Made by a program: the position numbers and the translations under genes. The notes under the pieces were generated by a model, which was not told the origin of the DNA, did no database searches, and saw nothing but the letters and a program-made list of their open reading frames with translations. Source: an uncultured Thermodesulfobacteriota bacterium (lineage in GTDB: Bacteria; Desulfobacterota; GWC2-55-46; JADFVP01). From it: DNA of 64,000 nucleotides. Positions 1 through 64,000 of this stretch are shown one piece after another (within the stretch, counting starts at the first letter, position 1; every line of letters begins with the position of its first letter). The stretch lies in contig CAZEBZ010000002.1 in assembly GCA_964510775.1 (NCBI GenBank), positions 8,447-72,446 on the forward strand, in the 5' to 3' direction.

Positions 1-328
1 AGACCTTATCAAAACTATTATCGGCAAAACCAACGCTCATGGCGTCCATGCTAAGCACATTTATATAATCAAGACGATTCTCATCTATCTTTTTCTTGGC
101 TTTCTTAAGCATCTCCCTTGAGAGATCTATGCCTACGACCTTGCAGTGCTTTGGGTATACAGAGAAGGAGAGTCCCGTACCTACGCCTACATCGAGGACG
201 CGCTCGCCCGGTTTTATATCCATAGTAGTAATAGCGTTACTGATTCTGGGATAAAAAAACCTCTTAAAGAGCATATCGTATACACTGGAATAGGCCGCGT
301 ATACCTTCTTAATGCTCTCTATTTCCAT
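1..328 (-). CDS. Class I SAM-dependent methyltransferase, partial (runs off the window start; N-terminus at 328)
   Basis: Reverse translation from ATG at 328 gives MEIESIKKVYAAYSSVYDML...VLDVGVGTGLSF, the glycine-rich motif I of Rossmann-fold methyltransferases. This ORF is missing from the supplied ORF track because it is truncated by the window edge. Confidence 0.6.
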   Translation of the reverse strand, partial: MEIESIKKVYAAYSSVYDMLFKRFFYPRISNAITTMDIKPGERVLDVGVGTGLSFSVYPKHCKVVGIDLSREMLKKAKKKIDENRLDYINVLSMDAMSVGFADNSFDKV

Positions 329-672
329 GGACTGACCCCCTCCCCCCAAGAAGGGCTCTTTCATAGATATCTCTTTCTTCAACTCTTCCTCCAGATAATA
401 AACTTCCCGACACCTTTCTTATGCCGGATATTGACAGAACAACTCATAAAAACTATATAGAAACTAACAAGATAACCCGCCCGGCGATATACAGGAGGTC
501 AAGATATAAGATCTCTCCCGTTACGGGTCTCAGCAGGGCACTTGGATATTATCTAATATATATCAGCAGGATAAAGAGCGCAACCTATTTTTTTTGCTTC
601 TGCCTGTAATTTTTAAAGAGAGAGAATATGGGTAAAATCAATGTCCATGACACCTATACACACCATGCCGGT

Positions 673-2451
673 CTAACCCTCCCCCGCTGCTGCCCCGCCT
701 CTCCCCCTTATCATGGCCTTTTTAACCCCAAAGGCCAGAGAGGTCTTTGATACCTCCCTTATCCTGAAACCCGGCCTCGCACCTCCGCCCCAGGTATCCT
801 TATAGGGAGAAAAAGCCAGCGAGAGACCTGTGCCGTCAAGGCCTCTCATCTCTGCCATGCCAAATCCTATGGCCCGTGCCCTTGCGCCGTCCTCACTAAG
901 CCTGAAGCTAAGGTGTCTGCCGCCGACTACTTTTGTACCCACAACAGTAGCGCCCTGAAGACAGAGCAGGGGCTCTCTGTTGGCCATTCCAAAGGGAGCG
1001 AGACTCTCTATCTCCATAATAGCCCGAAGGCTCATGTCTCTTAATGAGACAGCGGCGTCAAGCTCTACCTCGGCGACAAGGTCCTCTTCAGTAAGAGTCT
1101 CGCGGGCAAAGGCCAAAAAGCCCTCAGTAAATGCCTCTACCATCTCTCTACTTACTGAAAAACCCGCTGCGGCCCTATGGCCGCCGAATCTAATCAGTGA
1201 CGCGGCGTTGCTCTTAATGCCCTCAAGTATATTAAATGCCTTGATCCCACGGGCGGAACCGCGGCCAATATCACCATCAAGGGCTATCATCACTACAGGA
1301 AGGCCAAAGCGCTCAGTAAGCCTTGAGGCAACTATGCCTATGACGCCCTGATGCCAGTTATCAGAGGCAAGCACCATGGCGCGGCGCGGCCCCGTCTCTA
1401 CCTTCATAAGGGACTCGGCCATAATAAGGGCCTCGTCCATAATATCACTCTCCATGTTTCTGCGCGAGGTATTGGCATCGTCAAGAGCCGCCGCCATAAC
1501 AGCGGCCTCTTTTGCGTCATCAGTTACAAGCAAAGAGAGGGCCATATCAGCCCTTGCGATGCGTCCCGCGGCATTAATGCGGGGGGCGAGCTTAAAGCCG
1601 ATATGATAAGACTCTACAGGGCCAGGGGGTATTGCGGAGACCTCTTTCAGTGCTATGAGCCCCGGCCGCTCTGTATCGGTAAGCTCAACAAGGCCGTAGC
1701 GGACAAATATCCTGTTCTCGCCTACGAGGGGTACCATATCCGAGACAGTACCTATGGCGACAAGGTCAAGAAAACGCTTGAGGTTTGGCCCCTTACCCGT
1801 TATCAGACCGCTCTCGCGCAGCCTTGACCGCAGGGCCATGATAAGGTTAAAGGCGACTCCTACGCCTGCGAGAGACTTAAATGGAAAGGCGCAGCCCTCT
1901 TGGCGGGGGTTTATAAAGGCGCGTGCAGGAAGCTTTTGTTCCGTGGGCTCATGATGGTCTGTTACTAAGACATCTATACCAAGAGCAGCGGCGGCGGATA
2001 TTTCATTATGGTTGGAGGTGCCGCAATCAACTGTAATTACAACCTTGACGCCTTTTTCACCAAGGGCCTTCAAGCCCTTAATATTAAGGCCGTAACCCTC
2101 GCCCTGCCGCTCCGGTATGTATGTATAGATTTTATGCCCTATGGACTTGAAAAAGAGGTATACAAGGGCCGCCGAGCTTGTGCCGTCAACGTCATAATCG
2201 CCCCATACGGCTATGGCCTCGCCTTTTTGCAAGGCCTCTTGGATACGCCCTACGGCCTTATCCATGTCTTTCAAGAGAAAAGGGTCGTGGAGGTCCTCAA
2301 GACCTGGACGCAAAAAAGAAGAGGCCTTCTCGCTGTCAGCAAGACCTCTATTAATGAGTATGCGAGCCGTAAGGGGCAGGATATTAAGGTCTCTTACCAG
2401 TTTATCCTGAAGGGACTTATCAAGTGGAGTTACCTTCCAGCGTTTTTTCAT
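673..2451 (-). CDS. recJ: Single-stranded-DNA-specific exonuclease RecJ
   Basis: 592 aa with DHH-family motifs (VVITVDCGTSN...DVLVTDHH), a DHHA1-like GGGHxxAAG segment, and a typical RecJ N-terminus. Confidence 0.9.
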   Translation of the reverse strand: MKKRWKVTPLDKSLQDKLVRDLNILPLTARILINRGLADSEKASSFLRPGLEDLHDPFLLKDMDKAVGRIQEALQKGEAIAVWGDYDVDGTSSAALVYLFFKSIGHKIYTYIPERQGEGYGLNIKGLKALGEKGVKVVITVDCGTSNHNEISAAAALGIDVLVTDHHEPTEQKLPARAFINPRQEGCAFPFKSLAGVGVAFNLIMALRSRLRESGLITGKGPNLKRFLDLVAIGTVSDMVPLVGENRIFVRYGLVELTDTERPGLIALKEVSAIPPGPVESYHIGFKLAPRINAAGRIARADMALSLLVTDDAKEAAVMAAALDDANTSRRNMESDIMDEALIMAESLMKVETGPRRAMVLASDNWHQGVIGIVASRLTERFGLPVVMIALDGDIGRGSARGIKAFNILEGIKSNAASLIRFGGHRAAAGFSVSREMVEAFTEGFLAFARETLTEEDLVAEVELDAAVSLRDMSLRAIMEIESLAPFGMANREPLLCLQGATVVGTKVVGGRHLSFRLSEDGARARAIGFGMAEMRGLDGTGLSLAFSPYKDTWGGGARPGFRIREVSKTSLAFGVKKAMIRGRGGAAAGEG

Positions 2452-2635
2452 ATAACCTGATAGTCCCCCTGCAATAAAGAGAATATTTTAAGATAATAGC
2501 AGCGTTAGCCGGAAAAGAAATTAAGGGGCAACTTTAAAATACATATTAAAATATCTTATATAGAAAGACCTTTTCGGTCAAGTGATGATTAGAGGTAATA
2601 AGCAAGAATATATAAGAGGGATAATAGAAAGCAGC

Positions 2636-2646
2636 GGGGGGGGGGG
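2636..2646. repeat. Homopolymeric G tract (G11, then A, then GGG) in the recJ upstream region
   Basis: gcagc GGGGGGGGGGG a ggg gtaag, 185-200 bp upstream of the recJ start and 55 bp downstream of the HD-GYP stop. Confidence 0.7.
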
Positions 2647-2699
2647 AGGGGTAAGAAGAAAAACTCATCAGGGAGAGGCAAACTGTGAGCAATGAGACA

Positions 2700-3929
2700 T
2701 TATAACTTCGCGGCAAATCCGCCTATCAGCTCTCTAACCTCTGCCACATCAAGACGCTCGGCAAGAAGGGGCACAATAATGGGGCGCTCGGCCTCACCAT
2801 TAACCTCCTCAAGTATTACGTTCACAAAGGCAACAACTGCCGCCGGGTCGAACTGTGTGCCCGTATGCTTCTTAATCTCAGAGATTGCGGCATTAAAGCT
2901 GAGACGCGGCCTGTATGGCCTGTCAGTGGTCATGGCGTCAAAGGCATCCATGAGGGCCATCACCTTCGCACCAGCCGGTATCTCGCCGTGTGCAAGCCTG
3001 TCGGGGTAGCCCGTACCGTCGATCTTTTCGTGATGGTTGCGTGTCATCATGGCGATACCCTTCCAGGGGAAATGTATCTTCGAGAGTATCTCATACCCCA
3101 CTACGGGGTGAGAGTTAAGCTCTCGCACTTCCATGCTTGTCAGCGGGCTGGCCTTGTTGATTATAGTCTTGTCTACGGTAATCTTACCAATGTCATGGAG
3201 CAGGCCGGCGACTTTTATACCCTCTACCCGGGTCTTTGTCCAGCCCATCTTCTCTGCCACCACTGCGCTGTAGGCAGAGACCCTGTGAGAGTGCCCCTTT
3301 GTATATGCGTCCTTTGCGTCAATAGCCGTGGCAAAGGCATGGATAGTGTCGCGGTAAACCATGGAGAGATTATCATAAAGGCCCTTGTTCTCATTATACT
3401 TGTGCATAAGGCGTGTAAAGAGGGCGTTTGTATGGAGGCTGTAGGAGATATGCTGCGCCATAACAGAGAAGAGCTGTCTGTCGTAAAGTGTATAATCCTG
3501 CCCCGAGACCTTCTCGCTTATGGCTATAACGCCGAAGAGTTCTCCCTTTATCACAAGGGGAGAGGCTACTCTAACATTAAAACGGAGAAGCTCTTCTCTG
3601 AGGGTACCAAAGACAGCACCGCTGGCCTCATCATTCAGGTCAAAGGCCTGAAGGTTCACGCAAAGGGCCTTTATCGTATCCCTGCCGAGTATAAGGGTCT
3701 TGCCGCCAAGACCAGGTATGCCCTTTGCCGCTACAGAGGCAAAACACTTTTTTTCCCTGTCATAAGAGAGAATAACCCCCCTGGACGTAGAGAATGAGCC
3801 CATGACCATCATAAGGGAAGACCTCATAATCTTCACAAAATCCTTGGGTGAAGCTATCTCTTCGCCGAGCTCGGCAAGGGTATTAAGATGAAAGACAAGT
3901 TTTTCAAGACTTACATCAGGCACTACCAT
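2700..3929 (-). CDS. GAF domain + HD-GYP c-di-GMP phosphodiesterase
   Basis: 409 aa. The C-terminal half carries an HD motif (HSHRVSAYS...LLHDIGK) and HHEKIDGTGYP (HD-GYP signature). The N-terminal half is GAF-like. Confidence 0.85.
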   Translation of the reverse strand: MVVPDVSLEKLVFHLNTLAELGEEIASPKDFVKIMRSSLMMVMGSFSTSRGVILSYDREKKCFASVAAKGIPGLGGKTLILGRDTIKALCVNLQAFDLNDEASGAVFGTLREELLRFNVRVASPLVIKGELFGVIAISEKVSGQDYTLYDRQLFSVMAQHISYSLHTNALFTRLMHKYNENKGLYDNLSMVYRDTIHAFATAIDAKDAYTKGHSHRVSAYSAVVAEKMGWTKTRVEGIKVAGLLHDIGKITVDKTIINKASPLTSMEVRELNSHPVVGYEILSKIHFPWKGIAMMTRNHHEKIDGTGYPDRLAHGEIPAGAKVMALMDAFDAMTTDRPYRPRLSFNAAISEIKKHTGTQFDPAAVVAFVNVILEEVNGEAERPIIVPLLAERLDVAEVRELIGGFAAKL

Positions 3930-3982
3930 GACTACTCCTGTAATTCTTAACTCTCAATCAACTTTTTCAGAGGAAGATAAGA

Positions 3983-4372
3983 TTAAACAGCCGCTACGGG
4001 AACCTTTACACCGCAGGCCTTAAGGGCGTCATCTTCAGTATCATATATGGGCACGCTATCAGTAAGTCTCACAATCTTTAGAACATCATAGACAACACCG
4101 CGTACCCCTGACAAGAGAACTTTGGAGCCAACACCCTGTACCTTCTCTATAATACTTGTAAGTATAGAGATACCAATGGAATTTATAATATCCGTACTGG
4201 AAAAATCAAGGATAATGGCACAGCCTCTCTCCTTAAGAAAGGACTCGCATATCTCCTCAAGTTTCTCACCCTCGAGGTCGTTAATATAATCCCTTGCGTA
4301 GACTACAATAACGTCGCCGTAATCAGTGAAGGTTTTAACTTCTTTATCCATCACCGTCCTCTCCTTTTTCAT
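3983..4372 (-). CDS. STAS-domain anti-sigma-factor antagonist (SpoIIAA/RsbV-like)
   Basis: 129 aa. ILDFSSTDIINSIGISIL carries the conserved phosphorylatable Ser context of anti-anti-sigma factors. The gene overlaps the upstream kinase gene by 29 nt. Confidence 0.8.
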   Translation of the reverse strand: MKKERTVMDKEVKTFTDYGDVIVVYARDYINDLEGEKLEEICESFLKERGCAIILDFSSTDIINSIGISILTSIIEKVQGVGSKVLLSGVRGVVYDVLKIVRLTDSVPIYDTEDDALKACGVKVPVAAV

Positions 4373-6533
4373 TGAGATATTTTACAAGCACAAGGCGCGT
4401 TCCTCCATCAAGGCTCTCAAAGCGCACCTCATCCATAAGTCCTTTCATAAGAGCGAGCCCCCAGCCCCGTTTCTGAGGCAGAGCCTCGGCGCCGCCTGCG
4501 GCCGGAGTGGCCGAGAGGGCTCCGTCAAAATCATATCCGGGGTTGGATACATATATAGTAAGGGCCTCAGGAGAGGTGACAAACCTCAGATGCACCTTCG
4601 AGGGAGGCGAACCGCTGTGCTCAAAGGCGTTTATGCAGGCCTCCACCACGCTCGTCTTTATCCGCCCGATAGAGTCCTCGTCAAAACCCATCTCAGCGCT
4701 GATTTCAGTAGCCGCGCGCACGCCAACGAGCTCGGCATTACGGCTCGGAGGAAGCACCATCTCAAACTCCCTTACAGCGGGCTCAGGGCCGCTGGCACGG
4801 CCGCTCTGCACGGGGCACACGAGCTTTTTAATCGCAGCGAGGGCAACGGCGTCTGATGTGAAAGCAGGGCCGTCTTTTGCAAGCCTCTCAAGGGCTTCGC
4901 TGCTAAAGCCTTTTTTTCCAACGAGCCATCTTATTACCCGCGCAGGGCAGAACTCTCGCTGCAGAATACGGCTCCGCCGAAGAAAATTCTCTACATCACC
5001 TGTATTTACAAGGGTATCAGAGTCCTTAAGGCCAACGAGCCAGAGTACCTCGCCGCTGGCATCAAACCTGCCCGGAGCAAAACCATGGGCGATTACAATA
5101 GGCAGTCCGCTCTCGTATTTTTCAAATGCGCTCGCTGCAAAACACCCCGTGACGCTTGGAAGCCTCAGACGCGTCTCATCATCTGCATCCTCGGCGGCCT
5201 TATCACATGCGCCAATACGAAAGAGGGTCTGTGGCGCATCTTGACCTTCAAAAGCCCTCAAGACACTCATTATCTCATCTCTAAACCTTCCCTTTACGGC
5301 GCTGCCCTGTGCAGAGTAACCCGTCTTAAGGACATCCCTTATCATCCACGTCCTTGTCTCTTCGGCGCTCTTTCCAAGCAGAGCCGTAGAACACATGTAC
5401 TCAATATAGTCACCGGCTACAGGGTCAGTGGTACCGCGGATAGAGCCAAGATTAAGTGTAAGGAGGTTAAGAGAGGAGAGAAGCAACACTGTCTTCTCCA
5501 TATCGACGGCGCTTATGCCAAGCCTCTCCGAGAGGTCATCAAGACCTATGGGCCCCCGCTGCATCATAAGGGCACGTAGAGCCCGAAGGCCGCTTCGCCC
5601 GCATTGCGAGAACTCGCCGCCAAAGGCCGCGCCAAGAGTTCCCGTAGTAATCTCATTGACATAGAGGGCGGCAAAGCCTTTTATACTCTTAAGGGCCTCT
5701 ACGGGGCCGCATGACATGGCCCGCACAATCTCTCTAATATAAAATGGGTTTCCGCCGAGCCTTCGCGCCGCCATTGAGACTACCTCTGACTCAAAGCCAA
5801 GGCTGTAACCTCGCAGCAGCTCTTCTATCATAGCCCGGGCGTCGTAGCCAGGCAGACCCTTTACCTCTATGGTCTCGGAGTAGACCTCACCGGCGAGCCC
5901 ATTGCTCATAGCGCCTTCGCCCGAGGCAGCGGCAAAGGCCAGGGGCTTCAGTGCCGCACTTAACTCTCCCGCTACAGAGCCCCCCCTTTCGTAGAGGTTT
6001 ATAGACTCGGCAGAGTCTATATCGTCAAGGAGCAAAAAGGCGGCGGTGCCTGTCTCGCGAGATATAACCTCAACAATGCGAAGAGCGTTCCTAAGGAGCG
6101 CCGTCGGTTCATCTCCCCCTCGCAGGTCAAGGTGCGCGGTAATAAGGTCCGCAGTCTCGATAAAGCCCTCATCGGCAAGGAGGCTCCTGATTTTTTCAAG
6201 TCTCAACTGGCCCCGCGACACTTCGGGGTCACGCCTCTTAAAGGCACGAAACTGCTTTATAACGGCGGCGATAAAGCCGCCGCAAAACTCCTCAAGGCTC
6301 AATGAGGCACTTAATTGATAATATACGGGTACAACAAGACCCTGCTCCCAGAAGAGCTTCCTGTGCGTCCTTCTAAGTATCTCTGTCTTGCCTATCCACC
6401 TCGCCCCCTTAAGGATAATCGCGCAGGGCGGATGAGAGAGATCTACGGCTGCGCCGTAGATCTTATCCATAAGGGTCTCTCTACCAAAGAACTGCCCCTC
6501 GGGAAGTACTGAAAAAATGCTCTTATTTCTCAT
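4344..6533 (-). CDS. Fusion protein: N-terminal P-loop NTPase (AAA-like) + C-terminal RsbW/SpoIIAB-like HATPase_c serine kinase
   Basis: 729 aa. Walker A is GARWIGKT and Walker B is FLLLDDID near the N-terminus. The C-terminus has an N-box (EACINAFEH) and a G2-box (KRGWGLALMKGLMDEV) typical of anti-sigma serine kinases. Confidence 0.6.
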   Translation of the reverse strand: MRNKSIFSVLPEGQFFGRETLMDKIYGAAVDLSHPPCAIILKGARWIGKTEILRRTHRKLFWEQGLVVPVYYQLSASLSLEEFCGGFIAAVIKQFRAFKRRDPEVSRGQLRLEKIRSLLADEGFIETADLITAHLDLRGGDEPTALLRNALRIVEVISRETGTAAFLLLDDIDSAESINLYERGGSVAGELSAALKPLAFAAASGEGAMSNGLAGEVYSETIEVKGLPGYDARAMIEELLRGYSLGFESEVVSMAARRLGGNPFYIREIVRAMSCGPVEALKSIKGFAALYVNEITTGTLGAAFGGEFSQCGRSGLRALRALMMQRGPIGLDDLSERLGISAVDMEKTVLLLSSLNLLTLNLGSIRGTTDPVAGDYIEYMCSTALLGKSAEETRTWMIRDVLKTGYSAQGSAVKGRFRDEIMSVLRAFEGQDAPQTLFRIGACDKAAEDADDETRLRLPSVTGCFAASAFEKYESGLPIVIAHGFAPGRFDASGEVLWLVGLKDSDTLVNTGDVENFLRRSRILQREFCPARVIRWLVGKKGFSSEALERLAKDGPAFTSDAVALAAIKKLVCPVQSGRASGPEPAVREFEMVLPPSRNAELVGVRAATEISAEMGFDEDSIGRIKTSVVEACINAFEHSGSPPSKVHLRFVTSPEALTIYVSNPGYDFDGALSATPAAGGAEALPQKRGWGLALMKGLMDEVRFESLDGGTRLVLVKYLNEKGEDGDG

Positions 6534-8163
6534 ATAAAACTACCCTGTTCTTGCCTCTGCGTTTCGCCTGATACATGGCAGCATCGGCTCGGTAGATAAG
6601 GTCGTCAGTATTACGAGCGTCTCCTGGAAACTCGGCGATACCTATGGATATAGTAGGTGACGGACAAGACATCTCTTGGGGAAACTCCAGAAGCTCCACA
6701 TCAGACCTGATCCTCTCGGCAATGACCTCAGAATCAAGCTTCGAGGTATGGGAGAGTATGACGGCAAACTCCTCACCGCCGTAGCGCACAACAACGTCCA
6801 CTGTCCTTACGGCGTCTTTTATGGCCAGGGAAATACGTTTAAGCACATAATCGCCTGCAAGGTGGCCCCAGTTGTCGTTAAAGGCCTTAAAATCGTCAAC
6901 ATCTATTATGAAGACGGTAAAGCTGTCTCGCTGCCGCCTTACACGCTCGGCCTCCTCAAAGAGCCTGTTCTTGAAGAACCTTCTGTTAAAGAGTCCCGTA
7001 AGAGGGTCTGTCATGGAGACTGTCTTGAGCTTCTCGCTCATACTGTAGTAGGCCCCCCTCTCAAGGGCTATTGTGGCGTAGTTTGAGATGGAGAGAAGGA
7101 CAAAGAGGTCTTGAGATGTAAAGAGACCCTCTCCGCTCTTATCGGCAAGGTTTATAACCCCTATGACACGGTCATAGAGTTTCAATGGAGCGGAGATAAA
7201 AGAAGGCGTCTTGTAAGCCCGTTGGCTTTTTCTCCAAGGCAGCTCCTTATCGATATCCTCAATCACCATGGGCTCGCCCTTTTGCGCAGTGCGCCCCGTT
7301 ATACCCTGCCCCATTTTTATGCGCACACTTGTGGCGATGCTCTTTTCCAGCCCCCTTGATGACTTTATACGAAAGGCCTTGCTGGCGTTATCAAATATCA
7401 TCAATGAAGCGCGCTCAGCACCTATAAGCTCACTGGATTTGGAGAGTATTATCTCGTAGAGTGAGTCCTTATCTATTACCGTAGAGATACTCTTGTATAT
7501 ATCAAGAAGACCCTTGAACTCCCCGTTGTAAGAGAAACCTGCCGCAGAGGGAGTCTCATCACTTCGCGGTAGAGACGTATTGTGAAGGGATTCGAGAAAA
7601 GGCACGGCCAATCTCTTAAAGGTATCGGGAAGGCTGAAAAGTGAGTCTGTCGCGAGACTCTTTACACGCCCCTTAAGGCGCTGCCGCGTCTCTCTGTCAA
7701 GGCCGTTGAGACCCTTGACAAAGGCCTCGTCTTCACGGCCCCTCATATAGGTTCTGCCTCCCATAAGCACATAAGAGCGGCCCTTTAAGAAGACGGGCAT
7801 GGCAAAGGCGAACATATTGCCGTGACACTTGAATATATGGGTATTACCGTCATGAAGAGCCCGCAGAGCGGCCTTGTTGTAATCAGAGCTGCAAAGAGCG
7901 CGAAGCTCCTCCTTGGAGCTCATCTGATGAGCCACCTCGTCATTAAAGCTCGGAGGCACGATAAAGGCCCCCTTCTCATCATTAAGGGATACTGAGACGC
8001 CAAGAAGCCTTGAGAGACCGTCCTGAAATTCGCTCCACCTCGAGGCATTAAAACCCTCAAGATGCACAGGCGACCCGTCCTTGCTGCTGCCAGCCTCGTT
8101 TCCTATATTGGAGACTCTTTCCATATTCAAAAAAACCTCAATACCATAACAGTATTGAGGCAT
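6523..8163 (-). CDS. GAF domain + GGDEF diguanylate cyclase
   Basis: 546 aa. The active-site motif is RYGGEEFAV, with a DxLTGLxNRR I-site/linker region. The central domain is GAF. The gene overlaps the downstream ATPase-kinase gene by 11 nt. Confidence 0.85.
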   Translation of the reverse strand: MPQYCYGIEVFLNMERVSNIGNEAGSSKDGSPVHLEGFNASRWSEFQDGLSRLLGVSVSLNDEKGAFIVPPSFNDEVAHQMSSKEELRALCSSDYNKAALRALHDGNTHIFKCHGNMFAFAMPVFLKGRSYVLMGGRTYMRGREDEAFVKGLNGLDRETRQRLKGRVKSLATDSLFSLPDTFKRLAVPFLESLHNTSLPRSDETPSAAGFSYNGEFKGLLDIYKSISTVIDKDSLYEIILSKSSELIGAERASLMIFDNASKAFRIKSSRGLEKSIATSVRIKMGQGITGRTAQKGEPMVIEDIDKELPWRKSQRAYKTPSFISAPLKLYDRVIGVINLADKSGEGLFTSQDLFVLLSISNYATIALERGAYYSMSEKLKTVSMTDPLTGLFNRRFFKNRLFEEAERVRRQRDSFTVFIIDVDDFKAFNDNWGHLAGDYVLKRISLAIKDAVRTVDVVVRYGGEEFAVILSHTSKLDSEVIAERIRSDVELLEFPQEMSCPSPTISIGIAEFPGDARNTDDLIYRADAAMYQAKRRGKNRVVLYEK

Positions 8164-8514
8164 CCTTTACCCCGGCCAAGAGACCCTTCATGAGCCCCTT
8201 GATTCACAGATGCGTAACAAAAAGCCAACCCCTTCCTGCCAGGAACTACAATCATTTTTCACGAAGATTTTACCATAGAAATTGGTTTTTTACAATAAGT
8301 TTATTCTGCCTCTGGTTCGCCGCCGCGTTAAGCCTGCTTCTCAGATAGCGGTATGGATATGATTATGAGAGATAAGAACCGAGGGGAGAGCGAAGGGACA
8401 AAACACACCTCAGAAAGGCAGGCCGCATACCCGCCAAGGGATAAAGATATAACCGCCCCTAAACATATAAGAGAGCTTAAGGGCGAGATTAGAAGAAGAG
8501 CGTTACGGCAGGAA

Positions 8515-9441
8515 TCAGGTCTTTTCCAGGGCCTCGGTGCCTGCCTGCCCCTTAGCTGGACGCTCCTTCCATAAAAGAAGCACAGGGCTTGCTATGAACA
8601 TTGATGAATAGGTTCCAACCATTACGCCGAGAAAGAGGGCGAGGGCAAAGTCATGAATAACCTCGCCGCCAAAGAGAATCAGGGCCGCAAGGACTATAAG
8701 CGTAGTAAGAGAGGTAACAACGGTTCTGCTTAAGACCTCATTGATACTCCTGTTCACAAGGGAATAAAAGTCTTCATGCTTCTTTTTGTGAAGGTTCTCA
8801 CGTATTCGGTCAAAGACAACAACACTGTCAGAGAGAGAATATCCGGCGAGGGTGAGCAGCGCCGTCACAATAAGGAGGTTCATCTCCTTGTGCATGATAA
8901 AGAGCAGACCAAGCACTACGAGGACATCGTGGAATGTGGCGATAACAGCGGCCACGCCGAAACGGAACTCAAACCTCCATGCAACATAAAAGAGTATTCC
9001 AAGCAGGGCTATGCCAATGGCCTTAATTGCATCTGTTTGAAGTTTCTGACCAACTGTTGGCCCAACCTCTGAGGTGGAGTCAATAGTAAAGGGATTCTCG
9101 GCCATATCGGCGCGAAAGACGTCTGCTATGGCCCTTGATGTAGCCGCGAGATCTCCATCAGAGGATTTAAGGCGTACAAGTAATTGAGTGGGGTCTGAGA
9201 GCTCCTGCAGGTTGGCGTCCTCAAAACCTCCCCCCGAGAGCAGCCCTCTCACCTTCTCAAGGGCAACGGGGCCCTCGAACCTGAACTGAATAGAGACACC
9301 TCCGGAAAAATCTATACCCAGCCTCGCCATGCCCGTTGGGATAGCTATGGCCGCCACAATCCCCACAAGGGCAAAGATAGCCGATACAACGAAGGTAACC
9401 TTTCTAACACCGAGAAAATCTATCTTTGTATTTCCAAGCAT
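8515..9441 (-). CDS. secF: Protein translocase subunit SecF
   Basis: 308 aa polytopic membrane protein with SecF family conservation, located immediately downstream of secD. Confidence 0.9.
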   Translation of the reverse strand: MLGNTKIDFLGVRKVTFVVSAIFALVGIVAAIAIPTGMARLGIDFSGGVSIQFRFEGPVALEKVRGLLSGGGFEDANLQELSDPTQLLVRLKSSDGDLAATSRAIADVFRADMAENPFTIDSTSEVGPTVGQKLQTDAIKAIGIALLGILFYVAWRFEFRFGVAAVIATFHDVLVVLGLLFIMHKEMNLLIVTALLTLAGYSLSDSVVVFDRIRENLHKKKHEDFYSLVNRSINEVLSRTVVTSLTTLIVLAALILFGGEVIHDFALALFLGVMVGTYSSMFIASPVLLLWKERPAKGQAGTEALEKT

Positions 9442-9480
9442 ATCTTCCTTTTCATGCCGTTTAAAATCCGTTGAAGACGA

Positions 9481-11067
9481 TTATATACTTAATTTTTTAA
9501 GCCTCATCTTCTCACTCTGAATATCAAAGGCCACCTTTGTACCAATAAGGGAGGTAAAGAGATTTGTAAGTATACCGAGACTTAGCGTCACGGCAAAGCC
9601 CTTTATCGGCCCCGAACCAAACTGAAAGAGGACAAAGGCAGTAATCAGCGTCGTTACATGAGAGTCAACGATAGTCCACCAGGCCCTGTCATACCCTGAA
9701 TTAATGGCCGAGCGCGGCGTATGCCCACCCTTGAGCTCCTCTTTTATCCTCTCGAAAATCAGGACGTTAGAGTCAACACCCATACCTATTGTAAGTATCA
9801 TGCCCGCTATGCCGGGCAGCGTCAGCGTGGCGTGAATCCATGCCATGGCGCCAAGGAGCATTATCATATTAAGGAATATGGCAAAGTCCGCGACAAGCCC
9901 CGATGCCCTGTAGTAGACAATCATAAAGAGCAGCACAAGGGCTCCGCCAAGCACGGCGGCGCGAAGGCCGGCTCTGATAGAGTCCGCTCCAAGGGTTGGC
10001 CCGACTGTAACGTTCTGAATTATCTTAACCGGCGCAGGCAGCGCTCCTGCACGAAGGACTATGGCAAGATCAACGGCCTCCTCGCGAGTAAAACCGCCGC
10101 TTATCTGCGCCCTGCCGCCTGCTATCGCCTCTCTTATAACAGGGGCCGAGTGTACGTTGCCGTCAAGGACAATGGCAAAGCGTCTGTCCACGTTCTCCGT
10201 AGTTACGCGCTCGAATATCTTAGCGCCAGTCGCGTCAAAGGTAAGTGAGACGTAGGGCTCGTTGAACTGCTGGTCAAAGGCCACACGGGCATCAGAGAGT
10301 GAGCTTCCCGAGAGGATAACATCTTTCTTGATAAGATAGGGCATCCTTACGGCGGGCTCTCCGTTAACGGATTTTCTAATCTGATAGAGTATCTCAGAAC
10401 CTGGCGGTACGCCCTCTGCGGCGGCCTTCTGCGGGCTCATAGACTCGTCAACAAGACGGAACTCCAGCACAGCCGTCTTTCCTATGAGATTTATGGCACG
10501 CTCTGTGTCCTTAAGGCCCGGCAGCTGTATGACTATCTCGCTCTTACCCTGCTTGTGTATAAGGGGTTCAGCTACGCCGAACTTGTCAATCCTGTTTCTT
10601 ATAGTCTCAAGTGCCTGCGAGTGCGCCCAGTCTTTTATCCGCTTAACCTCTGCTTCATCAAGGGAGTAGGAGAGCTCTTTGCCCGCCGTGCCTGACTCAG
10701 TAAAGACCTGCGCCTCGTCTTTTACGAGCTCTACAATCTGACGGCGCGTATTCTCATCAAAAAAACCAATGCTCATGCCGGAAATCCCCTTACGCTTTAC
10801 ATAGCGATAGGGTATGTTCTTTGTACGCAGCTCTCCCTCAATGGAATTTACAAGCCTCTGCGTATAACTCTCAACGGCCTTGTCCTTGTCTACATCAAGA
10901 ACAAGATGCATCCCCCCCTGCAGATCAAGTCCCAGTGTTATTTTCGGGATATTATCACTCCAGAAAGCCGGCAATAGACCCGATAGCGGCGTTGAGGGCA
11001 AAAATAGCGCTATAGCTACTATGGAAAATAAACCGAGTAAGATAAGTCGTACCAGTATACTCTTCAT
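9481..11067 (-). CDS. secD: Protein translocase subunit SecD
   Basis: 528 aa with a SecD N-terminal periplasmic domain and a C-terminal 6-TM bundle, in the conserved yajC-secD-secF order. Confidence 0.9.
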   Translation of the reverse strand: MKSILVRLILLGLFSIVAIALFLPSTPLSGLLPAFWSDNIPKITLGLDLQGGMHLVLDVDKDKAVESYTQRLVNSIEGELRTKNIPYRYVKRKGISGMSIGFFDENTRRQIVELVKDEAQVFTESGTAGKELSYSLDEAEVKRIKDWAHSQALETIRNRIDKFGVAEPLIHKQGKSEIVIQLPGLKDTERAINLIGKTAVLEFRLVDESMSPQKAAAEGVPPGSEILYQIRKSVNGEPAVRMPYLIKKDVILSGSSLSDARVAFDQQFNEPYVSLTFDATGAKIFERVTTENVDRRFAIVLDGNVHSAPVIREAIAGGRAQISGGFTREEAVDLAIVLRAGALPAPVKIIQNVTVGPTLGADSIRAGLRAAVLGGALVLLFMIVYYRASGLVADFAIFLNMIMLLGAMAWIHATLTLPGIAGMILTIGMGVDSNVLIFERIKEELKGGHTPRSAINSGYDRAWWTIVDSHVTTLITAFVLFQFGSGPIKGFAVTLSLGILTNLFTSLIGTKVAFDIQSEKMRLKKLSI

Positions 11068-11139
11068 ACAATAAGACCTGTCCTTAAAAGCCCCTTATCG
11101 GGCTGCTTTTCATAATCAAAATATGAGAAAAATATCCCC

Positions 11140-11466
11140 TTACTCTCCCTTGACCCTTCTCTTGGTGATGGCGCCTTTCTCTACCTTGACCCTCACGTTA
11201 TCGGCTATCTCAATGGTGATAACATCCTCGGAGACGCCGTATACCCTGCCGTGGAGCCCGCCTGTAGTAACAACAAAATCGCCCTTGGCCGTCTTGGAGA
11301 GCATCTCCTTATGGGCCTTGGCCCTCTTCTGCTGAGGCCGTATCATGAGAAAATAAAATATGGCAAAGAGTACTATAATAGGGGCGAAACTCATCATACC
11401 CCCGATTCCTCCCGCAGGCGCTGCGTCAGCGGCAAAGGCCACGGCAACCGGTGCTATAGTCAACAA
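11140..11466 (-). CDS. yajC: Preprotein translocase subunit YajC
   Basis: 108 aa. The segment FLMIRPQQKRAKAHKEMLSKTAKGDFVVTTGGLHGRV is a YajC signature. Confidence 0.85.
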   Translation of the reverse strand: MLTIAPVAVAFAADAAPAGGIGGMMSFAPIIVLFAIFYFLMIRPQQKRAKAHKEMLSKTAKGDFVVTTGGLHGRVYGVSEDVITIEIADNVRVKVEKGAITKRRVKGE

Positions 11467-11496
11467 TGTACATCCTCCTCGTGATTCGTTTAAAAT

Positions 11497-13685
<2,189 letters not shown>

Positions 13686-13736
13686 ATTCGATATATTATT
13701 AGCACAAGAATCAAGTATTGTATAACACAAGACCAC

Positions 13737-14150
13737 TTACTTTCTTTTAGAAACTTACTTTCTTTTAGAAAAAAGAAAGTAAGACAAAGAAAACCAATAT
13801 TAAATTTTACACATAAGCACTTAAAAACCAGCCTGCGCCACGCTTAAAAAAGTAAGACAAAGAAAACCAACGAGTATCAACGGGCCGCTAATTTAAATCT
13901 ATACAATGCACCAGAAATAGAAAAAAAGTAAAACAAAGATAACCAATGTTACAATTCGCACATAAGCACTTAAAAACCAGCCTGCGTCACGCTTAAAAAA
14001 GTAAGACAAAGAAAACCAACGAGTGTCAACGGGCCGCTAATTTAAAGCACTACACTAATACCCCAGACATAGAAAAAAGAAAGTAGGATAAAAAACCCAA
14101 AAATATTAACTATCGCTAATTTAAACCTGCAACGATACCCCAGGTACCGA
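13737..14150. repeat. Structured AT-rich tandem repeat: a 13-bp perfect inverted repeat followed by about 5 units of roughly 73 bp alternating between two types and sharing a 21-nt box AAGTAAGACAAAGAAAACCAA
   Basis: Two near-identical ~150-bp copies differ at 2-3 positions (about 13810-13905 vs 13950-14045). The 21-nt box recurs at about 13779, 13848, 13926, 13999 and 14077 in degenerate form. GCTAATTTAAA recurs three times. The hairpin CTTACTTTCTTTT-AGAA-AAAAGAAAGTAAG lies at 13756-13785. Confidence 0.8.
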
Positions 14151-14157
14151 TTCTCAC

Positions 14158-15366
14158 TTAAAAAGACTTCTTTAGCCTCGCCCCGGGGTAATAATGGCGA
14201 AGGATCTCTCTGTAGGAAGCCCCTGCCTCGGCCATTCCCCGCGCGCCCCACTGCGACATTCCCACGCCGTGGCCAGAGCCGCGGCCCTTAAAGATAAAGA
14301 GCCCGCCATCACGCCTTATGGTAAAGACCGCGCTTCGAAGTATTGAGTACCCTATGATGCGTCTAAGCTCCTCGCCTCTAATAGTCAGGCTCCTGCCGCT
14401 CTTATCAGTAAACCTCACGCCTCGCACCCTGCCGCCTGATGTGAGGTCCTCCGCAACAACCCTTCGGAGAGCCCCAATCCTAAGGCCCTCACCGCGCAGG
14501 ACCCTCGTAAAGATAGGCGCAGGCAGGGCAAAATCCCATCTGTAGCGCGGGTCCGCGTCACCGTCGTGAGGGCTTGGGACGGACCTCAGGTATGGATACT
14601 CATTCGCCCCGCCGCCTCTCCATATATCACTTGCCGCGTCAGTACGCCCGCCTCCGTTGGAGTGATAGACAGTAAGGGCAGGAGCGCCGTTATAAAAAAG
14701 AACCTCGCCGCGGCACTCTCTTACGGCCTCTAAAGAGGCGGCATCCTCAGAGGCGGCGCCGCGGTAGACCTGCCCCGCTACTGTACCCTCTATATCAAAA
14801 GGGCCCGGCGCGGCACGCTCCATGCGGTACAGGACATAAGTCCTCGCCGCAACGGCCTGGGCCTTAACGGCCTCACGGGGCCAGGCAGATGAGATCTCGT
14901 AATTAATTATACCCGCTACGTAATCTTCTATAGCAAGCCTGTTTACAACAAGAAGCCCCATTGAGGACGCGGCATCGGCATAAAGCACAAGTACGCCCCT
15001 GTATGGCCTCTTGTTAAGGTATATAAACTCGCCGGGTCTGGCGGTAAGGGTCAGAGGAAGAGACCTCTCACTATTATTTAAGAAGACCCTGTCTCTTCCG
15101 GCGAGCCTGCGTATAACGAGTTCACCGCCGTCAAGGCTCGCCCGACCGCCTCTTACCGCGCCCCTTACAGTAAGAACATCGGCCCCTCGAAGTACAAGGA
15201 CACGAATGTCTTTGCCTGCCTCTGCGCCGCGAGGCGCGAGCGTAAGGGCAAAGAAAGACATAAGCAAGATAAGAAAAATTTTTTTCCTATTCATGGACAA
15301 AATAGACAGATAAGACGCGCCAGCCGCAGTAGAGACTCCATCAGTCAGGACGGCAGTGATTAACAC
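14158..15366 (-). CDS. SpoIID/LytB-domain protein (peptidoglycan lytic transglycosylase / amidase enhancer family)
   Basis: 402 aa with a signal peptide. SpoIID signature blocks are present (AIEDYVAGIINYEISSAWPREAVKAQAVAARTY and VYHSNGGGRTD). Confidence 0.75.
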   Translation of the reverse strand: MLITAVLTDGVSTAAGASYLSILSMNRKKIFLILLMSFFALTLAPRGAEAGKDIRVLVLRGADVLTVRGAVRGGRASLDGGELVIRRLAGRDRVFLNNSERSLPLTLTARPGEFIYLNKRPYRGVLVLYADAASSMGLLVVNRLAIEDYVAGIINYEISSAWPREAVKAQAVAARTYVLYRMERAAPGPFDIEGTVAGQVYRGAASEDAASLEAVRECRGEVLFYNGAPALTVYHSNGGGRTDAASDIWRGGGANEYPYLRSVPSPHDGDADPRYRWDFALPAPIFTRVLRGEGLRIGALRRVVAEDLTSGGRVRGVRFTDKSGRSLTIRGEELRRIIGYSILRSAVFTIRRDGGLFIFKGRGSGHGVGMSQWGARGMAEAGASYREILRHYYPGARLKKSF

Positions 15367-15725
15367 CTGCAGAGCTCTCGAAGATAGTCCTTTAGCTCCT
15401 CTATCTCTTTATCAGACAATGTCTTACCAAAGGCAGGCATGAGCGTAGACTTGCTTGTAGCAGCGCCGCCGCTGTGTATGACGTCTATTATCTCTTCGTC
15501 AGTGAGCTTTTTCATCTCATAGGCGCTGCTGTGGTCGCGAGGTTCAACGGGCTGACTCTCAGTAGCATTGGGGCCGTCACCACGCCCCTCAAGGCCGTGG
15601 CACTGGGCGCAGTAAAAGGCGTAATTGTCCGGCGCCGAGGCGCCGATTGCGGAGGATGTCAACAAGACAGATAACATCATCGGCATAAAAAAAATAATAG
15701 AGGAAAAAACTTTTTTTCTCACCAC
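15360..15725 (-). CDS. Monoheme class I c-type cytochrome
   Basis: 121 aa with a signal peptide, a single CAQCH heme-binding motif, and a distal Met context (TLMPAFG). Confidence 0.7.
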   Translation of the reverse strand: MVRKKVFSSIIFFMPMMLSVLLTSSAIGASAPDNYAFYCAQCHGLEGRGDGPNATESQPVEPRDHSSAYEMKKLTDEEIIDVIHSGGAATSKSTLMPAFGKTLSDKEIEELKDYLRELCRC

Positions 15726-15747
15726 TTACACTCCGCGGTTTTTTCTA

Positions 15748-16416
15748 TTACTTAAGGGCCGATACATAAGATGCAAGGGCCTTCATCTGCGCCTCTGTTG
15801 CCAAACCCTCATATACAGGCATCCTGCTTACAGGGGTAAATGCCCGCTGATTCCTAAGATAGGCGTATACCCACTGCGGGTTCAATCTATCACGTGTGCC
15901 CTCAAGAGAGGGCCCCGATAGCCCGCCGGCGAGAGAGCCGCGCACATTAACGAGATGACAGCCGTAACAGGCGAACTTCTTAATAAAGGAAATCCTTCCC
16001 CTTACATTTACACCGGGACGTATACCCGCCTCAGGGACAAGCCCCTCGGCCTTAAGGCTCATGAGATAAGAGGCTACGGATTTTGCCATACCTGCCTCAA
16101 GGCGGGGGTGGTCGGCGCTATTCTTTTTTTCAAGAGAATTATAGGCCAGCGGCCTTATGGGCAGAGGATTAGCGAGCCAGCGCTCCAAAAAACCCTCTCT
16201 GAACTTGCTTCCCGCGTACCATAAATCAGGGCCTTTCTTAGCGAGTACGGCAGCGCGACTAAGCTTACCAGAAGGCCTCTCTACGCTGTGACAGCTGCCG
16301 CAGCCCTTTGCGGTAAAGGCCTTGCCCCCCATAGACTCTGAAGAACGCGCCGCAGAGGGAGATAAAAAAACGGACAATATGATTATGAGAAAGAAAGAAA
16401 CAGCAGTGGTTTTCAT
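15748..16416 (-). CDS. Diheme c-type cytochrome
   Basis: 222 aa with a signal peptide and two CxxCH motifs (CGSCH and CYGCH). Confidence 0.7.
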   Translation of the reverse strand: MKTTAVSFFLIIILSVFLSPSAARSSESMGGKAFTAKGCGSCHSVERPSGKLSRAAVLAKKGPDLWYAGSKFREGFLERWLANPLPIRPLAYNSLEKKNSADHPRLEAGMAKSVASYLMSLKAEGLVPEAGIRPGVNVRGRISFIKKFACYGCHLVNVRGSLAGGLSGPSLEGTRDRLNPQWVYAYLRNQRAFTPVSRMPVYEGLATEAQMKALASYVSALK

Positions 16417-16567
16417 ATCTTGATCAGTATAGTATTTTGTAAATTAACAGAACATTATAAGAGGGTAATCACAACAATCAAATACGGCGTTTCACAGGGC
16501 ATAACATATGCCTTCCCCCACATCACACCCCCATCAGCCCCCTATCTGCCCCCTCCTCACCCATGCC

Positions 16568-18130
16568 TCAGAGTATCTCGAACCTGTCTTGCTGAAACCT
16601 CTCCACAGCTACTATTGTTACTTTTTTTCCAAATTTATCCTCAAGATCCCCTAAGATGGCCGGTGTATCTTGCAGGCGCTCGGCGATAAGGGGGCTGCAG
16701 TAGAGCGTAGGCGTCTTTTTATCACAAAAATCTCTCATAAGAGACCTGTAAATATCCATCATTACCGTATGCTCGGACTTTATAAAACCAACGCCCTCAC
16801 AGGTGGGGCATGTCTTGCAGAGGGACTGTATAAGATTATTACGAAGACGCTTTCGCGTCATCTCCACAATCCCAAGGTCTGAGATGCGAAGTATATTCGT
16901 ACGGGCGCGGTCGGCTTTAAGGGCCTCGCGAAGGGCATTATATACCTTGTCTCTATCAGGGGCCTTTGCCATGTCAATAAAATCAATGACGATAATACCG
17001 CCGATATTGCGAAGCCTCAAGTTTCTTACAACAACATCTACGGCCTCAAGGTTGGTCTTGACTATCGTATGCTCGGAGTCCTTCCTGCCTACGTACTTAC
17101 CGGTATTTACGTCTATGGCCGTGAGGGCCTCCATCTGGTCTATTATAAGAAAACCGCCAGAGCGGAGCCATATCTTATTCTCAAGTGCGCCGTCAATCTC
17201 AATCTCAATGCCGTAACGCTCGAAAACACCCTCAGACCCCTCATAACGCTCCAGCTTTTTCACCAGAGCAGGCATAACCTCTCTTGTAAAGTTTCTTACC
17301 TTCTCAAACTCATCTTCTCTATCAAGAACAAGCCTCTTAACACTTGATGAGAACTTATCTCTCGCCGTCCTGAGGCTAAGGTCAAGCTCCTCGTGTAGAA
17401 GAGAGGGCGTTGGAGCCGTATCTTTTTTTTCGTCAATAGACCTCCAGAGCCTTACAAGATAGTCCATATCAGACTTCAGATCCGCCTCGGAGGCGCCCTC
17501 GCAGACCGTCCTTATGATAAAACCATAACCATCAGGACGCATGCCCTGCACTATCTTCTTAAGGCGGCGCCGCTCTCTGTCGCTGGAAATTCGCCTTGAT
17601 ACGGCCACCCTGTCATAGGAGGGCATAAATACGAGATACCTGCCGGCAAGTGAGATATAGGAGGAAACCCTCGCCCCTTTGCTGCCCATTGGCTCTTTCG
17701 TAACCTGAACGACTATGTCCTGGCCGTCTTTTAATATATCCTGTATCCTGAGGGTCTTGTACCTGCCCTTTGCGCCGCCACGACCACCGCCGCGGCCGCC
17801 TCTCCCCCCGCCTGCCCTGCCCTTGCCCTTAGCCCTGTCATCACCGCTATTATCAGGGAGGCTGTCCTCGGCCTGATCATCAACGTCGTCAAGGGTCTCC
17901 TGAATATCAGAGACATGAAGAAAGGCGGTGCGCGCAAGGCCCACGTTAATAAAGGCGGACTGCATACCGGGCAGAACCCTTGCGACCCTGCCCTTGTAGA
18001 CATTGCCAGTCACCTTACGGCCCTCGGGACGCTCTACATAAAGCTCGGCGAGGGAGCCGTTCTCAGTAATAGCCACCCTCGTCTCAAAGGGGTTGGAATT
18101 TACGAATATTTCTATCTTTTTTTCTCTCAT
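16568..18130 (-). CDS. rng: Ribonuclease G/E family endoribonuclease (Rng/CafA)
   Basis: The N-terminal S1 domain is followed by the RNase E/G catalytic core (DHH-like, zinc-link CKTCPTCEG). The start is placed at the internal Met of MREKKIEIF. The protein contains a Gly/Arg-rich insert. Confidence 0.85.
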   Translation of the reverse strand: MREKKIEIFVNSNPFETRVAITENGSLAELYVERPEGRKVTGNVYKGRVARVLPGMQSAFINVGLARTAFLHVSDIQETLDDVDDQAEDSLPDNSGDDRAKGKGRAGGGRGGRGGGRGGAKGRYKTLRIQDILKDGQDIVVQVTKEPMGSKGARVSSYISLAGRYLVFMPSYDRVAVSRRISSDRERRRLKKIVQGMRPDGYGFIIRTVCEGASEADLKSDMDYLVRLWRSIDEKKDTAPTPSLLHEELDLSLRTARDKFSSSVKRLVLDREDEFEKVRNFTREVMPALVKKLERYEGSEGVFERYGIEIEIDGALENKIWLRSGGFLIIDQMEALTAIDVNTGKYVGRKDSEHTIVKTNLEAVDVVVRNLRLRNIGGIIVIDFIDMAKAPDRDKVYNALREALKADRARTNILRISDLGIVEMTRKRLRNNLIQSLCKTCPTCEGVGFIKSEHTVMMDIYRSLMRDFCDKKTPTLYCSPLIAERLQDTPAILGDLEDKFGKKVTIVAVERFQQDRFEIL

Positions 18131-18239
18131 TTTCACCTTATGGCAGAGTATTACCTGCAATACAGAGGCAATGGTCTACTACGGAGCAAAGGCCGCAGTA
18201 GAGTGCCGCTAATAATAAAAAAGCGCGCAAACGCCTTAT

Positions 18240-20789
18240 CTATCGAGAGGATCTTGTCTTGAGGATGGGTATTAGAGAGGCTTCCGGCAAGGGGATATGG
18301 AAGACATGGAGAAGCACATCACAAGGCCTTATAGCCGGCCCGTCGCCGCGCGCAAGGACAAGCCTCACCTGCAGGCCCTTTATACGCTCTAACTCAGCGA
18401 CTTGTTCCTTAATGTCTACTTCTCTTAATTTCTCGCCTTTTTTAATTATCGCCGGAAATGTACCACTTGAATCAAAATCTTTTATATACCCATCGATCCT
18501 ATCGGAATCAATATAAAAACCACGGAGGGACTCTTCAAAATTTAAGAGATACTCATTTTTTTCTATCATATCAGAGCCAGACCCAAGTTTCAAGGCCTCT
18601 CTCTCATTACAGGCCTCGAAGAACTTGAGGCCAAGGGGAGAGTTTCTGTTCAGCACGGCGATAATATCAGAGGTGGGAATAGGCGCGCCGAGAAGGGTTA
18701 TCTCCATGAATTCAACAAGACTCTCCGTGCCAAGAGGCAGGGGCGGAGAAAAGCTCAGCTTTGGCATGGGATGAAAGCCTGATGAGTACTTCACCTTAAA
18801 TTCCGCGCGCCTTATAAGGCGTTTTATGACATTGGCCAGCTCAAGGTGGCCTAAAAACCTCAGATCGCCCTGCTTTGAGAACCTAAGCCTCACCTTGTAT
18901 GACGGCAGATTCTCACGCACCCTCACAGAAGCCGCCTCGGGCACGGGAGTATCTGTAATGATGTTTTTTACGGCCTTATGGTCGCATACTCCGCAGACCG
19001 TACAGGCCGAGTCGCGGCAATCAGGCGTCTGCTCGGCAAGTATGGCTTTTTCGTACTGTGCCCGCAAAAACCCCTTGTCCACGCCCATTGATAGATGCTC
19101 CCAGGGCAGTATCTCAGAGAATTCACGCCTTCTCGATGTATAAAAGTCCGCGCTAATACACTCTTCATCGAGGGCCTGCTCCCAGAGGGTATAGTTGAAC
19201 TTCTCACCCCAGCCGTCAAACCTGCAGCCCTTCTCATAAGCCCGCAGAATTACCGGTGCGAGCCTGCGGTCGCCTCGGGCAAAGATACCCTCCAGTTTAC
19301 TCATAAGAGGGTCGTGCCACTTAAAATCAATGCTCTGCCCGCGAAGCCGCTTTCGCAAGATTCCCTGCAGACGCCGCAGCTCATCAGGTGCGGCTTGGGG
19401 CTCCCACTGAAATGGAGTAAAGGGTTTTGGGATAAAAGAAGAGACAGAGACACTTATGCGCGGGCCTCCCCTCCCGCCCCTTGCCGCGGCCTTTGCCGCC
19501 CTCTTAACACGGCCTGCAAGCTCGGCTATCTCCAGCACGTCTTCTTCTGTCTCCGTAGGCAGGCCTATCATAAAATAGAGCTTAACAGACTTCCAACCAA
19601 GGGCGAATATCTCACTAACGGCGCGAAGCAGGTCTTCTTCTGTAATGCCCTTATTAATCACATAACGAAGCCTCTCAGAGCCTGCCTCAGGTGCAAGGGT
19701 AAAACCTGTCTTTCTGACTTTTTTTATCTCCGCGGCAAGAGCCGTACCAAGGGTTCCCACACGGAGCGAGGGCAGCGACAGCGCGATTCTATCATGGACA
19801 AAATCCTTCATAAGCCCCTGCATAAGGGGCTCAATGGCGCTGTAATCACCTGCGCTGAGGCTAAGAAGAGAGACATCATCATAACCCGTATTCGCCAGGG
19901 CCTCTCTTATAATCTCCATAACCACGGCAGGAGAGCGCTCCCTTATGGGCCTGTAAATCATACCCGCCTGACAGAACCTGCACCCCCGTGTACAGCCGCG
20001 GTTTATCTCCACTGTCACACGGTCGTGAATAGTCTCCGTAAAGGGCACAATGGGCCTTACAGGCCTGCTGCTATCCATGTCCATGACTATCCTTCTCTCA
20101 AGAGGGGCGAACTCGGGGTGATGCGGAGTTATCTCTCTTACCCTCTTGTCCTCATTATAGGAGACCTCAAAGAATGCGGGCACATAGACGCCCTTTACCC
20201 CCGCGAGGGCCTTAAGTATATCGCCACGCTTATCACCTCTTTTTCGGCCCTCCAAAACCACAAGGGCCATCTCAAGGGCCGCCTCCTCGCCGTCTCCAAG
20301 TAAGAAGGCATCAAAAAAGGCCGCTACAGGCTCGGGGTTGCACGTAAGGGGGCCGCCTCCAAAGACAAAAGGGGTAGACTCGTCCCTATCAGCGGCTAAA
20401 AAGGGCACGCCGCCAAGCTCAAGCATCATAAGGACATTTGTATAAGAGAGCTCGTACTGAAGAGAGAAGCCGATGATATGAGAGGCAGATAGGGGCAGCC
20501 CCGACTCAAGCGTGGTAAGGGGAATACTCTTCTCACGCAGCAGGGCCTCCATATCCGTCCAGGGGGCAAAGACACGCTCGCAGGCAATATCGTCGCAGCT
20601 GTTAAGCCCCTGATAGAGTATCTGCATACCAAGATGGCTCATACCAACCTCGTAGCTGTCAGGAAATGCCAATGCGTACCTCAGCGCCACTGTATTGAGG
20701 TCTTTCTTAACTGAGTTGACCTCGCCGCCTATATACCTTGAGGGCCGCCTCACAAGGGGCAGGAATTTTTTAATATCAATATTTTCCAT
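18240..20789 (-). CDS. B12-binding-domain radical SAM protein (TIGR03960-like) fused to a C-terminal DUF2344/TIGR03936-like domain
   Basis: 849 aa. The radical SAM motif is CTRGCRFC (Cx3Cx2C), preceded by a B12-binding-like N-terminal region. The C-terminal roughly 250 aa resemble the radical-SAM-associated DUF2344 protein that usually accompanies this family next to rng. The family names are assigned from memory only. Confidence 0.65.
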   Translation of the reverse strand: MENIDIKKFLPLVRRPSRYIGGEVNSVKKDLNTVALRYALAFPDSYEVGMSHLGMQILYQGLNSCDDIACERVFAPWTDMEALLREKSIPLTTLESGLPLSASHIIGFSLQYELSYTNVLMMLELGGVPFLAADRDESTPFVFGGGPLTCNPEPVAAFFDAFLLGDGEEAALEMALVVLEGRKRGDKRGDILKALAGVKGVYVPAFFEVSYNEDKRVREITPHHPEFAPLERRIVMDMDSSRPVRPIVPFTETIHDRVTVEINRGCTRGCRFCQAGMIYRPIRERSPAVVMEIIREALANTGYDDVSLLSLSAGDYSAIEPLMQGLMKDFVHDRIALSLPSLRVGTLGTALAAEIKKVRKTGFTLAPEAGSERLRYVINKGITEEDLLRAVSEIFALGWKSVKLYFMIGLPTETEEDVLEIAELAGRVKRAAKAAARGGRGGPRISVSVSSFIPKPFTPFQWEPQAAPDELRRLQGILRKRLRGQSIDFKWHDPLMSKLEGIFARGDRRLAPVILRAYEKGCRFDGWGEKFNYTLWEQALDEECISADFYTSRRREFSEILPWEHLSMGVDKGFLRAQYEKAILAEQTPDCRDSACTVCGVCDHKAVKNIITDTPVPEAASVRVRENLPSYKVRLRFSKQGDLRFLGHLELANVIKRLIRRAEFKVKYSSGFHPMPKLSFSPPLPLGTESLVEFMEITLLGAPIPTSDIIAVLNRNSPLGLKFFEACNEREALKLGSGSDMIEKNEYLLNFEESLRGFYIDSDRIDGYIKDFDSSGTFPAIIKKGEKLREVDIKEQVAELERIKGLQVRLVLARGDGPAIRPCDVLLHVFHIPLPEASLIPILKTRSSR

Positions 20790-20821
20790 CTGCTCTTAAC
20801 AATCTCCTTCTTTATACTCTC

Positions 20822-22483
20822 TTAATGGGAAGAAGGCGCACATACGCCGCACCTTGTGCATCCGGGGAGGCAGGGCCCTGTAAAGAGCCCCTTCTTTGCC
20901 CTCTCGTACTCAGACCATAAATACTCTTTCTTAACACCAAAATCTATAATATCCCAGGGAAGGATCTCTTCTTTAGCCCTCTCTCTGTATACAGAGGCCT
21001 CCATCAAGGCGCGCCTCTTCTTTATGCTCCTCTTAAGGCCCGTCTCTGCAGCCTCAAGAACAAGCGCGCCCGCCCGACTATCGGCGCGAGCAACGTAGGC
21101 CTGAAAAAAGGCCGCGCCAAGAGGCATGGAGTTAAGGCGCACTCCCTTTAAGGGGCGAAGCCCCGCTCTTATAATACCAAGCCTTCTTTTTAATATTTCC
21201 TCAGTCTCAAGGGTTGACCACTGAAAAGGGGTAAAGGGTTTTGGTATAAAGGGGTTAAGGCTAATGGTAATCTCCGCGCCGCTGAATAACTTATGTATCT
21301 TCGCGATAAGCTCCACTATGGCTGCGGCGTCTTCATCAGTCTCTGTTGGCAGGCCAAAGAGAAAGTATAACTTCATCCGCCCAAAACCCGCCTCCCTGAC
21401 CAACTCTACTGCGCCAAGGATATCGGCCTCAGAAAGGCCCTTATTTATTACGAGCCTCATTCTCTCAGAGCCCGCCTCTGGAGCAAGGGTAACTGTCCTG
21501 TACCCCGCCCTCTTTAGCATAGATAGCTTTTCCTTATCAAGGACATCAAGGCGCATGGAGCTAAGCGTCACCTTTGCCCCTGCCTTCAGGCCTTCCTCAA
21601 CAACAGCCGTGAGGCATGAGTAATCTGATACGGCCGTACCAACGAGTCCTACCTTGCCGGCAGCCTTGGCACCCTCCCGCACGGCAGAAAAGACCTGCTT
21701 TGGCTGACGCTCTCTCTCTGGCAGACAGACAAAACCAGCTGCGCAGAACCTGCATCCCCGCCCGCAGCCCCGCTCTATCTCTATTAACGAGGCCTCCTTA
21801 AAGGCGGCAAGAGGCGTGCGTATAAAATTCTGCGGAATAAAAAAACCCTTAAGTGATTTATTTTTCTTCGCCCTCACCCTCGACTTTACACCCTCACCGG
21901 GCTTTACGGCTTTTAAGACATCATCACTATACTCAACCTCATATAAAGAAGGAACAAAGGTAAAATCAAGCCTCTCTAATGCCTTTAAGAGGGTTGGTTT
22001 TGTTGCCTTTGTCTCAAGGAGGTCTCTGTAAACCTCCATAAACTCCTCTACCGCCCCCTCGCCCTCTCCGGCGATAAAGATATCCATAAAGTCCGAGATA
22101 GGCCAGGGGTTTAAGGACGGAGCTATACCGCCTGCGAGAATAAGGGGCTGCGGCGCCTGCCGCTTCGAAGCTAATGGCGATAAGTCTGCGAGTCTCAGGA
22201 TAAGCGGGATATTAAGGTAATCCTCCTCAAAAGAAATGGAGAAGGCTACGATATCAAAATCCTTAAGAGGCCTCTGTGATTCAAGGGTAAAGAGCGGCGT
22301 ACCAGGGCCTTCAAAGCTGGCGATATCAACCTTATCAGGCAGAAAGACACGCTCGGCGAGCACCCAGTCCATGGAGTTAAGGAGCTTGTAAACTGACTGA
22401 AAACCAAGATTACTCATAGCAGGCGAGTAATGATTGGGGTAGACAAGGGCTACACTTATACGCCCGCCCCGGTCTTTTCGCAC
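20822..22483 (-). CDS. B12-binding-domain radical SAM protein (paralog of the upstream gene, no DUF2344 domain)
   Basis: 553 aa with CGRGCRFC (Cx3Cx2C). It is collinear with the N-terminal 550 aa of the 849-aa neighbour; for example LAPEAGSERMRLVINKG aligns with LAPEAGSERLRYVINKG. Confidence 0.7.
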   Translation of the reverse strand: MRKDRGGRISVALVYPNHYSPAMSNLGFQSVYKLLNSMDWVLAERVFLPDKVDIASFEGPGTPLFTLESQRPLKDFDIVAFSISFEEDYLNIPLILRLADLSPLASKRQAPQPLILAGGIAPSLNPWPISDFMDIFIAGEGEGAVEEFMEVYRDLLETKATKPTLLKALERLDFTFVPSLYEVEYSDDVLKAVKPGEGVKSRVRAKKNKSLKGFFIPQNFIRTPLAAFKEASLIEIERGCGRGCRFCAAGFVCLPERERQPKQVFSAVREGAKAAGKVGLVGTAVSDYSCLTAVVEEGLKAGAKVTLSSMRLDVLDKEKLSMLKRAGYRTVTLAPEAGSERMRLVINKGLSEADILGAVELVREAGFGRMKLYFLFGLPTETDEDAAAIVELIAKIHKLFSGAEITISLNPFIPKPFTPFQWSTLETEEILKRRLGIIRAGLRPLKGVRLNSMPLGAAFFQAYVARADSRAGALVLEAAETGLKRSIKKRRALMEASVYRERAKEEILPWDIIDFGVKKEYLWSEYERAKKGLFTGPCLPGCTRCGVCAPSSH

Positions 22484-22914
22484 CGCGCCTCTTTCAAGGG
22501 CGAGAATCTTTCTCGCCTTGTCCTTTAGTTTCCAGCTTATGGCCCTCTACTCCCTTTGTCTTTACAGTACATGCTCCGCTAAGGCGCAGACTTACATAGA
22601 ATATTATATATATTATCACATAGGCTAATAAAAAGGTGTCCTTCAAAGCAGAGACCCCCTGCGGGGGTCTCTCAGGAAGAATCAATGGACAGGTTTGTCG
22701 CCTGCAAGAAAGGATCGTACGACGGCGGGCCGCCTTTTTTTTTACTAAGATAAGGCGGTGGTATAGTGACAAACAAACACATCATCCCGAAGGGGGTCTC
22801 TGCCTTGAAGACAACAGAAGGGCATGCAAAGCAATAATAGAATGCCCTCCTGTCAAGCCATAAAAAAACTCTTATTCTCCTTATATAATAAGGGCTACTG
22901 CGATAATCCCGCGC

Positions 22915-24111
22915 CTAATCCGCCTGCCTGCGAAGAAAGGTGGGAGTATCGTATATATCCTCATCATCTGTCTTATGCCCCGCGTACTGGCCAAGCCTCT
23001 TTATCTCGCCTGAATTAAAGTTCAGAGACTTTACCTTGTCCTGACGTATTACCGTAGGCACATCAAGGTTCTCTACAAGTACGCGCGCCGCGGGAATATG
23101 GTCAACAGGAGCGGCCTCCTCGGCGGCCTCGCCAAAACCAGTAGCAATTACAGTAACACGTACCTCTTCACCCATGGTCTCATCAATAACAGCGCCGAAG
23201 ATAATATGGGCGTCATCATGTGCCTCTTCATGAATAAGGCTCGATGCCTCGTTCACATCATGTATACTCATATCCGATGACCCTGTAATGTTAAGCAGCA
23301 CACCTCTTGCGCCGTTAATGGAAATATCCTCAAGAAGGGGTGATGAGATGGCCTTTCTCGCCGCGTCCATGGCACGCTGCTCACCGCTTGCCGTGCCGCT
23401 TCCCATAAGGGCCTGGCCCATCTCGCTCATAATTGTCTTCACATCGGCAAAGTCAACGTTTACAAGCCCAGGCACGGTGATGACATCAGAGATGCCCTTT
23501 ACGGCCTGAAGCAAAACCTCATCGGCCTTCGCGAATGCGTCGGCAAGTGTAGTGTTCTTGCATGATACGGAGAGCAGCCTCTGGTTAGGTATGGTTATCA
23601 CCGTATCCACCATCTCCGTAAGCTTTGCAAGACCTTCCTCGGCCTGCCTCATCTTTTTTGAGCCCTCAAAGGAAAAGGGTTTTGTAACGACAGCCACTGT
23701 GAGCGCCCCTGTCTCACGAGCTATCTCCGCTATTACGGGGCTCGCGCCTGTGCCAGTGCCGCCGCCCATGCCGGCGGTAATAAAGACCATGTCCGCACCC
23801 GATAGGCTCTCGAGAATAGCGTCACGGCTCTCAATAGCGGCGCTCCTGCCCACATCGGGGCTCGCGCCTGCGCCAAGACCCTTTGTAAGGGTAGTGCCAA
23901 TCTGCAGATTCACACCTGCGCGCGACCTGCCAAGGGCCTGTACATCTGTATTGGCCGCGAGGAACTCAACGCCCTGCAGACCAAAGTCGATCATTGTATT
24001 TACGGCGTTGCCGCCGCAGCCTCCGACACCAATGACCTTAAGCCTCGCGCCGGCATTAAAGCCGTCGTCAAATCGAATATCCATCTGCCCATCCTTTGTA
24101 AAATTCATCAC
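22915..24111 (-). CDS. ftsZ: Cell division GTPase FtsZ
   Basis: 398 aa with the tubulin signature GGGTGTG and a T7 loop, at the terminal position of the dcw cluster. Confidence 0.95.
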
Positions 24112-24173
24112 CCTCCTCCTCGTTGTCTGAAATATATCCCTCTAATACCCCTCGATTCATAAAATATTCGCCC

Positions 24174-25400
24174 TTAAAAAAATTCCTTCACCCAGCCTTT
24201 CATCCGTGATGTAAGTTTATTAAAGACATTATCGCCGCGCTGCGGAAAATGCGGACTGCTAACCTTTCTTGTGCCAAACTGCACAAGCCCCACACCTGTG
24301 GAGTACATGGGGTTCTGCACAATATCGGAGAGCCCCTTCACGCCCCTTGGAAGCCCCTTTCGCACGGGCAGATTAAATACCTGCTCGGCAAGCTCCACGG
24401 CGCCCTCCATAGCCGAGGTGCCGCCTGTTATGACAATGCCAGATGAGATAAGTGCGTCATAGCCGGATTTTACTATCTCTCTGTTTACAAGCTCAAAGAG
24501 CTCCTCCATACGGGGCTCCAGAATTTCACAGAGCATAAACCTCGATACGCACTTTGATTTGCCTCCACCTACAGTAGGTATTTCAATGGTCTCGTCCTTG
24601 CCTACCATAGCCGTCATGGCGCAGCCGTACTCTTTTTTAATCCTCTCCGCCACACTCGCCGGCGTGCGAAGCCCAACGGAGATGTCCCCCGTCGCCTGAT
24701 TGCCTCCAAGAGAGATAACTGTGGTATATTTTATCGTCCCGTTATGATACAGAGCCACATCAGTAGTACCGCCGCCTATGTCTACGAGGACAACGCCTAT
24801 CTCCTTCTCATCAGGGATTAACACGGCCTCGCTGCTCGCTAACTGCTGCAGCACAATGTCGTCTACATCAAGGCCTGCCTTATTCGCGCATTTAATAATA
24901 TTCTGAGCCGATGTCACGGCGGCAGTAACAATATGAACCTTGACCTCAAGCCTTATGCCTATCATGCCAAGGGGATCTTCTATGCCGGACTGATCGTCGA
25001 CTATATACTCCTGGGGAATAACGTGTATGACCTCTCTATCAGGGGGTATCACGACGGCCTGTGCGGCCTCAATAGCGCGTTCAATATCGGCGCGTGTAAT
25101 CTCGCGGCTCTTCACGGCTATTACGCCGTGGCTGTTAAAGGCGCGAATATGGCCTCCGGCGATGCCGCAGAAGACCTTGTTTATCTCGCAGCCGGCCATT
25201 AATTCCGTCTCCTTAATGGTCTGCCGTATAGACTCCACCGTGCTCTCTATATTTACGACAACACCCTTTCGAAGCCCCTTCGAGGGCTGCACGCCGATGC
25301 CTATTATCTCAAGCCCCTCGGCGGTCTTCTCTCCGGCTATGGCGCATATCTTTGTAGTACCAATATCAAGGCCAACTATGATATTCTCTTTTTTTGCCAT
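24174..25400 (-). CDS. ftsA: Cell division protein FtsA
   Basis: 408 aa actin-like ATPase (DIGTTKICA, GGGTT), immediately upstream of ftsZ. Confidence 0.95.
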   Translation of the reverse strand: MAKKENIIVGLDIGTTKICAIAGEKTAEGLEIIGIGVQPSKGLRKGVVVNIESTVESIRQTIKETELMAGCEINKVFCGIAGGHIRAFNSHGVIAVKSREITRADIERAIEAAQAVVIPPDREVIHVIPQEYIVDDQSGIEDPLGMIGIRLEVKVHIVTAAVTSAQNIIKCANKAGLDVDDIVLQQLASSEAVLIPDEKEIGVVLVDIGGGTTDVALYHNGTIKYTTVISLGGNQATGDISVGLRTPASVAERIKKEYGCAMTAMVGKDETIEIPTVGGGKSKCVSRFMLCEILEPRMEELFELVNREIVKSGYDALISSGIVITGGTSAMEGAVELAEQVFNLPVRKGLPRGVKGLSDIVQNPMYSTGVGLVQFGTRKVSSPHFPQRGDNVFNKLTSRMKGWVKEFF

Positions 25401-26231
25401 TTAAACTCTCTTCGCCCCCTTTACCACGTCATAGTTGTATCTCAGCACGGCCTCTCCGCCCTTTCGCACATCCACGGCCACGGCGCCTCTTAAGACTCTC
25501 TTTTTCATGGCGCGCACCCGCTCAAAGAGTCTCAGACCCGCCTCAAAGTTCGAGTCCCCAAGCTCCACCAACAAGCCGTTATCAAGAGTATGGAGAGTAA
25601 AACCATAGAGCGAGTCGCAGTGTATCTCCGAGACATTATCAAGGTTAAAACCATCTCTACCCTCAAGCACCTTAAAGAGCCTCATAAAGGCCTCCATAAG
25701 CAGACCTTTGTTCTTGATCATGCCCTCGTCAAGTCCTGTTACAAGGGGCAGATCCAGCCTCTCGCCCGCCTCAAGTCTCTTAAATATCGTACCCTCGCTA
25801 TCCATTACAAAGAGGCCTTTGCTCTGCACAATGGCAACGGGCCGCCTCTCTTTAATCACTATCTTTACCGTACCGGGCAGCCTCCTCTTTACAGCCGCCT
25901 TCACCACCCAGGGGTTCTCTCCTATCATCGCCGCCGCCTCGGAGGCAGAGAAGGAGTAGATATTCTGCCCTTCGCTTATGCCTGCAAGCCTTATTATCTC
26001 ACGGGGCTGGCTTCGTAGCGCTCCCTTTACGGAGATATGAGTTACGGCCAACTCAGGCGTTGTAATGGCCTTCTCATATAGCCACCAAGAGCCGTAAACA
26101 ATAAAGGCCACAAGGGATAGGGCTACGCCGGCCTTCACCGCCACGGCTACTCGGCGCGCGGCCCTCTTTATAAAGGGCTCTTTACGTCTCCTGTTGCTTC
26201 TTTTCTTCTTCTTAACAGCCCTGCTTCCCAT
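25401..26231 (-). CDS. ftsQ: Cell division protein FtsQ/DivIB
   Basis: 276 aa bitopic protein with a POTRA-like region, positioned between ddl and ftsA. Confidence 0.8.
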   Translation of the reverse strand: MGSRAVKKKKRSNRRRKEPFIKRAARRVAVAVKAGVALSLVAFIVYGSWWLYEKAITTPELAVTHISVKGALRSQPREIIRLAGISEGQNIYSFSASEAAAMIGENPWVVKAAVKRRLPGTVKIVIKERRPVAIVQSKGLFVMDSEGTIFKRLEAGERLDLPLVTGLDEGMIKNKGLLMEAFMRLFKVLEGRDGFNLDNVSEIHCDSLYGFTLHTLDNGLLVELGDSNFEAGLRLFERVRAMKKRVLRGAVAVDVRKGGEAVLRYNYDVVKGAKRV

Positions 26232-27183
26232 CTGCCTCGCTCTTTAGTGAAGCCCCTTCGAGCATCTCAACTATAAGACCCCTGTAAGTAAGGCCAGCCT
26301 CAGCCGCCGCCATGGGCAGCAGGCTCCTCTCAGTAAGACCCGGTGAGGTATTAACCTCAAGAACAAAGGGGTTGTTATCTTCATCTATCAATATATCTAC
26401 TCGAGCCGCTCCGCTGCAGCCAAGCTTATTGTACGTCTCTAATGCTATTGTATTTATCCTCTCACGCAGCCCATCGCCAAGCGCGGCAGGCACATTAAAA
26501 CTCGCCCCGCCCGGTGTATACTTGGCCTTATAATCATAGAGCCCCTGATCTGTTATTATCTCAACTATTGGCAGCACCCTACCCCCAAGTATAGATACAC
26601 TTACCTCTCTGCCTCTGATGCGCTCCTCGGCCAAGACGGCTCCGCCGACCTCTCTGGCCTCACTTACGGCAAGAGGCAAAGCCTCTACATCCTCAACAAG
26701 ACTAAGCCCCAGCGTAGAGCCCCCTCGTGATGGTTTTACTACAAGAGGAAACTTCAATCCCTTCACGCCCTCTGCCGTTACGTCAGCGCTAAAGGCAGGC
26801 GTTGGTATAGAGTGATGGATAAGAATTTTTTTCGCGGCTATCTTATCCATGGCAAGGGCGCTCGCCAGCACTCCCGAGCCCGTGTAAGGTATCCCCATGA
26901 CCTCAAGGCCGCCCTGAACAGAGCCGTCCTCGCCAGCTCCGCCGTGCAGTACGATAAAGGCGGCTCCTACGCCCTCATCCCTTAACCTCGCGAAGAGATC
27001 CTCTCCCGCGTCAATGGCTGCGGCGTCATAACCGGCCTCAGTAAGGGCCCTTAAGACCGCCTTGCCGCTTCGTAGAGATATCTCCCGCTCAGGCGAGACT
27101 CCACCCATGAGGACACCTACCTTTCCTCCCTCCAGAGAGGATACAACCGTGCTGCCGGCCTTATCTGCCTTAACCATCTTCAC
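26212..27183 (-). CDS. ddl: D-alanine--D-alanine ligase
   Basis: 323 aa ATP-grasp protein with Ddl signature blocks (HGGAGEDGSVQG, PFVLEVNTSPG). Confidence 0.9.
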   Translation of the reverse strand: MKMVKADKAGSTVVSSLEGGKVGVLMGGVSPEREISLRSGKAVLRALTEAGYDAAAIDAGEDLFARLRDEGVGAAFIVLHGGAGEDGSVQGGLEVMGIPYTGSGVLASALAMDKIAAKKILIHHSIPTPAFSADVTAEGVKGLKFPLVVKPSRGGSTLGLSLVEDVEALPLAVSEAREVGGAVLAEERIRGREVSVSILGGRVLPIVEIITDQGLYDYKAKYTPGGASFNVPAALGDGLRERINTIALETYNKLGCSGAARVDILIDEDNNPFVLEVNTSPGLTERSLLPMAAAEAGLTYRGLIVEMLEGASLKSEADGKQGC

Positions 27184-28102
27184 CGACTACCCTTATCTCC
27201 GGCTCAAGGAGCACGCCCGTTGTGCCGTAAACACCGTCTCGCACAAGGGCCATAAGAGAGAGAACCTCTGAGGCCTTTGCGCCGCCCTTATTGACTATAT
27301 AATTCGCGTGTATCGCCGAGACCTCTACGGCGCCATCACGCTTACCCTTAAAACCCGCCTCCTCTATAAGGCGTCCCGCCGCATCGCCCTCGGGGTTACG
27401 GAATATGGAGCCTGCGTTAGCGGGAGGTATAGAGGCCGTTGTCTTTTTTCTCTTCTCTACAAATTCCTTTATCCTTTTTCGTATATTAACTGGCTCGTCT
27501 CTACCGAGCCTCAAGTGCACTCTTGTAACAACAGTATCTCCGCTTATATTAGATGTCCTGTAGCCAAGGGCCATCTCCGCCGCAGGTATAAACTTTCGCG
27601 CACCCTTGCGGCTCATCACCTCGACGCCGTCCATAACATAACTCATGTCCCTGCCGTAGGCCCCGGCATTAATCACCGCCGCGCCGCCCATAGAGCCCGG
27701 TATAGAGGCGGCGAACTCCATACCCGTTAGCCCCCTCTCGGCGCTCTCGGCTACAAAGGCAGGTGTTCTCACCCCCGCCCCCGCAACTACCGTGGCATTA
27801 CCCTCATTCCAGGTAATATCTCGCAGACCCTCTCTCATATTAATAACAATACCCCTGTACCCACCGTCCCTTACAAGCAGATTCGTACCCATGCCCATTA
27901 CGATAAAGGGAAATTTTTTACTTGCGGCGAAGCTCAGTATCTCTCTTAAATCATTCTCATCAAGAGGAAAGGCCATAACATCAGCAGGGCCTCCGATACC
28001 AAAGGAGGTATAATCAGCCATTGGGGCATTAAATAAGATCCTGCCCTTAAAACGCTCTACAAATATAAGTGGATACTGTCTCGACACATTACTATCCTTC
28101 AT
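27170..28102 (-). CDS. murB: UDP-N-acetylenolpyruvoylglucosamine reductase MurB
   Basis: 310 aa with an FAD-binding PCMH domain (GIGGPAD, GMGTNLLV) and a MurB C-terminal domain. Confidence 0.9.
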   Translation of the reverse strand: MKDSNVSRQYPLIFVERFKGRILFNAPMADYTSFGIGGPADVMAFPLDENDLREILSFAASKKFPFIVMGMGTNLLVRDGGYRGIVINMREGLRDITWNEGNATVVAGAGVRTPAFVAESAERGLTGMEFAASIPGSMGGAAVINAGAYGRDMSYVMDGVEVMSRKGARKFIPAAEMALGYRTSNISGDTVVTRVHLRLGRDEPVNIRKRIKEFVEKRKKTTASIPPANAGSIFRNPEGDAAGRLIEEAGFKGKRDGAVEVSAIHANYIVNKGGAKASEVLSLMALVRDGVYGTTGVLLEPEIRVVGEDG

Positions 28103-29506
28103 TTAAAGCACCTTCAAATGACTCGCGCGGCTTGCTTTTTCCAGCATCTCCAGCAGTCCTGTACCTGCCTTCCATACGTCTCCCGCGCCGAGGGTAATCA
28201 CAAGGTCGCCTGCGCGAACCTCTCCCTTTAAAAATTCTGGCACATCGGCGACGCTCTTAATATAAGTAATGTCCTTATGTCCATGCTCCTTTATGGCCTC
28301 ATAGAGAGTCTCGCCGTCTATACCGGCAATGGGCTCTTCTCCTGCGGCGTAGATATCAGTTACAACGAGTTTATCCACATCGTTAAAGGCCGAGAGAAAA
28401 TCCTTAAATAGATCTGCCGTCCTTGAGAATCTGTGAGGCTGGAATACGACTATAATTCTCTTATTAAAACTCTCCTTGGCGCCTCGAAGCACGGCCTTTA
28501 TCTCCTCAGGGTGATGACCGTAATCATCTACTAGCGTAACGCCCTCGGAGGCCCCGCGCACATGAAACCTGCGCTCCACACCGGAGAAAGACTGCAGGCC
28601 CGTCTTTATACTCTCAAAATTAATATTAAGCTCCAGGGCCACAGCAGCGGCGGCAAGGGCGTTCTGAACATTATAGGCTCCCGGCAGATGCAGAGTTACC
28701 CTGCCAAGCTCCTTACCTGCAGCAAATAAATCAAAGGAGGTCTCCAAACCCTCATATCTCAAGTTCGAGCCGCGAACATCGGCCTGAGCCGCGAGGCCGT
28801 AGGTAATGACCCTCCTTGTAACGCGGGGCAGAAGGCTCTGAATAACAGGATGATCAAGACAGAGTATGGCCGCTCCGTAAAAAGGCACCTTGTTCATAAA
28901 ACCAATATATGCGTCATATACATCTTCCATATCGCTGTAGTGGTTCATGTGCTCGCGGTCAATGCTCGTGACAATAGCCATAGTGGGAGAGAGTTTTAAG
29001 AAACTCCCATCGCTCTCATCGGCCTCTGCTACGAGAATATCGCCCTTACCGAGGCGCGCGTTGGCGCCGAGGCTGTTGAGCTTACCGCCCGTTACCACTG
29101 TTGGATCAACACCGGACTCTGCGAGTATTGAGGCGATAAAAGAAGTGGTAGTAGTCTTACCGTGAGTGCCGGCGATGGCTATGCCGTACTTCAGACGCAT
29201 GAGTTCGGCGAGCATCTCGGCGCGGGGGATTATTGGTATCTTAGCCGATGCAGCGGCCTTAAGCTCGGCGTTGGACTCATTAATAGCCGATGAGTAGACT
29301 ACGCACTGCGAGCCGAGGACATTTTCTTCCCTGTGCCCGATATGAATTGTAGCGCCAAGACCCTTGAGCCTCTTTACTGTAGGCGACTCGGCAAGATCCG
29401 AGCCCGTAACCTCGTAGCCCATAGTAAGCAGTACCTCGGCGATGCCGTTCATACCGCTGCCGCCGATGCCTACAAAGTGAATCTTTTTTATCCTGCCCCT
29501 GTTCAT
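28103..29506 (-). CDS. murC: UDP-N-acetylmuramate--L-alanine ligase MurC
   Basis: 467 aa. The N-terminus is HFVGIGGSGMNGIAEVL, with a Mur ligase P-loop (GTHGKTTTT). Confidence 0.9.
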   Translation of the reverse strand: MNRGRIKKIHFVGIGGSGMNGIAEVLLTMGYEVTGSDLAESPTVKRLKGLGATIHIGHREENVLGSQCVVYSSAINESNAELKAAASAKIPIIPRAEMLAELMRLKYGIAIAGTHGKTTTTSFIASILAESGVDPTVVTGGKLNSLGANARLGKGDILVAEADESDGSFLKLSPTMAIVTSIDREHMNHYSDMEDVYDAYIGFMNKVPFYGAAILCLDHPVIQSLLPRVTRRVITYGLAAQADVRGSNLRYEGLETSFDLFAAGKELGRVTLHLPGAYNVQNALAAAAVALELNINFESIKTGLQSFSGVERRFHVRGASEGVTLVDDYGHHPEEIKAVLRGAKESFNKRIIVVFQPHRFSRTADLFKDFLSAFNDVDKLVVTDIYAAGEEPIAGIDGETLYEAIKEHGHKDITYIKSVADVPEFLKGEVRAGDLVITLGAGDVWKAGTGLLEMLEKASRASHLKVL

Positions 29507-29507
29507 C

Positions 29508-30665
29508 CTACTGCCTCGATTGATTAAGCCGCGCTGACTTTGTGAGAGAAAAAGCCTTATTAACGCTAAGAAGGTTCATAAAATCATCTACAATAACTGC
29601 CGCGGCGTTAACACGTCCAAAACCCAGAGCCTTCTTTCTTGAGCTTGAGAGCTCGCCGGGGTTCTCGTAAAAACGCCGTATATTCTCGGCAAGAGACCTG
29701 CCTGTAAGTTTTTCCTGCGGTATCATCACAGCGCCCCCGCCGCGTACCATGCACCTTGCGTTAACCTCCTGATGATTATCAGAGGCAAAGGGGTATGGCA
29801 CAAGGATAGAGACAAGGCCAAAGGCCGCTATCTCCGCTATGGAGGTGGCCCCGGCTCTGCATACCACAAGGTCTGTCGAGGCATAAGCCTCTGCCATGGA
29901 GTCTATAAACCTGTAGAGGCGTACATTGAGTTTTTTCCTCTCATAGGCCTCGTGAACAAAAGAAAAGGCCTTCTCACCGGTCTGATGAATAACATCAAGG
30001 TTATCCCATATATCCCGAAGATACTCCGTGGCATCAAGAAATGCCGCGTTTATTGCCATCGCTCCCTGAGAGCCGCCAAATATTAGAATTGTAAATTTAC
30101 CCCTGCCGCCCTGCCCCGCGCCTCTCTTGCTACTGGCGCGGGAAATAAGCGCCTTCTCAATTATATCCCCTCTCATGGGGTTGCCGGCGAGCAGGACTTT
30201 TTGCTTGGGAAAGAACCCGCCGGCCTCTGGGAAGGCCGTATAGACCCTCTTTACTATGCGGCCAAGCATCCTGTTAGTAAGGCCCGCCTGAGCGTTCTGC
30301 TCCATTACCGCCGTCTTTATCCCAAGAAGCCGAGCCGCCGCCACAACAGGCGCCGATGAGTAAGCCCCGCTCCCGATAACGCCGTCGGGGCGCATAGCGC
30401 GAAGTATTTTTATGGCGCGCACAGTAGCCGCCGCAGCCTTTAGAATGGCAACTCCTTTCTTTAACCCGCGTCCGCCCTTAAGGCCCTCCACATTAAGCGT
30501 AGTAAGGCGGTAACCATAGGCAGGGATTATCTTCTCCTCAAGACCGCCTATTGCGCCGATAAACTCCACCTCAACAGAGCCGTCGCGGCGCTTAAATTCC
30601 TCGGCGAGCGCTATAGCCGGGAAAAGATGGCCCCCTGTACCTCCGCCTGTGAGGACAAACTTCAA
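29508..30665 (-). CDS. murG: Undecaprenyldiphospho-muramoylpentapeptide beta-N-acetylglucosaminyltransferase MurG
   Basis: 385 aa with an N-terminal GGGTGGHLFPA motif and a GT-B fold. Confidence 0.9.
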   Translation of the reverse strand: MKFVLTGGGTGGHLFPAIALAEEFKRRDGSVEVEFIGAIGGLEEKIIPAYGYRLTTLNVEGLKGGRGLKKGVAILKAAAATVRAIKILRAMRPDGVIGSGAYSSAPVVAAARLLGIKTAVMEQNAQAGLTNRMLGRIVKRVYTAFPEAGGFFPKQKVLLAGNPMRGDIIEKALISRASSKRGAGQGGRGKFTILIFGGSQGAMAINAAFLDATEYLRDIWDNLDVIHQTGEKAFSFVHEAYERKKLNVRLYRFIDSMAEAYASTDLVVCRAGATSIAEIAAFGLVSILVPYPFASDNHQEVNARCMVRGGGAVMIPQEKLTGRSLAENIRRFYENPGELSSSRKKALGFGRVNAAAVIVDDFMNLLSVNKAFSLTKSARLNQSRQ

Positions 30666-30693
30666 TAGACTACCTCTGTAATATTAAAATTCC

Positions 30694-31806
30694 TCATGAT
30701 GACGACTCACGATGAAGCATATATATGTTGAGCAGTATGCCTACGGCTATCATATTAATTACAAGAGAGCTGCCGCCGTAACTGATAAAGGGCAGCGTAA
30801 GCCCCTTTGGCGGAAGAAGCCCCATGACAACGGCCATGTTTATGGCCGCCTGCATGGCGACCATTATCGTAAGCCCAAGGGCGAGATAGGCCCCGAATAG
30901 ATCCTTTGCCTTAAGGGTTATCTTTATCCCTGATACAAGAAAAACAACATAAAAGGCTATTACAAGGCCTACGCCAACAAGGCCAAGCTCCTCACCGATA
31001 ACGGAGAGAATAAAATCAGTATGAGCTTCGGGCAGATAAAAGAGCTTCTGCATACCCTCGCCAAGCCCCACACCTGTTACCCCGCCTGAACCAAAGGCGA
31101 GAAATGACTGCACCATCTGAAACCCCGCGCCAAGAGAATCCTTCCATGGATCCATAAATATAAGAAGACGTTTTGCCATATAGGCGTGCCTGTATATTAC
31201 AAAGATAATAATCGGCACAAAGGGCACGAAGATTCCGAGCAGATGTCTTAATCTTACACCTCCGGCAAAGCACATGATAAGCACCAGGGCCGAGAGCGTA
31301 AGGGACGTGCCAAGGTCAGGCTCCATGAGGACAAGGAGGATAAAGACGCCGGGAATAATAATATTTGGCAAAAAACCAAAGCAAAAATCCTTTATCCTCT
31401 CGGCCTTACTCGAGAGCGAGTATGCGAGAAAGACGACGATTGCTAACTTCGCGGGCTCTGAGGGCTGAAAGGCAATAGGGCCAAGATGCACCCAGCGCCT
31501 CGCGCCTCCTGCCTTAAAACCAAATCCCGGAACATATATTAAGAACATGAGACAAAAGGCTATTATAAGTATTGGGTACACAAGCCTGCGGTAGAGCGTA
31601 TAGGGAATACGCGAGGCCGCAACGAGGAGAACAAGCCCGATGAAGGCGAATGTAAGGTGCTTTTTCATAAAGAAAAACTCGTCTCCAAAACGGTTCATAG
31701 CCACGATATAACTCGTGGAATAGACCATTACCACGCCCATAACAAGAAGAGCGAGAGCCGAGAGAACAAGAAACCTGTCTGTATCACCTAACTTCAATGA
31801 GACCAT
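30694..31806 (-). CDS. ftsW: Peptidoglycan glycosyltransferase FtsW (SEDS family)
   Basis: 370 aa, 10-TM SEDS protein located between murD and murG. Confidence 0.9.
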   Translation of the reverse strand: MVSLKLGDTDRFLVLSALALLVMGVVMVYSTSYIVAMNRFGDEFFFMKKHLTFAFIGLVLLVAASRIPYTLYRRLVYPILIIAFCLMFLIYVPGFGFKAGGARRWVHLGPIAFQPSEPAKLAIVVFLAYSLSSKAERIKDFCFGFLPNIIIPGVFILLVLMEPDLGTSLTLSALVLIMCFAGGVRLRHLLGIFVPFVPIIIFVIYRHAYMAKRLLIFMDPWKDSLGAGFQMVQSFLAFGSGGVTGVGLGEGMQKLFYLPEAHTDFILSVIGEELGLVGVGLVIAFYVVFLVSGIKITLKAKDLFGAYLALGLTIMVAMQAAINMAVVMGLLPPKGLTLPFISYGGSSLVINMIAVGILLNIYMLHRESSS

Positions 31807-31825
31807 ATACCTCTACCTCTGTGCC

Positions 31826-33259
31826 TTAACTAAGGGCCTTCACAAGGGCGGTAAAGCGTGCGCCCCGCTCCTTAAAATCCCTGAACATATCAAAACTCGA
31901 GCACGCAGGTGAGAGCAGTACCGTATCACCTGCCGCGGCCTCTTTTGCCGCCGCCTCCACTGCCTCTTCCATAGTAGAGACAGCCTGAACATCGACAATA
32001 TCTGAAAAAGACTCCCTTAATCTGCCGGCGCCCTCGCCCAAAACAATAAGGAGGCGTACCTTATCTGCCATAATTTCACGAAGCGCAGTATAATCACCGC
32101 CCTTATCCCGTCCGCCGGCGATAAGGATAACAGGGGCCGCAGTGCTTCGAAGCGCCATCATAAGGGCCCCTGTATTCGTACCCTTGGAGTCATTAATAAA
32201 TCGTACACCGCCGCGCTCCCTTACAAGCTCCATCCTGTATCGAAGCCCATGAAAAGACCTTAACCCCTCTTGTACATCACCGCTGCTCACACCGCAGAGG
32301 CGAAGAGCTGCGATGGCGGCCATTGCGTTCTCCATGTTATGCAGCCCTGTAAGAGACGTACCCTCGAGGGGATACTCCTCAACAAGACCGTCTTTTCTGT
32401 ACAATACATCTGTCCCTCTAATACATAGACCGTTATCATCATCAGAAGAGCAGTTAAAGGGTACTCGTATTGCCTCGCCGTGAGAAGAGGCCTCGACGTC
32501 GAGGGTCTCGTCGTGAATAAGGGCGTCAGCGGCGTTCACCACTGCAAAGTCCCTCCTCTGCTGATTATCAAAGAGCCTGAACTTCACGGCGGCGTACTCC
32601 TCAAAGCCGCTGTACCTGTCAAGGTGGTCATCAGTAATATTAAGGAGTATGGCAACGTGGGGGCGAAAGGTCACGATTGACTCAAGCTGAAAGCTGCTTA
32701 CCTCAAGGACGCATATTTTAGCCTGCGACTCGTCGAGAAAATAATCAACTGCAGGCGTGCCGATATTACCGCCTACAAAGACGCTTACACCTGCGGCCTC
32801 AAGCACAGAGCCGATAAGGGAGGTTACCGTGGATTTTCCATTCGTTCCCGCTATGGCTATTATAGGCACGGTGATAAAACGGCTCGCAAGCTCAAGGCCG
32901 CCTATGACCTCTACGCCTCTGGCGCGGGCCTGCTTAAGGAGAGGGTCTGAGGCTGGGAAACCGGGGCTTAAAACAATAAGCTCGGCATCTTCGAAATCAC
33001 CAGACCTAAGCCCTCCGGCCTTTACCTTTACACCCATTTTTCTAAGGTCTTCAGCGCCTGCAAGGAGGCCTTCGTCTCTGCTGTCAACAACACTTACAGA
33101 GGCGCCCCTTCTTGATAAAAACCTCGCAACAGAGCGCCCCGTAAGGCCAAGGCCTACGACAAGCACCTCACGCCCGGCGAGCGCCTCTACGGGACTTGAG
33201 CTATCCATACCGTGAGACTGACTCATCACACTCTCTATCTCCCCGCTGCTCTCAATCAC
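31826..33259 (-). CDS. murD: UDP-N-acetylmuramoylalanine--D-glutamate ligase MurD
   Basis: 477 aa Mur ligase (GTNGKST). The true start may be 10-20 codons downstream of the ORF start. Confidence 0.9.
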   Translation of the reverse strand: MIESSGEIESVMSQSHGMDSSSPVEALAGREVLVVGLGLTGRSVARFLSRRGASVSVVDSRDEGLLAGAEDLRKMGVKVKAGGLRSGDFEDAELIVLSPGFPASDPLLKQARARGVEVIGGLELASRFITVPIIAIAGTNGKSTVTSLIGSVLEAAGVSVFVGGNIGTPAVDYFLDESQAKICVLEVSSFQLESIVTFRPHVAILLNITDDHLDRYSGFEEYAAVKFRLFDNQQRRDFAVVNAADALIHDETLDVEASSHGEAIRVPFNCSSDDDNGLCIRGTDVLYRKDGLVEEYPLEGTSLTGLHNMENAMAAIAALRLCGVSSGDVQEGLRSFHGLRYRMELVRERGGVRFINDSKGTNTGALMMALRSTAAPVILIAGGRDKGGDYTALREIMADKVRLLIVLGEGAGRLRESFSDIVDVQAVSTMEEAVEAAAKEAAAGDTVLLSPACSSFDMFRDFKERGARFTALVKALS

Positions 33260-33265
33260 TACTCA

Positions 33266-34339
33266 TTACCTTATCTTCAGTGTACTAACGGCGATAAGCG
33301 CCAATATTATCGAAATTATCCAGAAACGTACTATTATCTTTGGCTCGGCCCAGCCCTTCAGCTCGTAATGGTGATGAATAGGGGCCATAGCAAAGACACG
33401 CTTACCCGTAAGCTTAAAAGAACCCACCTGACACATCACCGAGAGGGCCTCTACGACGAATATGCCTCCAACTATAAGCAGCAGCGCCTCCTGCTTGGTC
33501 ATAACAGCGATAGTGCCGAGAACCCCGCCAAGAGACAATGAACCCACGTCCCCCATAAAGACCTGAGCAGGGTATGTGTTAAACCATAAAAAACCAAGAC
33601 TTGCTCCAACCACTGCGCCGGCAAAGACAGTAATCTCCGCCGCGTTTGCTACATGGAGTATGTGAAGATAAGCGGCTATCTTCGCGTGCCCTGTTATGTA
33701 GGCAAGGAGCATATAAGTGGCCATAGAGATTATCATAGGGCCGATGGCAAGGCCGTCAAGGCCGTCCGTAAGGTTAACGGCGTTTGATGAGCCCACTATC
33801 ACGCACATAACAAAGGGTATGTACAAAAATCTCATATCAAAGGCCGCGTCCTTGAAAAATGGTATAGTCACCACTGTATCAAAACCCGTGGCATAGAGAA
33901 AAACCCCAACGATAAAGGCAACAACGAGCTGGGCGCCGAGCTTTCTTGAGGCCGTCAATCCTTTCTTGTCCCGCTTCATCACCTTCTTCAGATCATCTAC
34001 AAAACCTATTGCCCCCATGGAGACAATTACAAAGAGCAGAATCCATATAAAAGAGTTGGAAAAATTACCCCAGAGCATGACGGAAAAGAGGATTACAAGT
34101 AGAATTATCGCTCCGCCCATAGTGGGAGTCCCCTCTTTACTGGCATGAGTTGAAGGGCCATCGCTTCGAATCACGTCCTGCACCTTCAGCCTCTTGAGTT
34201 TTCTTATGAGGTATGGCCCAAGAACAAAACTCAGAACAAGAGACGTTACGGCGGCGTATATAGTCCTAAACGTAATGTACTGAAATACGTTAAAGATCGT
34301 GTGAAACTCTGAAAGAGGAAATAAAAAATGATAAAGCAT
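33266..34339 (-). CDS. mraY: Phospho-N-acetylmuramoyl-pentapeptide transferase MraY
   Basis: 357 aa polytopic protein with MraY signatures ([18 protein letters not shown]). Confidence 0.95.
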
Positions 34340-34345
34340 ATACTC

Positions 34346-35770
34346 CTAACCTAATGCCTCGCAAGAGGCGTCTCTCTGTGATTTCAGCCCCTCGGCGATA
34401 TACTCAAGCCCCGCCGCTCTTGAGGCCTTTACAAGGACTGCATCTCCCTCTCTTAATATAAAAGCGCGAAGAGCCGCGAGGGCCTCGCACTTATCCTCAA
34501 AGGCAAATATCCTCTTCTCTGACATGCCCCCCTCAAGTGCCCCTGCCGCCACATCATTGGCGCGCCCTCCAACGGCTACGATAATCCCAAGACCAAGCTC
34601 CGCGCAGAGCCTGCCGACCTCGCGATGGGCCTCCTCGGCGCCGCCGCCTAACTCATGCATCTCACCTATTACGGCAACCCTTCTGCCCGCGCCTGCCACA
34701 TTCGAGAGGCTGCGAAGAGCAGCTCCCATAGAATCAGGGTTCGCGTTATAAGTATCATCAATAAGAGTAACAAGGCCGGTAACGGTAACCTCCATCCTCC
34801 CGCCAAGCCCCTTAAAGGCCTCAAGGCCGCCTATGATATCATCAAGATAAACGCCAAAGGGTAACGCGGCGGCTATAGCGGCAAGGGCGTTTGCTACGTT
34901 AAAAGCCCCTGGAACACCGAGCCTTACGTCAAAGACCTGCCCGCGCACGTCAAGGGTTACAAGGGCGCCCTCAATTGCGCCACCCTCTCTCACCTCAACA
35001 ACCCTTACATCTGCTACCCTCTCTTTGCTAAAAGTAACGACCTCTCTTCCGGAACGTCTCAACTCCTGCAGATCCGAGGCCTTTACGGCAAGAGGGTCGT
35101 CTATATTAACTACCTTCACACATGAAAGCCCGGCGAGCTCGTATAAGAGACCCTTCTCGGCGCCAATAGCATCGATACTCTCAAAGTTCTCAAGGTGCGC
35201 ACTGCCTATATTTGTAATAAGAGCAACATCAGGAGCGGCAATCTCAACAAGCCTCTCCATCTCACCGGGCTCGCTTATACCAAGCTCCACGACGGCGGCG
35301 GCTACTGCGCCATTAAGGCCCAGAAGCGTAAGGGGCAGCCCTATCAGGTTATTTTTATTGCCCTCTGTCTTTAATACTGAACGGTCGCGAGAGAGTATCG
35401 CGGCTATCATCTCCTTTGTCGTCGTCTTGCCGCAGCTTCCGGCAACGGCAACAAGGGGCGTCTTGAAAGACCCTCTCACAGAGGCCGCTAAGTCTCCAAG
35501 AGCCCTTACCGTATCCTCTACCATAAAGACCCTGCCAAGCACGTGGCTAATAGGCATGCCCCCTCTCTGCACCATTACGGCAGAGGCGCCCTTCTTAAAG
35601 GCCTCCTCACAGAACCTGGAGCCTTTGTAGTTAGGGCCCTTTATCGCCACATATAACTCACCGGCCCTTATAGTCCTCGTATCAATGGATATACCTGAGG
35701 CAGAACCATTACCCGCTGCTCGCGAGCATATACCGCCTGTTGCCTCAAGTATCTTCTCAAAAGTAATCAC
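34346..35770 (-). CDS. murF: UDP-N-acetylmuramoyl-tripeptide--D-alanyl-D-alanine ligase MurF
   Basis: 474 aa Mur ligase (GSCGKTTTK) at the position expected for murF. Confidence 0.85.
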   Translation of the reverse strand: MITFEKILEATGGICSRAAGNGSASGISIDTRTIRAGELYVAIKGPNYKGSRFCEEAFKKGASAVMVQRGGMPISHVLGRVFMVEDTVRALGDLAASVRGSFKTPLVAVAGSCGKTTTKEMIAAILSRDRSVLKTEGNKNNLIGLPLTLLGLNGAVAAAVVELGISEPGEMERLVEIAAPDVALITNIGSAHLENFESIDAIGAEKGLLYELAGLSCVKVVNIDDPLAVKASDLQELRRSGREVVTFSKERVADVRVVEVREGGAIEGALVTLDVRGQVFDVRLGVPGAFNVANALAAIAAALPFGVYLDDIIGGLEAFKGLGGRMEVTVTGLVTLIDDTYNANPDSMGAALRSLSNVAGAGRRVAVIGEMHELGGGAEEAHREVGRLCAELGLGIIVAVGGRANDVAAGALEGGMSEKRIFAFEDKCEALAALRAFILREGDAVLVKASRAAGLEYIAEGLKSQRDASCEALG

Positions 35771-37293
35771 AGAGCGCCCTCCATTGCCCAGCGAAGCTCA
35801 AGGGCATCCTCAAAGTGAGACCTTACCTTGCCTCTTATCTGATAATCCTCATGCCCTTTGCCTGCTACGAGCAGGGTATCTGATGAGCCTGCCAGAGCCA
35901 CGGCCTCTGTTATAGCCTCTCTTCTATCAGGGCAAACCATATAGACTTTCCCCCCAGAGGGTATCTTATGCTTATTCTCTTCTAACTCTACCTTTGTTAT
36001 GCCCCTTAAACCATGCTCTATATCACAGATAATCCCCATAGGATCCTCGTCACGGGGGTTATCGGATGTAAGTATAATAACGTCGGCGAGTCTTGCCGCG
36101 GCCTCGCCCATTTCGCTGCGCTTTGTCCTGTCTCTGTTGCCGCCGCAGCCAAATACGAGAATAATCCTTCCCTCTGACATTTCTCTAATGGTTGAGAGTA
36201 CGCGCAGAAGGGCATCGGGCGTATGAGCATAATCCACATATGCCCTGTAGGGCAGCTCGACGCCGGGAAGCGAGATCCTCTCGAACCTGCCCGGCACGCC
36301 GCAGAGCGCCTTTATTCCCTCCTCTATCTTAACGCCGTCAATACCGAGGCCAACACATACACCTATCGCGGAGAGGATATTATATACGTTAAACCTGCCC
36401 GTCATACTCGTAGAGACTGAGACCTCTGCAGAGGGCGTTACAACAAGGGCCTCTATACCCTCAGGTCTCACGGAGAGCCCGCGCGGGTGTATATCCGCCT
36501 CTTTCTCCATTCCTGTTGTAAGAAGACCGGGGAGCGATGCGGCAAGACGGCTGCCCCAGGGATCGTCTATATTTACTACTGATAGACCGCCTGCCTTTAA
36601 GAGGGTAAATAATAAAGACTTGGCGCGGTAATATTCCTCAACAGTGGAGTGATAATCCATGTGCTCGTGAGTAAGGTTTGTAAAGACGGCCGCGTCGAAC
36701 TTGCACCCGGAGACGCGTTTTTGAGCAAGTCCGTGTGAGGACACCTCCATGGCGCAGTGCGTAACTCCGGCGCCGCGCATATCATGCAGCAGCCTCTGCA
36801 GTGAGGGCGCCCCGGGAGTAGTATTTGGCGCCGGCACCTCACCGCCCTTGAACCTGTAGTTAACCGTACCGATAACTCCTGTCTCAAAGCCGCAGGCACG
36901 AAATATTGCCTCCAGTATATAAGTAACCGTTGTCTTGCCGTTAGTGCCCGTTACACCTACAAGGGTAAGGCCTGCTGAGGGCTCACCGTAGATGCTCGCC
37001 GAGACCCTTCCAAGGGCCTCTCTTACGTCAGGGACTATAATCTCCGTAATGGCTACGCCTCTGTCTTCAAGCTTCAGAGGCCTCTCAGTCATAACGCAGC
37101 GCGCACCCTTATCAAGGGCCTCACCTATAAAGGCGTGTCCATCTGCGACCTCGCCAGAGACAGCCGCAAAGAGAGAGCCGCCGTGCAGCGCAGACCTCGA
37201 ATCGCAGGAGATATCGCTAATCTCTATCTCATCAGAACCGATTATCCTGCATCCCTCAAGCATATCGCGCAGCTCACTAACCTTCATCAACAT
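35767..37293 (-). CDS. murE: UDP-N-acetylmuramoyl-L-alanyl-D-glutamate--2,6-diaminopimelate ligase MurE
   Basis: 508 aa Mur ligase (GTNGKTT) with a DNPR motif near the C-terminus, consistent with meso-DAP specificity. Confidence 0.9.
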   Translation of the reverse strand: MLMKVSELRDMLEGCRIIGSDEIEISDISCDSRSALHGGSLFAAVSGEVADGHAFIGEALDKGARCVMTERPLKLEDRGVAITEIIVPDVREALGRVSASIYGEPSAGLTLVGVTGTNGKTTVTYILEAIFRACGFETGVIGTVNYRFKGGEVPAPNTTPGAPSLQRLLHDMRGAGVTHCAMEVSSHGLAQKRVSGCKFDAAVFTNLTHEHMDYHSTVEEYYRAKSLLFTLLKAGGLSVVNIDDPWGSRLAASLPGLLTTGMEKEADIHPRGLSVRPEGIEALVVTPSAEVSVSTSMTGRFNVYNILSAIGVCVGLGIDGVKIEEGIKALCGVPGRFERISLPGVELPYRAYVDYAHTPDALLRVLSTIREMSEGRIILVFGCGGNRDRTKRSEMGEAAARLADVIILTSDNPRDEDPMGIICDIEHGLRGITKVELEENKHKIPSGGKVYMVCPDRREAITEAVALAGSSDTLLVAGKGHEDYQIRGKVRSHFEDALELRWAMEGAL

Positions 37294-37314
37294 CCCTTCC
37301 CTCTCTCCGCCCCT

Positions 37315-39270
37315 TTACTTAAACCAGACCCTTACTGTCTTCACGCCCTTTAAGGGGCTGCCCGGCCTCGGGCTCTGACGTACGGCAAGACCTCCGCCTA
37401 TCATCTTAATATCAAAGACGCCATCCCTTGAGACCCTCATGGCCCTTCTCATCGTTAACCCCGTGAAATCAGGGGTCAAACCCTTCTTCGTCCTCATCCT
37501 CTCTGACCTTACGGCGCGGCCTTTTTTCGTCCCCCGACGTGCCCTCTTGGCGTTCCTTACCGCTTTGCCGCCTTCAGGGGTAATACCGAGATAGGAAAGA
37601 CTCTTTGAGGCTATCTCCTTAAATACCGGGGCCGCCACCTCGCCGCCGTAATGGCCCTTTTGAGGCTCATCAAGTGTAACAACGATAATAAGCGCCGGAT
37701 CCTCGGCGGGGACAAAACCAAAGAAACTCGATACATAGGCATGGCTGCGGTAACCGCCGTGCTCAAAATCGGGTTTTTGCGCCGTACCTGTCTTTCCAGC
37801 CACCTCAAAACCTGCGATAGAGGCCTTTGTTCCCGTGCCGTCAGGGCCTGTTACACCTCTCATCATCGCGGTAACAGTCCTCGCCGTCTCGGCTGAAATT
37901 ACGCGCCTCACGATTACGGGATTATTGGCTTTCACTACCTCGCCGGCGCCGCTCTGTATCTCTTTTACGATATAGGGCTTCATAAGAAACCCTCCATTTG
38001 CTACGGCTCCAAGGGCCGTTGCGAGCTGAATGGACGAGACTGCTACGCCCTGACCAAAAGAGAGGGTATGAAGCGTCACGCCTGACCACTTATCGAGCTT
38101 AAGAAGCGAGCCACTCGTCTCTCCCGGCAGATCAAGACCAGTCTTGGCGCCCATGCCAAAGGCGCTAAAGTATCTGTACAGAGTCTCTCTACCCATCTTC
38201 TCGGCTATCTTTGAGGCGCCGATATTGCTTGAGTACTTTATTATATTCGATACTGAGAGCCAGCCTTTTTTCTCGGCGTCATGCAGCACACGGTCGGCTA
38301 CTCTGTACTTACCGTTCTCGCAGAAAAATATATCGTCAGGCTTAACAATGCCCTCCTCAAGGGCTCCTGCCACGACAAAGACCTTTGCCACAGAGCCCGG
38401 CTCAAAGGCATCAGTAACAGTTCGGTTACGCCATAGACCAGGTGATGTGCGGCGAAAATTATTAAGATCAAAACCAGGTGCCGTGGCCATGGCAAGAACC
38501 TCGCCCGTAGCAGGGGATAATACCACCGCCGTTCCTCCCTTGGCCTCGGTCTTATCCATAGCTCTCTGAAGAGCGCGCTCTGTTATATACTGAATACTCT
38601 TATCAATGGTAAGCTCAACACTCATGCCCTCCACAGGCACAACATTACCTGTATCGCCAAAGAGCATTAGCCGGCCCCTTGCGTCGCGGCCTCCGCTTAT
38701 CTTTCGAGCAGTGCCGCGAAGATAAGTATTGTATGAATGCTCTATACCCTCAAGGCCGTTAGAGTCTACGCCCGTAAAACCTATGAGGTTAGAGGCAAGG
38801 CCCTTATTCGGATAATAACGCCTGCTCTCCTTGATTAAACCAACACCTCTCATGGCAATTATCTTCTCCCGCTCAGCTGGCCCCAGGTCTATCTGACGCT
38901 TCAACCAGACAAAGCCCTTGCCTGAGGAGAGTGTATGACTGATTTGCGAGACCTTGAGGCCCGTAAGAGGGGCAAGCGCCCTTGCCACACTCCTCTTTGA
39001 TTTTATCTGCGACGGCCTCGCGTAGATAGAATCAACATCAATGCTGATGGCGAGTGCCTTGGAATTCCTGTCGTAGATATCACCGCGCTTTGAGCGCAGT
39101 TTTACAGAGCGAACGTGCTGTCTTGAGGCCATAGCCTTTAGCGAGGCGCTCTCTACCACCTGAAGCTGAAAGGCCCGCATAAATATAAGCGAATAGGCCA
39201 GGACAAAAAAAGCAAGGACAATAAATACCCTGGGTCTGAAGTAATTTTTTTTCTTCTTTTTCTTTCTCAC
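37315..39270 (-). CDS. ftsI: Peptidoglycan D,D-transpeptidase FtsI (PBP3, class B PBP)
   Basis: 651 aa with an N-terminal TM segment, a dimerisation domain, and transpeptidase motifs (SVAK, SSN, KTGT). Confidence 0.9.
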   Translation of the reverse strand: MRKKKKKKNYFRPRVFIVLAFFVLAYSLIFMRAFQLQVVESASLKAMASRQHVRSVKLRSKRGDIYDRNSKALAISIDVDSIYARPSQIKSKRSVARALAPLTGLKVSQISHTLSSGKGFVWLKRQIDLGPAEREKIIAMRGVGLIKESRRYYPNKGLASNLIGFTGVDSNGLEGIEHSYNTYLRGTARKISGGRDARGRLMLFGDTGNVVPVEGMSVELTIDKSIQYITERALQRAMDKTEAKGGTAVVLSPATGEVLAMATAPGFDLNNFRRTSPGLWRNRTVTDAFEPGSVAKVFVVAGALEEGIVKPDDIFFCENGKYRVADRVLHDAEKKGWLSVSNIIKYSSNIGASKIAEKMGRETLYRYFSAFGMGAKTGLDLPGETSGSLLKLDKWSGVTLHTLSFGQGVAVSSIQLATALGAVANGGFLMKPYIVKEIQSGAGEVVKANNPVIVRRVISAETARTVTAMMRGVTGPDGTGTKASIAGFEVAGKTGTAQKPDFEHGGYRSHAYVSSFFGFVPAEDPALIIVVTLDEPQKGHYGGEVAAPVFKEIASKSLSYLGITPEGGKAVRNAKRARRGTKKGRAVRSERMRTKKGLTPDFTGLTMRRAMRVSRDGVFDIKMIGGGLAVRQSPRPGSPLKGVKTVRVWFK

Positions 39271-39623
39271 TTCCCAACCCTTATAATTTGTCCCTCACCG
39301 GGGTGCACAAGGCCCAACTCCTCTACTGCTATTGCCTCAATGCGGCGGGGTGCTTTAAGACGCAGATACTCTATCTTCAGCCGCCTGTTCTGCTCCACAA
39401 GGGCGTTTCTATCCATATTGGCGCGAGATATCTCATATCCCATGCCCACCACCGTCAGCCTGCACCAGATATAGAGAAAAAGCACGCCTATGAGGGCCAG
39501 AGAAGCGAGTATCGCCGAGAAAAGAAACCTCACATCGCGCGGGTCTCTACTCGAGCGAACCCTCTGTCCCGCCAGGTGCTGGCTAAGGCCAAATATTCTG
39601 CTAAATGTCTGCGACAATTCCAC
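39267..39623 (-). CDS. ftsL: Cell division protein FtsL
   Basis: 118 aa bitopic coiled-coil protein positioned between rsmH and ftsI. Confidence 0.6.
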   Translation of the reverse strand: MELSQTFSRIFGLSQHLAGQRVRSSRDPRDVRFLFSAILASLALIGVLFLYIWCRLTVVGMGYEISRANMDRNALVEQNRRLKIEYLRLKAPRRIEAIAVEELGLVHPGEGQIIRVGK

Positions 39624-39662
39624 TACCTCTTTTTACCCTATTTTATAATAACAAGGACGTAC

Positions 39663-40595
39663 TTAAATCTTCTCAACTGCCCGCAGCTTCGCGCTCCTCG
39701 CCCGCGGGTTCTCTGCTATCTCATCGGCCTCTGCCGTAACTACTTTTCCTGTAAGGAGACGTAGCGAGGGTTTTTTACCGCATAAACAAAGAGGCAGCCC
39801 AGAGGGGCATTCACAGGGATAGGCCCTATCCCTGAAGGCCTTCTTTACTATCCTGTCCTCTAATGAGTGGTACGATATTACTACCATGCGCCCGCCGCTC
39901 TTAAGGATATCAATGCCCGCGGCAAGGCCCTCTTCAAGGGACTCCAGCTCATTGTTTACGGCTATCCTCAGGGCCTGAAAGACGCGAGTAGCCGGGTGTA
40001 TGCGAGTTCCGTGAAAACGCGCCGGTATTGCCGTGCAGATTAACTTCGATAGCTCGCCCGTTGTGGCGATGGGCTTTATGGCACGCGCCTGAACTACAGC
40101 GCGGGCAATCTTCCTGGAGAAACGCTCCTCTCCATAAGACCTGAAAATATCAGCAAGCTCCTCTACGCCAAGGGTATTTACAAGGATCGCGGCCGTAACA
40201 TCACCGCGCCTGTCCATCCTCATATCAAGGGGGGCATCGCCTCTGAAGCTAAAACCTCGCGCCGCCTCATCAAGGTGATGGGAAGATACTCCAAGGTCAA
40301 GCAGCATGCCGTCTATCTCCATAATCCCCCTCTCCCTCAGTACATCCCCTACCTCGCTAAAATTAGCCCTTATCAGTACAACTCTCTCTTTATAACTCTG
40401 AAGAACCTCACCTGCGCGCTCTATTGCCGCCTCATCGCCGTCTATGCCTATTAGGACACCATCAGGGGCCGAGGCCTTTAGTATGGCCAGCGAGTGACCA
40501 CCACCGCCGAGGGTACCGTCAACATATACGCCGCCGCGGCATTGAAGATAATAAATAACCTCGCGAGGCATTACAGGCCGATGAGAGTACTCCAT
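39663..40595 (-). CDS. rsmH: 16S rRNA (cytosine1402-N4)-methyltransferase RsmH (MraW)
   Basis: 310 aa. The N-terminus is HRPVM...VDGTLGGGGHS, the RsmH signature. Confidence 0.9.
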   Translation of the reverse strand: MEYSHRPVMPREVIYYLQCRGGVYVDGTLGGGGHSLAILKASAPDGVLIGIDGDEAAIERAGEVLQSYKERVVLIRANFSEVGDVLRERGIMEIDGMLLDLGVSSHHLDEAARGFSFRGDAPLDMRMDRRGDVTAAILVNTLGVEELADIFRSYGEERFSRKIARAVVQARAIKPIATTGELSKLICTAIPARFHGTRIHPATRVFQALRIAVNNELESLEEGLAAGIDILKSGGRMVVISYHSLEDRIVKKAFRDRAYPCECPSGLPLCLCGKKPSLRLLTGKVVTAEADEIAENPRARSAKLRAVEKI

Positions 40596-40597
40596 AA

Positions 40598-41032
40598 CTA
40601 AAGACCGAGACGCTCAAGGGTATTACCGATATCTTCTGTAGAGACTGCGCCCTCGGCCTTGTCCCAGGCCTCTTTAGCCCATATCTCAATCTGACGAAAG
40701 GCCCCTATGAGGACTACTTCCTTATCAAAACCAGCGTAATCGCGAAGCGACTGAGGTATAAGGATACGGCCAAGCCTGTCTATTGCACAGTCCGTGGCGC
40801 TTGAATAAAAAAAGCGGAGAAAGGCCCGCGTATCCTTCTTAAACTCGGGCAGCTCCGCTATCTTCGACTCCAGCTTATCCCACTCCATAAGTGGATAGGC
40901 TACGAGACAACCATCGTATGTGGTAACAACAAGGCGCGAATCATACCTCTCGTTAAGGGTCTCGCGAAGCCTCGAAGGGATGCTTAACCTGCCCTTAACA
41001 TCAATGGTATGTTCAAACCTGCCTCTGAACAT
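40598..41032 (-). CDS. mraZ: Transcriptional regulator MraZ
   Basis: 144 aa with a duplicated MraZ fold (DxxxR motifs). It is the first gene of the dcw cluster. Confidence 0.9.
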   Translation of the reverse strand: MFRGRFEHTIDVKGRLSIPSRLRETLNERYDSRLVVTTYDGCLVAYPLMEWDKLESKIAELPEFKKDTRAFLRFFYSSATDCAIDRLGRILIPQSLRDYAGFDKEVVLIGAFRQIEIWAKEAWDKAEGAVSTEDIGNTLERLGL

Positions 41033-41080
41033 TGTTCAGACCCCGCACTCTAACTCAAAGACCACGCCCTACTATAGGAC

Positions 41081-41130
41081 CATACCACCGTAGGCGGCTC
41101 TTATACCACTCTATACCACTTTATACCACT
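41081..41130 (-). promoter_or_regulatory. Putative MraZ operator: three exact direct repeats of TATACCACT (AGTGGTATA on the coding strand) at 10-bp periodicity, plus an upstream degenerate copy
   Basis: Positions 41101-41130 read ttataccact|ctataccact|ttataccact. The array sits 70-100 bp upstream of the mraZ start. MraZ proteins are known to bind direct repeat arrays with 10-bp phasing in their own promoter. Confidence 0.5.
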
Positions 41131-41413
41131 TACGCCTCAACTATATTCTCAGCGTGTTTTTTTGTCAAGTGATATTTGGGGTATTACAGGGGCAATTCGC
41201 ATTTTAATGGCGCGCTGAAGGCGGCCATCATAATTTTATGCCTGAAAGTGATGGTATAAATGGAATAAGTATGAGTTGAGAGATGATAAGGAAATATATG
41301 AGAGAGAAATGACAGCAGGTTTATTTCGAGGCAGAACTCTCTTACTATGCGAAGTAAAGTATCATATAGGAATATCTGTGAAGAGGAAGAAAAAGGGGGG
41401 CGGCCATGGTGTA

Positions 41414-42304
41414 TTAGCGCCCTTTAATCTTTTTCACGGCAGGCGTCTTCTTTACGTCCTGAGTATCTTTAATCTTTTTCACCTTCTTCTCAATGGCCTC
41501 GGCGCGCTTCTTATAATCAGCGGCCTCGGTATTGGCGGGGTCAACGGCAAGCACCTTCTTCCACTCTCTTATGGCAAGGGCAAGCTCCTCTTTCTGAAAA
41601 AGAGTTACGCCCTCTTTGATATGACGGTCTATAAAATTCTTGCGCTCAAGACGGGCGAGATTTAAAAAAAGCTCGGCGTCTTTATAATCAGGCACAATCT
41701 TAAGCGCCTCTGTAAAGTGCTTTATGGCTTTATTATATTTACCTGAGATAAAATAAAGCTTACCCTTTACGTAGTGATGTCCCGCTTTTTTCTCAGGGCC
41801 AACATCTCTCTTTTTGGCCTTACGTATCTTCTTTCTTATCTCTTCAAGCCCGGGCAATGGCTGGCCGGGATTCTCACTGCTTAAAATTTTGTTAAGAAGG
41901 GTATGCTTTTTTCTCGCCCACTTATTTGATGGATTAATACGAAGGGCAGTATCATACTCTTTAAGGGCTTTGTGCAGTATACCCGCCTTCTCATAGGCCT
42001 CGGCAAGCTCCACATGCTCTGTTGAGAGTTTAAGGGCAAGTCTGTTAATATCCTTCAGGAGTTTTTGAGCTCGGCTGTACGCAGGGTCTGTCTCTACTAT
42101 GTCACCGGCCTTGTCCCTTGCCTGAGATATAGCACCGCGCTCATAGAGTATCTCTGCCTGCCTGTAATCAGTACCAAGGACATAATCAGTCCCTGTCCCC
42201 GCGCAGCCGGAGAAGAGGACAGAGGCCAAGACCACGAGGCTAAGGTAAAAACCCCTCCTCGCCCATGGTTCTGATAGTCCTCTCAACAACTTGCTCAATC
42301 TCAA
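41414..42304 (-). CDS. TPR-repeat lipoprotein
   Basis: 296 aa. A lipobox-like signal (VLFSGC) is followed by multiple 34-residue TPR repeats (AEAYEKAGILHKALKEYDTALRINP and others). The annotated start overlaps the upstream cyclase gene by 65 nt, so the true start may be an internal non-ATG codon. Confidence 0.7.
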   Translation of the reverse strand: MRLSKLLRGLSEPWARRGFYLSLVVLASVLFSGCAGTGTDYVLGTDYRQAEILYERGAISQARDKAGDIVETDPAYSRAQKLLKDINRLALKLSTEHVELAEAYEKAGILHKALKEYDTALRINPSNKWARKKHTLLNKILSSENPGQPLPGLEEIRKKIRKAKKRDVGPEKKAGHHYVKGKLYFISGKYNKAIKHFTEALKIVPDYKDAELFLNLARLERKNFIDRHIKEGVTLFQKEELALAIREWKKVLAVDPANTEAADYKKRAEAIEKKVKKIKDTQDVKKTPAVKKIKGR

Positions 42305-43664
42305 CCCTCCTATTATCCTTCAACTCAACTATACTATAAAGCCCGATTGGCTTGTCAACACCTTTTATTGCCGCAGGCGCTACCTTCTGACAATGGGCGT
42401 ATTTCTTCACCCGCGCATAAAGCCCCTCGTTTATAAGTATCTCACCTCCGCCTGCTATATCAGATAACCGCGAGGCCATGTTCACTGCCTCGCCGACTGC
42501 CGTATACTCCATCCTCTGTCTCGAACCCATGTTGCCTACAATCACAGGGCCGGAATCAAGGCCAAGGCCCATACGCACAGCGGGCTCACCGCGCTCCTGC
42601 CTCAGGGCATTTACGCGCCTTAGGACATCCCTTATGGCAACAGTCGTCTTGACCGCCTCCTCCAGATGAGAAGGATTGGCAATAGGAGCGCCAAATACGC
42701 ACATTACGGCATCGCCGATAAACTTATCCACCGTGCCGCCGCAGGTAAAGACTACCTCCGTAATAAGGCTGAAGTATTTATTCAATATCTCAACTGTCTG
42801 CTCCGGACTCATGCTCCGGGCATGACGGGTAAAGCCGCGTATATCAGCGAAAAAAACAGTAAGATCGCGTCGTTCGCCGCCAAGATCAAGGCTCTCGGGC
42901 TCTCTTAATATCTCATCGGCCACATCAGGGCTGACATAGAGATTAAAGACCCCTCTCATAACCTCCTTTTTCTTCAGCTCCGCGGCCATATGGTTAAATG
43001 AGCGCACAAGCTCGCCCACCTCGTCTCTTCTCCCTTCAGGTATCTTATAATCAAAATTTCCCATAACTATCTCCTTCGTACCTTTGAGGAGCATGAATAT
43101 GGGCCTTAAAAATCCTGAGGCAAGGGGTATAGAGATAAAAGAGACGAAGATTATAGCCAGCATGGTGATAATAACGAGGCTCATTACCGCGGCCCTTACC
43201 CTCTCGACGATAAAGGCCTTTGAGAAAGAGAGTACCGTGTAGCCAACCTTGGTATCCTTAAAAAAAACAGGCATGGCGTAGGTAATGGAGCCCTCTCCCT
43301 CAGATATCACCCATGGATAGGCGCCGCGCGCCGCATTGATACGGTTTGCGAGAAAAAATCTCTCGCCCACGCTCCGCATATCCCTAACGGCCTTGACCAT
43401 GAGGCTCTCGTTCAGTATGTATGCCTTTGAGATTGATGGATTTTTAAGAATATTCTCAATGAGCTGGCTCATTGCGAGGCTGTCGTTCTCAAGGAGGGGG
43501 AACTTACTGTTACGGGAAAAACTGCCTGTAATAGTTCCGGCCATGGACTTTATCTGCGATTCCATGGAGTGTTTCTGATTCAGCACCATGAAGACGCCCA
43601 TGACAGTGGTAATGGCGCAAAACAGGATGGAGAGGATTATGGCGTACTTTAACTTTATGCCCAT
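42240..43664 (-). CDS. Membrane-bound class III adenylate/guanylate cyclase with periplasmic sensor and HAMP domain
   Basis: 474 aa with two TM segments flanking a roughly 140-aa periplasmic domain, a HAMP domain (VGELVRSFNHMAAEL), and a CHD cyclase domain (FADIRGFTRHA...GDAVMCVFG). Confidence 0.8.
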   Translation of the reverse strand: MGIKLKYAIILSILFCAITTVMGVFMVLNQKHSMESQIKSMAGTITGSFSRNSKFPLLENDSLAMSQLIENILKNPSISKAYILNESLMVKAVRDMRSVGERFFLANRINAARGAYPWVISEGEGSITYAMPVFFKDTKVGYTVLSFSKAFIVERVRAAVMSLVIITMLAIIFVSFISIPLASGFLRPIFMLLKGTKEIVMGNFDYKIPEGRRDEVGELVRSFNHMAAELKKKEVMRGVFNLYVSPDVADEILREPESLDLGGERRDLTVFFADIRGFTRHARSMSPEQTVEILNKYFSLITEVVFTCGGTVDKFIGDAVMCVFGAPIANPSHLEEAVKTTVAIRDVLRRVNALRQERGEPAVRMGLGLDSGPVIVGNMGSRQRMEYTAVGEAVNMASRLSDIAGGGEILINEGLYARVKKYAHCQKVAPAAIKGVDKPIGLYSIVELKDNRRVEIEQVVERTIRTMGEEGFLP

Positions 43665-43809
43665 TTATTCTCTCTTATACCCCTTTTTACACATTATCGA
43701 CTCAGTTAGAGCCCTATGATGGCGGGATACAACCAACTATGCCTATACAAACCAGGGCGCGTCTTAAATACGCGGCCTCTTGCGGCGAGGCATAAGACCG
43801 CCGCAGATA

Positions 43810-44223
43810 AGAGAAAGACGCCCGAGGGTATCATGTAAGCCGGATCCTGTAATCCCTCTGTAGAGAGAGACGGCGGCCATTCATCTGGGACCTGCGTTGC
43901 CGCAGGCCTCAAGCAACCTACCCGTTCCGCCCGCTCTCACAGAGGAGAGACGAAGGGCGGGCCGCCCTTGAAGCGGAACCTATTCGGTCTTGCACCGGGA
44001 GGGGGTTGCCAAGCCCTGCCAGTCACCTGGCAGGCTGGTGGGCTCTTACCCCGCCTTTTCACCCTTACCCCTTATGTAAAGGGGCGGTATATTTTCTGTG
44101 GCCCTGTCCCTGGGGTCTCCCCCGGTCGCCGTTAGCGACCTCCCTGCTCTGCGGTGTCCGGACTTTCCTCCACCTGCTAATGCAGACAGCGGCCGCCCAA
44201 TACCCTCGGGCGTCTTTCCAGTA
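43810..44223 (-). ncRNA. rnpB: RNase P RNA, bacterial type A (rnpB)
   Basis: The reverse complement contains GGAGGAAAGUCCGGAC (P4 5' strand), AAGGGUGAAAAGGCGGGGUAAGAGCCCACCAG (P10/11-P12 region), GGUGCAAGACCGAAUAGG, and ACAGGAUCCGGCUUACA (P4 3' strand). The P1 pairing GAAAGACGCCCGAGGGUAU/AUACCCUCGGGCGUCUUUC fixes the ends to within about 10 nt. Confidence 0.85.
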
Positions 44224-44331
44224 AGGGCTCCTCAAATAAAAAAAAGAGGCCATTACATTAAGTGTTTATAATACGCTGAAATGAGTGAAAAAATCAAGGC
44301 TAACGCGAAGAATCCGCAGTGGAGATAAAGG

Positions 44332-44946
44332 CTATCTCGCCGCGTCCATAGCCTCGTTGGCAAGGCCGTCGGCAACGTTGTTATCAGAGCGAGGAATATG
44401 TCTTATGCTAAAGGCCTCGAATTGATTCATAAGCCCCACAACCTCGGCGTAAAGTGGTCTTAGTACAGGGCTCTTTACCTTGTACCTACCGCTGACCTGG
44501 CGCACCATAAGCTCTGAATCGGCAAAAATATTTATATGCAGCACGGCGAGCTTGCGGGCCGCCTTAAGGCCCATTATAAGGGCCATATACTCGGCCCTGT
44601 TATTCGTGCCCACTCCAAGGGCTTTTTTCAGCCTCTTTACAACAACTCCGCCGGGCTCTATTATTACCGCCCCCGCACCCGAAGGGCCGGGGTTTCCGCG
44701 TGAGCCGCCGTCTACATAAAGCTTATAGGCCTTGTCCTTTACAGGGGCCTTTTTTTTCAGCAGCGCAGGCTTTATTGAGGCAGTTGGAGAAGCGGTTCTC
44801 TTCGAGGAGATAAGCCCCCGCAGCAGCACTCTGGCCTCAGCCTTTGAGATACTCAGTTCTTTAATGGATTTTTCAAGATCAAGGGTCTCGGCAAGTGAGA
44901 TAAGAAGCGACTCGCCAGATGGTGTAAGGGTATTCTTTTGAGGCAT
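44332..44946 (-). CDS. Ribonuclease HI family protein with a ~70-aa N-terminal extension
   Basis: 204 aa. The RNase H fold motifs are YVDGGSRGNPGPSGAG...NNRAEYMALIMGL...ADSELMV...SDNNVADGLA, carrying the DEDD catalytic residues. Confidence 0.75.
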   Translation of the reverse strand: MPQKNTLTPSGESLLISLAETLDLEKSIKELSISKAEARVLLRGLISSKRTASPTASIKPALLKKKAPVKDKAYKLYVDGGSRGNPGPSGAGAVIIEPGGVVVKRLKKALGVGTNNRAEYMALIMGLKAARKLAVLHINIFADSELMVRQVSGRYKVKSPVLRPLYAEVVGLMNQFEAFSIRHIPRSDNNVADGLANEAMDAAR

Positions 44947-44948
44947 AC

Positions 44949-45650
44949 TCAGGGGGCCTCAGTAGCGGCAGGGGTTTGCTCTACATAAAGTATTCTATCG
45001 CAGTGCGGACACCTGATGATTTCTTCTTCGCCCTTGCAGAGTTGCACATAGATCTGAGTGGGCACATGCATATAACAGCCCTGACAGGCCTCCTTTTTAA
45101 GAGGAACAACTGCCAGCCCGCCCCTTCTCTCTCTTATATTCTCATAAAGGCGGTACTTGCCATCATCAAGAGCTGCGCGCAGGGTCTCGCGCTCCGCCTT
45201 CCTGGCCTTTAGGGCCTCTTGCCAGGGGGCGCCTTTTGCCTCAAGCTCACCGCGAAGGGACTCTATCTCAGCATTAATCTCCTCGACCTCAAGCACCCTT
45301 GCTTCCCTCAGCACCCCTTGCTCAGTCTGGCGTACAGTTAGGTCAGATGACTCTTTCTCGGCCTGACGGATTATCTTTCCAGCAGTACTCGTCTCTTTAT
45401 TCAGGGCCTTCAGTTCTTTATTACCGCTAACAGAGCGTATACGCTCCTCATTTTTTCTTATTCTATCATTGGCCTGAGTGATGCGAAGGGCCACCTCACT
45501 AATAGAGGCCCCAAGGGCCTCTATCTCATTATCTATAAGGACAAGACCGCCGTTAATCTGCTCCAGTCTCGCAGTCAGAGTCTCTATCTTTTTTGTATAA
45601 GCACTTGCCTCGTCATCCATGCCCTTTATGACAAGGTCTATCTTCTGCAT
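44949..45650 (-). CDS. C4-type zinc-ribbon coiled-coil protein (COG1579/DUF164 family)
   Basis: The long coiled-coil ends in CQGCYMHVP...CPHCDRILY. The ORF track extends to 45818, but that extension runs through a tRNA gene, so I place the start at the Met of MQKIDLVIKG. Confidence 0.6.
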   Translation of the reverse strand: MQKIDLVIKGMDDEASAYTKKIETLTARLEQINGGLVLIDNEIEALGASISEVALRITQANDRIRKNEERIRSVSGNKELKALNKETSTAGKIIRQAEKESSDLTVRQTEQGVLREARVLEVEEINAEIESLRGELEAKGAPWQEALKARKAERETLRAALDDGKYRLYENIRERRGGLAVVPLKKEACQGCYMHVPTQIYVQLCKGEEEIIRCPHCDRILYVEQTPAATEAP

Positions 45651-45700
45651 ACCTGCAAGTGTTAGTAAGGAGTTTGACAAGGGTATCTCCAGAGAAAAAT

Positions 45701-45776
45701 TGGTGGGCCCACCAGGACTCGAACCTGGGACCGACCGGTTATGAGCCGGTGGCTCTTCCAACTGAGCTATGGGCCC
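45701..45776 (-). tRNA. tRNA with CAU anticodon (elongator Met, or Ile2 if lysidinylated), CCA encoded
   Basis: The reverse complement is GGGCCCATAGCTCAGTTGGAAGAGCCACCGGCTCATAACCGGTCGGTCCCAGGTTCGAGTCCTGGTGGGCCCACCA. It has a 7-bp acceptor stem, a GTTCGAGTC T-loop, and the anticodon loop CTCATAA. Confidence 0.85.
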
Positions 45777-46013
45777 CGCGCAATGGCTGAAACGTAAAAG
45801 ATGCTTACCGCAAAGCACAGAGGCCTCTTTGCGGGAAATACTGCCGAGGGGAAAGGATATTTACCGTCAAAAATTCATTTTATTCAAATACACTCCACCT
45901 TGTCAAGGTCTTTAACCGGAGAGCGCCCTTAAGCAAGTACAATTTAGGGCTAAAAGACATGTACAAGTGAAAATCACCTGAGAGTAGAGCCGTTATAACG
46001 GTGAGGGGGGAAA

Positions 46014-48623
46014 TCACTTCCCGCCACGGGTAAGGACTTCTTTTACAAAGGTTATCTCCTCGTCTTTACTGCATATCTCTCCATCAAGACGCTTTAGGAG
46101 CAGGGCGGAAATAGTACGCCCTATCTGCGGCCCCTCGGGCACTCCAAGGCCCAGAAGCTCGGAGCCTGTAAGGGCCGGGGCAGTACCCCTTAAGCGGGTA
46201 ATATAAGTAGAGAGGCTCTTCTTAACAGCCTCATCTTCTGTACGGGCCATCATGTATAATAACCCCTCAATGGGCAATAAAGAGAGTAAGGTGTACAGCT
46301 CACTATTGGAAAAGGGAATTTCTCTGCCAAGAGACTTTAAGGCTCTCCGATAGACCCGCCTTCGCGAGATTATATCCACTGTTTTCTTGTCTACTATGGA
46401 GAGCCTTGTTCTAATACCCCTCATCATAACCTCGCTCAGCCCGTCTGTAAGGACAAGAAAGAGAACCACCCACTCTGCGAGCTGCTCACCTGTGTACAAG
46501 AGTTTAAACCAGCCCAGCGCCTCTCTTGCCCTCTCAAAAAAGGCCTCATCTCTCGCGTTAAAGGTAATTCCGCTGTGTATAAGGGGAAGAAGACCGAGCC
46601 GGCCGAGGGCCTTTATTGCCTTTAATGCCGTCTCCTCATCAAGAATGCTTCGCAGCTCCTCAAGGAGACGAGGCCCCGAGAGATGGCTGAAGACCCCGAG
46701 CCTTACGGCCTTCTTAATAAGTTTTTTCGTATGGGGCTCGATAGTAAAACCGAACTTGACGGCAAACCTCACGGCCCTGAAGGCGCGCGTAGGGTCCTCG
46801 ATAAAACTCAGGTTATGGAGTACGCGTATCTTCTTTTCTTTTATATCACGGCGGCCCCCGAAAAAATCTATAAGGCTCCCAAAGGAGTCGGGGTTTAGCT
46901 CCACGGCGAGGGTATTGATTATAAAGTCACGCCTGTATATATCAAGTTTCAGTGAGGACTGCTCTACTGTTGGCAGCGCCCCGGGGCTCTCATAATACTC
47001 AAGACGCGCCGTGGCAACATCTACTTTAAATCCGTCAGGAAATATTAAGACCGCTGTCTTGAACCTCTTATGCGAGCGCACTCTGAGGTTGTTTTCTTTA
47101 GCGTAAGAGCGAGCAAAGGTTATGGCGTCGCCATGCTCGATAACTATATCCACGTCGAGATTATCTCTGCCAAGGAGAAGGTCGCGGACAAAACCGCCTA
47201 CTACATAAGCGCGGCAATTAAGGGCCTCGGCAATGCCGCCAAGAGATGCCAGCCTCTCCATAAGCCACTGCGGAAGCCTCTCTCTCATAAGGTTAGCCAC
47301 TACCTTGACCCTCGGCCCCGTCCCATACTCGCTGCCAATATCCCTCTGCAGGAGCCGCAGTATATCCGTCCTCGTAATAACCCCCCTGACACTGTGCCCC
47401 TGTAGCACAGGTATGAGCCGCTGCCCGTGTCTTACGAACATCTCCCTTATCTCCCCAAGAGAGGTATCCGGCCCTACGCACTCCACATCAGTACTCATGA
47501 AGTCGGCGATTTCCTCATCGCCGAGGCCGTGATATACTGCCTTGTCAATAGTCTGGCGCGTTATCACACCAGTGAAGAGACCGCCCTCAACTACGGGGAT
47601 AGCGTTAATATTATACCTGCCGAGTATTGCCGAGGCCTGCCGTAAAGGTGTATCTGACTCAACAGTAATAGGGGGAAAACTCATAATATCCGCTGCACTC
47701 TCCGTTGGCGGCACAGCTCGCTTCAACGCGCCGAGAAGAGTTGCTCTTGCCTCTGTAAGGGTAAGGCCCTTTAACGTAACAGAGGCGGCATGGGCATGAC
47801 CTCCGCCGCCAAGAAGCTTTAATACATGACCCACGTTTACACCTCTGGCCTTACTTCTCGCAACAACATGAACCCTCTCGCCGGAATCCACAAGCATAAA
47901 GAGAGACTCCATGCCCTCTATATCTCGAATCTTGTGGGCGAGTATGGAGATGTCTCCGCCGTGTTCTGTAAAGGTACCCTCGGCAATCACGATCTCGCGG
48001 CCGCCAAAGGTCACGGTAGTCTCGTTCTTAAGGAGCTCGTTTAAAAAAGATACCTCCTCAGGCGTTAACTCCCTGGTGAGCATATCAGATAAGGCCGAGA
48101 GGTCTGCTCCGGCCTCAAGAAGATAGGCCGCCGCATTAAGGTCATTCACTGTAGTAGAGGGGTAAGTAAGGGAACCCGTATCCTCATAGATGCCTGCCAT
48201 CATTACCGTAGCCTCGGCGGCACTCACCTTCAACCCCTTATCTCGCAATATCTCAGTAATCACCGTAGTAGTAGAGCCGTACTCCTTTACTACCTCAAGA
48301 GTACCAGAGAGGTCTCCCTCTGAGGCGGGGTGATGGTCATAGATATGAACCTCAAGGCCCTCTTTGCCTATTATATCGGCAAAGGCCCCAAGCCTTGCGG
48401 GGCTGCGCACATCAACGAGTATGAGGCGGGTAACAAGGGCAAGATCTATGTCTTTAACCCTGTAAAATGTCTCTTGAAGACCAGCGGTGGAGAGGGCCTC
48501 CTTGAGAGTCTTCTCAAGGGAGCCGGGAAAGACGAGCTTTGCCTGCGGATAGAGCTTATGGGCGCCTATCATAGAGCCCAGAGTATCAAAGTCCGCGTTT
48601 ATATGGGCGGATATAACTTCCAT
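46014..48623 (-). CDS. Multidomain CCA tRNA nucleotidyltransferase: DHH-DHHA1 phosphoesterase + tandem CBS + poly(A) polymerase/CCA head + HD domain
   Basis: 869 aa. The N-terminus carries NrnA-like DHH motifs (HINADFDTLGS, HIYDHHPA) and a DHHA1 segment (GGGGHAHAAS). The middle has CBS pairs. The C-terminal half carries GGFVRDLLLGRDNLDVDIVIE, the class II nucleotidyltransferase signature, followed by a helical tRNA-binding region. Confidence 0.8.
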   Translation of the reverse strand: MEVISAHINADFDTLGSMIGAHKLYPQAKLVFPGSLEKTLKEALSTAGLQETFYRVKDIDLALVTRLILVDVRSPARLGAFADIIGKEGLEVHIYDHHPASEGDLSGTLEVVKEYGSTTTVITEILRDKGLKVSAAEATVMMAGIYEDTGSLTYPSTTVNDLNAAAYLLEAGADLSALSDMLTRELTPEEVSFLNELLKNETTVTFGGREIVIAEGTFTEHGGDISILAHKIRDIEGMESLFMLVDSGERVHVVARSKARGVNVGHVLKLLGGGGHAHAASVTLKGLTLTEARATLLGALKRAVPPTESAADIMSFPPITVESDTPLRQASAILGRYNINAIPVVEGGLFTGVITRQTIDKAVYHGLGDEEIADFMSTDVECVGPDTSLGEIREMFVRHGQRLIPVLQGHSVRGVITRTDILRLLQRDIGSEYGTGPRVKVVANLMRERLPQWLMERLASLGGIAEALNCRAYVVGGFVRDLLLGRDNLDVDIVIEHGDAITFARSYAKENNLRVRSHKRFKTAVLIFPDGFKVDVATARLEYYESPGALPTVEQSSLKLDIYRRDFIINTLAVELNPDSFGSLIDFFGGRRDIKEKKIRVLHNLSFIEDPTRAFRAVRFAVKFGFTIEPHTKKLIKKAVRLGVFSHLSGPRLLEELRSILDEETALKAIKALGRLGLLPLIHSGITFNARDEAFFERAREALGWFKLLYTGEQLAEWVVLFLVLTDGLSEVMMRGIRTRLSIVDKKTVDIISRRRVYRRALKSLGREIPFSNSELYTLLSLLPIEGLLYMMARTEDEAVKKSLSTYITRLRGTAPALTGSELLGLGVPEGPQIGRTISALLLKRLDGEICSKDEEITFVKEVLTRGGK

Positions 48624-48709
48624 GAGAGTATCTTAACACAACTGAACCCCCCGTGCCAAAAGGAGCTGCCGCGGAGGGTTCAATAGATACATCTAAACCT
48701 ATAAAAGTA

Positions 48710-49654
48710 CTAAAAGAGTGTCTTTCTCTTTTTCTTTTTCTTTTTCTGCTTTTTCTTCTTCTCTTCCTCTTCTTTAGCTTTTTTATCGGCCTCGGCCTTG
48801 GCCGCGGCCTTCTCTTTCACAACATCAGCGCCTGTAATCCAGTCCGGTATGGCACGCTCTACGGAGTGACAGCGAAAACAATTTTCAAGAGGAAAGGCCA
48901 CCTTGCCGTGACAAGCGCCGCAGTACTCTCCGTCTATAATCTTCATCATATCCATAGCAGCATTACCGCCCTCTTTCGCCTTAAAGCGCCCCGGGTGACA
49001 GGCCGCGCAGTCAAGTACCTCGGTATGAGACTTATGTGGGAAGAGGACATCAGGCGGGACTGCGGAGAATTTACTGCGGGCATAGGCAGGAAGCACTACG
49101 TCCTTTTTAAGCGCCTTCAGCTGTCCCTTACCGTCAAGAGAGGATTTTGGAGTAATCTTATTCTCATGGAGGGCCTTGACCCAGTCAACCTTGTTGCCAA
49201 AATCACTAGCGGGAAAGCCCCTAAGGGCCTCCTTAATACCGCTATTCTCCACGACCTTCTTACCATAGGAATGGCAGCGATTGCATGTCTTCGTACTAAA
49301 AGCCTCTCTTCCGTTATGACAGGCGCCGCATTTTCCCCCGCTCTCAATATCGCTATGCCTTATATCCGTAAAGCCTGCCTTCCAGGCAAATCCAAGATCC
49401 TTGTGACAGACATTACATGTATAAAACCTCCTGTGCGCCCAGTGTTTAAAGACAACAGGGGCCACACCATCGGCGGCCTTAATATTCTTCTTCATCACAA
49501 CAGAGCCGTACCAGGAAGGCGGTAATACTTTATTGTAACCATCCCCTGTTACGGTGCGGGGCCCTGCCGCTGAGGAAGAGATAAATTGCGGCGCCGCTAT
49601 GACAAATAGAGCAAGAAGAACTATCTCTATGATATGCGTACAAAAACGTTTCAA
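48710..49654 (-). CDS. Hexaheme c-type cytochrome built from c7/c3-like modules, with a poly-lysine C-terminal tail
   Basis: 314 aa with a signal peptide and six CxxCH motifs (CNVCH, CGACH, CNRCH, CAACH, CGACH, CFRCH). The distal His contexts are c3/c7-like (VVFKHWAHRRF, VLFPHKSHTEVL). The C-terminus is KAKEEEEKKKKQKKKKKKRK. Confidence 0.8.
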   Translation of the reverse strand: MKRFCTHIIEIVLLALFVIAAPQFISSSAAGPRTVTGDGYNKVLPPSWYGSVVMKKNIKAADGVAPVVFKHWAHRRFYTCNVCHKDLGFAWKAGFTDIRHSDIESGGKCGACHNGREAFSTKTCNRCHSYGKKVVENSGIKEALRGFPASDFGNKVDWVKALHENKITPKSSLDGKGQLKALKKDVVLPAYARSKFSAVPPDVLFPHKSHTEVLDCAACHPGRFKAKEGGNAAMDMMKIIDGEYCGACHGKVAFPLENCFRCHSVERAIPDWITGADVVKEKAAAKAEADKKAKEEEEKKKKQKKKKKKRKTLF

Positions 49655-49682
49655 TATAAAAAGACCTCCCTGACAAGAATTT

Positions 49683-50072
49683 TTAATAGCCCCTGTGACA
49701 GGCCGAGCACAGACGCAGATAATCTATCCTCAGCATATTTGGGTACTCTGACTTATTATGAGCATCATGGCATGTGTAGCACACAAGCTTACCACTCTTA
49801 TCAAGGGGCATACGCCTGCTTATGTTTATCCTCGGTCTCTTACCTATGGGGTGTTTTGCCACAGGGTGATTGCCGAGCTGCTCCTTATGGCAACGCGTGC
49901 AGAGAGTAACTGTATCTAACTTTAAGGAAGGCATCTCGCTGCCATGACAGTAAGAGCAACTCTCTTTATTCTCCCACTCATGGGGATTGACGCCGTGACC
50001 CGCCGCCAAAGAGACACGCGGCAGGGTAAGCAACGAGAGGAATAAAAAGACTGCAAGAGCGAGACCCGCCAT
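49683..50072 (-). CDS. Small tetraheme c-type cytochrome
   Basis: Four CxxCH motifs (CSYCH, CTRCH, CYTCH, CSACH) in about 130 aa. The start is placed at the internal Met preceding the signal peptide MAGLALAVFLFL; the ORF track starts at 50135. Confidence 0.75.
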   Translation of the reverse strand: MAGLALAVFLFLSLLTLPRVSLAAGHGVNPHEWENKESCSYCHGSEMPSLKLDTVTLCTRCHKEQLGNHPVAKHPIGKRPRINISRRMPLDKSGKLVCYTCHDAHNKSEYPNMLRIDYLRLCSACHRGY

Positions 50073-50214
50073 TATCCACCGCAAATGAGTGCGAGTACTA
50101 CCTCTATTTATCAAGACAGGCGCATAAATGCCCATGACCGTGCCTCCACCCTATCTTTCCATCACAGCGGGCCTTGCTCCGGTGATAATCAAAAAAACTC
50201 ACAGAGAGCCCACT

Positions 50215-52401
50215 CTAATTAGTACAATCAGCAACAGTATTACAGCTGTAGATAGCCGTAACTCCCGTAAGTATATCCGTAAAATTATGCTTACAGACCT
50301 TGTCCGTCAGAGTATTCACTGTTCTAAAGTATAGCTGCGCTCCGGCAGTCGTAGTCGCCGGCACATAGGACTCTATACAGGCCCCGTTCATCATCCTGTA
50401 CCCAAGGGGGCTTGAGCCAACAACAGTGCCCGCCGCCGCGTTGCTGCCATGTATACCCTTCATTACATTATTAACACTGTCATAACCGCCGCCGTGACAG
50501 GACAGGCAGAGATTGCCAAAGTAATTGCTGTCATTACCCGTACCAACGCCTGAGGTATAAAAAGGTGAGGCCGTACCGAGACCATCCACGGGGTGAGGTA
50601 CTCTGGAATAGTTGGCATTAGGCCCGACAAAACCCTCATCGCCATAGACATCGCGGCGGTGGCAGTTATAGCAGAAGTTCTTCAGAGAACCCGCTCCGCT
50701 CTCATTGCTTCTAAGGACCCACTTATTATTTGAGGCATGAGGCCCCTGTGGGTCTGCTGCCGAGTCCGGGCCATGACAATCCGTACACGTCATAGTCGAT
50801 TCATGAGTAACATTGGCAAAACCAGTCCTCGTGCCTGTACCGGGAAAATCAAGATAAGTAAATGTATTAGTAAGACCGAGGCCGTTAATTGGCCAATTGG
50901 GGTTAGCCAAGACAGGCGGACGGTTCTTGCCCTGAATAAATACAGGGTGAAAGCCCTTGTTGTTTACATTAAAGTCATCTGAAATATCCGATTCTTTCAC
51001 AATACTGCCGTTCGCGTTGCCAGAGGGAACAAAAGGCGGCATACTGGAGTAGGCGTAATAGGAATGACACTTCATACACAGGTAGCCCTCAAGGTTATTT
51101 CCGCCGGGCAGAGTTGATGTGAAGTCAACAACCTGATAGGTAAGGGCCGCTCCGGAGAGAGGCCAGACAGAGGGCATTACCCCCCATGAGCCTAACAAAT
51201 TAGGGCCTATGACATCTCCGTCAATACCGCCTATAGTGTGATTACCGGCCTTTGCACCGTGAGGATTATGACAATCGGCGCACTCGGCGTGTCTGTTCAG
51301 ACCAAGGTTAACGGCCGTCTCACGAGCTGGATCGCTTGAGACGGATCTTGAAGGTATATGGGCGCCGCTAACTCCCTTCACATCATGCATTGAGGTCTTA
51401 GTAAAAAGGGCATCTATGTTTTTTGCGGCCACGTTGCCATTATGGCAGTTAAGGCATGTCCACTCCTCATCTACTATTGTATGAGTCACAGGATCCGTAC
51501 CCTTCAAGAGGCTCTTTCCCGCCATGCCTCCATGAGAGCGGTGGCAGGCAAGACAGCTATGCTGCTGCGGTGTATCGTCGGCAAAACCCGCCGCGCCCAT
51601 ATCAAGGTGATAGGGATTCTCACCTGTCTGGTTCCAGAGAGCGATTGAGTCCCTGTGAACTGAGGGATTGGTATCCCAGTATTTTTTAGTATGACAGGCA
51701 GCACAGAGCACGCCGTTCTCAGGGCTCGTTACCATTAAGGCAGGGTATATGGTGCCGTGAGGGTCGTGACAGCTTGTGCATTGCAGCATGTTATTCTTAT
51801 CCAGTTTCACCGCAGCCGGCAGAGCCGATGCGGCCTTAATTTCCACATTGGCAGGTGAAGAGAGTGCGTAATCAAATGAAATGGGATGGTCGTCTCTTAG
51901 ATCCGTCCCTATATAAGCCGTAGAAACGGCAGTAAGTTTACCAGCCGTCACCCCCGGGCCTGTAACAGGCAGGGTAAATGGGCCCGTTACTGATGTGAAG
52001 TTCTTAAGAGAACCAATGGCAATAGTTCCGTCGTGACAGGAGAGGCATAGTTTTGACGAACCCGTGGGCTGGCCCATAGTGGCAACAACAGTATCGCTCT
52101 GATATATATTATAAGTAGCTCCCGAGTCAGCCCTGTTCCAGAGGGGCCCCGATGGGCTGGTATTATGAGGGGCATGACAAAATACACATATCCTTGTAGT
52201 ATTTGCCGTCTTTATCGCAGAGGAAGAGAAAGTGCTGAAGTTGTGTTTTGTCGCGGCAACTGTGGCAAAAACCGGTGTCGCGGCAAAAAACATAACGCCG
52301 GACATCAATAAGCCCAGACAAAAAACCACTGCGTGCGCTGTGCCAGTCCCTCGCAGAAAATTAACAAAAAAACTTCTTTTAATAAACTCGGCGTATCTCA
52401 A
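50215..52401 (-). CDS. Large multiheme c-type cytochrome, 11 CxxCH motifs
   Basis: 728 aa with a signal peptide and 11 CxxCH motifs (CVFCH, CLSCH, CTSCH, CAACH, CLACH, CLNCH, CADCH, CMKCH, CTDCH, CYNCH, CLSCH). Composition is rich in Thr/Ser/Gly/Asn, which suggests surface exposure. Confidence 0.8.
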   Translation of the reverse strand: MRYAEFIKRSFFVNFLRGTGTAHAVVFCLGLLMSGVMFFAATPVFATVAATKHNFSTFSSSAIKTANTTRICVFCHAPHNTSPSGPLWNRADSGATYNIYQSDTVVATMGQPTGSSKLCLSCHDGTIAIGSLKNFTSVTGPFTLPVTGPGVTAGKLTAVSTAYIGTDLRDDHPISFDYALSSPANVEIKAASALPAAVKLDKNNMLQCTSCHDPHGTIYPALMVTSPENGVLCAACHTKKYWDTNPSVHRDSIALWNQTGENPYHLDMGAAGFADDTPQQHSCLACHRSHGGMAGKSLLKGTDPVTHTIVDEEWTCLNCHNGNVAAKNIDALFTKTSMHDVKGVSGAHIPSRSVSSDPARETAVNLGLNRHAECADCHNPHGAKAGNHTIGGIDGDVIGPNLLGSWGVMPSVWPLSGAALTYQVVDFTSTLPGGNNLEGYLCMKCHSYYAYSSMPPFVPSGNANGSIVKESDISDDFNVNNKGFHPVFIQGKNRPPVLANPNWPINGLGLTNTFTYLDFPGTGTRTGFANVTHESTMTCTDCHGPDSAADPQGPHASNNKWVLRSNESGAGSLKNFCYNCHRRDVYGDEGFVGPNANYSRVPHPVDGLGTASPFYTSGVGTGNDSNYFGNLCLSCHGGGYDSVNNVMKGIHGSNAAAGTVVGSSPLGYRMMNGACIESYVPATTTAGAQLYFRTVNTLTDKVCKHNFTDILTGVTAIYSCNTVADCTN

Positions 52402-52559
52402 GAAAAACCTCCCCGCAGATTACATGCCGCTCACCACAAATAATCGCTTTTTCGATTATCTGCCATACAAATAAATAACCGGCTCTTTACTACAAAACCC
52501 CACTCAACAGACTTGGCGCTGCTCTTGGCCAAAGACTCCGGTAATCATCTCTTTGAGAC

Positions 52560-53696
52560 TCATCCGCCGCGCGTATGAATGGGTTCGCTGCCACCGCCTC
52601 CAAGATACTCAAAGACCTCTATCCTTCTATTGTAAGGATCTGCCACAAAAATATTATCAGAGGCGTCTATAAAGACCCCTCCGGGCATCCAGAACATACC
52701 GGGGCCTGCGCCGAGCTTTCCGAAGCTAAGGAGAAAGGCACCCTTGCGGGAAAATATCTGCACAGTATCAAAGATGGCATCGGCCACATATATGTTGCCC
52801 TCGGAATCTACGGCAATACCCTTTGGCCTGCCAAAATCGCCAGTGCCGTCGCCATGCTGACCAAAGCTGCTTAAATATCGGCCATTCATGTCGAATATCT
52901 GAACCCTGTAGTTCATAGAGTCCGTTACATAGAGGTCTCCTCTGGCATCAACAAAGACATCAGTAGGGTAATTAAACTGACCATCTTTGTCTCCACGACC
53001 GCCAAACGTCTTAATAAGCCTACCCTGAAGGTCGTAGGCTATTAGTTCATGCTCGCCAGTATCCACGACATAGAGGCGTTTTCTCGCGGCGTCTACGGCT
53101 AAACCCGTAGGGCGCGTCCCGCCATCAATGGAACGAATGAGCTTGCCTCGCTGATTAAAGACATAGACCTTGCGTGCGCTGGAATCACTGACATATATAT
53201 TATCGGCGTTGTCTGTGGCCACGCCCATAGGAGATATAAGAGGGTCTTTGCCTGCCCTATCGATAAATTCATACTTTTTTTTCTTCTTATCGTATATATG
53301 AACCCTCTTCAGGACAGTATCGGCAACGATAATCCTGCCGGAGACGTCTACGGCGATACCATAGGGCTTCACCATATCTCTCTTGGCGGCGCCAACAAGG
53401 ACATCGACGATTTTTTTGAAAAGACCTCTCTTGATTCCAAGATCCTCGGGCCTTGCAAGGGATATATCAAAGGCAATACGCGCAGGCGCCGGAGGTGAGG
53501 GCCATATAAGGGGCTTATGCTTAAAGTCTTTTGATTGCTGAGCTGATATGTCCGGAGTACCGCATCCAACTGAGGTAAGGAGCAGGGTAAGCACAAGGAG
53601 ACACAGACATGACAAAGAGGCCGCTTCGCGTACAGAACGCACCGAAGCATCACGCCGTTGCATGAAAAAATCATAAAAAGCAGAATATATTCTCAT
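52560..53696 (-). CDS. NHL-repeat six-bladed beta-propeller protein, probable lipoprotein
   Basis: 378 aa with six NHL repeats (IYVSDSSARKVYVFNQRG, LYVVDTGEHELIAYDLQG, LYVTDSMNYRVQIFDMNG, IYVADAIFDTVQIFSRKG, IFVADPYNRRIEVFEY and others) and an N-terminal signal with Cys (LTSVGC). Confidence 0.8.
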   Translation of the reverse strand: MRIYSAFYDFFMQRRDASVRSVREAASLSCLCLLVLTLLLTSVGCGTPDISAQQSKDFKHKPLIWPSPPAPARIAFDISLARPEDLGIKRGLFKKIVDVLVGAAKRDMVKPYGIAVDVSGRIIVADTVLKRVHIYDKKKKKYEFIDRAGKDPLISPMGVATDNADNIYVSDSSARKVYVFNQRGKLIRSIDGGTRPTGLAVDAARKRLYVVDTGEHELIAYDLQGRLIKTFGGRGDKDGQFNYPTDVFVDARGDLYVTDSMNYRVQIFDMNGRYLSSFGQHGDGTGDFGRPKGIAVDSEGNIYVADAIFDTVQIFSRKGAFLLSFGKLGAGPGMFWMPGGVFIDASDNIFVADPYNRRIEVFEYLGGGGSEPIHTRGG

Positions 53697-53717
53697 AACT
53701 TCACCAGAGCCCCGCGC

Positions 53718-54356
53718 TTATTTTCTGTGGCAGTACTGGCAGATATCCGCCCCCTCAGCCCTGAGACGAGTCTCCTGATCCGCGCCCCACTCCGCCCTGC
53801 CGTAAAGAAGACCCCTCTCGTGAGAATTATGGCATGTCCCACAAAATATCTTACCCGTAGCGGGATCAAGAGGAAGGAGCAGCGGAAGCTCCTTCTTTAT
53901 AAGCCTCATATTCTTGTATATCAACGCCGGGGGTTTAGCAAGATGACTAGGTGCCACAAAACCGCTCATCGCCGGGCCAACGCCCTCTGAGCCGGGGTGC
54001 TTTTTTATTAAATGACAACTATAACAATTTTTATTAATATCCTCGGAAAATCTAAGTTTCATATTTACATCAGATTTAAGATTCTGAGTATCAGGCATAA
54101 CCTTGTGACAGATAAGACACTTTGACCATAAAATCTCACCCTCGTCATTTATCTGCTCATGAGGATTAATAAGAGACTTTCTCGCCGCAGTTACCTTATA
54201 AGAGAGCGGTGGAGGAGCGTCCTTATCCGCCGCTTCCGCTTTTGCGGCTTTCTTTGCCGCAAAGGCATCACCGGAATTGAGCATAATAATCAGCCCGAGG
54301 ACTATTAGGGTCTGCATTATTCCTCTGTATAAAACTTCTCGCATGAAATAACCCAA
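53718..54356 (-). CDS. Tetraheme c-type cytochrome
   Basis: 212 aa with a signal peptide and four CxxCH motifs (CLICH, CYSCH, CGTCH, CQYCH). Confidence 0.75.
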   Translation of the reverse strand: MGYFMREVLYRGIMQTLIVLGLIIMLNSGDAFAAKKAAKAEAADKDAPPPLSYKVTAARKSLINPHEQINDEGEILWSKCLICHKVMPDTQNLKSDVNMKLRFSEDINKNCYSCHLIKKHPGSEGVGPAMSGFVAPSHLAKPPALIYKNMRLIKKELPLLLPLDPATGKIFCGTCHNSHERGLLYGRAEWGADQETRLRAEGADICQYCHRK

Positions 54357-54437
54357 CCTTTAGGGCGTCCGGCCAGATGCCGGAGAGCCGTACAGAGTTT
54401 ATTCCTTACACAACAAAGATTAAACAACCATTAGAAG

Positions 54438-55589
54438 CTAGCGCCCAAAGGCATAGACATATCCATCCTTGGAGGCGGCAAAGAGCCTCTCACCGGAGAT
54501 GGCCGGAGAGCTGTGGACACCTCCGCCCGTAGCATAACTCCAGCTTATCTCGCCAAGAATAATGTCAATAGCATAGATACGACCGTCCTCGGCGCCAACA
54601 TATATAAAACCATTGGAGGTAACAACAGGCGTGGAGTTAACAGGGGCCGGAAGCTTGTAATCTGCGAGCCGTCTGCCGCGCCTCATACCATAGGCCCTTA
54701 TATGACCATCCTTAAAGGCAAGGTAAATCTTGCCTCCAGCCACAACAGGAGAAGCATATACCATGGAGCTGGCGATGTTTTTTCTAAAAACAATCTTACC
54801 CGTCTCAGCATCAACACCAAAGAGCTTACGCTCTCCAGAGACAAAATAAACCTTGCCGTTCTTTAAGACAGGACTCGTGTATATAGACGAGTGGTTAATC
54901 ACCGCCCAGTTTCTGCCGCCGCTCTTGCCGTCCTGCGAATAAAGAACACCGTTCTTGCCGGCGAAGAGAACAGCGTCTTTATAGTACAGCGGTGATGCGT
55001 ATATATCGCTGTACTTCTCGTAATCAAGCGTCCTCATACGCCAGATCCGCTTTCCCGTCTTGGCGTTAAGGGCATAAAAACGCAGGTCTGATGCTCCAAA
55101 AAAGACCATGCCGCCGCCTACTACCGGTGAGGTAAGGATACTACCGTCTGCGGTGAAGCTCCACATAAGCCTGCCGTCCGAGGCATCAAGACAATAGAAC
55201 TTACCGTCCTTTGAACCAAAGAACACATGACCGTCTTTAACGGCGGGCGTAGAGAGTATCTCGCCGCCAGTGGAAAAGCTCCAGAGCTTTGCGCCCGTAG
55301 TCTCATCAAGGGCATATAGTTTTTTGTCGTATGAACCGATAAATACCTTGCCGCCCCATACAACGGGAGATGAATAAACAGGCCCATCAGTAGCGAACTT
55401 CCATAAAACCTTCAGAGGGGGCCGAGGAGCCATAGGGGCAAAAGAGGAATGATTCCTGTCCTTCATGAACATGGGCCAATCTGCGTGGCCGCTGCCCGGA
55501 AGAAAAAGTGCGGAGAGTGAACAAATAATTACAGCGGTAAGTATTTTAATAAATTCAGAGCCGTATTTTCTTCCGTAGACTTGTCTCAT
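54438..55589 (-). CDS. PQQ-repeat (BamB-like) beta-propeller protein
   Basis: 383 aa with a signal peptide and about eight repeats of the PQQ-propeller pattern (SSPVVxxGxVFxGSxDGxLYALDAxTGKxxW). Confidence 0.8.
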   Translation of the reverse strand: MRQVYGRKYGSEFIKILTAVIICSLSALFLPGSGHADWPMFMKDRNHSSFAPMAPRPPLKVLWKFATDGPVYSSPVVWGGKVFIGSYDKKLYALDETTGAKLWSFSTGGEILSTPAVKDGHVFFGSKDGKFYCLDASDGRLMWSFTADGSILTSPVVGGGMVFFGASDLRFYALNAKTGKRIWRMRTLDYEKYSDIYASPLYYKDAVLFAGKNGVLYSQDGKSGGRNWAVINHSSIYTSPVLKNGKVYFVSGERKLFGVDAETGKIVFRKNIASSMVYASPVVAGGKIYLAFKDGHIRAYGMRRGRRLADYKLPAPVNSTPVVTSNGFIYVGAEDGRIYAIDIILGEISWSYATGGGVHSSPAISGERLFAASKDGYVYAFGR

Positions 55590-55598
55590 ATACTATAA

Positions 55599-56207
55599 TC
55601 AAACCTTGAATGTTAAGAGCTTTTTCAGCGCAGAATCTGTTTTTGAACTCATACTCTCAAGTCTTTCAATAACCTCGGTCTTTACTGACATTCTTCCCGA
55701 AGCGCTCCTGTAGCACACAAGCCCCCTCGCAAGACCATTTATCTCCGCAACCTCTGCCTGAACCGCGGTAAAGCGCTCGTCAAATAGCTCCATAGAATCA
55801 TTAAAGGCGCCACGAGGCGACTCAAGGTGATGAGGCAGCCCTGCAATCCTAACAGTTAAGTCACCACCCTGTCCGGCATTCTTCATGGCCTCTATATAAA
55901 AAGCGAGCCCTCTCTCAAGACTCCTCGTCAGCACATATCCGAAGACAAGACCAGCGATAATTATAAAGGGCACACTAAAGGCCGAGAGTTTCCATATAAC
56001 AGGCCAGATTATATCCGAGGTAGAACTTGCCTGCAAGTGAATTTTATAGAGCCTCTCATCAAGCCTGCCCTCAATAAGAATATAGGCGGCTAAGAGGTCT
56101 AAAAAAAGCCCGCAGCTTACGAGTACGGCGAGACCAATTACAAAACGGCCCTGAAGGGATCTGTTTATAAAAAACCGCCTTCTCCTCAACCACGGATACT
56201 TACCCAT
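55599..56207 (-). CDS. Small membrane protein: 2 TM helices + HAMP-like linker + C-terminal coiled coil, no output domain
   Basis: About 202 aa. The first TM is FVIGLAVLVSCGLFLDLLAAYILI and the second is FSVPFIIIAGLVFGYVL, followed by a HAMP-like segment ending AFNDSMELFDERF. It is a paralog in architecture of the protein at 57131-57745. Confidence 0.5.
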   Translation of the reverse strand: MGKYPWLRRRRFFINRSLQGRFVIGLAVLVSCGLFLDLLAAYILIEGRLDERLYKIHLQASSTSDIIWPVIWKLSAFSVPFIIIAGLVFGYVLTRSLERGLAFYIEAMKNAGQGGDLTVRIAGLPHHLESPRGAFNDSMELFDERFTAVQAEVAEINGLARGLVCYRSASGRMSVKTEVIERLESMSSKTDSALKKLLTFKV

Positions 56208-56261
56208 CTTACACCTCATAAAGTTAACATAAAATCAATTAAAATTCAACTACGTGCCCGC

Positions 56262-57077
56262 TTACTTTACATGGCAGGCAAGACAGAGATTACTCCCGTA
56301 ATTATCCATAACGAGCTGCGCGTGCGTACCTGAGTAGGGGCTGTGACAGGTGCCGCAGCCCACCATGCCGCCAAAAAACTTTATCTGCGGCGGTAGCGAC
56401 GCCATGTCCCTGTAGGCGCCCCTGTATTTTCTCTTTGCCTCGGCGTAGGATACACCTACGGGGTGCGTCAGACCTGTAATATTACTGTGGCGACTCCTGA
56501 AAATATCCTGATTTTCCACCATCGCGGAGCTGCCTACTATGGCATCATGACAGCTCAGACACTTTATGCTCATCTCGTCCAGACGGGCGCCGCCCTGAGC
56601 CTGAGGGGAATAAGATGCCTTAAGAGGCCTTGGAGCGCCGCCTATATGGGCATTTACACCGGAGAGAGTGTGTATCATATTATCATCAAGGCCGCTGTGG
56701 CATAATACGCAAAACCCCTGACCTCCGGCGCTTGTCCTCAGGTGACTGGGGCCAAACCCCTGATGATGTATCTCGTGACAGGTGAGGCATGTAACCATAC
56801 CTCTCCAATCCAAGGGAAAATAAGAAGGCACCTTCATCGCGGGCGTAATGTCAACGGGATGAGTAAGCCCCTCCTCCTGGCGGTGACACTCCATACATAA
56901 CCCTGTTATATCCTTTCTTAATGTAGGTTTTTTATCTCCTGCGCCGGGAATTTTAATATGACAATCCAGACATCTCCCTGTAAAATCATGATAAGCGCCT
57001 GCCGTCCTACCGGGAACTTTAGCCGAGAATACCAGCGCACCAGCGATTAAAACAAGCAATAAGAGTACCTTCTTCAC
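56262..57077 (-). CDS. Heptaheme c-type cytochrome
   Basis: 271 aa. The GTG start is preceded by an AGAGG Shine-Dalgarno sequence. It has a signal peptide and seven CxxCH motifs (CLDCH, CMECH, CLTCH, CVLCH, CLSCH, CGTCH, CLACH), with a GLTHPV distal-ligand motif repeated twice. Confidence 0.8.
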   Translation of the reverse strand: MKKVLLLLVLIAGALVFSAKVPGRTAGAYHDFTGRCLDCHIKIPGAGDKKPTLRKDITGLCMECHRQEEGLTHPVDITPAMKVPSYFPLDWRGMVTCLTCHEIHHQGFGPSHLRTSAGGQGFCVLCHSGLDDNMIHTLSGVNAHIGGAPRPLKASYSPQAQGGARLDEMSIKCLSCHDAIVGSSAMVENQDIFRSRHSNITGLTHPVGVSYAEAKRKYRGAYRDMASLPPQIKFFGGMVGCGTCHSPYSGTHAQLVMDNYGSNLCLACHVK

Positions 57078-57114
57078 CTCGACAAAACCTCTGAATTGTA
57101 TTAGCCCCGCACAT

Positions 57115-57123
57115 GGGGGGGGG
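57115..57123. repeat. Homopolymeric G tract (G9; C9 on the coding strand) 38 nt upstream of the heptaheme cytochrome start
   Basis: acatGGGGGGGGGcactcg, inside the 53-nt gap between the HAMP-protein gene and the heptaheme cytochrome gene. Confidence 0.7.
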
Positions 57124-57130
57124 CACTCGT

Positions 57131-57745
57131 TTATTGGGCGGTCTTTATTGCTGAGATTCTTGAACTCAGCTCTTTTACGAGCCCCTCAAGCTCCCTTATA
57201 CCCTCGGCAGCTTCCCCCTCAAGACACTCACCGCTCCCCTCAAGCTCCTCAGCCTCTCGCAGAAGGGCACAGAGACTGCCGCTCTGTTTTTTTACGGCCA
57301 TTAAAGACTCCCTGGACTCTACGACAAGCCCTGTGAGTCTCTCTGTCATTTTATTCTTTTCTCTTGCCAGAAGAGCCAGTTGGTCACTCTCACGAAAAGA
57401 CGTCTCTACCGTAAGGTCTCCTGAGGCAAGAAGCTCAAGGTCGCGTGTAAGCCTGAAGATCGGGCCAGCCATCTTATGAGAGAAAAATATCGAGGTCAGG
57501 GCGATAAAGACTACGGTAACAACCATAGTGGCTATGGAATAGACTGAGGCCAATACGAGAGAGAAGATATTTATCCTCAGTGAGTATATGGCATACATGG
57601 CCTCGCCATAGGAATGGCCAAGGTCACGGCCCGTAACAAGATAAAGACCGATAGTGAGGGCCGAGAAACCGGCCGCCGTAAGGAGACAGAACTTTATCAG
57701 GAATTTAAGCTGAAAACTGCCCTCAAGCAGTCTAACACTCCTCAT
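57131..57745 (-). CDS. Small membrane protein: 2 TM helices + HAMP-like linker + C-terminal coiled coil, no output domain
   Basis: 204 aa. The TMs are at about residues 15-37 and 60-88, followed by HKMAGPIFRLTRDLELLASGDLTVETSFRESDQLALLAREKNKMTERL (HAMP pattern) and a coiled coil. A GGAGG Shine-Dalgarno lies 8 nt upstream of the ATG. Confidence 0.5.
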   Translation of the reverse strand: MRSVRLLEGSFQLKFLIKFCLLTAAGFSALTIGLYLVTGRDLGHSYGEAMYAIYSLRINIFSLVLASVYSIATMVVTVVFIALTSIFFSHKMAGPIFRLTRDLELLASGDLTVETSFRESDQLALLAREKNKMTERLTGLVVESRESLMAVKKQSGSLCALLREAEELEGSGECLEGEAAEGIRELEGLVKELSSRISAIKTAQ

Positions 57746-57840
57746 AGATTTCCCTCCTTCAAAGAGATAGCACTAATCCCAAAAACGTAAAAAGTCCACT
57801 AATCCCTACTATCACCGATGCCCGCGCTATGGTTTTTACC

Positions 57841-57869
57841 TTGACACTCTGGTGCGCGATTACTATAGT
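57841..57869 (+). promoter_or_regulatory. Near-consensus sigma70-type promoter (TTGACA-17 bp-TATAGT) on the plus strand
   Basis: ttgaca ctctggtgcgcgattac tatagt. It reads toward the G-rich repeat block and tRNA-Cys. It was identified from the sequence only. Confidence 0.4.
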
Positions 57870-57985
57870 GTCTATGTCTTTACTATCGGCGTCTCAGGCG
57901 AAAAGTTTAAGAAAAAGGGCGCTGCAAGAGGTATAATAAGGACGCGACACTTAAGAGACGCACTAAGGGCCTCATCTTGCTAACA

Positions 57986-58142
57986 GGGTAGAGGGCATAA
58001 GGGGTAGAGAGCAGAAGGGGCAGAGGGCATAAGGGGTAGAGGGCATAAGGGGTAAGAGGCAGGAGAGGGGCAGAGGGCAGGAGAGGGGCAAGGGGCAGGA
58101 GAGGGGCAGAGGGCAGCAGGGGTACAGGGGACAGGAGGGGTA
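57986..58142 (+). repeat. G-rich tandem repeat of 18-nt units (AGGGCATAAGGGGTAGAG x3, then GGGCAGGAGAGGGGCAGA x3-4)
   Basis: The plus strand carries GGG/GGGG runs every 6-9 nt over about 160 nt. The spurious minus-strand ORF across it translates as repeated PLPLSCPLPLSC, which reflects the periodicity. Confidence 0.8.
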
Positions 58143-58213
58143 AAGAAAGGGCGGGGTCATAAAACCCGCCGTCTCATTGAACCTTTTTAAGATTACACAT
58201 ACATTTACACTCT

Positions 58214-58289
58214 GGCGGCGTACCCAAGTGGCTAAGGGAGCAGTCTGCAACACTGCCATCCAGCGGTTCGAATCCGCTCGCCGCCTCCA
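58214..58289 (+). tRNA. tRNA-Cys (GCA), CCA encoded
   Basis: GGCGGCGTACCCAAGTGGCTAAGGGAGCAGTCTGCAACACTGCCATCCAGCGGTTCGAATCCGCTCGCCGCCTCCA. It has a 7-bp acceptor stem, the anticodon loop CTGCAAC with anticodon GCA, and a GGTTCGAAT T-loop. Confidence 0.9.
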
Positions 58290-58312
58290 TTTTTTCTTAT
58301 ACTCTCATAAAT

Positions 58313-58340
58313 AAAAAAGGGCCCTTAAGGGCCCTTTTTT
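58313..58340. terminator. Bidirectional intrinsic terminator (A6-GGGCCC-TTAA-GGGCCC-T6)
   Basis: A perfect 6-bp GC stem with a 4-nt loop is flanked by an A-tract and a T-tract. It lies 23 nt downstream of tRNA-Cys (plus strand) and about 110 nt downstream of the minus-strand M20 peptidase gene. Confidence 0.6.
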
Positions 58341-58449
58341 ATTATTCTTTATTCTTAATAATTAATTTAACATCCCTTCCGGAGCCCACACCTCTCACTC
58401 TCTCATCTGCCGCAGCGGCGTGGTAACAGCATAGGCTCCTGCAAAAAAA

Positions 58450-59694
58450 TCACGGACAGGGTTTTATATCAGGCAGGCCCTTTATGAGATAACAGACTGA
58501 GAGCCAGGCAAGAGTCTTTACTCCAACCTCAAGGGCCTTCTCATCCACATCAAAATCCGAGCTATGCAGCTTAGCCGTAAGGCCCTTTGCCTTATTCGAG
58601 GTACCGAGCCTAAAGAGCGCGCCCGGTATCTGCTCGGTAAAGTATGCAAAGTCCTCGGCGCCCATCTTGGGATCGGGCATGGTTATAACGTTATCCTCGC
58701 CTATGACATGAGTGGCGCACCTGCTTATAAGTCCGTCTACGGCGGCGTCATTTACCACAGCAGGCGTACCGAACTCATAATCAAGCTCATAACCGCCGCC
58801 CATACCCTCGGTAACACCGCGTATAGTATCTTCCACAAAGGCGCGCACCTGCATCCTCGCCCCCTTGCTAAGGGTACGCACCGTGCCTTCCATCTCCACC
58901 CTATCGGCTATTACGTTAAGGGCCGTACCGCCATGAATCGTGCCTATGGAGATAACAGCGTGATGGAGCGGGTCTGTACGGCGGCTTACTATATGCTGCA
59001 TGGCATTTACGACAAGGGCAGACAAGAGCACGGCGTCAACGCACTGATGAGGCCTTGAGGCATGGCCGCTTTTTCCAAGCACCACAACCTTGAACTTATC
59101 GGCAGAGGCCGTCATAATACCGGCCTTATGTGCAATAGTACCTGCCTCCATCTCAGGAAAGCAGTGCAGAGCAACTATTGCCCCTGGCCTTGGGTCAAGA
59201 AGCGCACCGTCCTCTATCATCATCGAGGCCCCTGTAATACTCCTCTCCTCAGAAGGCTGAAATATTAGTTTTATCGTCCCCTTAATACGATCTTTTACTG
59301 CGGCAAGAACCATAGCCGTACCAAGGAGCACAGAAGTATGTACGTCGTGACCACAGGCGTGCATAACACCGGGAACATCAGAGGCGTAATCCACATCCTT
59401 ACTGTCCTGTATTGGCAGTGCGTCCATATCGGCCCTAAGGGCGATTGTCCGCCCCTCTCCTGCGCCGCCTCTTATAAGGGCTATAATACCGTGGCCCCCG
59501 ACATTTCTTCTCATCTCTACGCCAAGACTCTCAAGCACTCCCGCCACAAGATTAGAGGTCTTTTCCTCCTCTCCTGATAGCTCGGGCGCACTGTGAAGCT
59601 CACGCCTCAGCTCCTGTACCCTCTCTTTTACGCCATGCGCCCCGTCTATTATAGCCTCAAAAATAGCGGCCTCTGCCTCACTCTTATCACTCAT
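58450..59694 (-). CDS. M20D family amidohydrolase/peptidase (aminoacylase/hippurate hydrolase-like)
   Basis: 414 aa with M20 metal-binding blocks (MHACGHDVHTS and GxxEE in EERSITGASMMIEDG) and a dimerisation domain. Confidence 0.8.
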   Translation of the reverse strand: MSDKSEAEAAIFEAIIDGAHGVKERVQELRRELHSAPELSGEEEKTSNLVAGVLESLGVEMRRNVGGHGIIALIRGGAGEGRTIALRADMDALPIQDSKDVDYASDVPGVMHACGHDVHTSVLLGTAMVLAAVKDRIKGTIKLIFQPSEERSITGASMMIEDGALLDPRPGAIVALHCFPEMEAGTIAHKAGIMTASADKFKVVVLGKSGHASRPHQCVDAVLLSALVVNAMQHIVSRRTDPLHHAVISIGTIHGGTALNVIADRVEMEGTVRTLSKGARMQVRAFVEDTIRGVTEGMGGGYELDYEFGTPAVVNDAAVDGLISRCATHVIGEDNVITMPDPKMGAEDFAYFTEQIPGALFRLGTSNKAKGLTAKLHSSDFDVDEKALEVGVKTLAWLSVCYLIKGLPDIKPCP

Positions 59695-59753
59695 AAACCC
59701 AAGACTCCTTTAGCTGACTCTATCAATTGATTATCATAATGACGGGCCGCTCA

Positions 59754-61337
59754 TTAATGAGAAATTTTCCTTACAGCGCCGCCTCGCCTGTGGTCTCCAG
59801 AGCCGCTTAAAACCCCTCCCTCACTGACAATAGTATGAACGCCGCCAAAATACATGTCCTTCTTTCTCCACTTCTTAACCTCGGCGCCGGCGGCGACGAG
59901 TGCATCTATCTCAGAGGCACAAATACCTGCCTCAACATCTGTGACTCCCTCCTCAGAGTGAATGCGCGGCGAGTTTACGGCCTCGTAAACGGGCAGATTA
60001 AAGTCTACTACATTAAGTATAGTCTGCAGCACAGCGCTCCGTATACGCTTTGAGCCGCCGCTGCCAAGCACCATCTCTCCGGCGCCACCTCTCATCACGA
60101 TAGTCGGAGACATCATTGAGCTGAGCCTCACTCCTGCCGTTATGGCATGAAAACCCTGTGGGTTAAGGTCGTGCTCGCCAAGCATATTGTTCATCATTAT
60201 CCCCGTGCCGGGAATCATAAATCCGCAGCCCATGCCAACTGACGTTGTCATGGAGACAAGGTTGCCTGCCTCGTCTGCAACGCTTATATGCGTAGTATCG
60301 CCAAGGGGCCGCGGGCCCGCCTGATCCGCACCATCGGCCTGCGCGCCCTGCTCGGCAAGACGCCTTCTAAAACCGCTGATATGTTCGTTAGATAAAAACC
60401 TCTCCAGAAGCCCTTTAGCAAACAAATTGTGGTCAAAAGAAGCGCGCCGAGCCTCGTCCGTAAGCTTCATGACTTGAGAGAGAGACCTCATATAAGGGGC
60501 GCTGTTATGGCCAAGGCCCTGCACGTCCATATCCTCAAGAAGTCTCAGCGCAAAGGCTATGAGCGCGCCGCCGGAAGATGGCGGGGGGTTTGTGTATATG
60601 TTTCTTCCCCTGTAGGCGAACTCAAGGGGTTTTCTTATAATAGGCCGATACAGCGCAAGGTCTTCTTCTGTAATGAGACCGCCCTTTTGAGGGCCAAATT
60701 CCTCTAAGAGGCCCTCGGCGATATTACCGGTATAAAAACTCATCAGCCCATCGCTGGCAAGAGACTCAAAAGTATCTGCCATGAGCCCGTGTTTAATAAT
60801 ACCGCCCTCGGCGATAGCTTGGCCGCCGGGCATGTATATTTCAGTCGACGCAGCTGAGGCCTCGAACATGGGCTGAAGCAGTGTGTTAAAGTAGCTCTGC
60901 GCCGCTGTTACGGGAAATCCGCCTCGCGCCATGCTTATGGCAGGCTCAAGAAGAACGTCTACGGGCAGCGTGCAGTGCCTCTTTCGCACCTCCTCAAGAC
61001 CTGCGACAACGCCGGGCACGGCAGCCGCTGCGCGCCCGATATAAACAGTCTGCAGGGCATCGGCAAAGTCTATCTGAAGAGGGAAAAAATCAATCTCATC
61101 TCTACTCTTGGCGCCAAGACCGGGCATTGTAGTAAAAAAATCATATACAATATTCTCGCCCCCCGCGCCATGGACAGTCATAAAACCGCCGCCTCCGGCG
61201 CTCGTTAAGGCCCCTTCTGCTACAAAAGAGGCAAAGGCCGCCGCAACGGCAGCATCAAAGGCATTGCCGCCTCTTTCAAACATAGAGGCCCCTGCCTCTG
61301 CGGTAAGCTCGTGCCCGCCTACGATTATACCCTTCAA
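59754..61337 (-). CDS. ggt: Gamma-glutamyltransferase
   Basis: 527 aa of the GGT family. The autoprocessing and catalytic Thr lies in GDTTHISVADEAGN, with conserved C-terminal small-subunit blocks (GGSKRIRSA). Confidence 0.9.
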   Translation of the reverse strand: MKGIIVGGHELTAEAGASMFERGGNAFDAAVAAAFASFVAEGALTSAGGGGFMTVHGAGGENIVYDFFTTMPGLGAKSRDEIDFFPLQIDFADALQTVYIGRAAAAVPGVVAGLEEVRKRHCTLPVDVLLEPAISMARGGFPVTAAQSYFNTLLQPMFEASAASTEIYMPGGQAIAEGGIIKHGLMADTFESLASDGLMSFYTGNIAEGLLEEFGPQKGGLITEEDLALYRPIIRKPLEFAYRGRNIYTNPPPSSGGALIAFALRLLEDMDVQGLGHNSAPYMRSLSQVMKLTDEARRASFDHNLFAKGLLERFLSNEHISGFRRRLAEQGAQADGADQAGPRPLGDTTHISVADEAGNLVSMTTSVGMGCGFMIPGTGIMMNNMLGEHDLNPQGFHAITAGVRLSSMMSPTIVMRGGAGEMVLGSGGSKRIRSAVLQTILNVVDFNLPVYEAVNSPRIHSEEGVTDVEAGICASEIDALVAAGAEVKKWRKKDMYFGGVHTIVSEGGVLSGSGDHRRGGAVRKISH

Positions 61338-62485
61338 CTCCCCTCGCCCTCCTTCTCTCTTGTCTGCATAACATCAGACTCGAAGAGACTGGCGAGCTCA
61401 CGGCAGAGTTCCTTAAAACTGCCTCTTTCCTCGCAAATTTCTATCTGCCTCACGGCTCCAGTATCTCCTCGCCTAAGCAGCCCCTCAAGAGAAGCGAGAT
61501 AAGACTCCGTCTTAAGAGAGGAGGCTCCGGCTGCGCACCACTGAAGAAGCTCCAATATGGCCTTTCTCGCGGTTATAGTAGCTGAGCCGTCTTCTGTGAT
61601 GAACTCACCCTCAAGACCATACCTGCAGGCACGCCACTTATTCTCCCTGATAATCGCCGAGTGAGGCCGCTTAAAGCAGACACTACGGTCAAAGTCCTCA
61701 CCAAACCTCTTTACAAGGGCCTGGATAAAGGCGGCTATGTTCATAACCTCGCCAAGGGTAGAGGGTATGTCGCATATTCTCACCTCTATGGTACCGAAAT
61801 TAGGGTGGGGCCGCACGTCCCACCAGAGCTCGCGAATAGTCTTGATAGTGCCTGTTGAGATATATGTATTTACAAGACGGGTATAATCGGCGAAGTTATG
61901 AAAATAAAAGGGCAGCCCGCCGATGGGAAGGTTCTCAAAGACCTTTGTCCTGTAAGACATTAACCCCGTGCGCTCACCCTCCCAGAATGGCGAGTTTGAG
62001 GTAAGGGCAAGGAGATGGGGCAGGTAATAGAGCAGCCTGTTCATTACATATATGCATTTTTCCGCGCTGCTTATACCCACATGAACGTGAAGCCCAAAGA
62101 TATTAAAACGTCTGGCAACCATCTGCAGGTTATCAAGAAGCTCGTTGTACCTCTCATCTGACGTAACGCTCTGCGCCTTCCAGCGCGAGAAGGGATGAGT
62201 GCTTGCCGCGGCGATAAGAACGCCTTGCTTCTTTGCCGCCCTTATAACAGGCGCAAGCGTGGAGCTGAGGTCAGCCTGCGCCTCGGCCACGCTGTAGCAT
62301 TTTTTTGATATTACCTCAAGGTTACTCCGCATAAGCTCGTGTTTTACAGAGCCTCTTAGCCCATCGAGAGAATCGATAATATGAGAAGAGCGCGGCACAA
62401 GCTCAAGGGTCTCGCTGTCAAGGAGCTGCAGCTCAAGCTCTACGCCAAGCGTAAGATCTTCAAGACCATTATAGGCTATATCCAT
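61334..62485 (-). CDS. Carboxylate-amine ligase, YbdK/GCS2 family (putative glutamate--cysteine ligase 2)
   Basis: 383 aa. The N-terminus LTLGVELELQLLD and the H...HVHVG blocks are typical of GCS2. The gene overlaps ggt by 4 nt. Confidence 0.8.
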   Translation of the reverse strand: MDIAYNGLEDLTLGVELELQLLDSETLELVPRSSHIIDSLDGLRGSVKHELMRSNLEVISKKCYSVAEAQADLSSTLAPVIRAAKKQGVLIAAASTHPFSRWKAQSVTSDERYNELLDNLQMVARRFNIFGLHVHVGISSAEKCIYVMNRLLYYLPHLLALTSNSPFWEGERTGLMSYRTKVFENLPIGGLPFYFHNFADYTRLVNTYISTGTIKTIRELWWDVRPHPNFGTIEVRICDIPSTLGEVMNIAAFIQALVKRFGEDFDRSVCFKRPHSAIIRENKWRACRYGLEGEFITEDGSATITARKAILELLQWCAAGASSLKTESYLASLEGLLRRGDTGAVRQIEICEERGSFKELCRELASLFESDVMQTREKEGEGS

Positions 62486-62566
62486 ACTTTATCCAGTCTC
62501 CACGAAGGTTTACCAACAATTTCAAGAGACCGCCACCTCCCACCTAATGAGAATAAGGGCCGTCCG

Positions 62567-62962
62567 TTAAATCTCTACCTTGACAGTATCGCCATCTACC
62601 TTTACTTTAAATGTCTTTAGATTGCCCGTCTTTATATGAGTCGTCACCTTACGGCTCACCTGCCTGCCCATTCGCCGTAAAAGACACTTAGGGCCGCTTC
62701 TGTCACCCTCGGCACGGCAGAGTACGGGGCCGCTAAGGGCCCTTCCATCATGAATATCAAACTGTGAGTAATGCCAGGGGCAGGTGAGTATGTACCCCAC
62801 AAGAGTGCCCTTATCAAGGCGCCCCCTCATGTGGCCGCACCTCTTTGAGAGGGCGTAAAACTGCCCGCCCTCATTGCATATCACTATCTCAGTACCCTCT
62901 ACAGTAAAACCCTTCATACCGCCAGGGGCTATCTCACAGGTCTTGGTCACCTCTACAAACAT
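62567..62962 (-). CDS. Rieske [2Fe-2S] domain protein (NirD-like small Rieske ferredoxin)
   Basis: 131 aa with CGHM...(17 aa)...CPWH Rieske boxes. Confidence 0.7.
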   Translation of the reverse strand: MFVEVTKTCEIAPGGMKGFTVEGTEIVICNEGGQFYALSKRCGHMRGRLDKGTLVGYILTCPWHYSQFDIHDGRALSGPVLCRAEGDRSGPKCLLRRMGRQVSRKVTTHIKTGNLKTFKVKVDGDTVKVEI

Positions 62963-62963
62963 A

Positions 62964-63326
62964 TCAAGTATCCCTCACGTCATCAGGGGCGATAATTTGC
63001 AGCGCCTCAGGGTCTGTTACGTCCTTATGTACAAAGAGACCGCACCAGCAGCGCTTCATTTTGTCAAAATGCTCTCTATGAAATGGAATACAGGGACATA
63101 CTATCTTCATATCAAGCTCGCGCTCACCTGTAAGGCCCTGACATGGGCAAAAGGGAGCACCCTCGCGTCCCTCGATAATAACCTCCTGCTCCAGAAGGAA
63201 ATCAACATCTTCCTCATCAGGGCTGAACTTATAACCCAGCTGGTCTACGATATACTCGAAGAGAAACCAGAGCGCCTTCTTCCTTGCCTCCAGCGTAGTT
63301 TTTGCCTTCTCCTCTACCTCTCCCAT
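62964..63326 (-). CDS. Ferredoxin:thioredoxin reductase catalytic-subunit-like protein (FtrB family; CPC/CPC/CWC)
   Basis: 120 aa. FCPCQG...(14 aa)...VCPCIPFHREHFDKMKRCWCGLF matches the FTR catalytic chain CPC-x-CPC-x-CHC cysteine pattern, except that Trp replaces the catalytic His of CHC. Confidence 0.65.
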   Translation of the reverse strand: MGEVEEKAKTTLEARKKALWFLFEYIVDQLGYKFSPDEEDVDFLLEQEVIIEGREGAPFCPCQGLTGERELDMKIVCPCIPFHREHFDKMKRCWCGLFVHKDVTDPEALQIIAPDDVRDT

Positions 63327-63592
63327 GGTTTCTTTTCCAGCTTAAGCCCAAGAAGCTCGGCGAGCCTCACGGGGTTAAAGCCGACTACTACGGCCTCGCC
63401 TATCCTCACCCAGGGAAAAGCCGGAGTACCTGAGGAGTCCATGAGCCTGCGAATCTCGGCCTGCTGCGCCTCATCGGCAGAGTCGTACTCCAGATACTCG
63501 AACTCTACATTATTATCAAGAAAGAATTTTTTGACCTTTCGACACCCGGGACAGGTGCTAAGGGCGTAAAAAAGAACCTTTTTCATCGTCAC
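63314..63592 (-). CDS. Glutaredoxin-like / NrdH-like thioredoxin-fold protein
   Basis: 92 aa with a CPGC active site at residues 14-17, a cis-Pro region GTPAFPWV, and a VVGF motif. It overlaps the FTR-like gene by 13 nt. Confidence 0.7.
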   Translation of the reverse strand: MTMKKVLFYALSTCPGCRKVKKFFLDNNVEFEYLEYDSADEAQQAEIRRLMDSSGTPAFPWVRIGEAVVVGFNPVRLAELLGLKLEKKPWER

Positions 63593-63906
63593 ACCTCTAT
63601 CTTTATAAATACCCGTCCATCCACTATGCGCTGCTCGTATATTTTAAGAGCGATCTCCTCTGCGTCAAGAAAGATACCCGTCCTTATATCGTACCTCCAG
63701 TCGTGACATGGGCACTCTATGACAAACCCGCTAAGAGAGCCGCCGTCAAGGGGGCACCCCATATGGGAGCACTTATTAGTAAGGGCGTAGATCTCTTTAT
63801 CTTTTTTTATAAGAAGTACAGGCACTCCGCGGGGTCTCACTACCGTGGGAGTTGAGTCGAAGAGTTCTGACTCTTCAACGACAAAAATCCATGGGTCTGA
63901 AGGCAT
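63589..63906 (-). CDS. Rieske [2Fe-2S] domain protein
   Basis: 105 aa with CSHMGC...(14 aa)...CPCH Rieske boxes. It overlaps the downstream glutaredoxin-like gene by 4 nt. Confidence 0.7.
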   Translation of the reverse strand: MPSDPWIFVVEESELFDSTPTVVRPRGVPVLLIKKDKEIYALTNKCSHMGCPLDGGSLSGFVIECPCHDWRYDIRTGIFLDAEEIALKIYEQRIVDGRVFIKIEV

Positions 63907-64000
63907 GATACCTCTCTACTTAAGTCGATATGTTCATCTGTGCGGCATTGAGTTTATATTATACACCAGAGCATGAATTTTGCAAGAAAGGGCAAGGCAG

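What the first reader, a model, noticed from the sequence alone, without database searches (positions are those of the whole stretch)
48710..57745. Nine-gene multiheme cytochrome cluster (32 CxxCH) with NHL/PQQ beta-propellers, HAMP-only membrane proteins, and no porin
Nine tightly spaced, co-directional genes (gaps 9-158 nt) run in transcription order as follows. HAMP membrane protein (57131-57745), heptaheme cytochrome (56262-57077), second HAMP membrane protein (55599-56219), PQQ propeller (54438-55589), tetraheme cytochrome (53718-54356), NHL propeller lipoprotein (52560-53696), 11-heme 728-aa cytochrome (50215-52401), small tetraheme (49683-50135), hexaheme c7-like cytochrome with poly-Lys tail (48710-49654). 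Every product has a secretion signal or TM helices. Known extracellular electron-transfer conduits pair periplasmic and surface cytochromes with a porin-like beta-barrel (Geobacter OmaB-OmbB-OmcB, Shewanella MtrCAB). No barrel candidate is present here; two different beta-propeller proteins are interleaved with the cytochromes instead. Two paralogous sensor-less HAMP modules are also included. I have not seen this gene combination described. It may be a non-porin redox conduit or a surface electron-transfer complex scaffolded by propellers, possibly with built-in signal transduction.
Basis: partly seen in the sequence, partly recalled or inferred. Interest (0 to 1): 0.85.

Follow-up and report, generated by a model that had tools for sequence, protein, structure and literature searches.

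The report
Multiheme cytochrome cluster lacking its pore
This is a real, conserved nine-gene operon for a chain of 32-heme electron-carrying proteins, related to the gene clusters that build bacterial "cytochrome nanowires", but it lacks the outer-membrane pore and the wire subunit those clusters have, so it is an interesting variant of a known system, not a new kind.

Summary
There are nine co-directional minus-strand genes (57745→48710) with gaps of 9-158 nt. They carry 32 CxxCH motifs (7+4+11+4+6), two beta-propellers and two small 2TM-HAMP paralogs. No barrel is found anywhere in the 64 kb. Order and heme counts are invariant in at least 10 complete (15 counting contig-truncated) uncultured Thermodesulfobacteriota MAG loci.

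Here the stand-alone OmcE subunit, the barrel and any quinol oxidase are missing. The HAMP pair and a BamB-like propeller are lineage-specific additions.

Best reading: a barrel-less derivative of omcE/Uet-type electron-transfer clusters that wires the periplasm up to the outer membrane. Whether electrons actually leave the cell is unresolved.

Verdict: new variant of a known kind, moderate interest.

The parts
57746..58213 (-). Leader and presumed promoter region of the operon. It is bounded upstream by a divergently read tRNA-Cys (58214-58289, + strand) and a palindromic terminator (58310-58343). It contains a pyrimidine-rich tandem repeat at 57986-58142.
   Evidence: No sigma-70 consensus was found on the minus strand and no Rfam riboswitch. 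The promoter is inferred, not shown.
57131..57745 (-). g1: a 204-aa inner-membrane protein with two TM helices, a short periplasmic helix, a HAMP domain and a cytoplasmic helical hairpin. It has no output domain.
   Evidence: Hydropathy. HAMP-region hits to histidine kinases and MCPs. PF00672 in 7 of 11 orthologs. AF2 pLDDT 85.5 with helices 9-39, 46-57, 60-107, 124-167 and 172-198. The motif S89-H90-x-x-A-G-P is invariant or nearly so in 68 homologs.
56262..57077 (-). g2: a secreted heptaheme cytochrome (271 aa) that is weakly related to OmcE and to DmsE/MtrA-type cytochromes.
   Evidence: Seven CxxCH. Paired_CXXCH and decaheme-family partial hits below cut-off. Profile against PDB gives OmcE 7TFS at E 2.7e-7, partial. 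Eight invariant non-CxxCH His for 7 hemes.
55599..56219 (-). g3: a 206-aa divergent paralog of g1, with two TM helices, a degenerate HAMP and a coiled coil.
   Evidence: hhalign of A1 against A2 gives 98.3% probability and E 2.5e-14 over 188 columns. HAMP is found in only 1 of 11 orthologs. Y58, H61, T67 and P73 are invariant in the loop and TM2 region.
54438..55589 (-). g4: a periplasmic BamB-like (PQQ_2) beta-propeller of 383 aa. It has a signal peptide but no lipobox, and starts 9 nt after g3.
   Evidence: PF13360 E 2e-60. The BamB equivalog scores 167 bits against a cut-off of 285, and PQQ dehydrogenase scores 101 against 480. The signal peptide ending A|DWPMF is conserved and there is no lipobox.
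53718..54356 (-). g5: a secreted tetraheme cytochrome, 212 aa from the TTG start, or 199 aa if it starts 13 codons downstream (Met14).
   Evidence: Four CxxCH and four invariant distal His. No OmcE match by sequence or by profile. An alternative gene call exists on an identical contig.
52560..53696 (-). g6: an NHL six-bladed beta-propeller lipoprotein. It is a homolog of the propeller lipoproteins of omcE-type clusters.
   Evidence: NHL E 2e-29. The lipobox is conserved in orthologs. It is 35% identical over its full length to the G. sulfurreducens omcE-cluster propeller (E 2e-58). It is 40-46% identical to the propellers that precede g7-like genes in other phyla.
51685..52317 (-). g7 N-domain (residues 29-239): an OmcE-type tetraheme domain.
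   Evidence: phmmer against 9YUQ gives E 2e-22 and against 7TFS E 2e-20. The family profile gives 7TFS E 5.6e-42 and 9YUQ E 3.7e-36 over the whole subunit. Four CxxCH and the four distal His (H53, H79, H172, H215) are invariant.
50215..51684 (-). g7 C-terminal part (residues 240-728, with stop codon): a seven-heme wire that is MtrA-like in fold, followed by a small beta-rich domain with four conserved Cys.
49683..50135 (-). g8: a small secreted tetraheme cytochrome of 150 aa.
   Evidence: Four CxxCH, Paired_CXXCH_1 E 1.5e-8 and four invariant distal His.
48710..49654 (-). g9: a secreted hexaheme made of two c7-type triheme domains (GSU1996 family), with a Lys-rich tail (about 48713-48832) ending in ...K(T/F)LF.
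   Evidence: TIGR04257 at 119 bits against a cut-off of 40. PDB 3OV0 at E 5e-35. The tail is conserved in the 9 closest orthologs and lost in more distant ones.
48645..48667 (-). A weak terminator-like hairpin 43 nt after the g9 stop codon.
   Evidence: It has 8 pairs and a poor T-tail, so it is only suggestive.

Best explanation
The cluster is a lineage-specific, barrel-less offshoot of the omcE/Uet-type gene clusters, in which NHL propellers accompany multiheme cytochromes used for extracellular electron transfer. Five Sec-exported cytochromes carrying 32 hemes form an electron-transfer chain inside the cell envelope. The GSU1996-like c7 hexaheme g9, the small tetrahemes g5 and g8, and the heptaheme g2 act as periplasmic carriers or wires. 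The 11-heme g7 is the distal element. It joins an OmcE-type tetraheme domain to an MtrA-like heme wire, and it is held at the outer membrane by its constant partner, the NHL lipoprotein g6. The BamB-like propeller g4 is a second protein-protein scaffold. The two 2TM-HAMP paralogs g1 and g3 each precede the gene for a periplasmic partner (g2 and g4). They probably tether or regulate the assembly at the inner membrane. The cluster on its own does not encode a way through the outer membrane or a quinol oxidase. It is therefore most likely a module that wires the periplasm up to the outer membrane and depends on unlinked genes for electron entry and, if electrons leave the cell at all, for exit. 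Shown here: gene content, conservation, homologies, fold similarity and export signals. Inferred: the order of electron flow, g6-g7 docking, the role of the HAMP proteins and the final acceptor or donor.
Against: There is no experimental localisation or expression data for any of these proteins. No inner-membrane quinol dehydrogenase is present, whereas the related loci L015, L026 and L028 carry a cytochrome b, so the electron entry point is unknown. The barrel could be encoded elsewhere, because whole genomes of the lineage could not be searched. An MtrA-like fold and an OmcE-like domain are both hallmarks of proteins that do cross or sit outside the outer membrane, which argues that g7 may not stay periplasmic. 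The AF2 model of the OmcE-like domain is poor (pLDDT below 50). The assignment of the 579-668-aa proteins as barrels rests on position, composition, the C-terminal aromatic residue and the preprint's description, not on a structure.
Confidence: 0.55

Rival explanations
1. It is a conventional porin-cytochrome conduit whose barrel, and perhaps a stand-alone OmcE-like subunit, is encoded elsewhere in the genome. On this view g7 threads that barrel by its MtrA-like part and exposes its OmcE-like domain outside, as its homologs plausibly do in omcE-type clusters.
For: The MtrA-like fold of g7. In four loci from other lineages the closest non-lineage g7 homologs, up to 40% identical, sit next to a putative barrel and an OmcE-like tetraheme. 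The barrels of different lineages are too divergent for BLAST to link, so an unlinked one would be easy to miss.
Against: No barrel lies within about 10 kb on either side in any of 15 syntenic loci spanning 52-80% g7 identity. Stable unlinking over that much divergence is unusual for porin-cytochrome systems. The OmcE subunit is missing too.
Confidence: 0.22
2. One reading: a pore-free trans-outer-membrane or surface complex, in which the two beta-propellers scaffold the cytochromes in place of a barrel and the HAMP proteins provide signalling.
For: The barrel is absent while two propellers are retained in all relatives. A similar proposal exists for D. ferrophilus, where cluster cytochromes were recovered in outer-membrane fractions.
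Against: Soluble or lipid-anchored propellers are not known to span a membrane. In the homologous omcE/osc systems, propellers accompany a barrel and do not replace it. Deleting the D. ferrophilus cluster cytochromes gave no Fe(III) oxide phenotype, and their localisation is disputed. g4 has no lipid anchor. The HAMP proteins have no output domain.
Confidence: 0.1
3. g7, or g2 or g5, is itself a filament-forming cytochrome nanowire subunit that polymerises as OmcE does.
For: An OmcE-type domain with all ligand residues conserved. A weak OmcS-like segment. Weak OmcE similarity in g2.
Against: The g7 family has 12 invariant non-CxxCH His for 11 hemes, which is 2n+1 and not the 2n of a self-polymerising OmcE-type subunit. 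The OmcE domain is covalently continued by a 490-residue extension. There is no barrel, which the literature links to filament secretion or anchoring. g5 has no OmcE similarity.
Confidence: 0.08

Closest known systems
omcE cytochrome-nanowire gene cluster of Desulfuromonadia (G. sulfurreducens locus L025; D. soudanensis WTL; bioRxiv 10.1101/2025.10.22.684050) and its counterparts in other phyla (L015, L016, L018, L029)
   Same: A homologous NHL propeller lipoprotein (g6, 35-46% identity). OmcE-type tetraheme fold (g7 N-domain). Additional multiheme cytochromes. A c7-type periplasmic cytochrome nearby. In the non-Geobacter versions, an 11/12-heme g7 homolog directly after the second NHL gene.
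   Different: There is no stand-alone OmcE subunit, no large barrel, no second NHL lipoprotein (a BamB-like propeller is present instead) and no adjacent ResB/CcsA or Ccm genes. Two 2TM-HAMP proteins, a small tetraheme and a heptaheme are added.
uetABCDEFGHIJ cluster of 'Ca. Tenderia electrophaga' and Gallionella (bioRxiv 10.1101/2022.05.06.490989; PMC10734462)
   Same: The same parts list: an undecaheme 'doubled CXXCH/cytochrome c3 family' protein preceded by NHL propeller gene(s), c7-type triheme domains and a tetraheme cytochrome.
   Different: Uet also has the barrel UetC, the PPIase UetB and the cupredoxin UetF, and it is followed by ccsAB and bat genes. None of these is present here. Direct homology of g7 to UetJ was not tested, because no Uet sequence was available.
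Desulfovibrio ferrophilus IS5 DFE_0448-0451 and DFE_0461-0465 (PMC5815863; PMC9769857)
   Same: Multiheme cytochromes interleaved with NHL beta-propeller genes, with no recognisable porin. A propeller-stabilised outer-membrane cytochrome complex was proposed.
   Different: Different numbers of genes and hemes, and no HAMP proteins are reported. Sequence homology was not tested here. Genetic tests in that organism gave no Fe(III) oxide phenotype.
MtrCAB / MtoAB porin-cytochrome complexes (PDB 6R2Q)
   Different: There is no MtrB-like barrel and no MtrC-like surface decaheme. g7 scores far below the DmsE/MtrA family cut-off (49 bits against 192) and carries an extra OmcE-type domain.
omcS companion (osc) cluster of G. 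sulfurreducens (Shen et al. 2025, as summarised in PMC13194489)
   Same: A nanowire cytochrome cluster in which accessory proteins (OscE, OscF, OscG, OscH) are proposed to secrete and fold the filament.
   Different: There is no OmcS homolog beyond a weak 80-residue segment in g7.
GSU1996 dodecaheme 'nanowire' cytochrome (PDB 3OV0)
   Same: g9 is built from the same c7-type triheme domains (E 5e-35).
   Different: It has two domains instead of four, plus a Lys-rich C-terminal tail.

Membership tests
omcE-type nanowire gene cluster | A stand-alone OmcE-like tetraheme subunit of about 215-260 aa | tested here: not met
   OmcE homology exists only as residues 29-239 of the 728-aa g7. g5 and g8 do not match OmcE significantly.
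omcE-type nanowire gene cluster | A large outer-membrane beta-barrel gene in the cluster | tested here: not met
   There is no heme-free candidate ORF in the cluster. The other large ORFs examined in the window are housekeeping or signalling genes. tblastn with the L015, L016 and L018 proteins and the Geobacter 752-aa protein finds nothing in the window; the L015/L016/L018 proteins also find nothing in L001-L014.
omcE-type nanowire gene cluster | Beta-propeller lipoprotein(s) | tested here: met
   g6 has NHL repeats and a conserved lipobox, and it is 35% identical over its full length to the Geobacter cluster propeller. The second propeller, g4, is BamB-type and has no lipobox.
OmcE protein family (g7 N-domain) | Four CxxCH motifs plus four conserved distal histidines in register with OmcE | tested here: met
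   The alignments to 7TFS and 9YUQ cover the whole subunit. H53, H79, H172 and H215 are invariant in 74 homologs.
OmcE protein family (g7 N-domain) | Polymerisation through inter-subunit His-heme coordination | not testable with these tools
   This needs heme-aware modelling or cryo-EM. The 2n+1 histidine count is only a hint against homopolymerisation.
MtrA/DmsE decaheme family | Score above the family cut-off (TIGR03508) | tested here: not met
Porin-cytochrome conduit (MtrCAB, OmaB-OmbB-OmcB) | A porin-like barrel encoded with the periplasmic and surface cytochromes | tested here: not met
HAMP domain (PF00672), g1 | Profile match and a helix-connector-helix immediately after TM2 with the conserved Pro | tested here: met
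   The window sequence alone gives no Pfam hit. However, 7 of 11 orthologs hit PF00672 (best E 1.3e-6). The HAMP regions of histidine kinases and MCPs align to residues 36-160. AGP is invariant and the AF2 model shows helix 60-107, a connector and helix 124-167.
HAMP domain (PF00672), g3 | Profile match | tested here: inconclusive
   Only 1 of 11 orthologs hits (E 0.011). It is homologous to g1 over its full length.
PQQ-dependent dehydrogenase, g4 | Score above the family cut-off, and a length of about 550-600 aa | tested here: not met
   TIGR03075 scores 101 bits against 480, and g4 is 383 aa. It matches the BamB-like PQQ_2 propeller instead.
c7-type triheme domain / GSU1996 family, g9 | TIGR04257 above its cut-off, in two copies | tested here: met
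   119 bits against a cut-off of 40, in two stretches. 3OV0 at E 5e-35.
Uet cluster | Barrel UetC, PPIase UetB and cupredoxin UetF together with an undecaheme, NHL proteins and c7 proteins | tested here: not met
   The undecaheme, NHL and c7 elements are present. No barrel, PPIase or cupredoxin domain was found in any of the nine products. Homology of g7 to UetJ was not tested.

The most novel reading that the evidence does not exclude
The nine genes form a self-sufficient, pore-free envelope-spanning conduit. On this reading, dimers of the two HAMP paralogs form the inner-membrane entry or redox-sensing element, possibly binding a cofactor through their invariant membrane-edge histidines (g1 H90, g3 H61). 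The two propellers would hold the OmcE::MtrA-type 11-heme wire in or across the outer membrane without any barrel.
Probability: 0.07. Interest if true: 0.85.

Novelty: new variant of a known kind. Interest (0 to 1): 0.5.

Why it matters
How cytochrome nanowires and related outer-surface cytochromes are secreted, anchored and supplied with electrons is an openly acknowledged gap (bioRxiv 10.1101/2025.10.22.684050). Two things here bear on that gap.

First, the g7 family joins an OmcE-type domain to an MtrA-like heme wire. In other phyla it sits directly beside the putative barrel, a propeller lipoprotein and the OmcE-like subunit. That makes it a concrete candidate for the missing base or adaptor that would connect the periplasm, through the barrel, to an OmcE-type filament.

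Second, this uncultured Thermodesulfobacteriota lineage keeps the propeller and g7 but has lost the barrel and the filament subunit, and it has gained two HAMP-only membrane proteins. It is a natural dissection of the system. It could show what the propeller-cytochrome pair does on its own.

If the cluster does move electrons out of the cell, it would be a barrel-independent route. If it does not, it warns against scoring 'multiheme cytochrome + propeller' clusters in metagenomes as extracellular electron-transfer capacity.

Tried and rejected
- A riboswitch or other structured RNA in the ~470-nt leader was looked for (recalling GEMM-I control of Geobacter electron-transfer genes, from memory). 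Rfam finds only the tRNA-Cys and hairpin-driven noise.
- The sigma-70 scan found no convincing minus-strand promoter upstream of g1.
- Distant stand-alone HAMP relatives of g1 (Omnitrophota, an unnamed MAG, Elusimicrobiota) were checked for cytochrome linkage. They sit near pseudopilin, BatA/MoxR or glycosyltransferase genes, so they give no functional clue.
- A crude alternating-hydrophobicity score did not separate the putative barrels from controls. I did not rely on it.
- Pfam gives nothing for the putative barrels.
- g5 was tested as a hidden OmcE-type subunit and rejected at sequence and profile level.
- g4 as a PQQ enzyme or as the housekeeping BamB was rejected on scores and on the lack of a lipobox.
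- The primary osc-cluster paper (Shen et al. 2025) is not in the library, so that comparison is second-hand.
- A nitrite or hydroxylamine reductase-type explanation was rejected. There is no NrfA or HAO similarity beyond weak heme-motif hits.
Full report
**1. Observation**

The nine minus-strand ORFs are present exactly as described. Gaps between them are 53, 42, 9, 81, 21, 158, 79 and 28 nt. The five cytochromes carry 7, 4, 11, 4 and 6 CxxCH motifs, 32 in all, with no variant motifs.

Pfam and NCBIfam confirm the main domain calls:
- g4 is a BamB-like PQQ_2 propeller.
- g6 is an NHL propeller.
- g9 has two c7 triheme domains.

A hydropathy scan shows one N-terminal hydrophobic segment in seven products and two TM segments in g1 and g3. 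g6 carries a lipobox that is conserved in its orthologs. g4 has a cleavable signal but no lipobox.

The upstream M20 peptidase gene ends in a strong palindromic terminator (58310-58343). A tRNA-Cys on the opposite strand follows at 58214-58289. A ~470-nt leader containing a pyrimidine-rich tandem repeat then precedes g1. This layout fits a separate transcription unit, but co-transcription itself is not shown.

**2. Conservation**

A scan of one genome per species found 20 related loci. In 14 MAGs labelled Thermodesulfobacteriota or Deltaproteobacteria, all nine genes recur in the same order wherever the contig allows. g7 identity in these loci ranges from 80% down to 52%. The same CCA-adding enzyme gene usually follows the cluster. 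A further locus of the 'GWC2_55_46' type is identical in layout. Heme counts are invariant.

No relative has a barrel within about 10 kb. Four relatives have hemE/hemH/hemY-type genes divergently adjacent instead.

**3. No barrel in the window**

All other large ORFs that were scanned in the 64 kb are housekeeping or signalling genes: RecJ, HD-GYP, GGDEF, SecDF, Tgt, QueA, SpoIID, RNase G, two radical SAM proteins, FtsZ, MraW and the CCA enzyme; the unscanned ORFs at about 24-39 kb are assumed, not tested, to be dcw (mur/fts) genes.

**4. What g7 is**

The 728-aa cytochrome has thousands of homologs.

- Residues 29-239 (hemes 1-4) align end to end with the two solved OmcE nanowire subunits. 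With the single sequence, 9YUQ from D. soudanensis gives E 2e-22 and 7TFS from G. sulfurreducens gives E 2e-20. With the family profile these become 4e-36 and 6e-42.
- The four distal histidines of OmcE are invariant in 74 homologs.
- The rest of the protein is confidently modelled by AF2 (pLDDT mostly 85-95 for residues 180-728).
- The family has 12 invariant non-CxxCH histidines for 11 hemes.
- It also has a small C-terminal beta-rich domain with four conserved cysteines.

g7 is therefore a fusion of an OmcE-type domain and an MtrA-like heme wire.

**5. The known system it belongs with**

A 2025 preprint defines the minimal omcE cluster as two multiheme cytochromes, two beta-propeller lipoproteins, OmcE and a large beta-barrel 'putatively functioning as a secretion or anchor'. 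I fetched a real G. sulfurreducens locus, L025. Its order is ResB-CcsB, a 9-heme cytochrome, an 8-heme cytochrome, an NHL lipoprotein, OmcE, a 752-aa heme-free protein ending in KKFF, and then glycosyltransferases.

Comparison with the window:
- g6 is 35% identical over its full length to that NHL lipoprotein (E 2e-58).
- The g7 N-domain matches OmcE (E 5e-24).
- The 752-aa protein has no counterpart in the window.

Four loci from other lineages share a fuller order. These are L015 (Desulfobacteraceae), L016 (Chitinophagales), L018 (Ignavibacteriae) and L029. Their order is NHL lipoprotein, OmcE-like tetraheme (217-249 aa), a 579-668-aa heme-free protein, a second NHL gene, and then an 11/12-heme g7 homolog that is 32-40% identical over about 550-620 residues. 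L016 and L018 also have an 8-heme cytochrome in front.

So g6→g7 corresponds to the 'second propeller → large cytochrome' pair of these clusters. The window cluster lacks precisely the OmcE subunit and the putative barrel that lie between the two propellers elsewhere. Other variants exist. L026 and L028 (Pseudomonadota) combine NHL and g7-like genes with a membrane cytochrome b, a 24-heme protein and ResB/CcsA. L017 (Sulfurospirillum) has NHL and g7-like genes followed by CcsA/ResB-type genes.

**6. The other parts**

- g9 is a two-domain GSU1996-type c7 cytochrome (3OV0, E 5e-35). Its Lys-rich tail ending in ...K(T/F)LF is conserved only among the closest orthologs.
- g2 is weakly related to OmcE and to DmsE/MtrA-type cytochromes, and has eight invariant distal-type His for seven hemes.
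- g5 and g8 are small tetrahemes with no informative relatives.
- g4 is a BamB-like scaffold propeller, not a quinoprotein.
- g1 is a 2TM-HAMP protein with a helical hairpin and no output domain.
- g3 is a degenerate paralog of g1.

About 68 tight g1 orthologs all come from this lineage. More distant stand-alone HAMP proteins in other phyla are not linked to cytochromes. The repeated pattern 'HAMP protein, then a periplasmic protein' (g1-g2 and g3-g4, the latter 9 nt apart) suggests that each HAMP protein is paired with the product of the next gene. That is an inference.

**7. Mechanism**

Most likely (about 0.55), this is an envelope-internal heme network derived from omcE/Uet-type clusters. 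The periplasmic carriers g9, g8, g5 and g2 would feed the 11-heme g7, which the outer-membrane lipoprotein g6 holds at the outer membrane. g4 would act as a further scaffold, and g1 and g3 as inner-membrane tethers or regulators. The cluster encodes neither a quinol oxidase nor an outer-membrane pore, so it must rely on unlinked partners at both ends.

Rivals:
- The barrel is simply encoded elsewhere (0.22).
- g7, g2 or g5 forms a filament itself (0.08).

The D. ferrophilus precedent for a barrel-less NHL-cytochrome complex is equivocal. Localisation of its cytochromes is disputed and deletions gave no Fe(III) oxide phenotype.

**8. Novelty**

The combination of cytochromes with NHL propellers is well documented. 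New here are:
- the specific barrel-less nine-gene architecture, conserved across an uncultured lineage;
- the two HAMP-only paralogs and the BamB-type propeller as members of the cluster;
- the recognition that the large cytochrome next to the propeller is an OmcE::MtrA-type fusion.

The preprint states that no OmcE-like protein with more hemes is encoded in the (Desulfuromonadia) OmcE operons. In other phyla such a protein is present next to the barrel. This makes the g7 family a testable candidate for the filament base or adaptor.

Verdict: new variant of a known kind, interest about 0.5.

Noticed in passing
window 57986-58142: A tandem repeat of period ~16-18 with about 9 copies lies in the operon leader. 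It is pyrimidine-rich on the coding (minus) strand and has G-runs on the plus strand (GGGTAGAGGGCAGAAG). It also creates the spurious ORF 57972-58259. Its function is unknown. It might form G-quadruplex or i-motif structures, or act as a spacer between the tRNA and operon promoters.
   Followed up: partly
window 58214-58289 (+) and 58310-58343: A tRNA-Cys(GCA) is read divergently from the cytochrome operon. It is followed by a perfect 15-bp palindromic terminator shared with the convergent M20 peptidase gene. A near-consensus sigma-70 promoter on the plus strand (57841-57869, 11/12) points towards the tRNA.
   Followed up: partly
window 43819-44208 (-) and 45701-45776 (-): RNase P RNA (class A, 308 bits) and a tRNA-Met are present. 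The tRNA-Met overlaps the 5' end of ORF 44949-45818, so the true start of that zinc-ribbon/coiled-coil protein must lie further downstream.
   Followed up: no
L015:2966-10313, L016:2055-8587, L018:5354-11956, L029:4994-11962: In omcE-type clusters outside Desulfuromonadia, the large 11/12-heme cytochrome after the second NHL gene starts with a full OmcE-homologous domain (E 4e-15 to 8e-27 against G. sulfurreducens OmcE for the L015, L016 and L018 proteins). It is a candidate base, adaptor or terminator for OmcE-type filaments, and it appears not to have been pointed out.
   Followed up: partly
L027:1221-4728, and L009, L010, L012 upstream of g1: In more distant relatives the nine-gene cluster lies back to back with heme-biosynthesis genes (URO-D, ferrochelatase and a protoporphyrinogen-oxidase-like gene). 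In L011 it lies next to what look like cytochrome oxidase subunits (inferred from the N-terminal sequences only).
   Followed up: no
window 48713-48832 (g9 residues ~275-314): The Lys-rich tail of the c7 hexaheme ends in a conserved ...(K/R)(K/T)(T/F)LF in the nine closest orthologs, and is replaced by shorter charged tails in more distant ones. It may be a membrane- or polyanion-binding anchor.
   Followed up: partly
L022:7412-9153, L024:5840-7079: Small stand-alone HAMP proteins distantly related to g1 occur beside other uncharacterised proteins of about 200 aa (whose relatedness to g1 was not checked) in Omnitrophota and Elusimicrobiota MAGs, in two of the three loci examined near N_methyl (pseudopilin-like) genes. 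The S-H-x-x-A-G-P junction motif is invariant across all 68 aligned family members.
   Followed up: partly
window 15748-16416 (-): A 222-aa protein with a C-terminal class I (monoheme) cytochrome c domain lies between the RNase G gene and a SpoIID-like gene, unlinked to the cluster.
   Followed up: no

Follow-up and report, generated by a model that had tools for sequence, protein, structure and literature searches.

Extracellular filaments of the tetrahaem cytochrome OmcE, the polymerising subunit in Geobacter and Desulfuromonas, have been established by experiment (bioRxiv 10.1101/2025.10.22.684050) and are represented by the structures 7TFS and 9YUQ (Foldseek entry description; bioRxiv 10.1101/2025.10.22.684050). 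Anchoring, start and termination of the nanowires and their connection to the periplasm constitute an openly stated gap. An OmcE-like protein with extra haems has been wanted, and the OmcE operons yielded none (Petersen et al. 2025). The 'undecaheme electron transfer' cytochrome UetJ was described for Ca. Tenderia electrophaga (Eddie et al. 2022, bioRxiv 10.1101/2022.05.06.490989), where NCBI annotates it as a pseudogene; reports from Leptothrix (PMC13386937) and Gallionella (PMC10734462) exist too. Ca. Dechloromonas occultata has a 922-aa 'extracellular undecaheme', OccP (Szeinbaum et al. 2020, bioRxiv 10.1101/695007), which is part of an occ cluster of 19 genes, ten cytochromes among them; metaproteomics found this protein under conditions of Mn(III) reduction (bioRxiv 10.1101/695007). 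UetJ and OccP are known from omics and prediction only (bioRxiv 10.1101/2022.05.06.490989; 10.1101/695007).

The undecahaem cytochrome and its family

The window, a stretch of 64,000 nucleotides from an uncultured Thermodesulfobacteriota bacterium, contains a 728-aa reading frame with eleven CxxCH motifs, as noticed in a preliminary description of the DNA; the gene lies on the minus strand (Table 1), and the plus-strand translation of the same interval is riddled with stops. The start codon is TTG. Use of the internal starts GTG25, TTG32, ATG33 or ATG37 would cost the signal peptide its positively charged n-region. The motifs are located at aa 72, 119, 208, 233, 283, 316, 374, 442, 539, 577 and 632; 20,000 shuffled sequences of the same composition had a mean of 0.043 and a maximum of 3 CxxCH. 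A motif scan of the reading frame detected neither CxxCK nor CxnCH variants. The mature protein has a computed mass of ~72 kDa, or ~79 kDa with 11 haems, and a pI of 6.3. Its measured composition (G 10.0, T 9.1, A 8.9, S 8.4, N 7.4 %) justifies the earlier label 'Ser/Thr/Gly/Asn-rich', and the CH(A/D/N)PH(N/G) contexts pointed out before are present at haem 1 (CHAPHN), haem 3 (CHDPHG) and haem 7 (CHNPHG), while haem 5 has the context CHRSHG.

The export signal is by inspection of the Sec/SPase-I type, in agreement with the non-lipoprotein signal described previously. An n-region with K8, R9 and R17 precedes a hydrophobic core (top hydrophobicity window of the protein, aa 22-44) and the predicted cleavage site ...TPVFA/TVAATKH, which, as in OmcE, puts the conserved TKH motif seven residues from the mature N-terminus. 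The sole cysteine of the signal peptide, C28 (VVFC), is kept in 3 % of the homologues; sequence inspection and the homologue alignment revealed no lipobox and no sorting tail. Besides signal peptide and 11 CXXCH, no other domain was recognised in Pfam or NCBIfam.

Table 1. Features of the undecahaem gene and of the surrounding cytochrome cluster in the window
Feature	Coordinates	Strand	Evidence
Hexahaem cytochrome, two c7-type trihaem domains and poly-Lys tail	48710..49654	minus	TIGR04257 nanowire_3heme 7e-35, two stretches; syntenic
Tetrahaem cytochrome, 150 aa, directly 3' of the undecahaem gene	49683..50135	minus	4 CxxCH, Paired_CXXCH_1; syntenic
Undecahaem c-type cytochrome, 728 aa	50215..52401	minus	ORF list, motif count, shuffle control
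C-terminal beta-rich tail, aa 641-728	50218..50481	minus	Cys conservation, predicted strands
Heptahaem module, aa 242-640, haems 5-11	50482..51678	minus	AF2, phmmer
OmcE-like tetrahaem module, aa 47-241, haems 1-4	51679..52263	minus	phmmer, family profile, hhalign
Signal peptide, aa 1-46, Sec/SPase-I type, predicted cleavage after VFA	52264..52401	minus	Inspection and OmcE alignment
Shine-Dalgarno GGAGG, 6 nt 5' of the TTG start	52408..52412	minus	Read from sequence
NHL-repeat six-bladed beta-propeller, probable lipoprotein (..LTSVGC/G)	52560..53696	minus	Pfam NHL 2e-29
Tetrahaem cytochrome, 212 aa, Sec signal	53718..54356	minus	4 CxxCH; generic cytochrome matches only; syntenic
Second beta-propeller, PQQ_2/BamB-like, exported	54438..55589	minus	Pfam PQQ_2 1.7e-60
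Two-TM membrane protein, 206 aa	55599..56219	minus	Two hydrophobic segments; synteny conserved
Heptahaem periplasmic cytochrome, 271 aa	56262..57077	minus	7 CxxCH
Two-TM and HAMP-like membrane protein, 204 aa, first gene of the cluster	57131..57745	minus	NCBIfam partial matches to histidine-kinase HAMP regions; TM segments
Palindromic terminator-like hairpin	58310..58343		15-bp stem (6 G-C pairs), T-runs on both strands

Database searches retrieved one identical protein (P0001) and full-length homologues numbering more than 100, and a GTDB scan yielded at least 589 relatives; all those examined had 11 CxxCH in the same order, and they were distributed over more than 10 phyla. The eleven motifs were retained in 70 of 70 aligned homologues (37-80 % identity), two of which have 12, and 12 histidines beyond the CxxCH motifs were invariant. 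With all CxxCH and these histidines kept, the undecahaem has to be seen as a conserved real gene. The conserved histidines are sufficient for the His-His ligation proposed earlier. The homologues include family members of ~840-960 aa that also have 11 CxxCH. The nearest relatives outside the clade of the window (37-40 % identity) belong to Sulfuricella/Sulfurimicrobium-type Betaproteobacteria; the betaproteobacterial undecahaems P0112-P0120 and those of L003 and L010-L013 (37-41 % identity) have the same order of the 11 motifs, an NHL gene upstream and ResB/CcsA downstream, the latter as in the uet cluster.

By its description, UetJ resembles the window protein in 11 CXXCH, a signal peptide and no other annotated domain, in a position directly after NHL-repeat protein genes, and in c7-type trihaems in the cluster. 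On the basis of sequence, the window protein is a new variant of this widespread, little-studied UetJ-type undecahaem family. OccP, likewise an undecahaem from a cytochrome-rich cluster with six-bladed NHL proteins, is by its description likely a member of the same family. The window protein is ~60-170 aa longer than typical UetJ-type members, and it ends with a single CLSCH and a Cys-rich tail, whereas canonical members end with PCxxCHDPHG and a terminal CxxxCH.

Gene cluster and synteny

The cytochrome gene cluster spans 48710-57745, and the hairpin lies between an upstream peptidase gene and the cytochrome operon. The hexahaem c7-type protein is likely a periplasmic electron donor or carrier, and the other cytochromes of the cluster all look periplasmic as well. 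The C-terminal doubled-CXXCH of the 271-aa heptahaem weakly resembles the end of OmcE (PDB 7tfs 1.5e-4, short stretches only). The PQQ_2 propeller gene is syntenic in seven loci (L001, L002, L005-L009), and the 206-aa two-TM protein had no family match in Pfam or NCBIfam. Neither the cluster nor the whole window contained a gene for an outer-membrane barrel, for a free OmcE-like subunit or for an inner-membrane quinol dehydrogenase; secretion genes were not found in the window.

The usual cluster of the family is composed of an OmcE-like tetrahaem, an NHL propeller, a 5-haem cytochrome, a ~670-aa beta-barrel, an NHL propeller and the undecahaem, and was also found in the complete genome of Geomonas oryzisoli. 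This make-up matches the published OmcE cluster (bioRxiv 10.1101/2025.10.22.684050) and the uet cluster, c7 trihaems and NHL proteins included (bioRxiv 10.1101/2022.05.06.490989). The NHL gene was located immediately upstream of the undecahaem gene in 8/8 loci of the window clade and in 57/69 other loci. Upstream sequence of 6 kb or more was available for 42 loci; of these, 33 had the barrel, a family with signal peptide and C-terminal aromatic beta-signal, and 28 the small OmcE-like gene. In the window clade, barrel and separate OmcE gene were encountered in 0/8 loci, and the ~650-700-aa barrel-family HMM had no match in the window reading frames or in loci L001-L009; the clade retains the NHL lipoprotein, the second propeller and the c7-type cytochromes. 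The window cluster shares the adjacent NHL propeller lipoprotein with the OmcE clusters, but has neither barrel nor glycosylation genes. Compared with the uet cluster, only the c7-type trihaem domains and the NHL protein are held in common; the UetA tetrahaem, the UetB PPIase, the UetC barrel, the UetF cupredoxin and ccsAB are missing.

Two modules of the undecahaem cytochrome

Residues 47-241 are, judged from sequence, a member of the OmcE family and a full-length homologue of the filament-forming tetrahaem. A phmmer search of the PDB with aa 29-241 retrieved 9yuq_N (1.9e-22; chain residues 5-218/218) and 7tfs_A (1.6e-20; 7-232/232), and the whole chains of OmcE from Desulfuromonas soudanensis (9YUQ) and Geobacter sulfurreducens (GSU0618, 7TFS) align to residues 47-241. 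The family profile matched the OmcE chains of the PDB with 3.7e-42 (7tfs) and 1.4e-36. The small tetrahaems of the canonical clusters match OmcE equally well (5.8e-46), and the comparison of the target family with these tetrahaems by hhalign gave Prob 100 and E 7e-55. In Foldseek searches, 7TFS was the sole PDB match of the module (E 4e-5 and 7e-7, prob 1.0), at a TM-score of just 0.35-0.44 for a model with AF2 pLDDT 33-64 in this region and unmodelled haems. Four haem sites (C72/C75/H76, C119/C122/H123, C208/C211/H212, C233/C236/H237) and four distal histidines (H53, H79, H172, H215) were assigned. All 8 cysteines and 8 histidines are invariant (70 and 108 sequences), and the histidines align with invariant histidines of A3 tetrahaems. 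OmcE and the module have in common the order of the four CxxCH, the four distal histidines, the motifs WN(R/H), CLSCHDG and DDHP(I/V)(S/N)F, the terminal doubled-CXXCH and, in 7tfs_A and 9yuq_N, the same (signal)-x5-TKH(D/N)(L/F)S arrangement. OmcE, a protein of ~200 aa, stops two residues past haem 4, whereas the undecahaem continues for 487 aa with seven further haems; it does not have the stand-alone form of ~200-300 aa, closing just past haem 4, that is a trait of the OmcE family.

The heptahaem module was predicted with high confidence (AF2 pLDDT ~90 across aa 250-728). A phmmer search of 1.84 billion representatives gave 834 matches, many of them forming the very C-terminal end of a larger protein: the module can stand alone, follow regions without haems or supply the final seven of 46-61 haems. 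Its distribution among sequences identifies it as a discrete, autonomous and portable end-module. Single-sequence and family-profile searches found no PDB relative. The motif order of haems 5-8 matches the OmcE-like unit, and hhalign of haems 1-4 against 5-8 reached Prob 96.5-98 over 103-118 columns, a score that according to controls is inflated by the doubled-CXXCH motif. The tail belongs to the heptahaem module family (GYRxxNGA...C...C) and has homologues in P0376, P0301, P0341, P0276, P0248 and others; in P0376, a clear full-length OmcE-like module was not detected, the OmcE-type profile giving weak partial matches with a domain E of ~5e-7 at best. Beta strands are predicted at 638-692, and the four tail cysteines C675, C703, C720 and C726, conserved to 67-97 %, likely form two disulfides.

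Giant multihaem cytochromes of monoderm hosts carry the same end. Their last ~400-490 aa are homologous to residues 242-728 (31-46 % identity), with the seven CxxCH and the GYRxxNGA...Cys tail in common, whereas the N-terminal parts, with dozens of further haems and with Ig-like or Pro/Thr-rich regions, are unrelated. In Parvivirga hydrogeniphila, a Gram-positive, obligately Fe(III)-reducing bacterium (PMC9686372), such a protein of 4629 aa has 61 CxxCH, Ig-like domains and the heptahaem module in last position (MCL4079188.1 / WP_267192627.1).

Proposed role and alternative interpretations

The undecahaem is most probably a bis-His haem wire, and we consider it probable that the Sec-exported fusion of OmcE-like and heptahaem modules, with bis-His ligation throughout, acts as a wire in one piece. 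We infer a linear geometry for this wire; its localisation, its contacts with partners and the direction in which electrons flow may be as follows. From the quinol pool, electrons would pass to the cluster's c7-type and small multihaem cytochromes in the periplasm, enter the 11-haem chain at one end and exit at the other. At the outer membrane, the NHL lipoprotein could hold or chaperone the protein. The OmcE-like end might serve family members as the interface for head-to-tail docking onto OmcE-type haem chains. In the window clade, whose cluster lacks barrel and free OmcE, the enlarged 728-aa protein would be the most distal redox component encoded and may be placed at the cell surface or in the outer part of the periplasm. 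Surface exposure is plausible, and both modules have extracellular relatives, the OmcE filaments and the giant Ig-domain cytochromes. For the surface-exposed terminal reductase proposed in the preliminary description, these relatives speak in favour and the lack of barrel and secretion genes in the window speaks against, the sequence itself pointing no further than export by Sec.

A strictly periplasmic wire or electron store, bridging partners of the inner and outer membrane or buffering electrons, is the strongest alternative, although we rate it somewhat below an even chance; at the same level of likelihood, the protein would share this task with the cluster's small and c7-type cytochromes. 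Such a location agrees with the plain Sec signal without lipobox or sorting tail, with the missing barrel-family gene in the window and the eight loci of its clade, with the lack of secretion genes in 64 kb and with the periplasmic appearance of the remaining cytochromes. However, export genes, e.g., for a T2SS, can sit unclustered, the characterised members of the OmcE family are extracellular filaments, the heptahaem module closes cell-surface giants of monoderm bacteria, undecahaems of the family in other lineages are linked with a giant outer-membrane barrel, and the invariant partner is an NHL lipoprotein of outer-membrane type. A merely periplasmic wire would extend the catalogue of multihaem cytochromes by one more ordinary entry.

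Further-reaching, and in our opinion rather unlikely, is a function as the subunit that ends an OmcE-type nanowire, at its tip or its base, or as self-polymerising subunit of a 'branched' nanowire. The OmcE-like module might then, speculatively, join an OmcE chain by inter-subunit His-haem ligation, and the heptahaem module could tentatively be assigned as porin-threaded anchor or solvent-exposed reductive tip; for the clade without free OmcE, a homopolymer or a monomeric mini-wire would be conceivable, with similarly low likelihood. This idea is supported by the full-length homology to OmcE with all four distal histidines invariant, including that of TKH near the cleavage site, by the OmcE-like tetrahaems co-encoded in 28/42 well-covered loci and by the heptahaem being always the terminal module of longer cytochromes. 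Petersen et al. seek an OmcE-like tip protein with extra exposed haems and reported none in the operons. On the other hand, the clusters of the window clade have no free OmcE-like gene (0/8), the counts of spare histidines are not decisive (12 for 11 haems in the window protein versus 16 for 12 in canonical members), and the C-terminal extension may be incompatible with positions in the middle of a filament since OmcE stops right after haem 4.

The undecahaem that is routine in OmcE operons, and that goes by the name UetJ elsewhere, has at its N-terminus what is, as far as sequence can tell, a genuine module of the OmcE family; its C-terminus is a portable heptahaem module, of the kind that closes the giant surface cytochromes of iron reducers among the Gram-positives. 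It is thus a concrete candidate for the terminal subunit of the nanowires. Through this protein, the Uet/Occ clusters of Fe(II)/cathode oxidisers and of Mn(III) reducers are tied to the OmcE clusters of Fe(III) reducers. That UetJ-type undecahaems, that of the window included, are the missing terminal subunit of OmcE-type nanowires is a doubtful but testable suggestion; the window clade would then, with equal reservation, have a self-sufficient 'one-polypeptide nanowire', either monomer or homopolymer. If true, it would unite two literatures now treated separately, that on the Uet/Occ 'porin-cytochrome' clusters of metal oxidisers and that on the OmcE nanowire clusters of metal reducers. With neither barrel nor free OmcE, the window clade offers a natural experiment on an undecahaem acting by itself.

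The known OmcS (PDB 6EF8), OmcZ and MtrC/UndA/OmcA are, like the window protein, multihaem cytochromes and function in extracellular electron transfer. The haem arrangement of OmcS is common to OmcE according to the literature, but the undecahaem profile matched OmcS at motif level only (E 8e-6, 25 residues), and chains or models of OmcZ and the MtrC family had no match in NCBIfam and PDB searches with sequence and profile. The likeness to OmcB/OmcC noted in the preliminary description was not upheld. An outer-membrane lipoprotein of the OmcB/OmcC or MtrC/UndA class, as extracellular partner of a porin-cytochrome conduit, would have comparable size and haem number, and PF22113 (MtrC/MtrF domains II/IV) summed to 35 bits against a cut-off of 30; however, this sum is made of sub-threshold motif matches with no single passing stretch, TIGR03507 (OmcA/MtrC family) was silent, PDB searches returned no MtrC, UndA or OmcA chain, a lipobox is absent, and no porin, MtrA-like or OmaB-like gene adjoins, so that this highly improbable reading is essentially refuted by the homology results.

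A periplasmic multihaem enzyme, related to octahaem nitrite, tetrathionate or sulfite reductases or to hydroxylamine oxidoreductase, is just as improbable, despite many haems in a large soluble exported protein with long haem-free loops: the homology to periplasmic enzymes named in advance as contrary evidence was not found for NrfA, ONR, OTR, HAO or MccA in Pfam, NCBIfam or PDB (no enzyme family at E <= 0.01 in Pfam or NCBIfam; only NrfB-type motif noise among PDB enzyme chains at E <= 10 with single sequence and family profile), a catalytic-haem signature such as CxxCK is absent, all haem motifs being canonical CxxCH, invariant distal histidines are at least as many as the haems, and NrfH or NrfBCD-type partners are not in the cluster. 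The conserved CxxCH motifs and histidines bear out the earlier assignment as a multihaem electron-transfer cytochrome.

The gene product and its haem sites

The reading frame encodes an exported cytochrome with eleven haems and conserved sites capable of bis-His ligation. Translation starts at a TTG codon, preceded by GGAGG with 6-nt spacing, and the protein is abundant in G, T, A, S and N. Eleven CxxCH motifs were located at residues 72, 119, 208, 233, 283, 316, 374, 442, 539, 577 and 632; composition-matched shuffles presented a mean of 0.043 motifs and a maximum of three. ORF calling, motif count and shuffles thus agreed that the Ser/Thr/Gly/Asn-rich protein of the preliminary description is real, and assigned it to the minus strand. 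At the N-terminus, inspection showed a Sec/SPase-I type signal made up of a basic n-region, a hydrophobic core (residues 22-44) and a VFA-T cleavage site, without a lipobox; its single cysteine is unconserved among homologues. The earlier assignment of a Sec-type, non-lipoprotein signal agrees with this.

Metagenomes and MAGs with the label Thermodesulfobacteriota or 'Deltaproteobacteria' contained an identical protein as well as over 100 full-length homologues. All 70 aligned homologues (37-80 % identity) kept the eleven motifs, two of them carrying 12. Twelve non-motif histidines were invariant (H53, H79, H172, H215, H249, H290, H339, H348, H371, H381, H485, H555), which by alignment would be enough to give essentially every haem two His ligands; the contexts CHAPHN, CHDPHG and CHNPHG, already read as a hint of His-His ligation, were recovered as well. 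Four C-terminal cysteines conserved in the family probably form disulfides, fitting an extracytoplasmic protein.

Features of the window considered in this section, with positions and strands
Feature	Position	Strand	Description
DHH-DHHA1-CBS-PolyA_pol fusion	46014-48623	minus	869 aa
Antisense ORF	48653-49525	plus	290 aa; overlaps cytochrome genes
Hexahaem cytochrome	48710-49654	minus	two c7-type trihaem domains, TIGR04257 7e-35
Antisense ORF	49634-49909	plus	91 aa; overlaps cytochrome genes
Undecahaem cytochrome ORF	50215-52401	minus	728 codons; many stops in the plus-strand reading
7-haem cytochrome with two-TM proteins	55599-57745	minus	271-aa cytochrome bracketed by two ~205-aa two-TM proteins, the first with a HAMP-like segment
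Terminator-like palindrome	58310-58343		perfect, AATAAAAAAGGGCCC-TTAA-GGGCCCTTTTTTATT, 15-bp stem; between M20 peptidase gene and cytochrome operon

Fusion of an OmcE-family module with a heptahaem end-module

Pfam and NCBIfam recognised generic cytochrome motifs only. Against all PDB chains, residues 29-239 aligned end-to-end with two OmcE filament structures, 9YUQ chain N (E 1.9e-22), the bundled nanowire of Desulfuromonas soudanensis (bioRxiv 10.1101/2025.10.22.684050), and 7TFS chain A (E 1.6e-20); the family profile reached E 3.7e-42 and 1.4e-36 for the two entries. The alignment contains TKH just past the cleavage site, CxFCH.PH, WN(R/H), CLSCHDG, DDHP(I/V)(S/N)F, CxSCH..H and the final CxxCH, and so comprises 4/4 haem sites and 4/4 distal histidines that define OmcE homologues. 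The OmcE chain stops two residues past haem 4, whereas the chain of the undecahaem continues; the relationship covers one third of its length. The protein is no stand-alone tetrahaem and therefore not an OmcE. The proposed likeness to the OmcB/OmcC class was abandoned: the cytochrome was judged not MtrC/UndA/OmcB-like, with relatives in OmcE and the UetJ type, the latter named after the undecahaem of Ca. Tenderia electrophaga.

AF2 models of the N-module had pLDDT values of 33-64 both at full length with 70 sequences and for the module with 108 sequences. Low-confidence models are usual for haem-scaffolded coil when haems are absent. In Foldseek these poor models had 7TFS as their sole PDB match (E 4e-5 and 7e-7) with a TM of just 0.35-0.44, and a proof of OmcE similarity at fold level was given up. 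The homology is established by aligned residues, not by the modelled fold.

Residues 242-728 were modelled at pLDDT ~90; neither their single sequence nor their profile found a relative with a solved structure. An earlier caveat, homology to a periplasmic enzyme family, found no support here, and the protein was judged not to be an enzyme. Among 1.84 billion cluster representatives, HMMER searches with this heptahaem module retrieved 834 proteins at E <= 1e-3, 416 of them at E <= 1e-10. The match typically lies at the extreme C-terminus of proteins differing widely in size. It follows a signal peptide directly (P0342, 483 aa, 7 CxxCH), succeeds long non-haem or Pro/Thr-rich stretches (P0245, P0246 and P0248, 7 CxxCH each), or provides the final seven haems and the Cys tail GYRxxNGA...C...C of giants with 46-61 CxxCH; the Cys-rich tail is kept also in the window protein. 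This occurrence alone, behind non-haem regions and at the end of giants marks the C-terminal two thirds as an autonomous heptahaem end-module. One carrier belongs to the Anaerolineae.

The giants P0376, P0301 and P0341 (3062-4629 aa, 46-61 CxxCH) combine Ig-like (Big_5) or repeat domains with a heptahaem end of this type. P0376 (MCL4079188.1; 4629 aa, 61 CxxCH, Big_5 Ig-like domain) is from Parvivirga hydrogeniphila, a Gram-positive, obligate Fe(III) reducer, and is absent from the clusters discussed in the description of that organism (PMC9686372).

Profile-profile comparison aligned haems 1-4 with haems 5-8 (Prob 96.5-98, 103-118 columns), with motifs 1/5, 2/6, the distal histidine, 3/7 and 4/8 in register. 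The doubled-CXXCH motif, however, let controls with an unrelated 5-haem family reach E 1e-10 to 1e-13 over 31-64 columns. A repeat of the OmcE-like tetrahaem unit in haems 5-8 is thus suggestive only. An internal triplication was not adopted beyond that level, the controls being similar in E over shorter stretches and the third segment aligning only partially.

Family distribution and canonical gene cluster

A family-alignment scan of one genome per GTDB species yielded at least 600 candidate stretches and at least 589 confirmed relatives, of which the best 80 loci were taken. Eleven CxxCH in the same order were present in 40/43 extracted ORFs; for the remaining three, a different or truncated ORF had been picked. 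Typical sizes in the best loci were 557-610 aa. The loci examined belong to Planctomycetota, Verrucomicrobiota, Bacteroidota, Ignavibacteriota, Calditrichota, Nitrospirota, Zixibacteria, Beta- and Gammaproteobacteria, Desulfobulbia and Geobacteraceae; cultured carriers include Geomonas spp., Oryzomonas sagensis, Malonomonas rubra, Geobacter sp. AOG2, Desulforhopalus sp. IMCC35007 and Planctomycetales ZRK34. Databases label the protein everywhere just as 'cytochrome c3 family' or 'doubled CXXCH'. The best 120 homologues included none from G. sulfurreducens; GSU0615/0616 were considered as orthologues, and the literature gives no haem counts for them.

ORFs were called in all loci and searched with the proteins of the window cluster, as well as with profiles for neighbours that recur. 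The canonical order was OmcE-like tetrahaem (205-276 aa), NHL propeller, 5-haem cytochrome, ~650-700-aa protein, NHL propeller and undecahaem. The small tetrahaems matched the OmcE structures (E 5.8e-46) and the N-module of the undecahaem family (Prob 100, E 7e-55). Members of the 650-700-aa family start with a signal peptide and end in an aromatic residue, the classical beta-signal of outer-membrane proteins. Outside the window clade, eight loci with a cluster of the window type, an NHL gene lay directly upstream of the undecahaem in 57/69 loci; where at least 6 kb of upstream sequence was available, the barrel was present in 33/42 and the small OmcE-like gene in 28/42. The complete genome of Geomonas oryzisoli (CP076723) repeats this order, with a SurA-like PPIase nearby. 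Its tetrahaem in the OmcE position (302 aa, 4065-4973 of locus L084) matched the OmcE structures at 1e-8 and 2e-6, the N-module of the window protein far better at 2e-22 and 2e-20.

Canonical members of ~560-600 aa (L014-L083, e.g. L037:9923-11623) carry 11 CxxCH, the eleventh in the form PCxxCHDPHG, and in addition an invariant C-terminal CxxxCH. Binding of 12 haems is therefore probable, and the published name 'undecahaem' may be one haem short. The window protein, in contrast, lacks PCxxCHDPHG and has CLSCH in place of the CxxxCH. Its 728-aa form bears loop insertions relative to canonical members, some common to betaproteobacterial UetJ-like proteins.

Petersen et al. define a 'minimal OmcE cluster' by OmcE, a large beta-barrel and two each of multihaem cytochromes and beta-propeller lipoproteins, and the canonical content agrees with it exactly. 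The uet cluster in Ca. Tenderia electrophaga has this content too, encoding the tetrahaem UetA, the PPIase UetB, the 28-strand barrel UetC, the c7-type trihaems UetD, UetE and UetG, the NHL proteins UetH and UetI and the undecahaem UetJ, followed by ccsAB (Eddie et al. 2022, bioRxiv 10.1101/2022.05.06.490989). From this coincidence, the undecahaem is assigned to the UetJ type, with OccP of Ca. Dechloromonas occultata (Szeinbaum et al. 2020, bioRxiv 10.1101/695007) probably a further member. The UetJ type is a known but experimentally untouched kind. The window protein is a variant of it: it belongs to the family at sequence level, but four cluster partners of the Uet system are missing beside it. 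In the literature examined, UetJ and OccP were handled as porin-cytochrome components apart from OmcE nanowires, and no statement was found that the undecahaem starts with an OmcE-family module. According to Petersen et al., OmcE operons encode no OmcE-like tip candidate. Since the undecahaem of OmcE clusters is itself a fusion that contains an OmcE module and is capped by a portable heptahaem unit, the question of nanowire anchoring, initiation and termination becomes directly testable.

Gene cluster of the window clade

The cluster is kept at 50-80 % protein identity in L001, L002 and L004-L009; it is complete in L001, L002, L005, L006 and L008 and cut by locus ends in L004, L007 and L009. 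The order is 2-TM/HAMP-like protein, 7-haem cytochrome, 2-TM protein, PQQ_2-type propeller, 4-haem cytochrome, NHL lipoprotein, undecahaem, 4-haem cytochrome and a hexahaem of two c7 domains, followed by the A-adding tRNA nucleotidyltransferase-like gene. The undecahaem has an NHL lipoprotein as obligatory partner and is accompanied by c7-type periplasmic cytochromes. Neither a barrel-profile match nor a free OmcE-like tetrahaem gene was detected in the eight loci or among the ORFs of the 64-kb window. As hidden OmcE subunits, the 271-aa heptahaem (E 1.5e-4) and the 150-aa tetrahaem (3e-3) were rejected, matching through the terminal doubled-CXXCH only, as was a 212-aa cluster protein with no OmcE match whatever. 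The strong palindrome ahead of the cluster looks like a bidirectional intrinsic terminator, and no convincing terminator was found inside the cluster, consistent with one or a few operons.

Proposed function and localisation

We consider the protein, with good though not full confidence, a modular electron-transfer wire of the OmcE/UetJ type. The undecahaem would form a linear haem wire, as has been predicted for UetJ (bioRxiv 10.1101/2022.05.06.490989), fed with electrons by the cluster's periplasmic cytochromes and conducting them outward. Contact with the OmcE filament would, in canonical clusters, naturally be made by the OmcE-like end, and the opposite end would face the barrel or the substrate; in the window clade the undecahaem would be the most distal redox component encoded.

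The extracellular relatives of both modules favour a surface location, which we hold tentatively, at slightly under even chances. A strictly periplasmic role is somewhat less probable: it accords with the lack of conduit or secretion genes nearby, but not with these relatives. A nanowire-terminal or self-polymerising subunit is unlikely. The three readings overlap, and their likelihoods are not exclusive. The number of spare histidines did not discriminate between a protein that donates a His to a neighbouring subunit and one that does not: the clade has 12 invariant extra His and two at 87 % for 11 haems, canonical members 16 conserved ones for 12 probable haems.

Further features of the gene region

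The mature undecahaem is mildly acidic (pI 6.3); the other soluble cluster proteins checked (window 48710-57745) were 6/6 basic (pI 8.7-9.6), a contrast that would fit partners docking electrostatically on the undecahaem. The upstream membrane protein and the 7-haem cytochrome recur beside canonical OmcE/UetJ clusters of unrelated phyla (L015, L023, L043, L073, L079), the second two-TM protein being recognised in L015 only; the set may serve redox sensing or electron entry as a module anchored in the membrane. Downstream, the 869-aa fusion adjoins the cluster in all window-clade loci reaching that far. It scored best with the model for A-adding tRNA nucleotidyltransferase, its 917 bits lying far under the cut-off of 1440 bits. 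The remaining window is core chromosome (dcw cluster, secDF, tgt/queA, RNase G, radical-SAM genes). The two antisense ORFs are almost certainly not genes because their translations are of low complexity, with poly-Leu/Phe opposite a poly-Lys stretch. The latter is the extreme tail (...EEEEKKKKQKKKKKKRKTLF) of the hexahaem cytochrome, which might bind anionic surfaces, e.g., LPS, minerals or DNA.

Follow-up and report, generated by a model that had tools for sequence, protein, structure and literature searches.

A family of HAMP-only membrane proteins often encoded as diverged pairs beside multiheme cytochromes

Introduction

HAMP domains, made up of two amphipathic helices (AS1 and AS2) and a connector of ~14 residues, are much-studied signalling modules that function as dimeric, parallel four-helix bundles and relay a signal from an input to an enzymatic output within one protein. 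In HtrII with sensory rhodopsin II, and in BceS with BceAB, two transmembrane (TM) helices are joined by a very short outer loop, the HAMP domain follows directly after TM2, and the stimulus comes from a separate, co-encoded partner. A HAMP-containing inner-membrane receptor can also act on a periplasmic partner rather than on a kinase, as in the inside-out control of LapG by LapD, which has a large domain in the periplasm and binds c-di-GMP through GGDEF-EAL modules in the cytoplasm. Af1503 of Archaeoglobus fulgidus, a structural model for HAMP, is a receptor that ends right after its HAMP domain; a sizeable domain outside the cytoplasm lies between its TM helices, no hairpin comes after the HAMP, and it is not known to be linked to cytochromes.

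Gene clusters of the OmcE type, as outlined in the relevant parts of a recent preprint, encode a tetraheme subunit that resembles OmcE, together with two more multiheme cytochromes, a pair of lipoproteins with beta-propellers and a large beta-barrel protein (bioRxiv 10.1101/2025.10.22.684050), and a cluster named Uet that encodes an undecaheme cytochrome is outlined in another (bioRxiv 10.1101/2022.05.06.490989). The passages of the two papers that deal with this topic mention no HAMP-only membrane proteins, and our literature searches returned no description of cytochrome-linked HAMP-only proteins.

Here we analysed a window of 64,000 nucleotides from an uncultured Thermodesulfobacteriota bacterium (GCA_964510775.1, CAZEBZ010000002.1:8447-72446), in which an earlier, sequence-only reading had picked out two HAMP-only membrane proteins, here called A and B. 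Like HtrII and BceS, they have two TM helices, a very short outer loop and a HAMP directly after TM2, and a stimulus would likewise be expected to come from a separate, co-encoded partner. Unlike them, they have neither the MCP kinase-control hairpin nor HisKA/HATPase domains and end only ~60 residues after the HAMP; their putative partner is a periplasmic multiheme cytochrome or HExxH protein rather than a membrane photoreceptor or transporter, and they are two diverged paralogs encoded together. The branch of the family that is encoded beside HExxH proteins resembles the LapD-LapG pair of receptor and periplasmic hydrolase, HAMP being the only shared domain seen; compared with LapD, A and B have only a ~25-residue loop and a short hairpin. 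With Af1503 they share a HAMP that has no recognisable output domain after it, and Af1503-HAMP chimeras are matched by our family profiles, but there is no full-length homology.

The cluster in the window is similar to the OmcE-type clusters and, as far as the composition described for it goes, to Uet, with an OmcE-like domain, two propellers, several multiheme cytochromes, c7-type triheme domains and an 11-heme cytochrome. It differs from OmcE-type clusters in that the OmcE-like domain is fused to ~490 further residues with seven more hemes, and in that no large beta-barrel gene is present between 48.7 and 57.7 kb.

Results

Both reading frames lie on the minus strand at the positions given by the sequence-only reading, and the peptides that it quoted are present in the translations (Table 1). 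Gene A has a GGAGG ribosome-binding site 7 nt 5' of its start. Gene B had been listed as 56219..55599 (206 aa), a start four codons too early: all homologues start at MGKYPW, GAGGTG stands ahead of the second ATG and JGI calls a gene of 202 aa, so that the true start is 56207. In A, TM1 comprises residues 15-38, the periplasmic loop 39-58, TM2 59-88, the HAMP 89-140 and a helical hairpin 141-204. The equivalent segments of B are TM1 23-43, loop 44-70, TM2 71-93, a degenerate HAMP 94-146 and a hairpin 147-202, which ends FKV. This terminus resembles the ...RFKV of PcaY, in an alignment that is not significant.

Table 1. Features of the A/B locus and the adjoining cytochrome cluster (positions in the window)
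Feature	Position	Strand	Basis
Gene A, A-type HAMP-only membrane protein, 204 aa	57131..57745	-	ORF, RBS, hydropathy, homologues, family HMM
Short periplasmic loop of A, best-conserved part of its family	57572..57631	-	conservation score
HAMP-like region of A (SHKMAGPIFRL...SGDLTVETSFRESDQLALLAREKNKMTERL)	57326..57481	-	profile matches, helix-gap-helix in the model
Heptaheme c-type cytochrome, 271 aa, 7 CXXCH, between A and B	56262..57077	-	motif count, Pfam Paired_CXXCH_1 and related families
Gene B, B-type HAMP-only membrane protein, 202 aa	55599..56207	-	ORF, RBS, homologue starts, family HMM
Periplasmic loop of B (EGRLDERLYKIHLQASSTSDIIWPV), near-invariant in the B family	55998..56078	-	conservation score, alignment
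Degenerate HAMP-like region of B (TRSLERGLAFYIEAMKNAGQGGDLTVRI...HHLESPRGAFNDSMELFDERF)	55770..55928	-	family profiles only
PQQ/BamB-like beta-propeller with signal peptide, 9 nt downstream of B	54438..55589	-	Pfam PQQ_2 1.7e-60
Tetraheme cytochrome, 212 aa	53718..54356	-	Pfam, heme motif count, BLAST relations
NHL-repeat beta-propeller	52560..53696	-	Pfam NHL 2.2e-29
Undecaheme cytochrome, 728 aa, 11 CXXCH, N-terminal OmcE-like tetraheme domain aa 29-239	50215..52401	-	profile matches
Tetraheme cytochrome, 150 aa	49683..50135	-	heme motif count, BLAST relations
Hexaheme cytochrome, two c7-type triheme domains, lysine-rich tail; last gene of the cluster	48710..49654	-	NCBIfam nanowire_3heme 7.2e-35

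Each protein shows two hydrophobic segments in hydropathy analysis and begins with a basic stretch (4 K/R in the first 25 residues of A, 7 in those of B); hence an N-in topology is predicted for both. AlphaFold2 models of the monomers, of low to moderate confidence (pLDDT 70 and 62), have a common layout of TM1, loop and a TM2 that is continuous with the first HAMP helix (AS1), followed by a ~15-residue connector, a ~43-residue helix, a turn and a ~28-residue helix. Comparison of the model of A with the PDB using Foldseek gave nothing at E<=0.001, only superposition with generic helical hairpins. We also considered RRxYFIKK as a Tat signal and judge this unlikely, as TM1 begins only after a further ~8-10 residues, some of them charged, and A-type proteins do not have the motif.

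The loops and TM helices are the best conserved regions, and the cytoplasmic hairpin, at 0.5-0.6, is the least conserved. Residues L42, Y46, A49, I53 and L56 of the A loop are invariant in the A family (13 homologues of 196-221 aa), and the B-family loop contains the invariant run RLYKIHLQ..ST.DII.P. The A loop scores 0.85 as against 0.54 for the A hairpin, while the B loop, at 0.90, ranks first of all regions.

Evidence for the HAMP comes from profile comparison. The A-family profile matched the TM2+HAMP region of Tsr (E 1.3e-6) and Af1503-HAMP chimeras (E 8e-4), and A itself gave partial NCBIfam matches to MtrB, WalK and MCP TM2+HAMP, down to 9e-9. These kinase and MCP matches are confined to TM2+HAMP, and the kinase ones are far below their cut-offs. 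The Pfam HAMP model (PF00672) matched neither A nor B at E<=1, short of its curated threshold; it matched 3 of the 13 A-family members (best E 0.0017, below the gathering cut-off), none of the 10 B-family members and 51 of 113 members of the broad family (best E 4.6e-11). B alone and its close family gave no HAMP match in Pfam, NCBIfam or profile comparison. A B-type-rich profile (A4), however, matched TM2+HAMP of PcaY (3.7e-5), a poly-HAMP kinase (5.2e-5), Tsr (6e-4) and Aer2 (0.006), and the broad family profile matched TM2+HAMP of PcaY, Tsr and HtrII at E 1e-11 to 7e-9 (best 1.2e-11; HtrII 7.4e-9).

The region after the last TM helix of A is thus predicted to be an AS1-connector-AS2 unit, and its homology to solved HAMP domains is statistically supported at the level of profiles. 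The same helix-connector-helix order is predicted for B, supported by the broader family profiles only; here the AS1 proline and the acidic start of AS2 have been lost. The HAMP assignment made in the sequence-only reading therefore holds for the A family as it stands and for B when the broader family is brought in, but not for B by itself. The hallmarks of HAMP (P in AS1, G-D-L, D/E-x-x-x-x-FN-x-M) are retained across most of this very diverse family.

Searches of Pfam and NCBIfam found no kinase domain (HisKA and HATPase_c being absent), MCP-signal, GGDEF or other domain in A or B. MCPsignal (PF00015) matched neither protein, and it is outside the 25 families matched most frequently by the 113 members. 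Pfam/NCBIfam, hydropathy and AlphaFold2 hence agree with the earlier description of both proteins as TM-TM-HAMP-helical with no output domain. The idea of a "mini-MCP", with the hairpin as what is left of an MCP bundle next to the membrane, was rejected except as an analogy: besides a coiled-coil likeness it has C-terminal alignments that are not significant, and PF00015 gave no signal.

A and B had been called paralogous, a claim that finds no support when the two are aligned with each other (BLASTP E 0.03; hhalign probability 19.5%, partial hhalign also insignificant) and stands when a common family profile is used. The A family aligned with the broad family profile at an hhalign probability of 99.8% (E 2.4e-29, 193 columns), and hmmsearch with the family HMM returned B at 5.8e-52 (HMM positions 2-195) and A at 3.5e-28 (HMM positions 14-194). 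As both match one family profile over their full length, A and B are ancient paralogs.

An exhaustive search seeded with B returned at least 721 clusters at 50% identity, nearly all of 180-215 aa, so the view that a standalone HAMP is odd gives way to a large family of such proteins. The family has no covering model in Pfam or NCBIfam, and a cluster look-up gave no names and no members from cultured organisms; JGI labels some members "methyl-accepting chemotaxis protein". A and B both have the length and the predicted order of TM1, loop, TM2, HAMP and hairpin by which we define this unnamed HAMP-only family of ~195-aa proteins. Its N-terminal motif, R-R-x-Y/F-F-I-x-K-x-F/L-Q-x-R-F, and its C-terminal motif, F-K/R-V/I/L, are found in B as RRRRFFINRSLQGRF and ...TFKV. 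A retains only ...SFQLKF and ends IKTAQ, and A-type proteins generally have no RR motif.

In the window the A/B cassette heads a cytochrome cluster of putative OmcE type. The N-terminal half of the heptaheme cytochrome between A and B is related by BLAST to small tetraheme cytochromes and its C-terminal half to the OmcE-like domain, with the C-terminus matching OmcE (7tfs) at E 1.5e-4. The sequence-only reading was headed with the statement that each HAMP gene precedes a cytochrome gene. This is correct for A, whereas B is followed by the PQQ-like propeller, as the body of that reading said; orthologues of this propeller are at the equivalent position in four other loci (L027, L039, L056 and L111). 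The NHL propeller we read as a probable lipoprotein from its ...SVGC motif. The OmcE-like domain of the undecaheme cytochrome matches PDB entries 7tfs (OmcE, E 1.6e-20) and 9yuq_N (E 1.9e-22), and the 150-aa tetraheme cytochrome is homologous to the small tetraheme cytochrome that comes after the B-type gene in minimal cassettes. As for the histidine in the B loop, nothing favours it as a ligand in trans for a heme of the heptaheme cytochrome, which has 6 invariant non-motif His and a Met (89% conserved) for its 7 hemes and so requires no external ligand; the loop His is invariant in B's own family but only 50-80% conserved among B-type proteins.

Further loci were gathered with a degenerate DNA pattern for the N-terminal motif, which gives a biased sample, mostly of metagenome-assembled genomes (MAGs). 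The order A-type, heptaheme cytochrome, B-type recurs in MAGs of Nitrospirota, Thermodesulfobacteriota and Nitrospinae. The A-type gene is first and the B-type second in at least 25 loci, the window included, and each type has conserved motifs of its own. An orthologous heptaheme cytochrome lies between the two in at least 19 loci from several phyla, again with the window; the orthologues in the at least 18 other loci are 32-50% identical and share 13 invariant His. Cassette synteny is kept at 45-65% protein identity, and gaps to the partner genes are short or the genes overlap. The placement that had been called modular is therefore real and far more general, as the cassette crosses phyla.

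Co-occurrence with multiheme cytochromes, which the sequence-only reading had suggested as a check, was found. Among the matches listed, an adjacent co-oriented ORF with at least three heme motifs accompanies 49 of 146 family genes; for the remaining ORFs of these loci the figure is 17 of 535 (Fisher p 1.6e-22). Cytochrome linkage is seen in 32 of the 111 loci among these matches, and a further 4 have divergently oriented cytochrome genes. Distant single members of the family are located 7 nt upstream of multiheme cytochromes of 540-590 aa. In a second branch (66 of the 111 loci, among the matches listed) the family gene is flanked by a SurA_N-like lipoprotein and an exported HExxH protein, and in at least five natural fusions the HAMP-only module runs through a third hydrophobic segment into an exported HExxH domain. 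By the Rosetta-stone argument, these fusions suggest that the HAMP-only module works with a periplasmic partner. In the window and in most of the listed loci, the co-oriented neighbours encode exported metalloproteins.

Adjacent A/B pairs also occur in Geobacteraceae MAGs, next to cytochromes that we interpret from their N-termini as OmcS-like. The OmcS-companion (Osc) proteins OscE/F/G of Geobacter, ascribed to Shen et al. 2025, are reportedly GSU2499-2497. At one Geobacteraceae locus (L122) an OmpR-type response regulator and two kinases directly follow the pair, and two other operons (L005 and L130) contain GAF-GGDEF genes. We rejected such signalling genes as a conserved output: they are too sporadic and not clearly above expectation for genomes of this kind.

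Discussion

The reading that we favour, with a probability of about 40%, is that A and B form a heteromeric, partner-dependent HAMP coupler in the inner membrane which docks a periplasmic cytochrome. The A-type and B-type proteins would assemble as a heteromer that docks the co-encoded heptaheme cytochrome with its loops and the outer ends of its TM helices and, by way of this cytochrome, the OmcE-type cytochrome/propeller apparatus encoded downstream. Through the HAMP, the redox state or occupancy of the periplasmic partner would be coupled to how the cytoplasmic bundle is folded, in the one direction or the other, and the short antiparallel helical hairpin would cap that bundle. If there is an output, it would be passed on by contact with a partner protein that is lineage-specific or not linked to the cassette. 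Such a coupler would work on the principle of HtrII and sensory rhodopsin, or of an intramembrane-sensing kinase and its partner protein, minus the built-in enzymatic output.

The HAMP homology of the family, pairing, linkage to partner genes, the fusions, loop-peaked conservation and the signalling genes of some operons favour a coupler; the lack of an output domain and of a conserved cytoplasmic partner gene in the cassette, the weak conservation of the hairpin and the degenerate HAMP of B speak against it. The sequence-only reading had offered contact between the coiled coil and the downstream cytochromes, which is topologically implausible: the hairpin is predicted to be cytoplasmic while the cytochromes, with their signal peptides and CXXCH motifs, are periplasmic, and any contact would therefore be through the loops or TM helices. 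Its other two suggestions, a kinase in trans as the output (compare the single Geobacteraceae locus with a regulator and two kinases after the pair) and a purely structural stalk, we leave side by side. A hairpin so poorly conserved is more easily explained as a structural cap than as a surface to which a specific protein docks.

The same gradient of conservation, with the hairpin least and the loops and TM helices most conserved, could mean that A and B only tether and organise the heptaheme cytochrome and the OmcE-type apparatus, HAMP and hairpin being a dimerisation stalk that carries no signal. We regard this as possible though rather unlikely. Such a passive anchor or scaffold is in keeping with the lack of an output domain, with operons that encode exported proteins only, and with the fusions, in which the module is the membrane anchor of a periplasmic domain. 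Retention of the HAMP hallmarks across most of a diverse family is, however, hard to square with a mere stalk, and the cytochromes have signal peptides of their own and could be tethered more cheaply.

A role in biogenesis is a more doubtful explanation. Here the module would form a platform in the inner membrane on which an exported partner matures, folds or is handed over, working with periplasmic chaperones and propellers; this partner would be a multiheme cytochrome or nanowire subunit in the one branch and the HExxH protein in the other. The SurA_N-like lipoprotein beside the second branch points in this direction, as do the likeness of the window cluster, with its two propellers, to the OmcE nanowire type and the adjacent pairs beside cytochromes that we interpret as OmcS-like. 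Dedicated assembly genes around omcS and omcE are described in the literature. On the other side, motifs of an ATPase, of a translocon or for the handling of heme are missing from the proteins, HAMP is not known to act as a chaperone, and minimal cassettes contain no chaperone gene.

It is also conceivable, at odds that we put lower still, that the A/B pair and the heptaheme cytochrome are the missing inner-membrane base of OmcE-type, possibly OmcS-type, filaments. This base would be a conformationally gated point of electron entry, or a site at which the filament or heme chain is initiated and anchored, and the HAMP would switch the connection according to energetic state.

We think it very unlikely that the heptaheme cytochrome and the four TM helices of A and B make up a new quinol:cytochrome c oxidoreductase or gated entry point. 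The cluster has no quinol dehydrogenase recognisable by Pfam or NCBIfam, and in the heptaheme cytochrome the first heme motif and an invariant His come ~10-15 residues past the N-terminal hydrophobic segment. Since many orthologues, in addition, have no clear AxA cleavage site, this segment could be a signal anchor. Many orthologues do, however, have plausible signal-peptidase sites. Furthermore, the TM helices show no conserved motif for a cofactor or a quinone site, the loop His of B varies across B-type proteins as noted above, and the family also serves a non-redox HExxH partner.

That A and B are sensor remnants (truncated MCP or kinase pseudogenes) or chance ORFs, as the JGI chemotaxis names and the partial kinase/MCP matches over TM2+HAMP might suggest, is refuted by the hundreds of clusters of the same ~195-aa length with conserved N- and C-terminal motifs, by the full-length matches to one family profile and by the conserved synteny; the genes are complete, and homology does not continue into the downstream ORFs, which are unrelated exported proteins with starts of their own.

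Collectively our data define a large, phylogenetically broad family that has a HAMP yet no output domain, is encoded beside exported metalloproteins in several phyla and often consists of two diverged paralogs around a heptaheme cytochrome. Its members are annotated today as "hypothetical" or, wrongly, as "methyl-accepting chemotaxis protein", and neither Pfam nor NCBIfam models the family. The trio of A, B and cytochrome points to a membrane component of extracellular electron transfer that the literature searched does not describe, and the family is a testable candidate for the inner-membrane connection, regulation or assembly of OmcE-type, and possibly OmcS-type, systems.

Gene organisation of the locus

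The two HAMP-only genes A and B, which flank a heptaheme cytochrome gene, belong to a row of nine co-oriented, tightly packed minus-strand genes that runs from A to a c7-type hexaheme cytochrome gene with intergenic gaps of 9-158 nt. The peptides cited for A and B in the sequence-only reading were found in the ORF translations. The ribosome-binding site of A is GGAGG. B starts at its second ATG (56207), since its homologues all start MGKYPW, GAGGTG precedes this codon and the public gene call gives a 202-aa protein.

Features of the A/B gene row and its surroundings (window positions)
Feature	Position	Strand	Description
Gene A	57745..57131	-	204 aa
Cytochrome	57077..56262	-	271 aa, 7 CXXCH
Gene B	56219/56207..55599	-	206/202 aa
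Propeller	55589..54438	-	PQQ/BamB-like
Cytochrome	54356..53718	-	tetraheme
Propeller	53696..52560	-	NHL repeat
Cytochrome	52401..50215	-	728 aa, 11 hemes
Cytochrome	50135..49683	-	tetraheme
Cytochrome	49654..48710	-	c7-type hexaheme
tRNA-Cys(GCA)	58214-58289	+	upstream of cluster
Hairpin	58310-58343		bidirectional terminator-like, perfect 15-bp stem
Tandem repeat	57986-58142		period 16-18, ~9 copies, purine-rich
Spurious ORF	57972..58259		95 aa, product of the tandem repeat
Membrane protein	42240-43664	-	474 aa

Relatives at 45-65% identity, all from one lineage of Thermodesulfobacteriota MAGs, keep the full nine-gene cluster together with its flanks (among others tRNA-Cys, M20 peptidase and GGT upstream; DHH-CBS-polyA polymerase downstream). 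The tRNA gene occupies the same position in the related loci L001 and L003. The tandem repeat, C/T-rich on the gene strand, lies between A and the tRNA, 240-400 nt upstream of A, and is not conserved in these loci, L001 having a different 42-nt repeat and L003 none. The c7-type cytochrome has an extremely lysine-rich C-terminal tail (...EEEEKKKKQKKKKKKRKTLF). The window's sole other HAMP protein is the 474-aa membrane protein about 5 kb beyond the cluster: the HAMP portion of the family HMM matches it at residues 161-233, and its C-terminal part reads, from the sequence, as a putative class III nucleotidyl cyclase domain.

A and B belong to one HAMP family

HAMP had been proposed for both proteins from sequence inspection; this is borne out for A by its own profile and for B by wider family profiles, the Pfam HAMP model missing both. 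At profile level A does carry HAMP. NCBIfam kinase and MCP models match its residues ~36-163, mostly 65-160 (TM2 and HAMP), with E-values down to 9e-9, and a profile of A homologues (n=13) matched Tsr TM2+HAMP (1.3e-6) and Af1503-HAMP chimeras (8e-4); Pfam HAMP gave no match to A and a weak one in only 3 of 13 A relatives. B and its close family alone gave no match in Pfam, NCBIfam or profile comparison, and the AS1 proline and acidic AS2 start are lost in B. A profile of B with its nearest wider relatives matched TM2+HAMP of PcaY (3.7e-5), a poly-HAMP kinase (5.2e-5) and Tsr (6e-4), the broad family profile matched PcaY (1.2e-11), Tsr (3e-10) and HtrII (7e-9), and Pfam HAMP matches 51 of 113 broad family members. 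By these family-level matches, B carries a degenerate HAMP.

The suggested paralogy is insignificant by direct comparison of A with B (BLASTP E 0.03; hhalign 19.5%, N-terminus only), the C-terminal halves sharing nothing except GDLTV, and emerges through a common broad-family profile. Starting from the B family, an exhaustive profile search recovered, at E<=1e-3, 721 clusters defined at 50% identity. Almost all of them are 180-215 aa long and match from end to end, and several have an A-like AS1, SH(K/R)IAGPLYRL. The A-family profile aligns with the broad family over 193 columns (hhalign, 99.8% probability, E 2.4e-29), and the broad-family HMM matches both proteins at full length (B 5.8e-52, A 3.5e-28). 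Hence A and B are distant members of one superfamily, and their duplication is old, since the A-type/B-type split is present in other phyla.

Members of the broad family share terminal motifs, RRxYFIxKxFQxRF at the N-terminus and FK[VIL] at the C-terminus. The family lacks a model in Pfam and NCBIfam, and its members are labelled "hypothetical" or "methyl-accepting chemotaxis protein" in the source records. The absence of an output module was confirmed, Pfam and NCBIfam finding no kinase, MCP-signal, GGDEF or other domain in A or B. Uniform length, retention of both terminal motifs and unrelated, complete downstream genes rule out a pseudogene or truncated sensor, and we give gene remnants practically no credence.

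The A/cytochrome/B cassette

Scanning one genome per species for a degenerate DNA version of the N-terminal motif gave a wider sample of at least 120 loci; it is motif-selected and almost entirely from MAGs, with ORFs called mechanically and cytochromes recognised by CXXCH counts. Among the matches listed, 111 of 120 loci had a family ORF of ~190-200 aa, and 32 were cytochrome-linked, with four more having divergently oriented cytochrome genes. A co-oriented adjacent ORF with at least three heme motifs accompanied 49 of 146 family genes, compared with 17 of the 535 remaining ORFs of the listed loci (odds ratio 15, p 1.6e-22).

The cassette recurring among these matches consists of an A-type gene, a heptaheme cytochrome of 266-298 aa and a B-type gene, followed either by a ~140-aa tetraheme cytochrome or, as in the window, by a PQQ-like propeller, tetraheme cytochrome, NHL propeller and large OmcE-like cytochrome. 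It occurs, among the matches listed, in Nitrospirota, Thermodesulfobacteriota/Desulfobulbia, Nitrospinae and a few other MAG labels. The first gene of a listed pair always has the higher A-family HMM score and the second resembles the general family, with separate consensus motifs for each across the 25 complete pairs. In the minimal cassettes a large heme-free protein comes after the small tetraheme cytochrome. Pfam assigns it three Lcl_C domains (E 8e-69 and 9e-56) in the two loci scanned, L012 (protein at 370-2562) and L046 (protein at 1614-3869); similar 620-800-aa ORFs are present in L072, L074, L095 and L124.

The heptaheme cytochromes of the cassettes are orthologous (32-50% identity, 14 invariant Cys, 13 invariant His). 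The window protein has a hydrophobic N-terminal segment and appears to fuse a small tetraheme-type module with an OmcE-like one. The N-terminal half is similar to the 150-aa cytochrome of the window and to cytochromes of ~140 aa in other cassettes, the C-terminal half to the OmcE-like domain of the undecaheme cytochrome. Across 19 orthologues six non-motif His are invariant and a Met is conserved in 89%. The B loop His need not be invoked as a heme ligand, since these six His and the Met are available for the seven hemes and the residue is not universal among B-type proteins.

Residues 29-239 of the undecaheme cytochrome match the OmcE filament subunit (7tfs, E 1.6e-20; 9yuq_N, E 1.9e-22). The protein is a fusion of an OmcE-like N-terminal domain and ~490 residues with seven further hemes, with orthologues in loci L027, L056 and L111. 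Minimal omcE clusters are reported to encode OmcE, a pair each of multiheme cytochromes and beta-propeller lipoproteins, and one large beta-barrel (bioRxiv 10.1101/2025.10.22.684050). The window cluster matches every component except the barrel. By composition only, it also recalls the Uet undecaheme cluster as described in the available part of that paper (bioRxiv 10.1101/2022.05.06.490989). The accessible parts of these two papers contain no mention of HAMP-only proteins (bioRxiv 10.1101/2025.10.22.684050, 10.1101/2022.05.06.490989), and a literature search, beyond whose reach lay the Osc (OmcS-companion) protein paper, found no link between HAMP-only proteins and cytochromes.

Other contexts of the family

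A second, larger branch, found in Omnitrophota, Planctomycetia and Desulfobacterota, accounts for 66 loci among the matches listed (L010, L011, L022, L023, L028 and ~60 others). Here a SurA_N-like lipoprotein gene, a single HAMP-only gene and a gene for an exported ~195-aa protein stand in that order; the exported protein has no Pfam family and carries HExxH in 42 of 43 cases checked. In five natural fusions among the matches listed (L017:1427-2593, L026, L047, L057, L066) the HAMP-only protein runs to its FK[VI] end and then continues, by way of a third hydrophobic segment, into the HExxH domain.

Distant members that occur singly have a multiheme cytochrome gene (540-590 aa) 7 nt downstream and, after it, a gene for a Redoxin/AhpC-TSA-family protein (L005:7255-12447, L130:8001-13208, L006). 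L005 and L130 encode a GAF-GGDEF protein and two more Redoxin-family proteins further along; L006 ends soon after the first. At one more locus a family member, a cytochrome and another family member adjoin hybrid-cluster-protein genes.

MAGs of Geobacteraceae, Geobacterales and several Nitrospirota carry an A-type gene immediately next to a B-type gene (L122:73-7999, L016, L081, L059). These pairs adjoin 6-7-heme cytochromes with the N-terminus AFHSGG..EC..CH, which may be OmcS-like. L122 encodes, after the pair, an OmpR-type response regulator and two histidine kinases.

Topology, conservation and a proposed coupling model

Hydropathy gives A and B two hydrophobic segments each and a basic N-terminus. 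By the positive-inside rule this places the N-terminus, HAMP-like region and C-terminal helices in the cytoplasm, with a 20-27-residue loop as the sole periplasmic part. AlphaFold2 monomers, of low to moderate confidence (pLDDT 70 for A, 62 for B), alike show a TM1 helix, the loop, a TM2 helix running into AS1, a ~15-residue connector, a ~43-residue helix, a turn and a ~28-residue helix. In model A the C-terminal 64-75 residues overlay designed antiparallel helical hairpins to 1-2 A, with no statistically significant match in the fold search. The earlier suggestion that the C-terminal coiled coils contact the downstream cytochromes runs against this topology, the hairpin being cytoplasmic and the cytochromes exported.

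Conservation (1 minus normalised entropy) was highest in the periplasmic loop (0.90 in the B family, 0.85 in the A family), followed by the N-terminal motif and TM helices (about 0.7-0.85), HAMP (about 0.7-0.8) and the post-HAMP hairpin (0.5-0.68). A similar gradient exists in the broad family, highest in the N-terminal motif and lowest in the hairpin. On these regional scores, functional specificity resides at the membrane and periplasmic face rather than at the cytoplasmic tip.

We tentatively propose, at a probability of about 0.4, that A and B act as a partner-dependent transmembrane coupler without built-in output. We infer a heteromer of A and B whose loops and TM ends would dock the co-encoded periplasmic heptaheme cytochrome; HAMP may then couple the state of this partner to a small cytoplasmic four-helix cap, or work in the opposite direction, if there is signalling at all. 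Such a coupler would resemble HtrII with sensory rhodopsin or intramembrane-sensing kinases, differing in its lack of a built-in output. A purely passive role for A and B as anchor or scaffold seems unlikely to us and a biogenesis platform distinctly more doubtful, while a new quinol-oxidising or gated electron-entry complex is highly improbable.

Collectively, the two HAMP-only genes picked out by the sequence-only reading are real and both belong to a large, unnamed, output-less HAMP family. In the literature searched we found no description of this family's conserved association with exported metalloproteins, nor of A-type/heptaheme cytochrome/B-type cassettes attached to OmcE-type and possibly OmcS-type clusters. 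HAMP transducers are the known part; what the literature searched had not previously described is an output-less family tied to exported metalloproteins.
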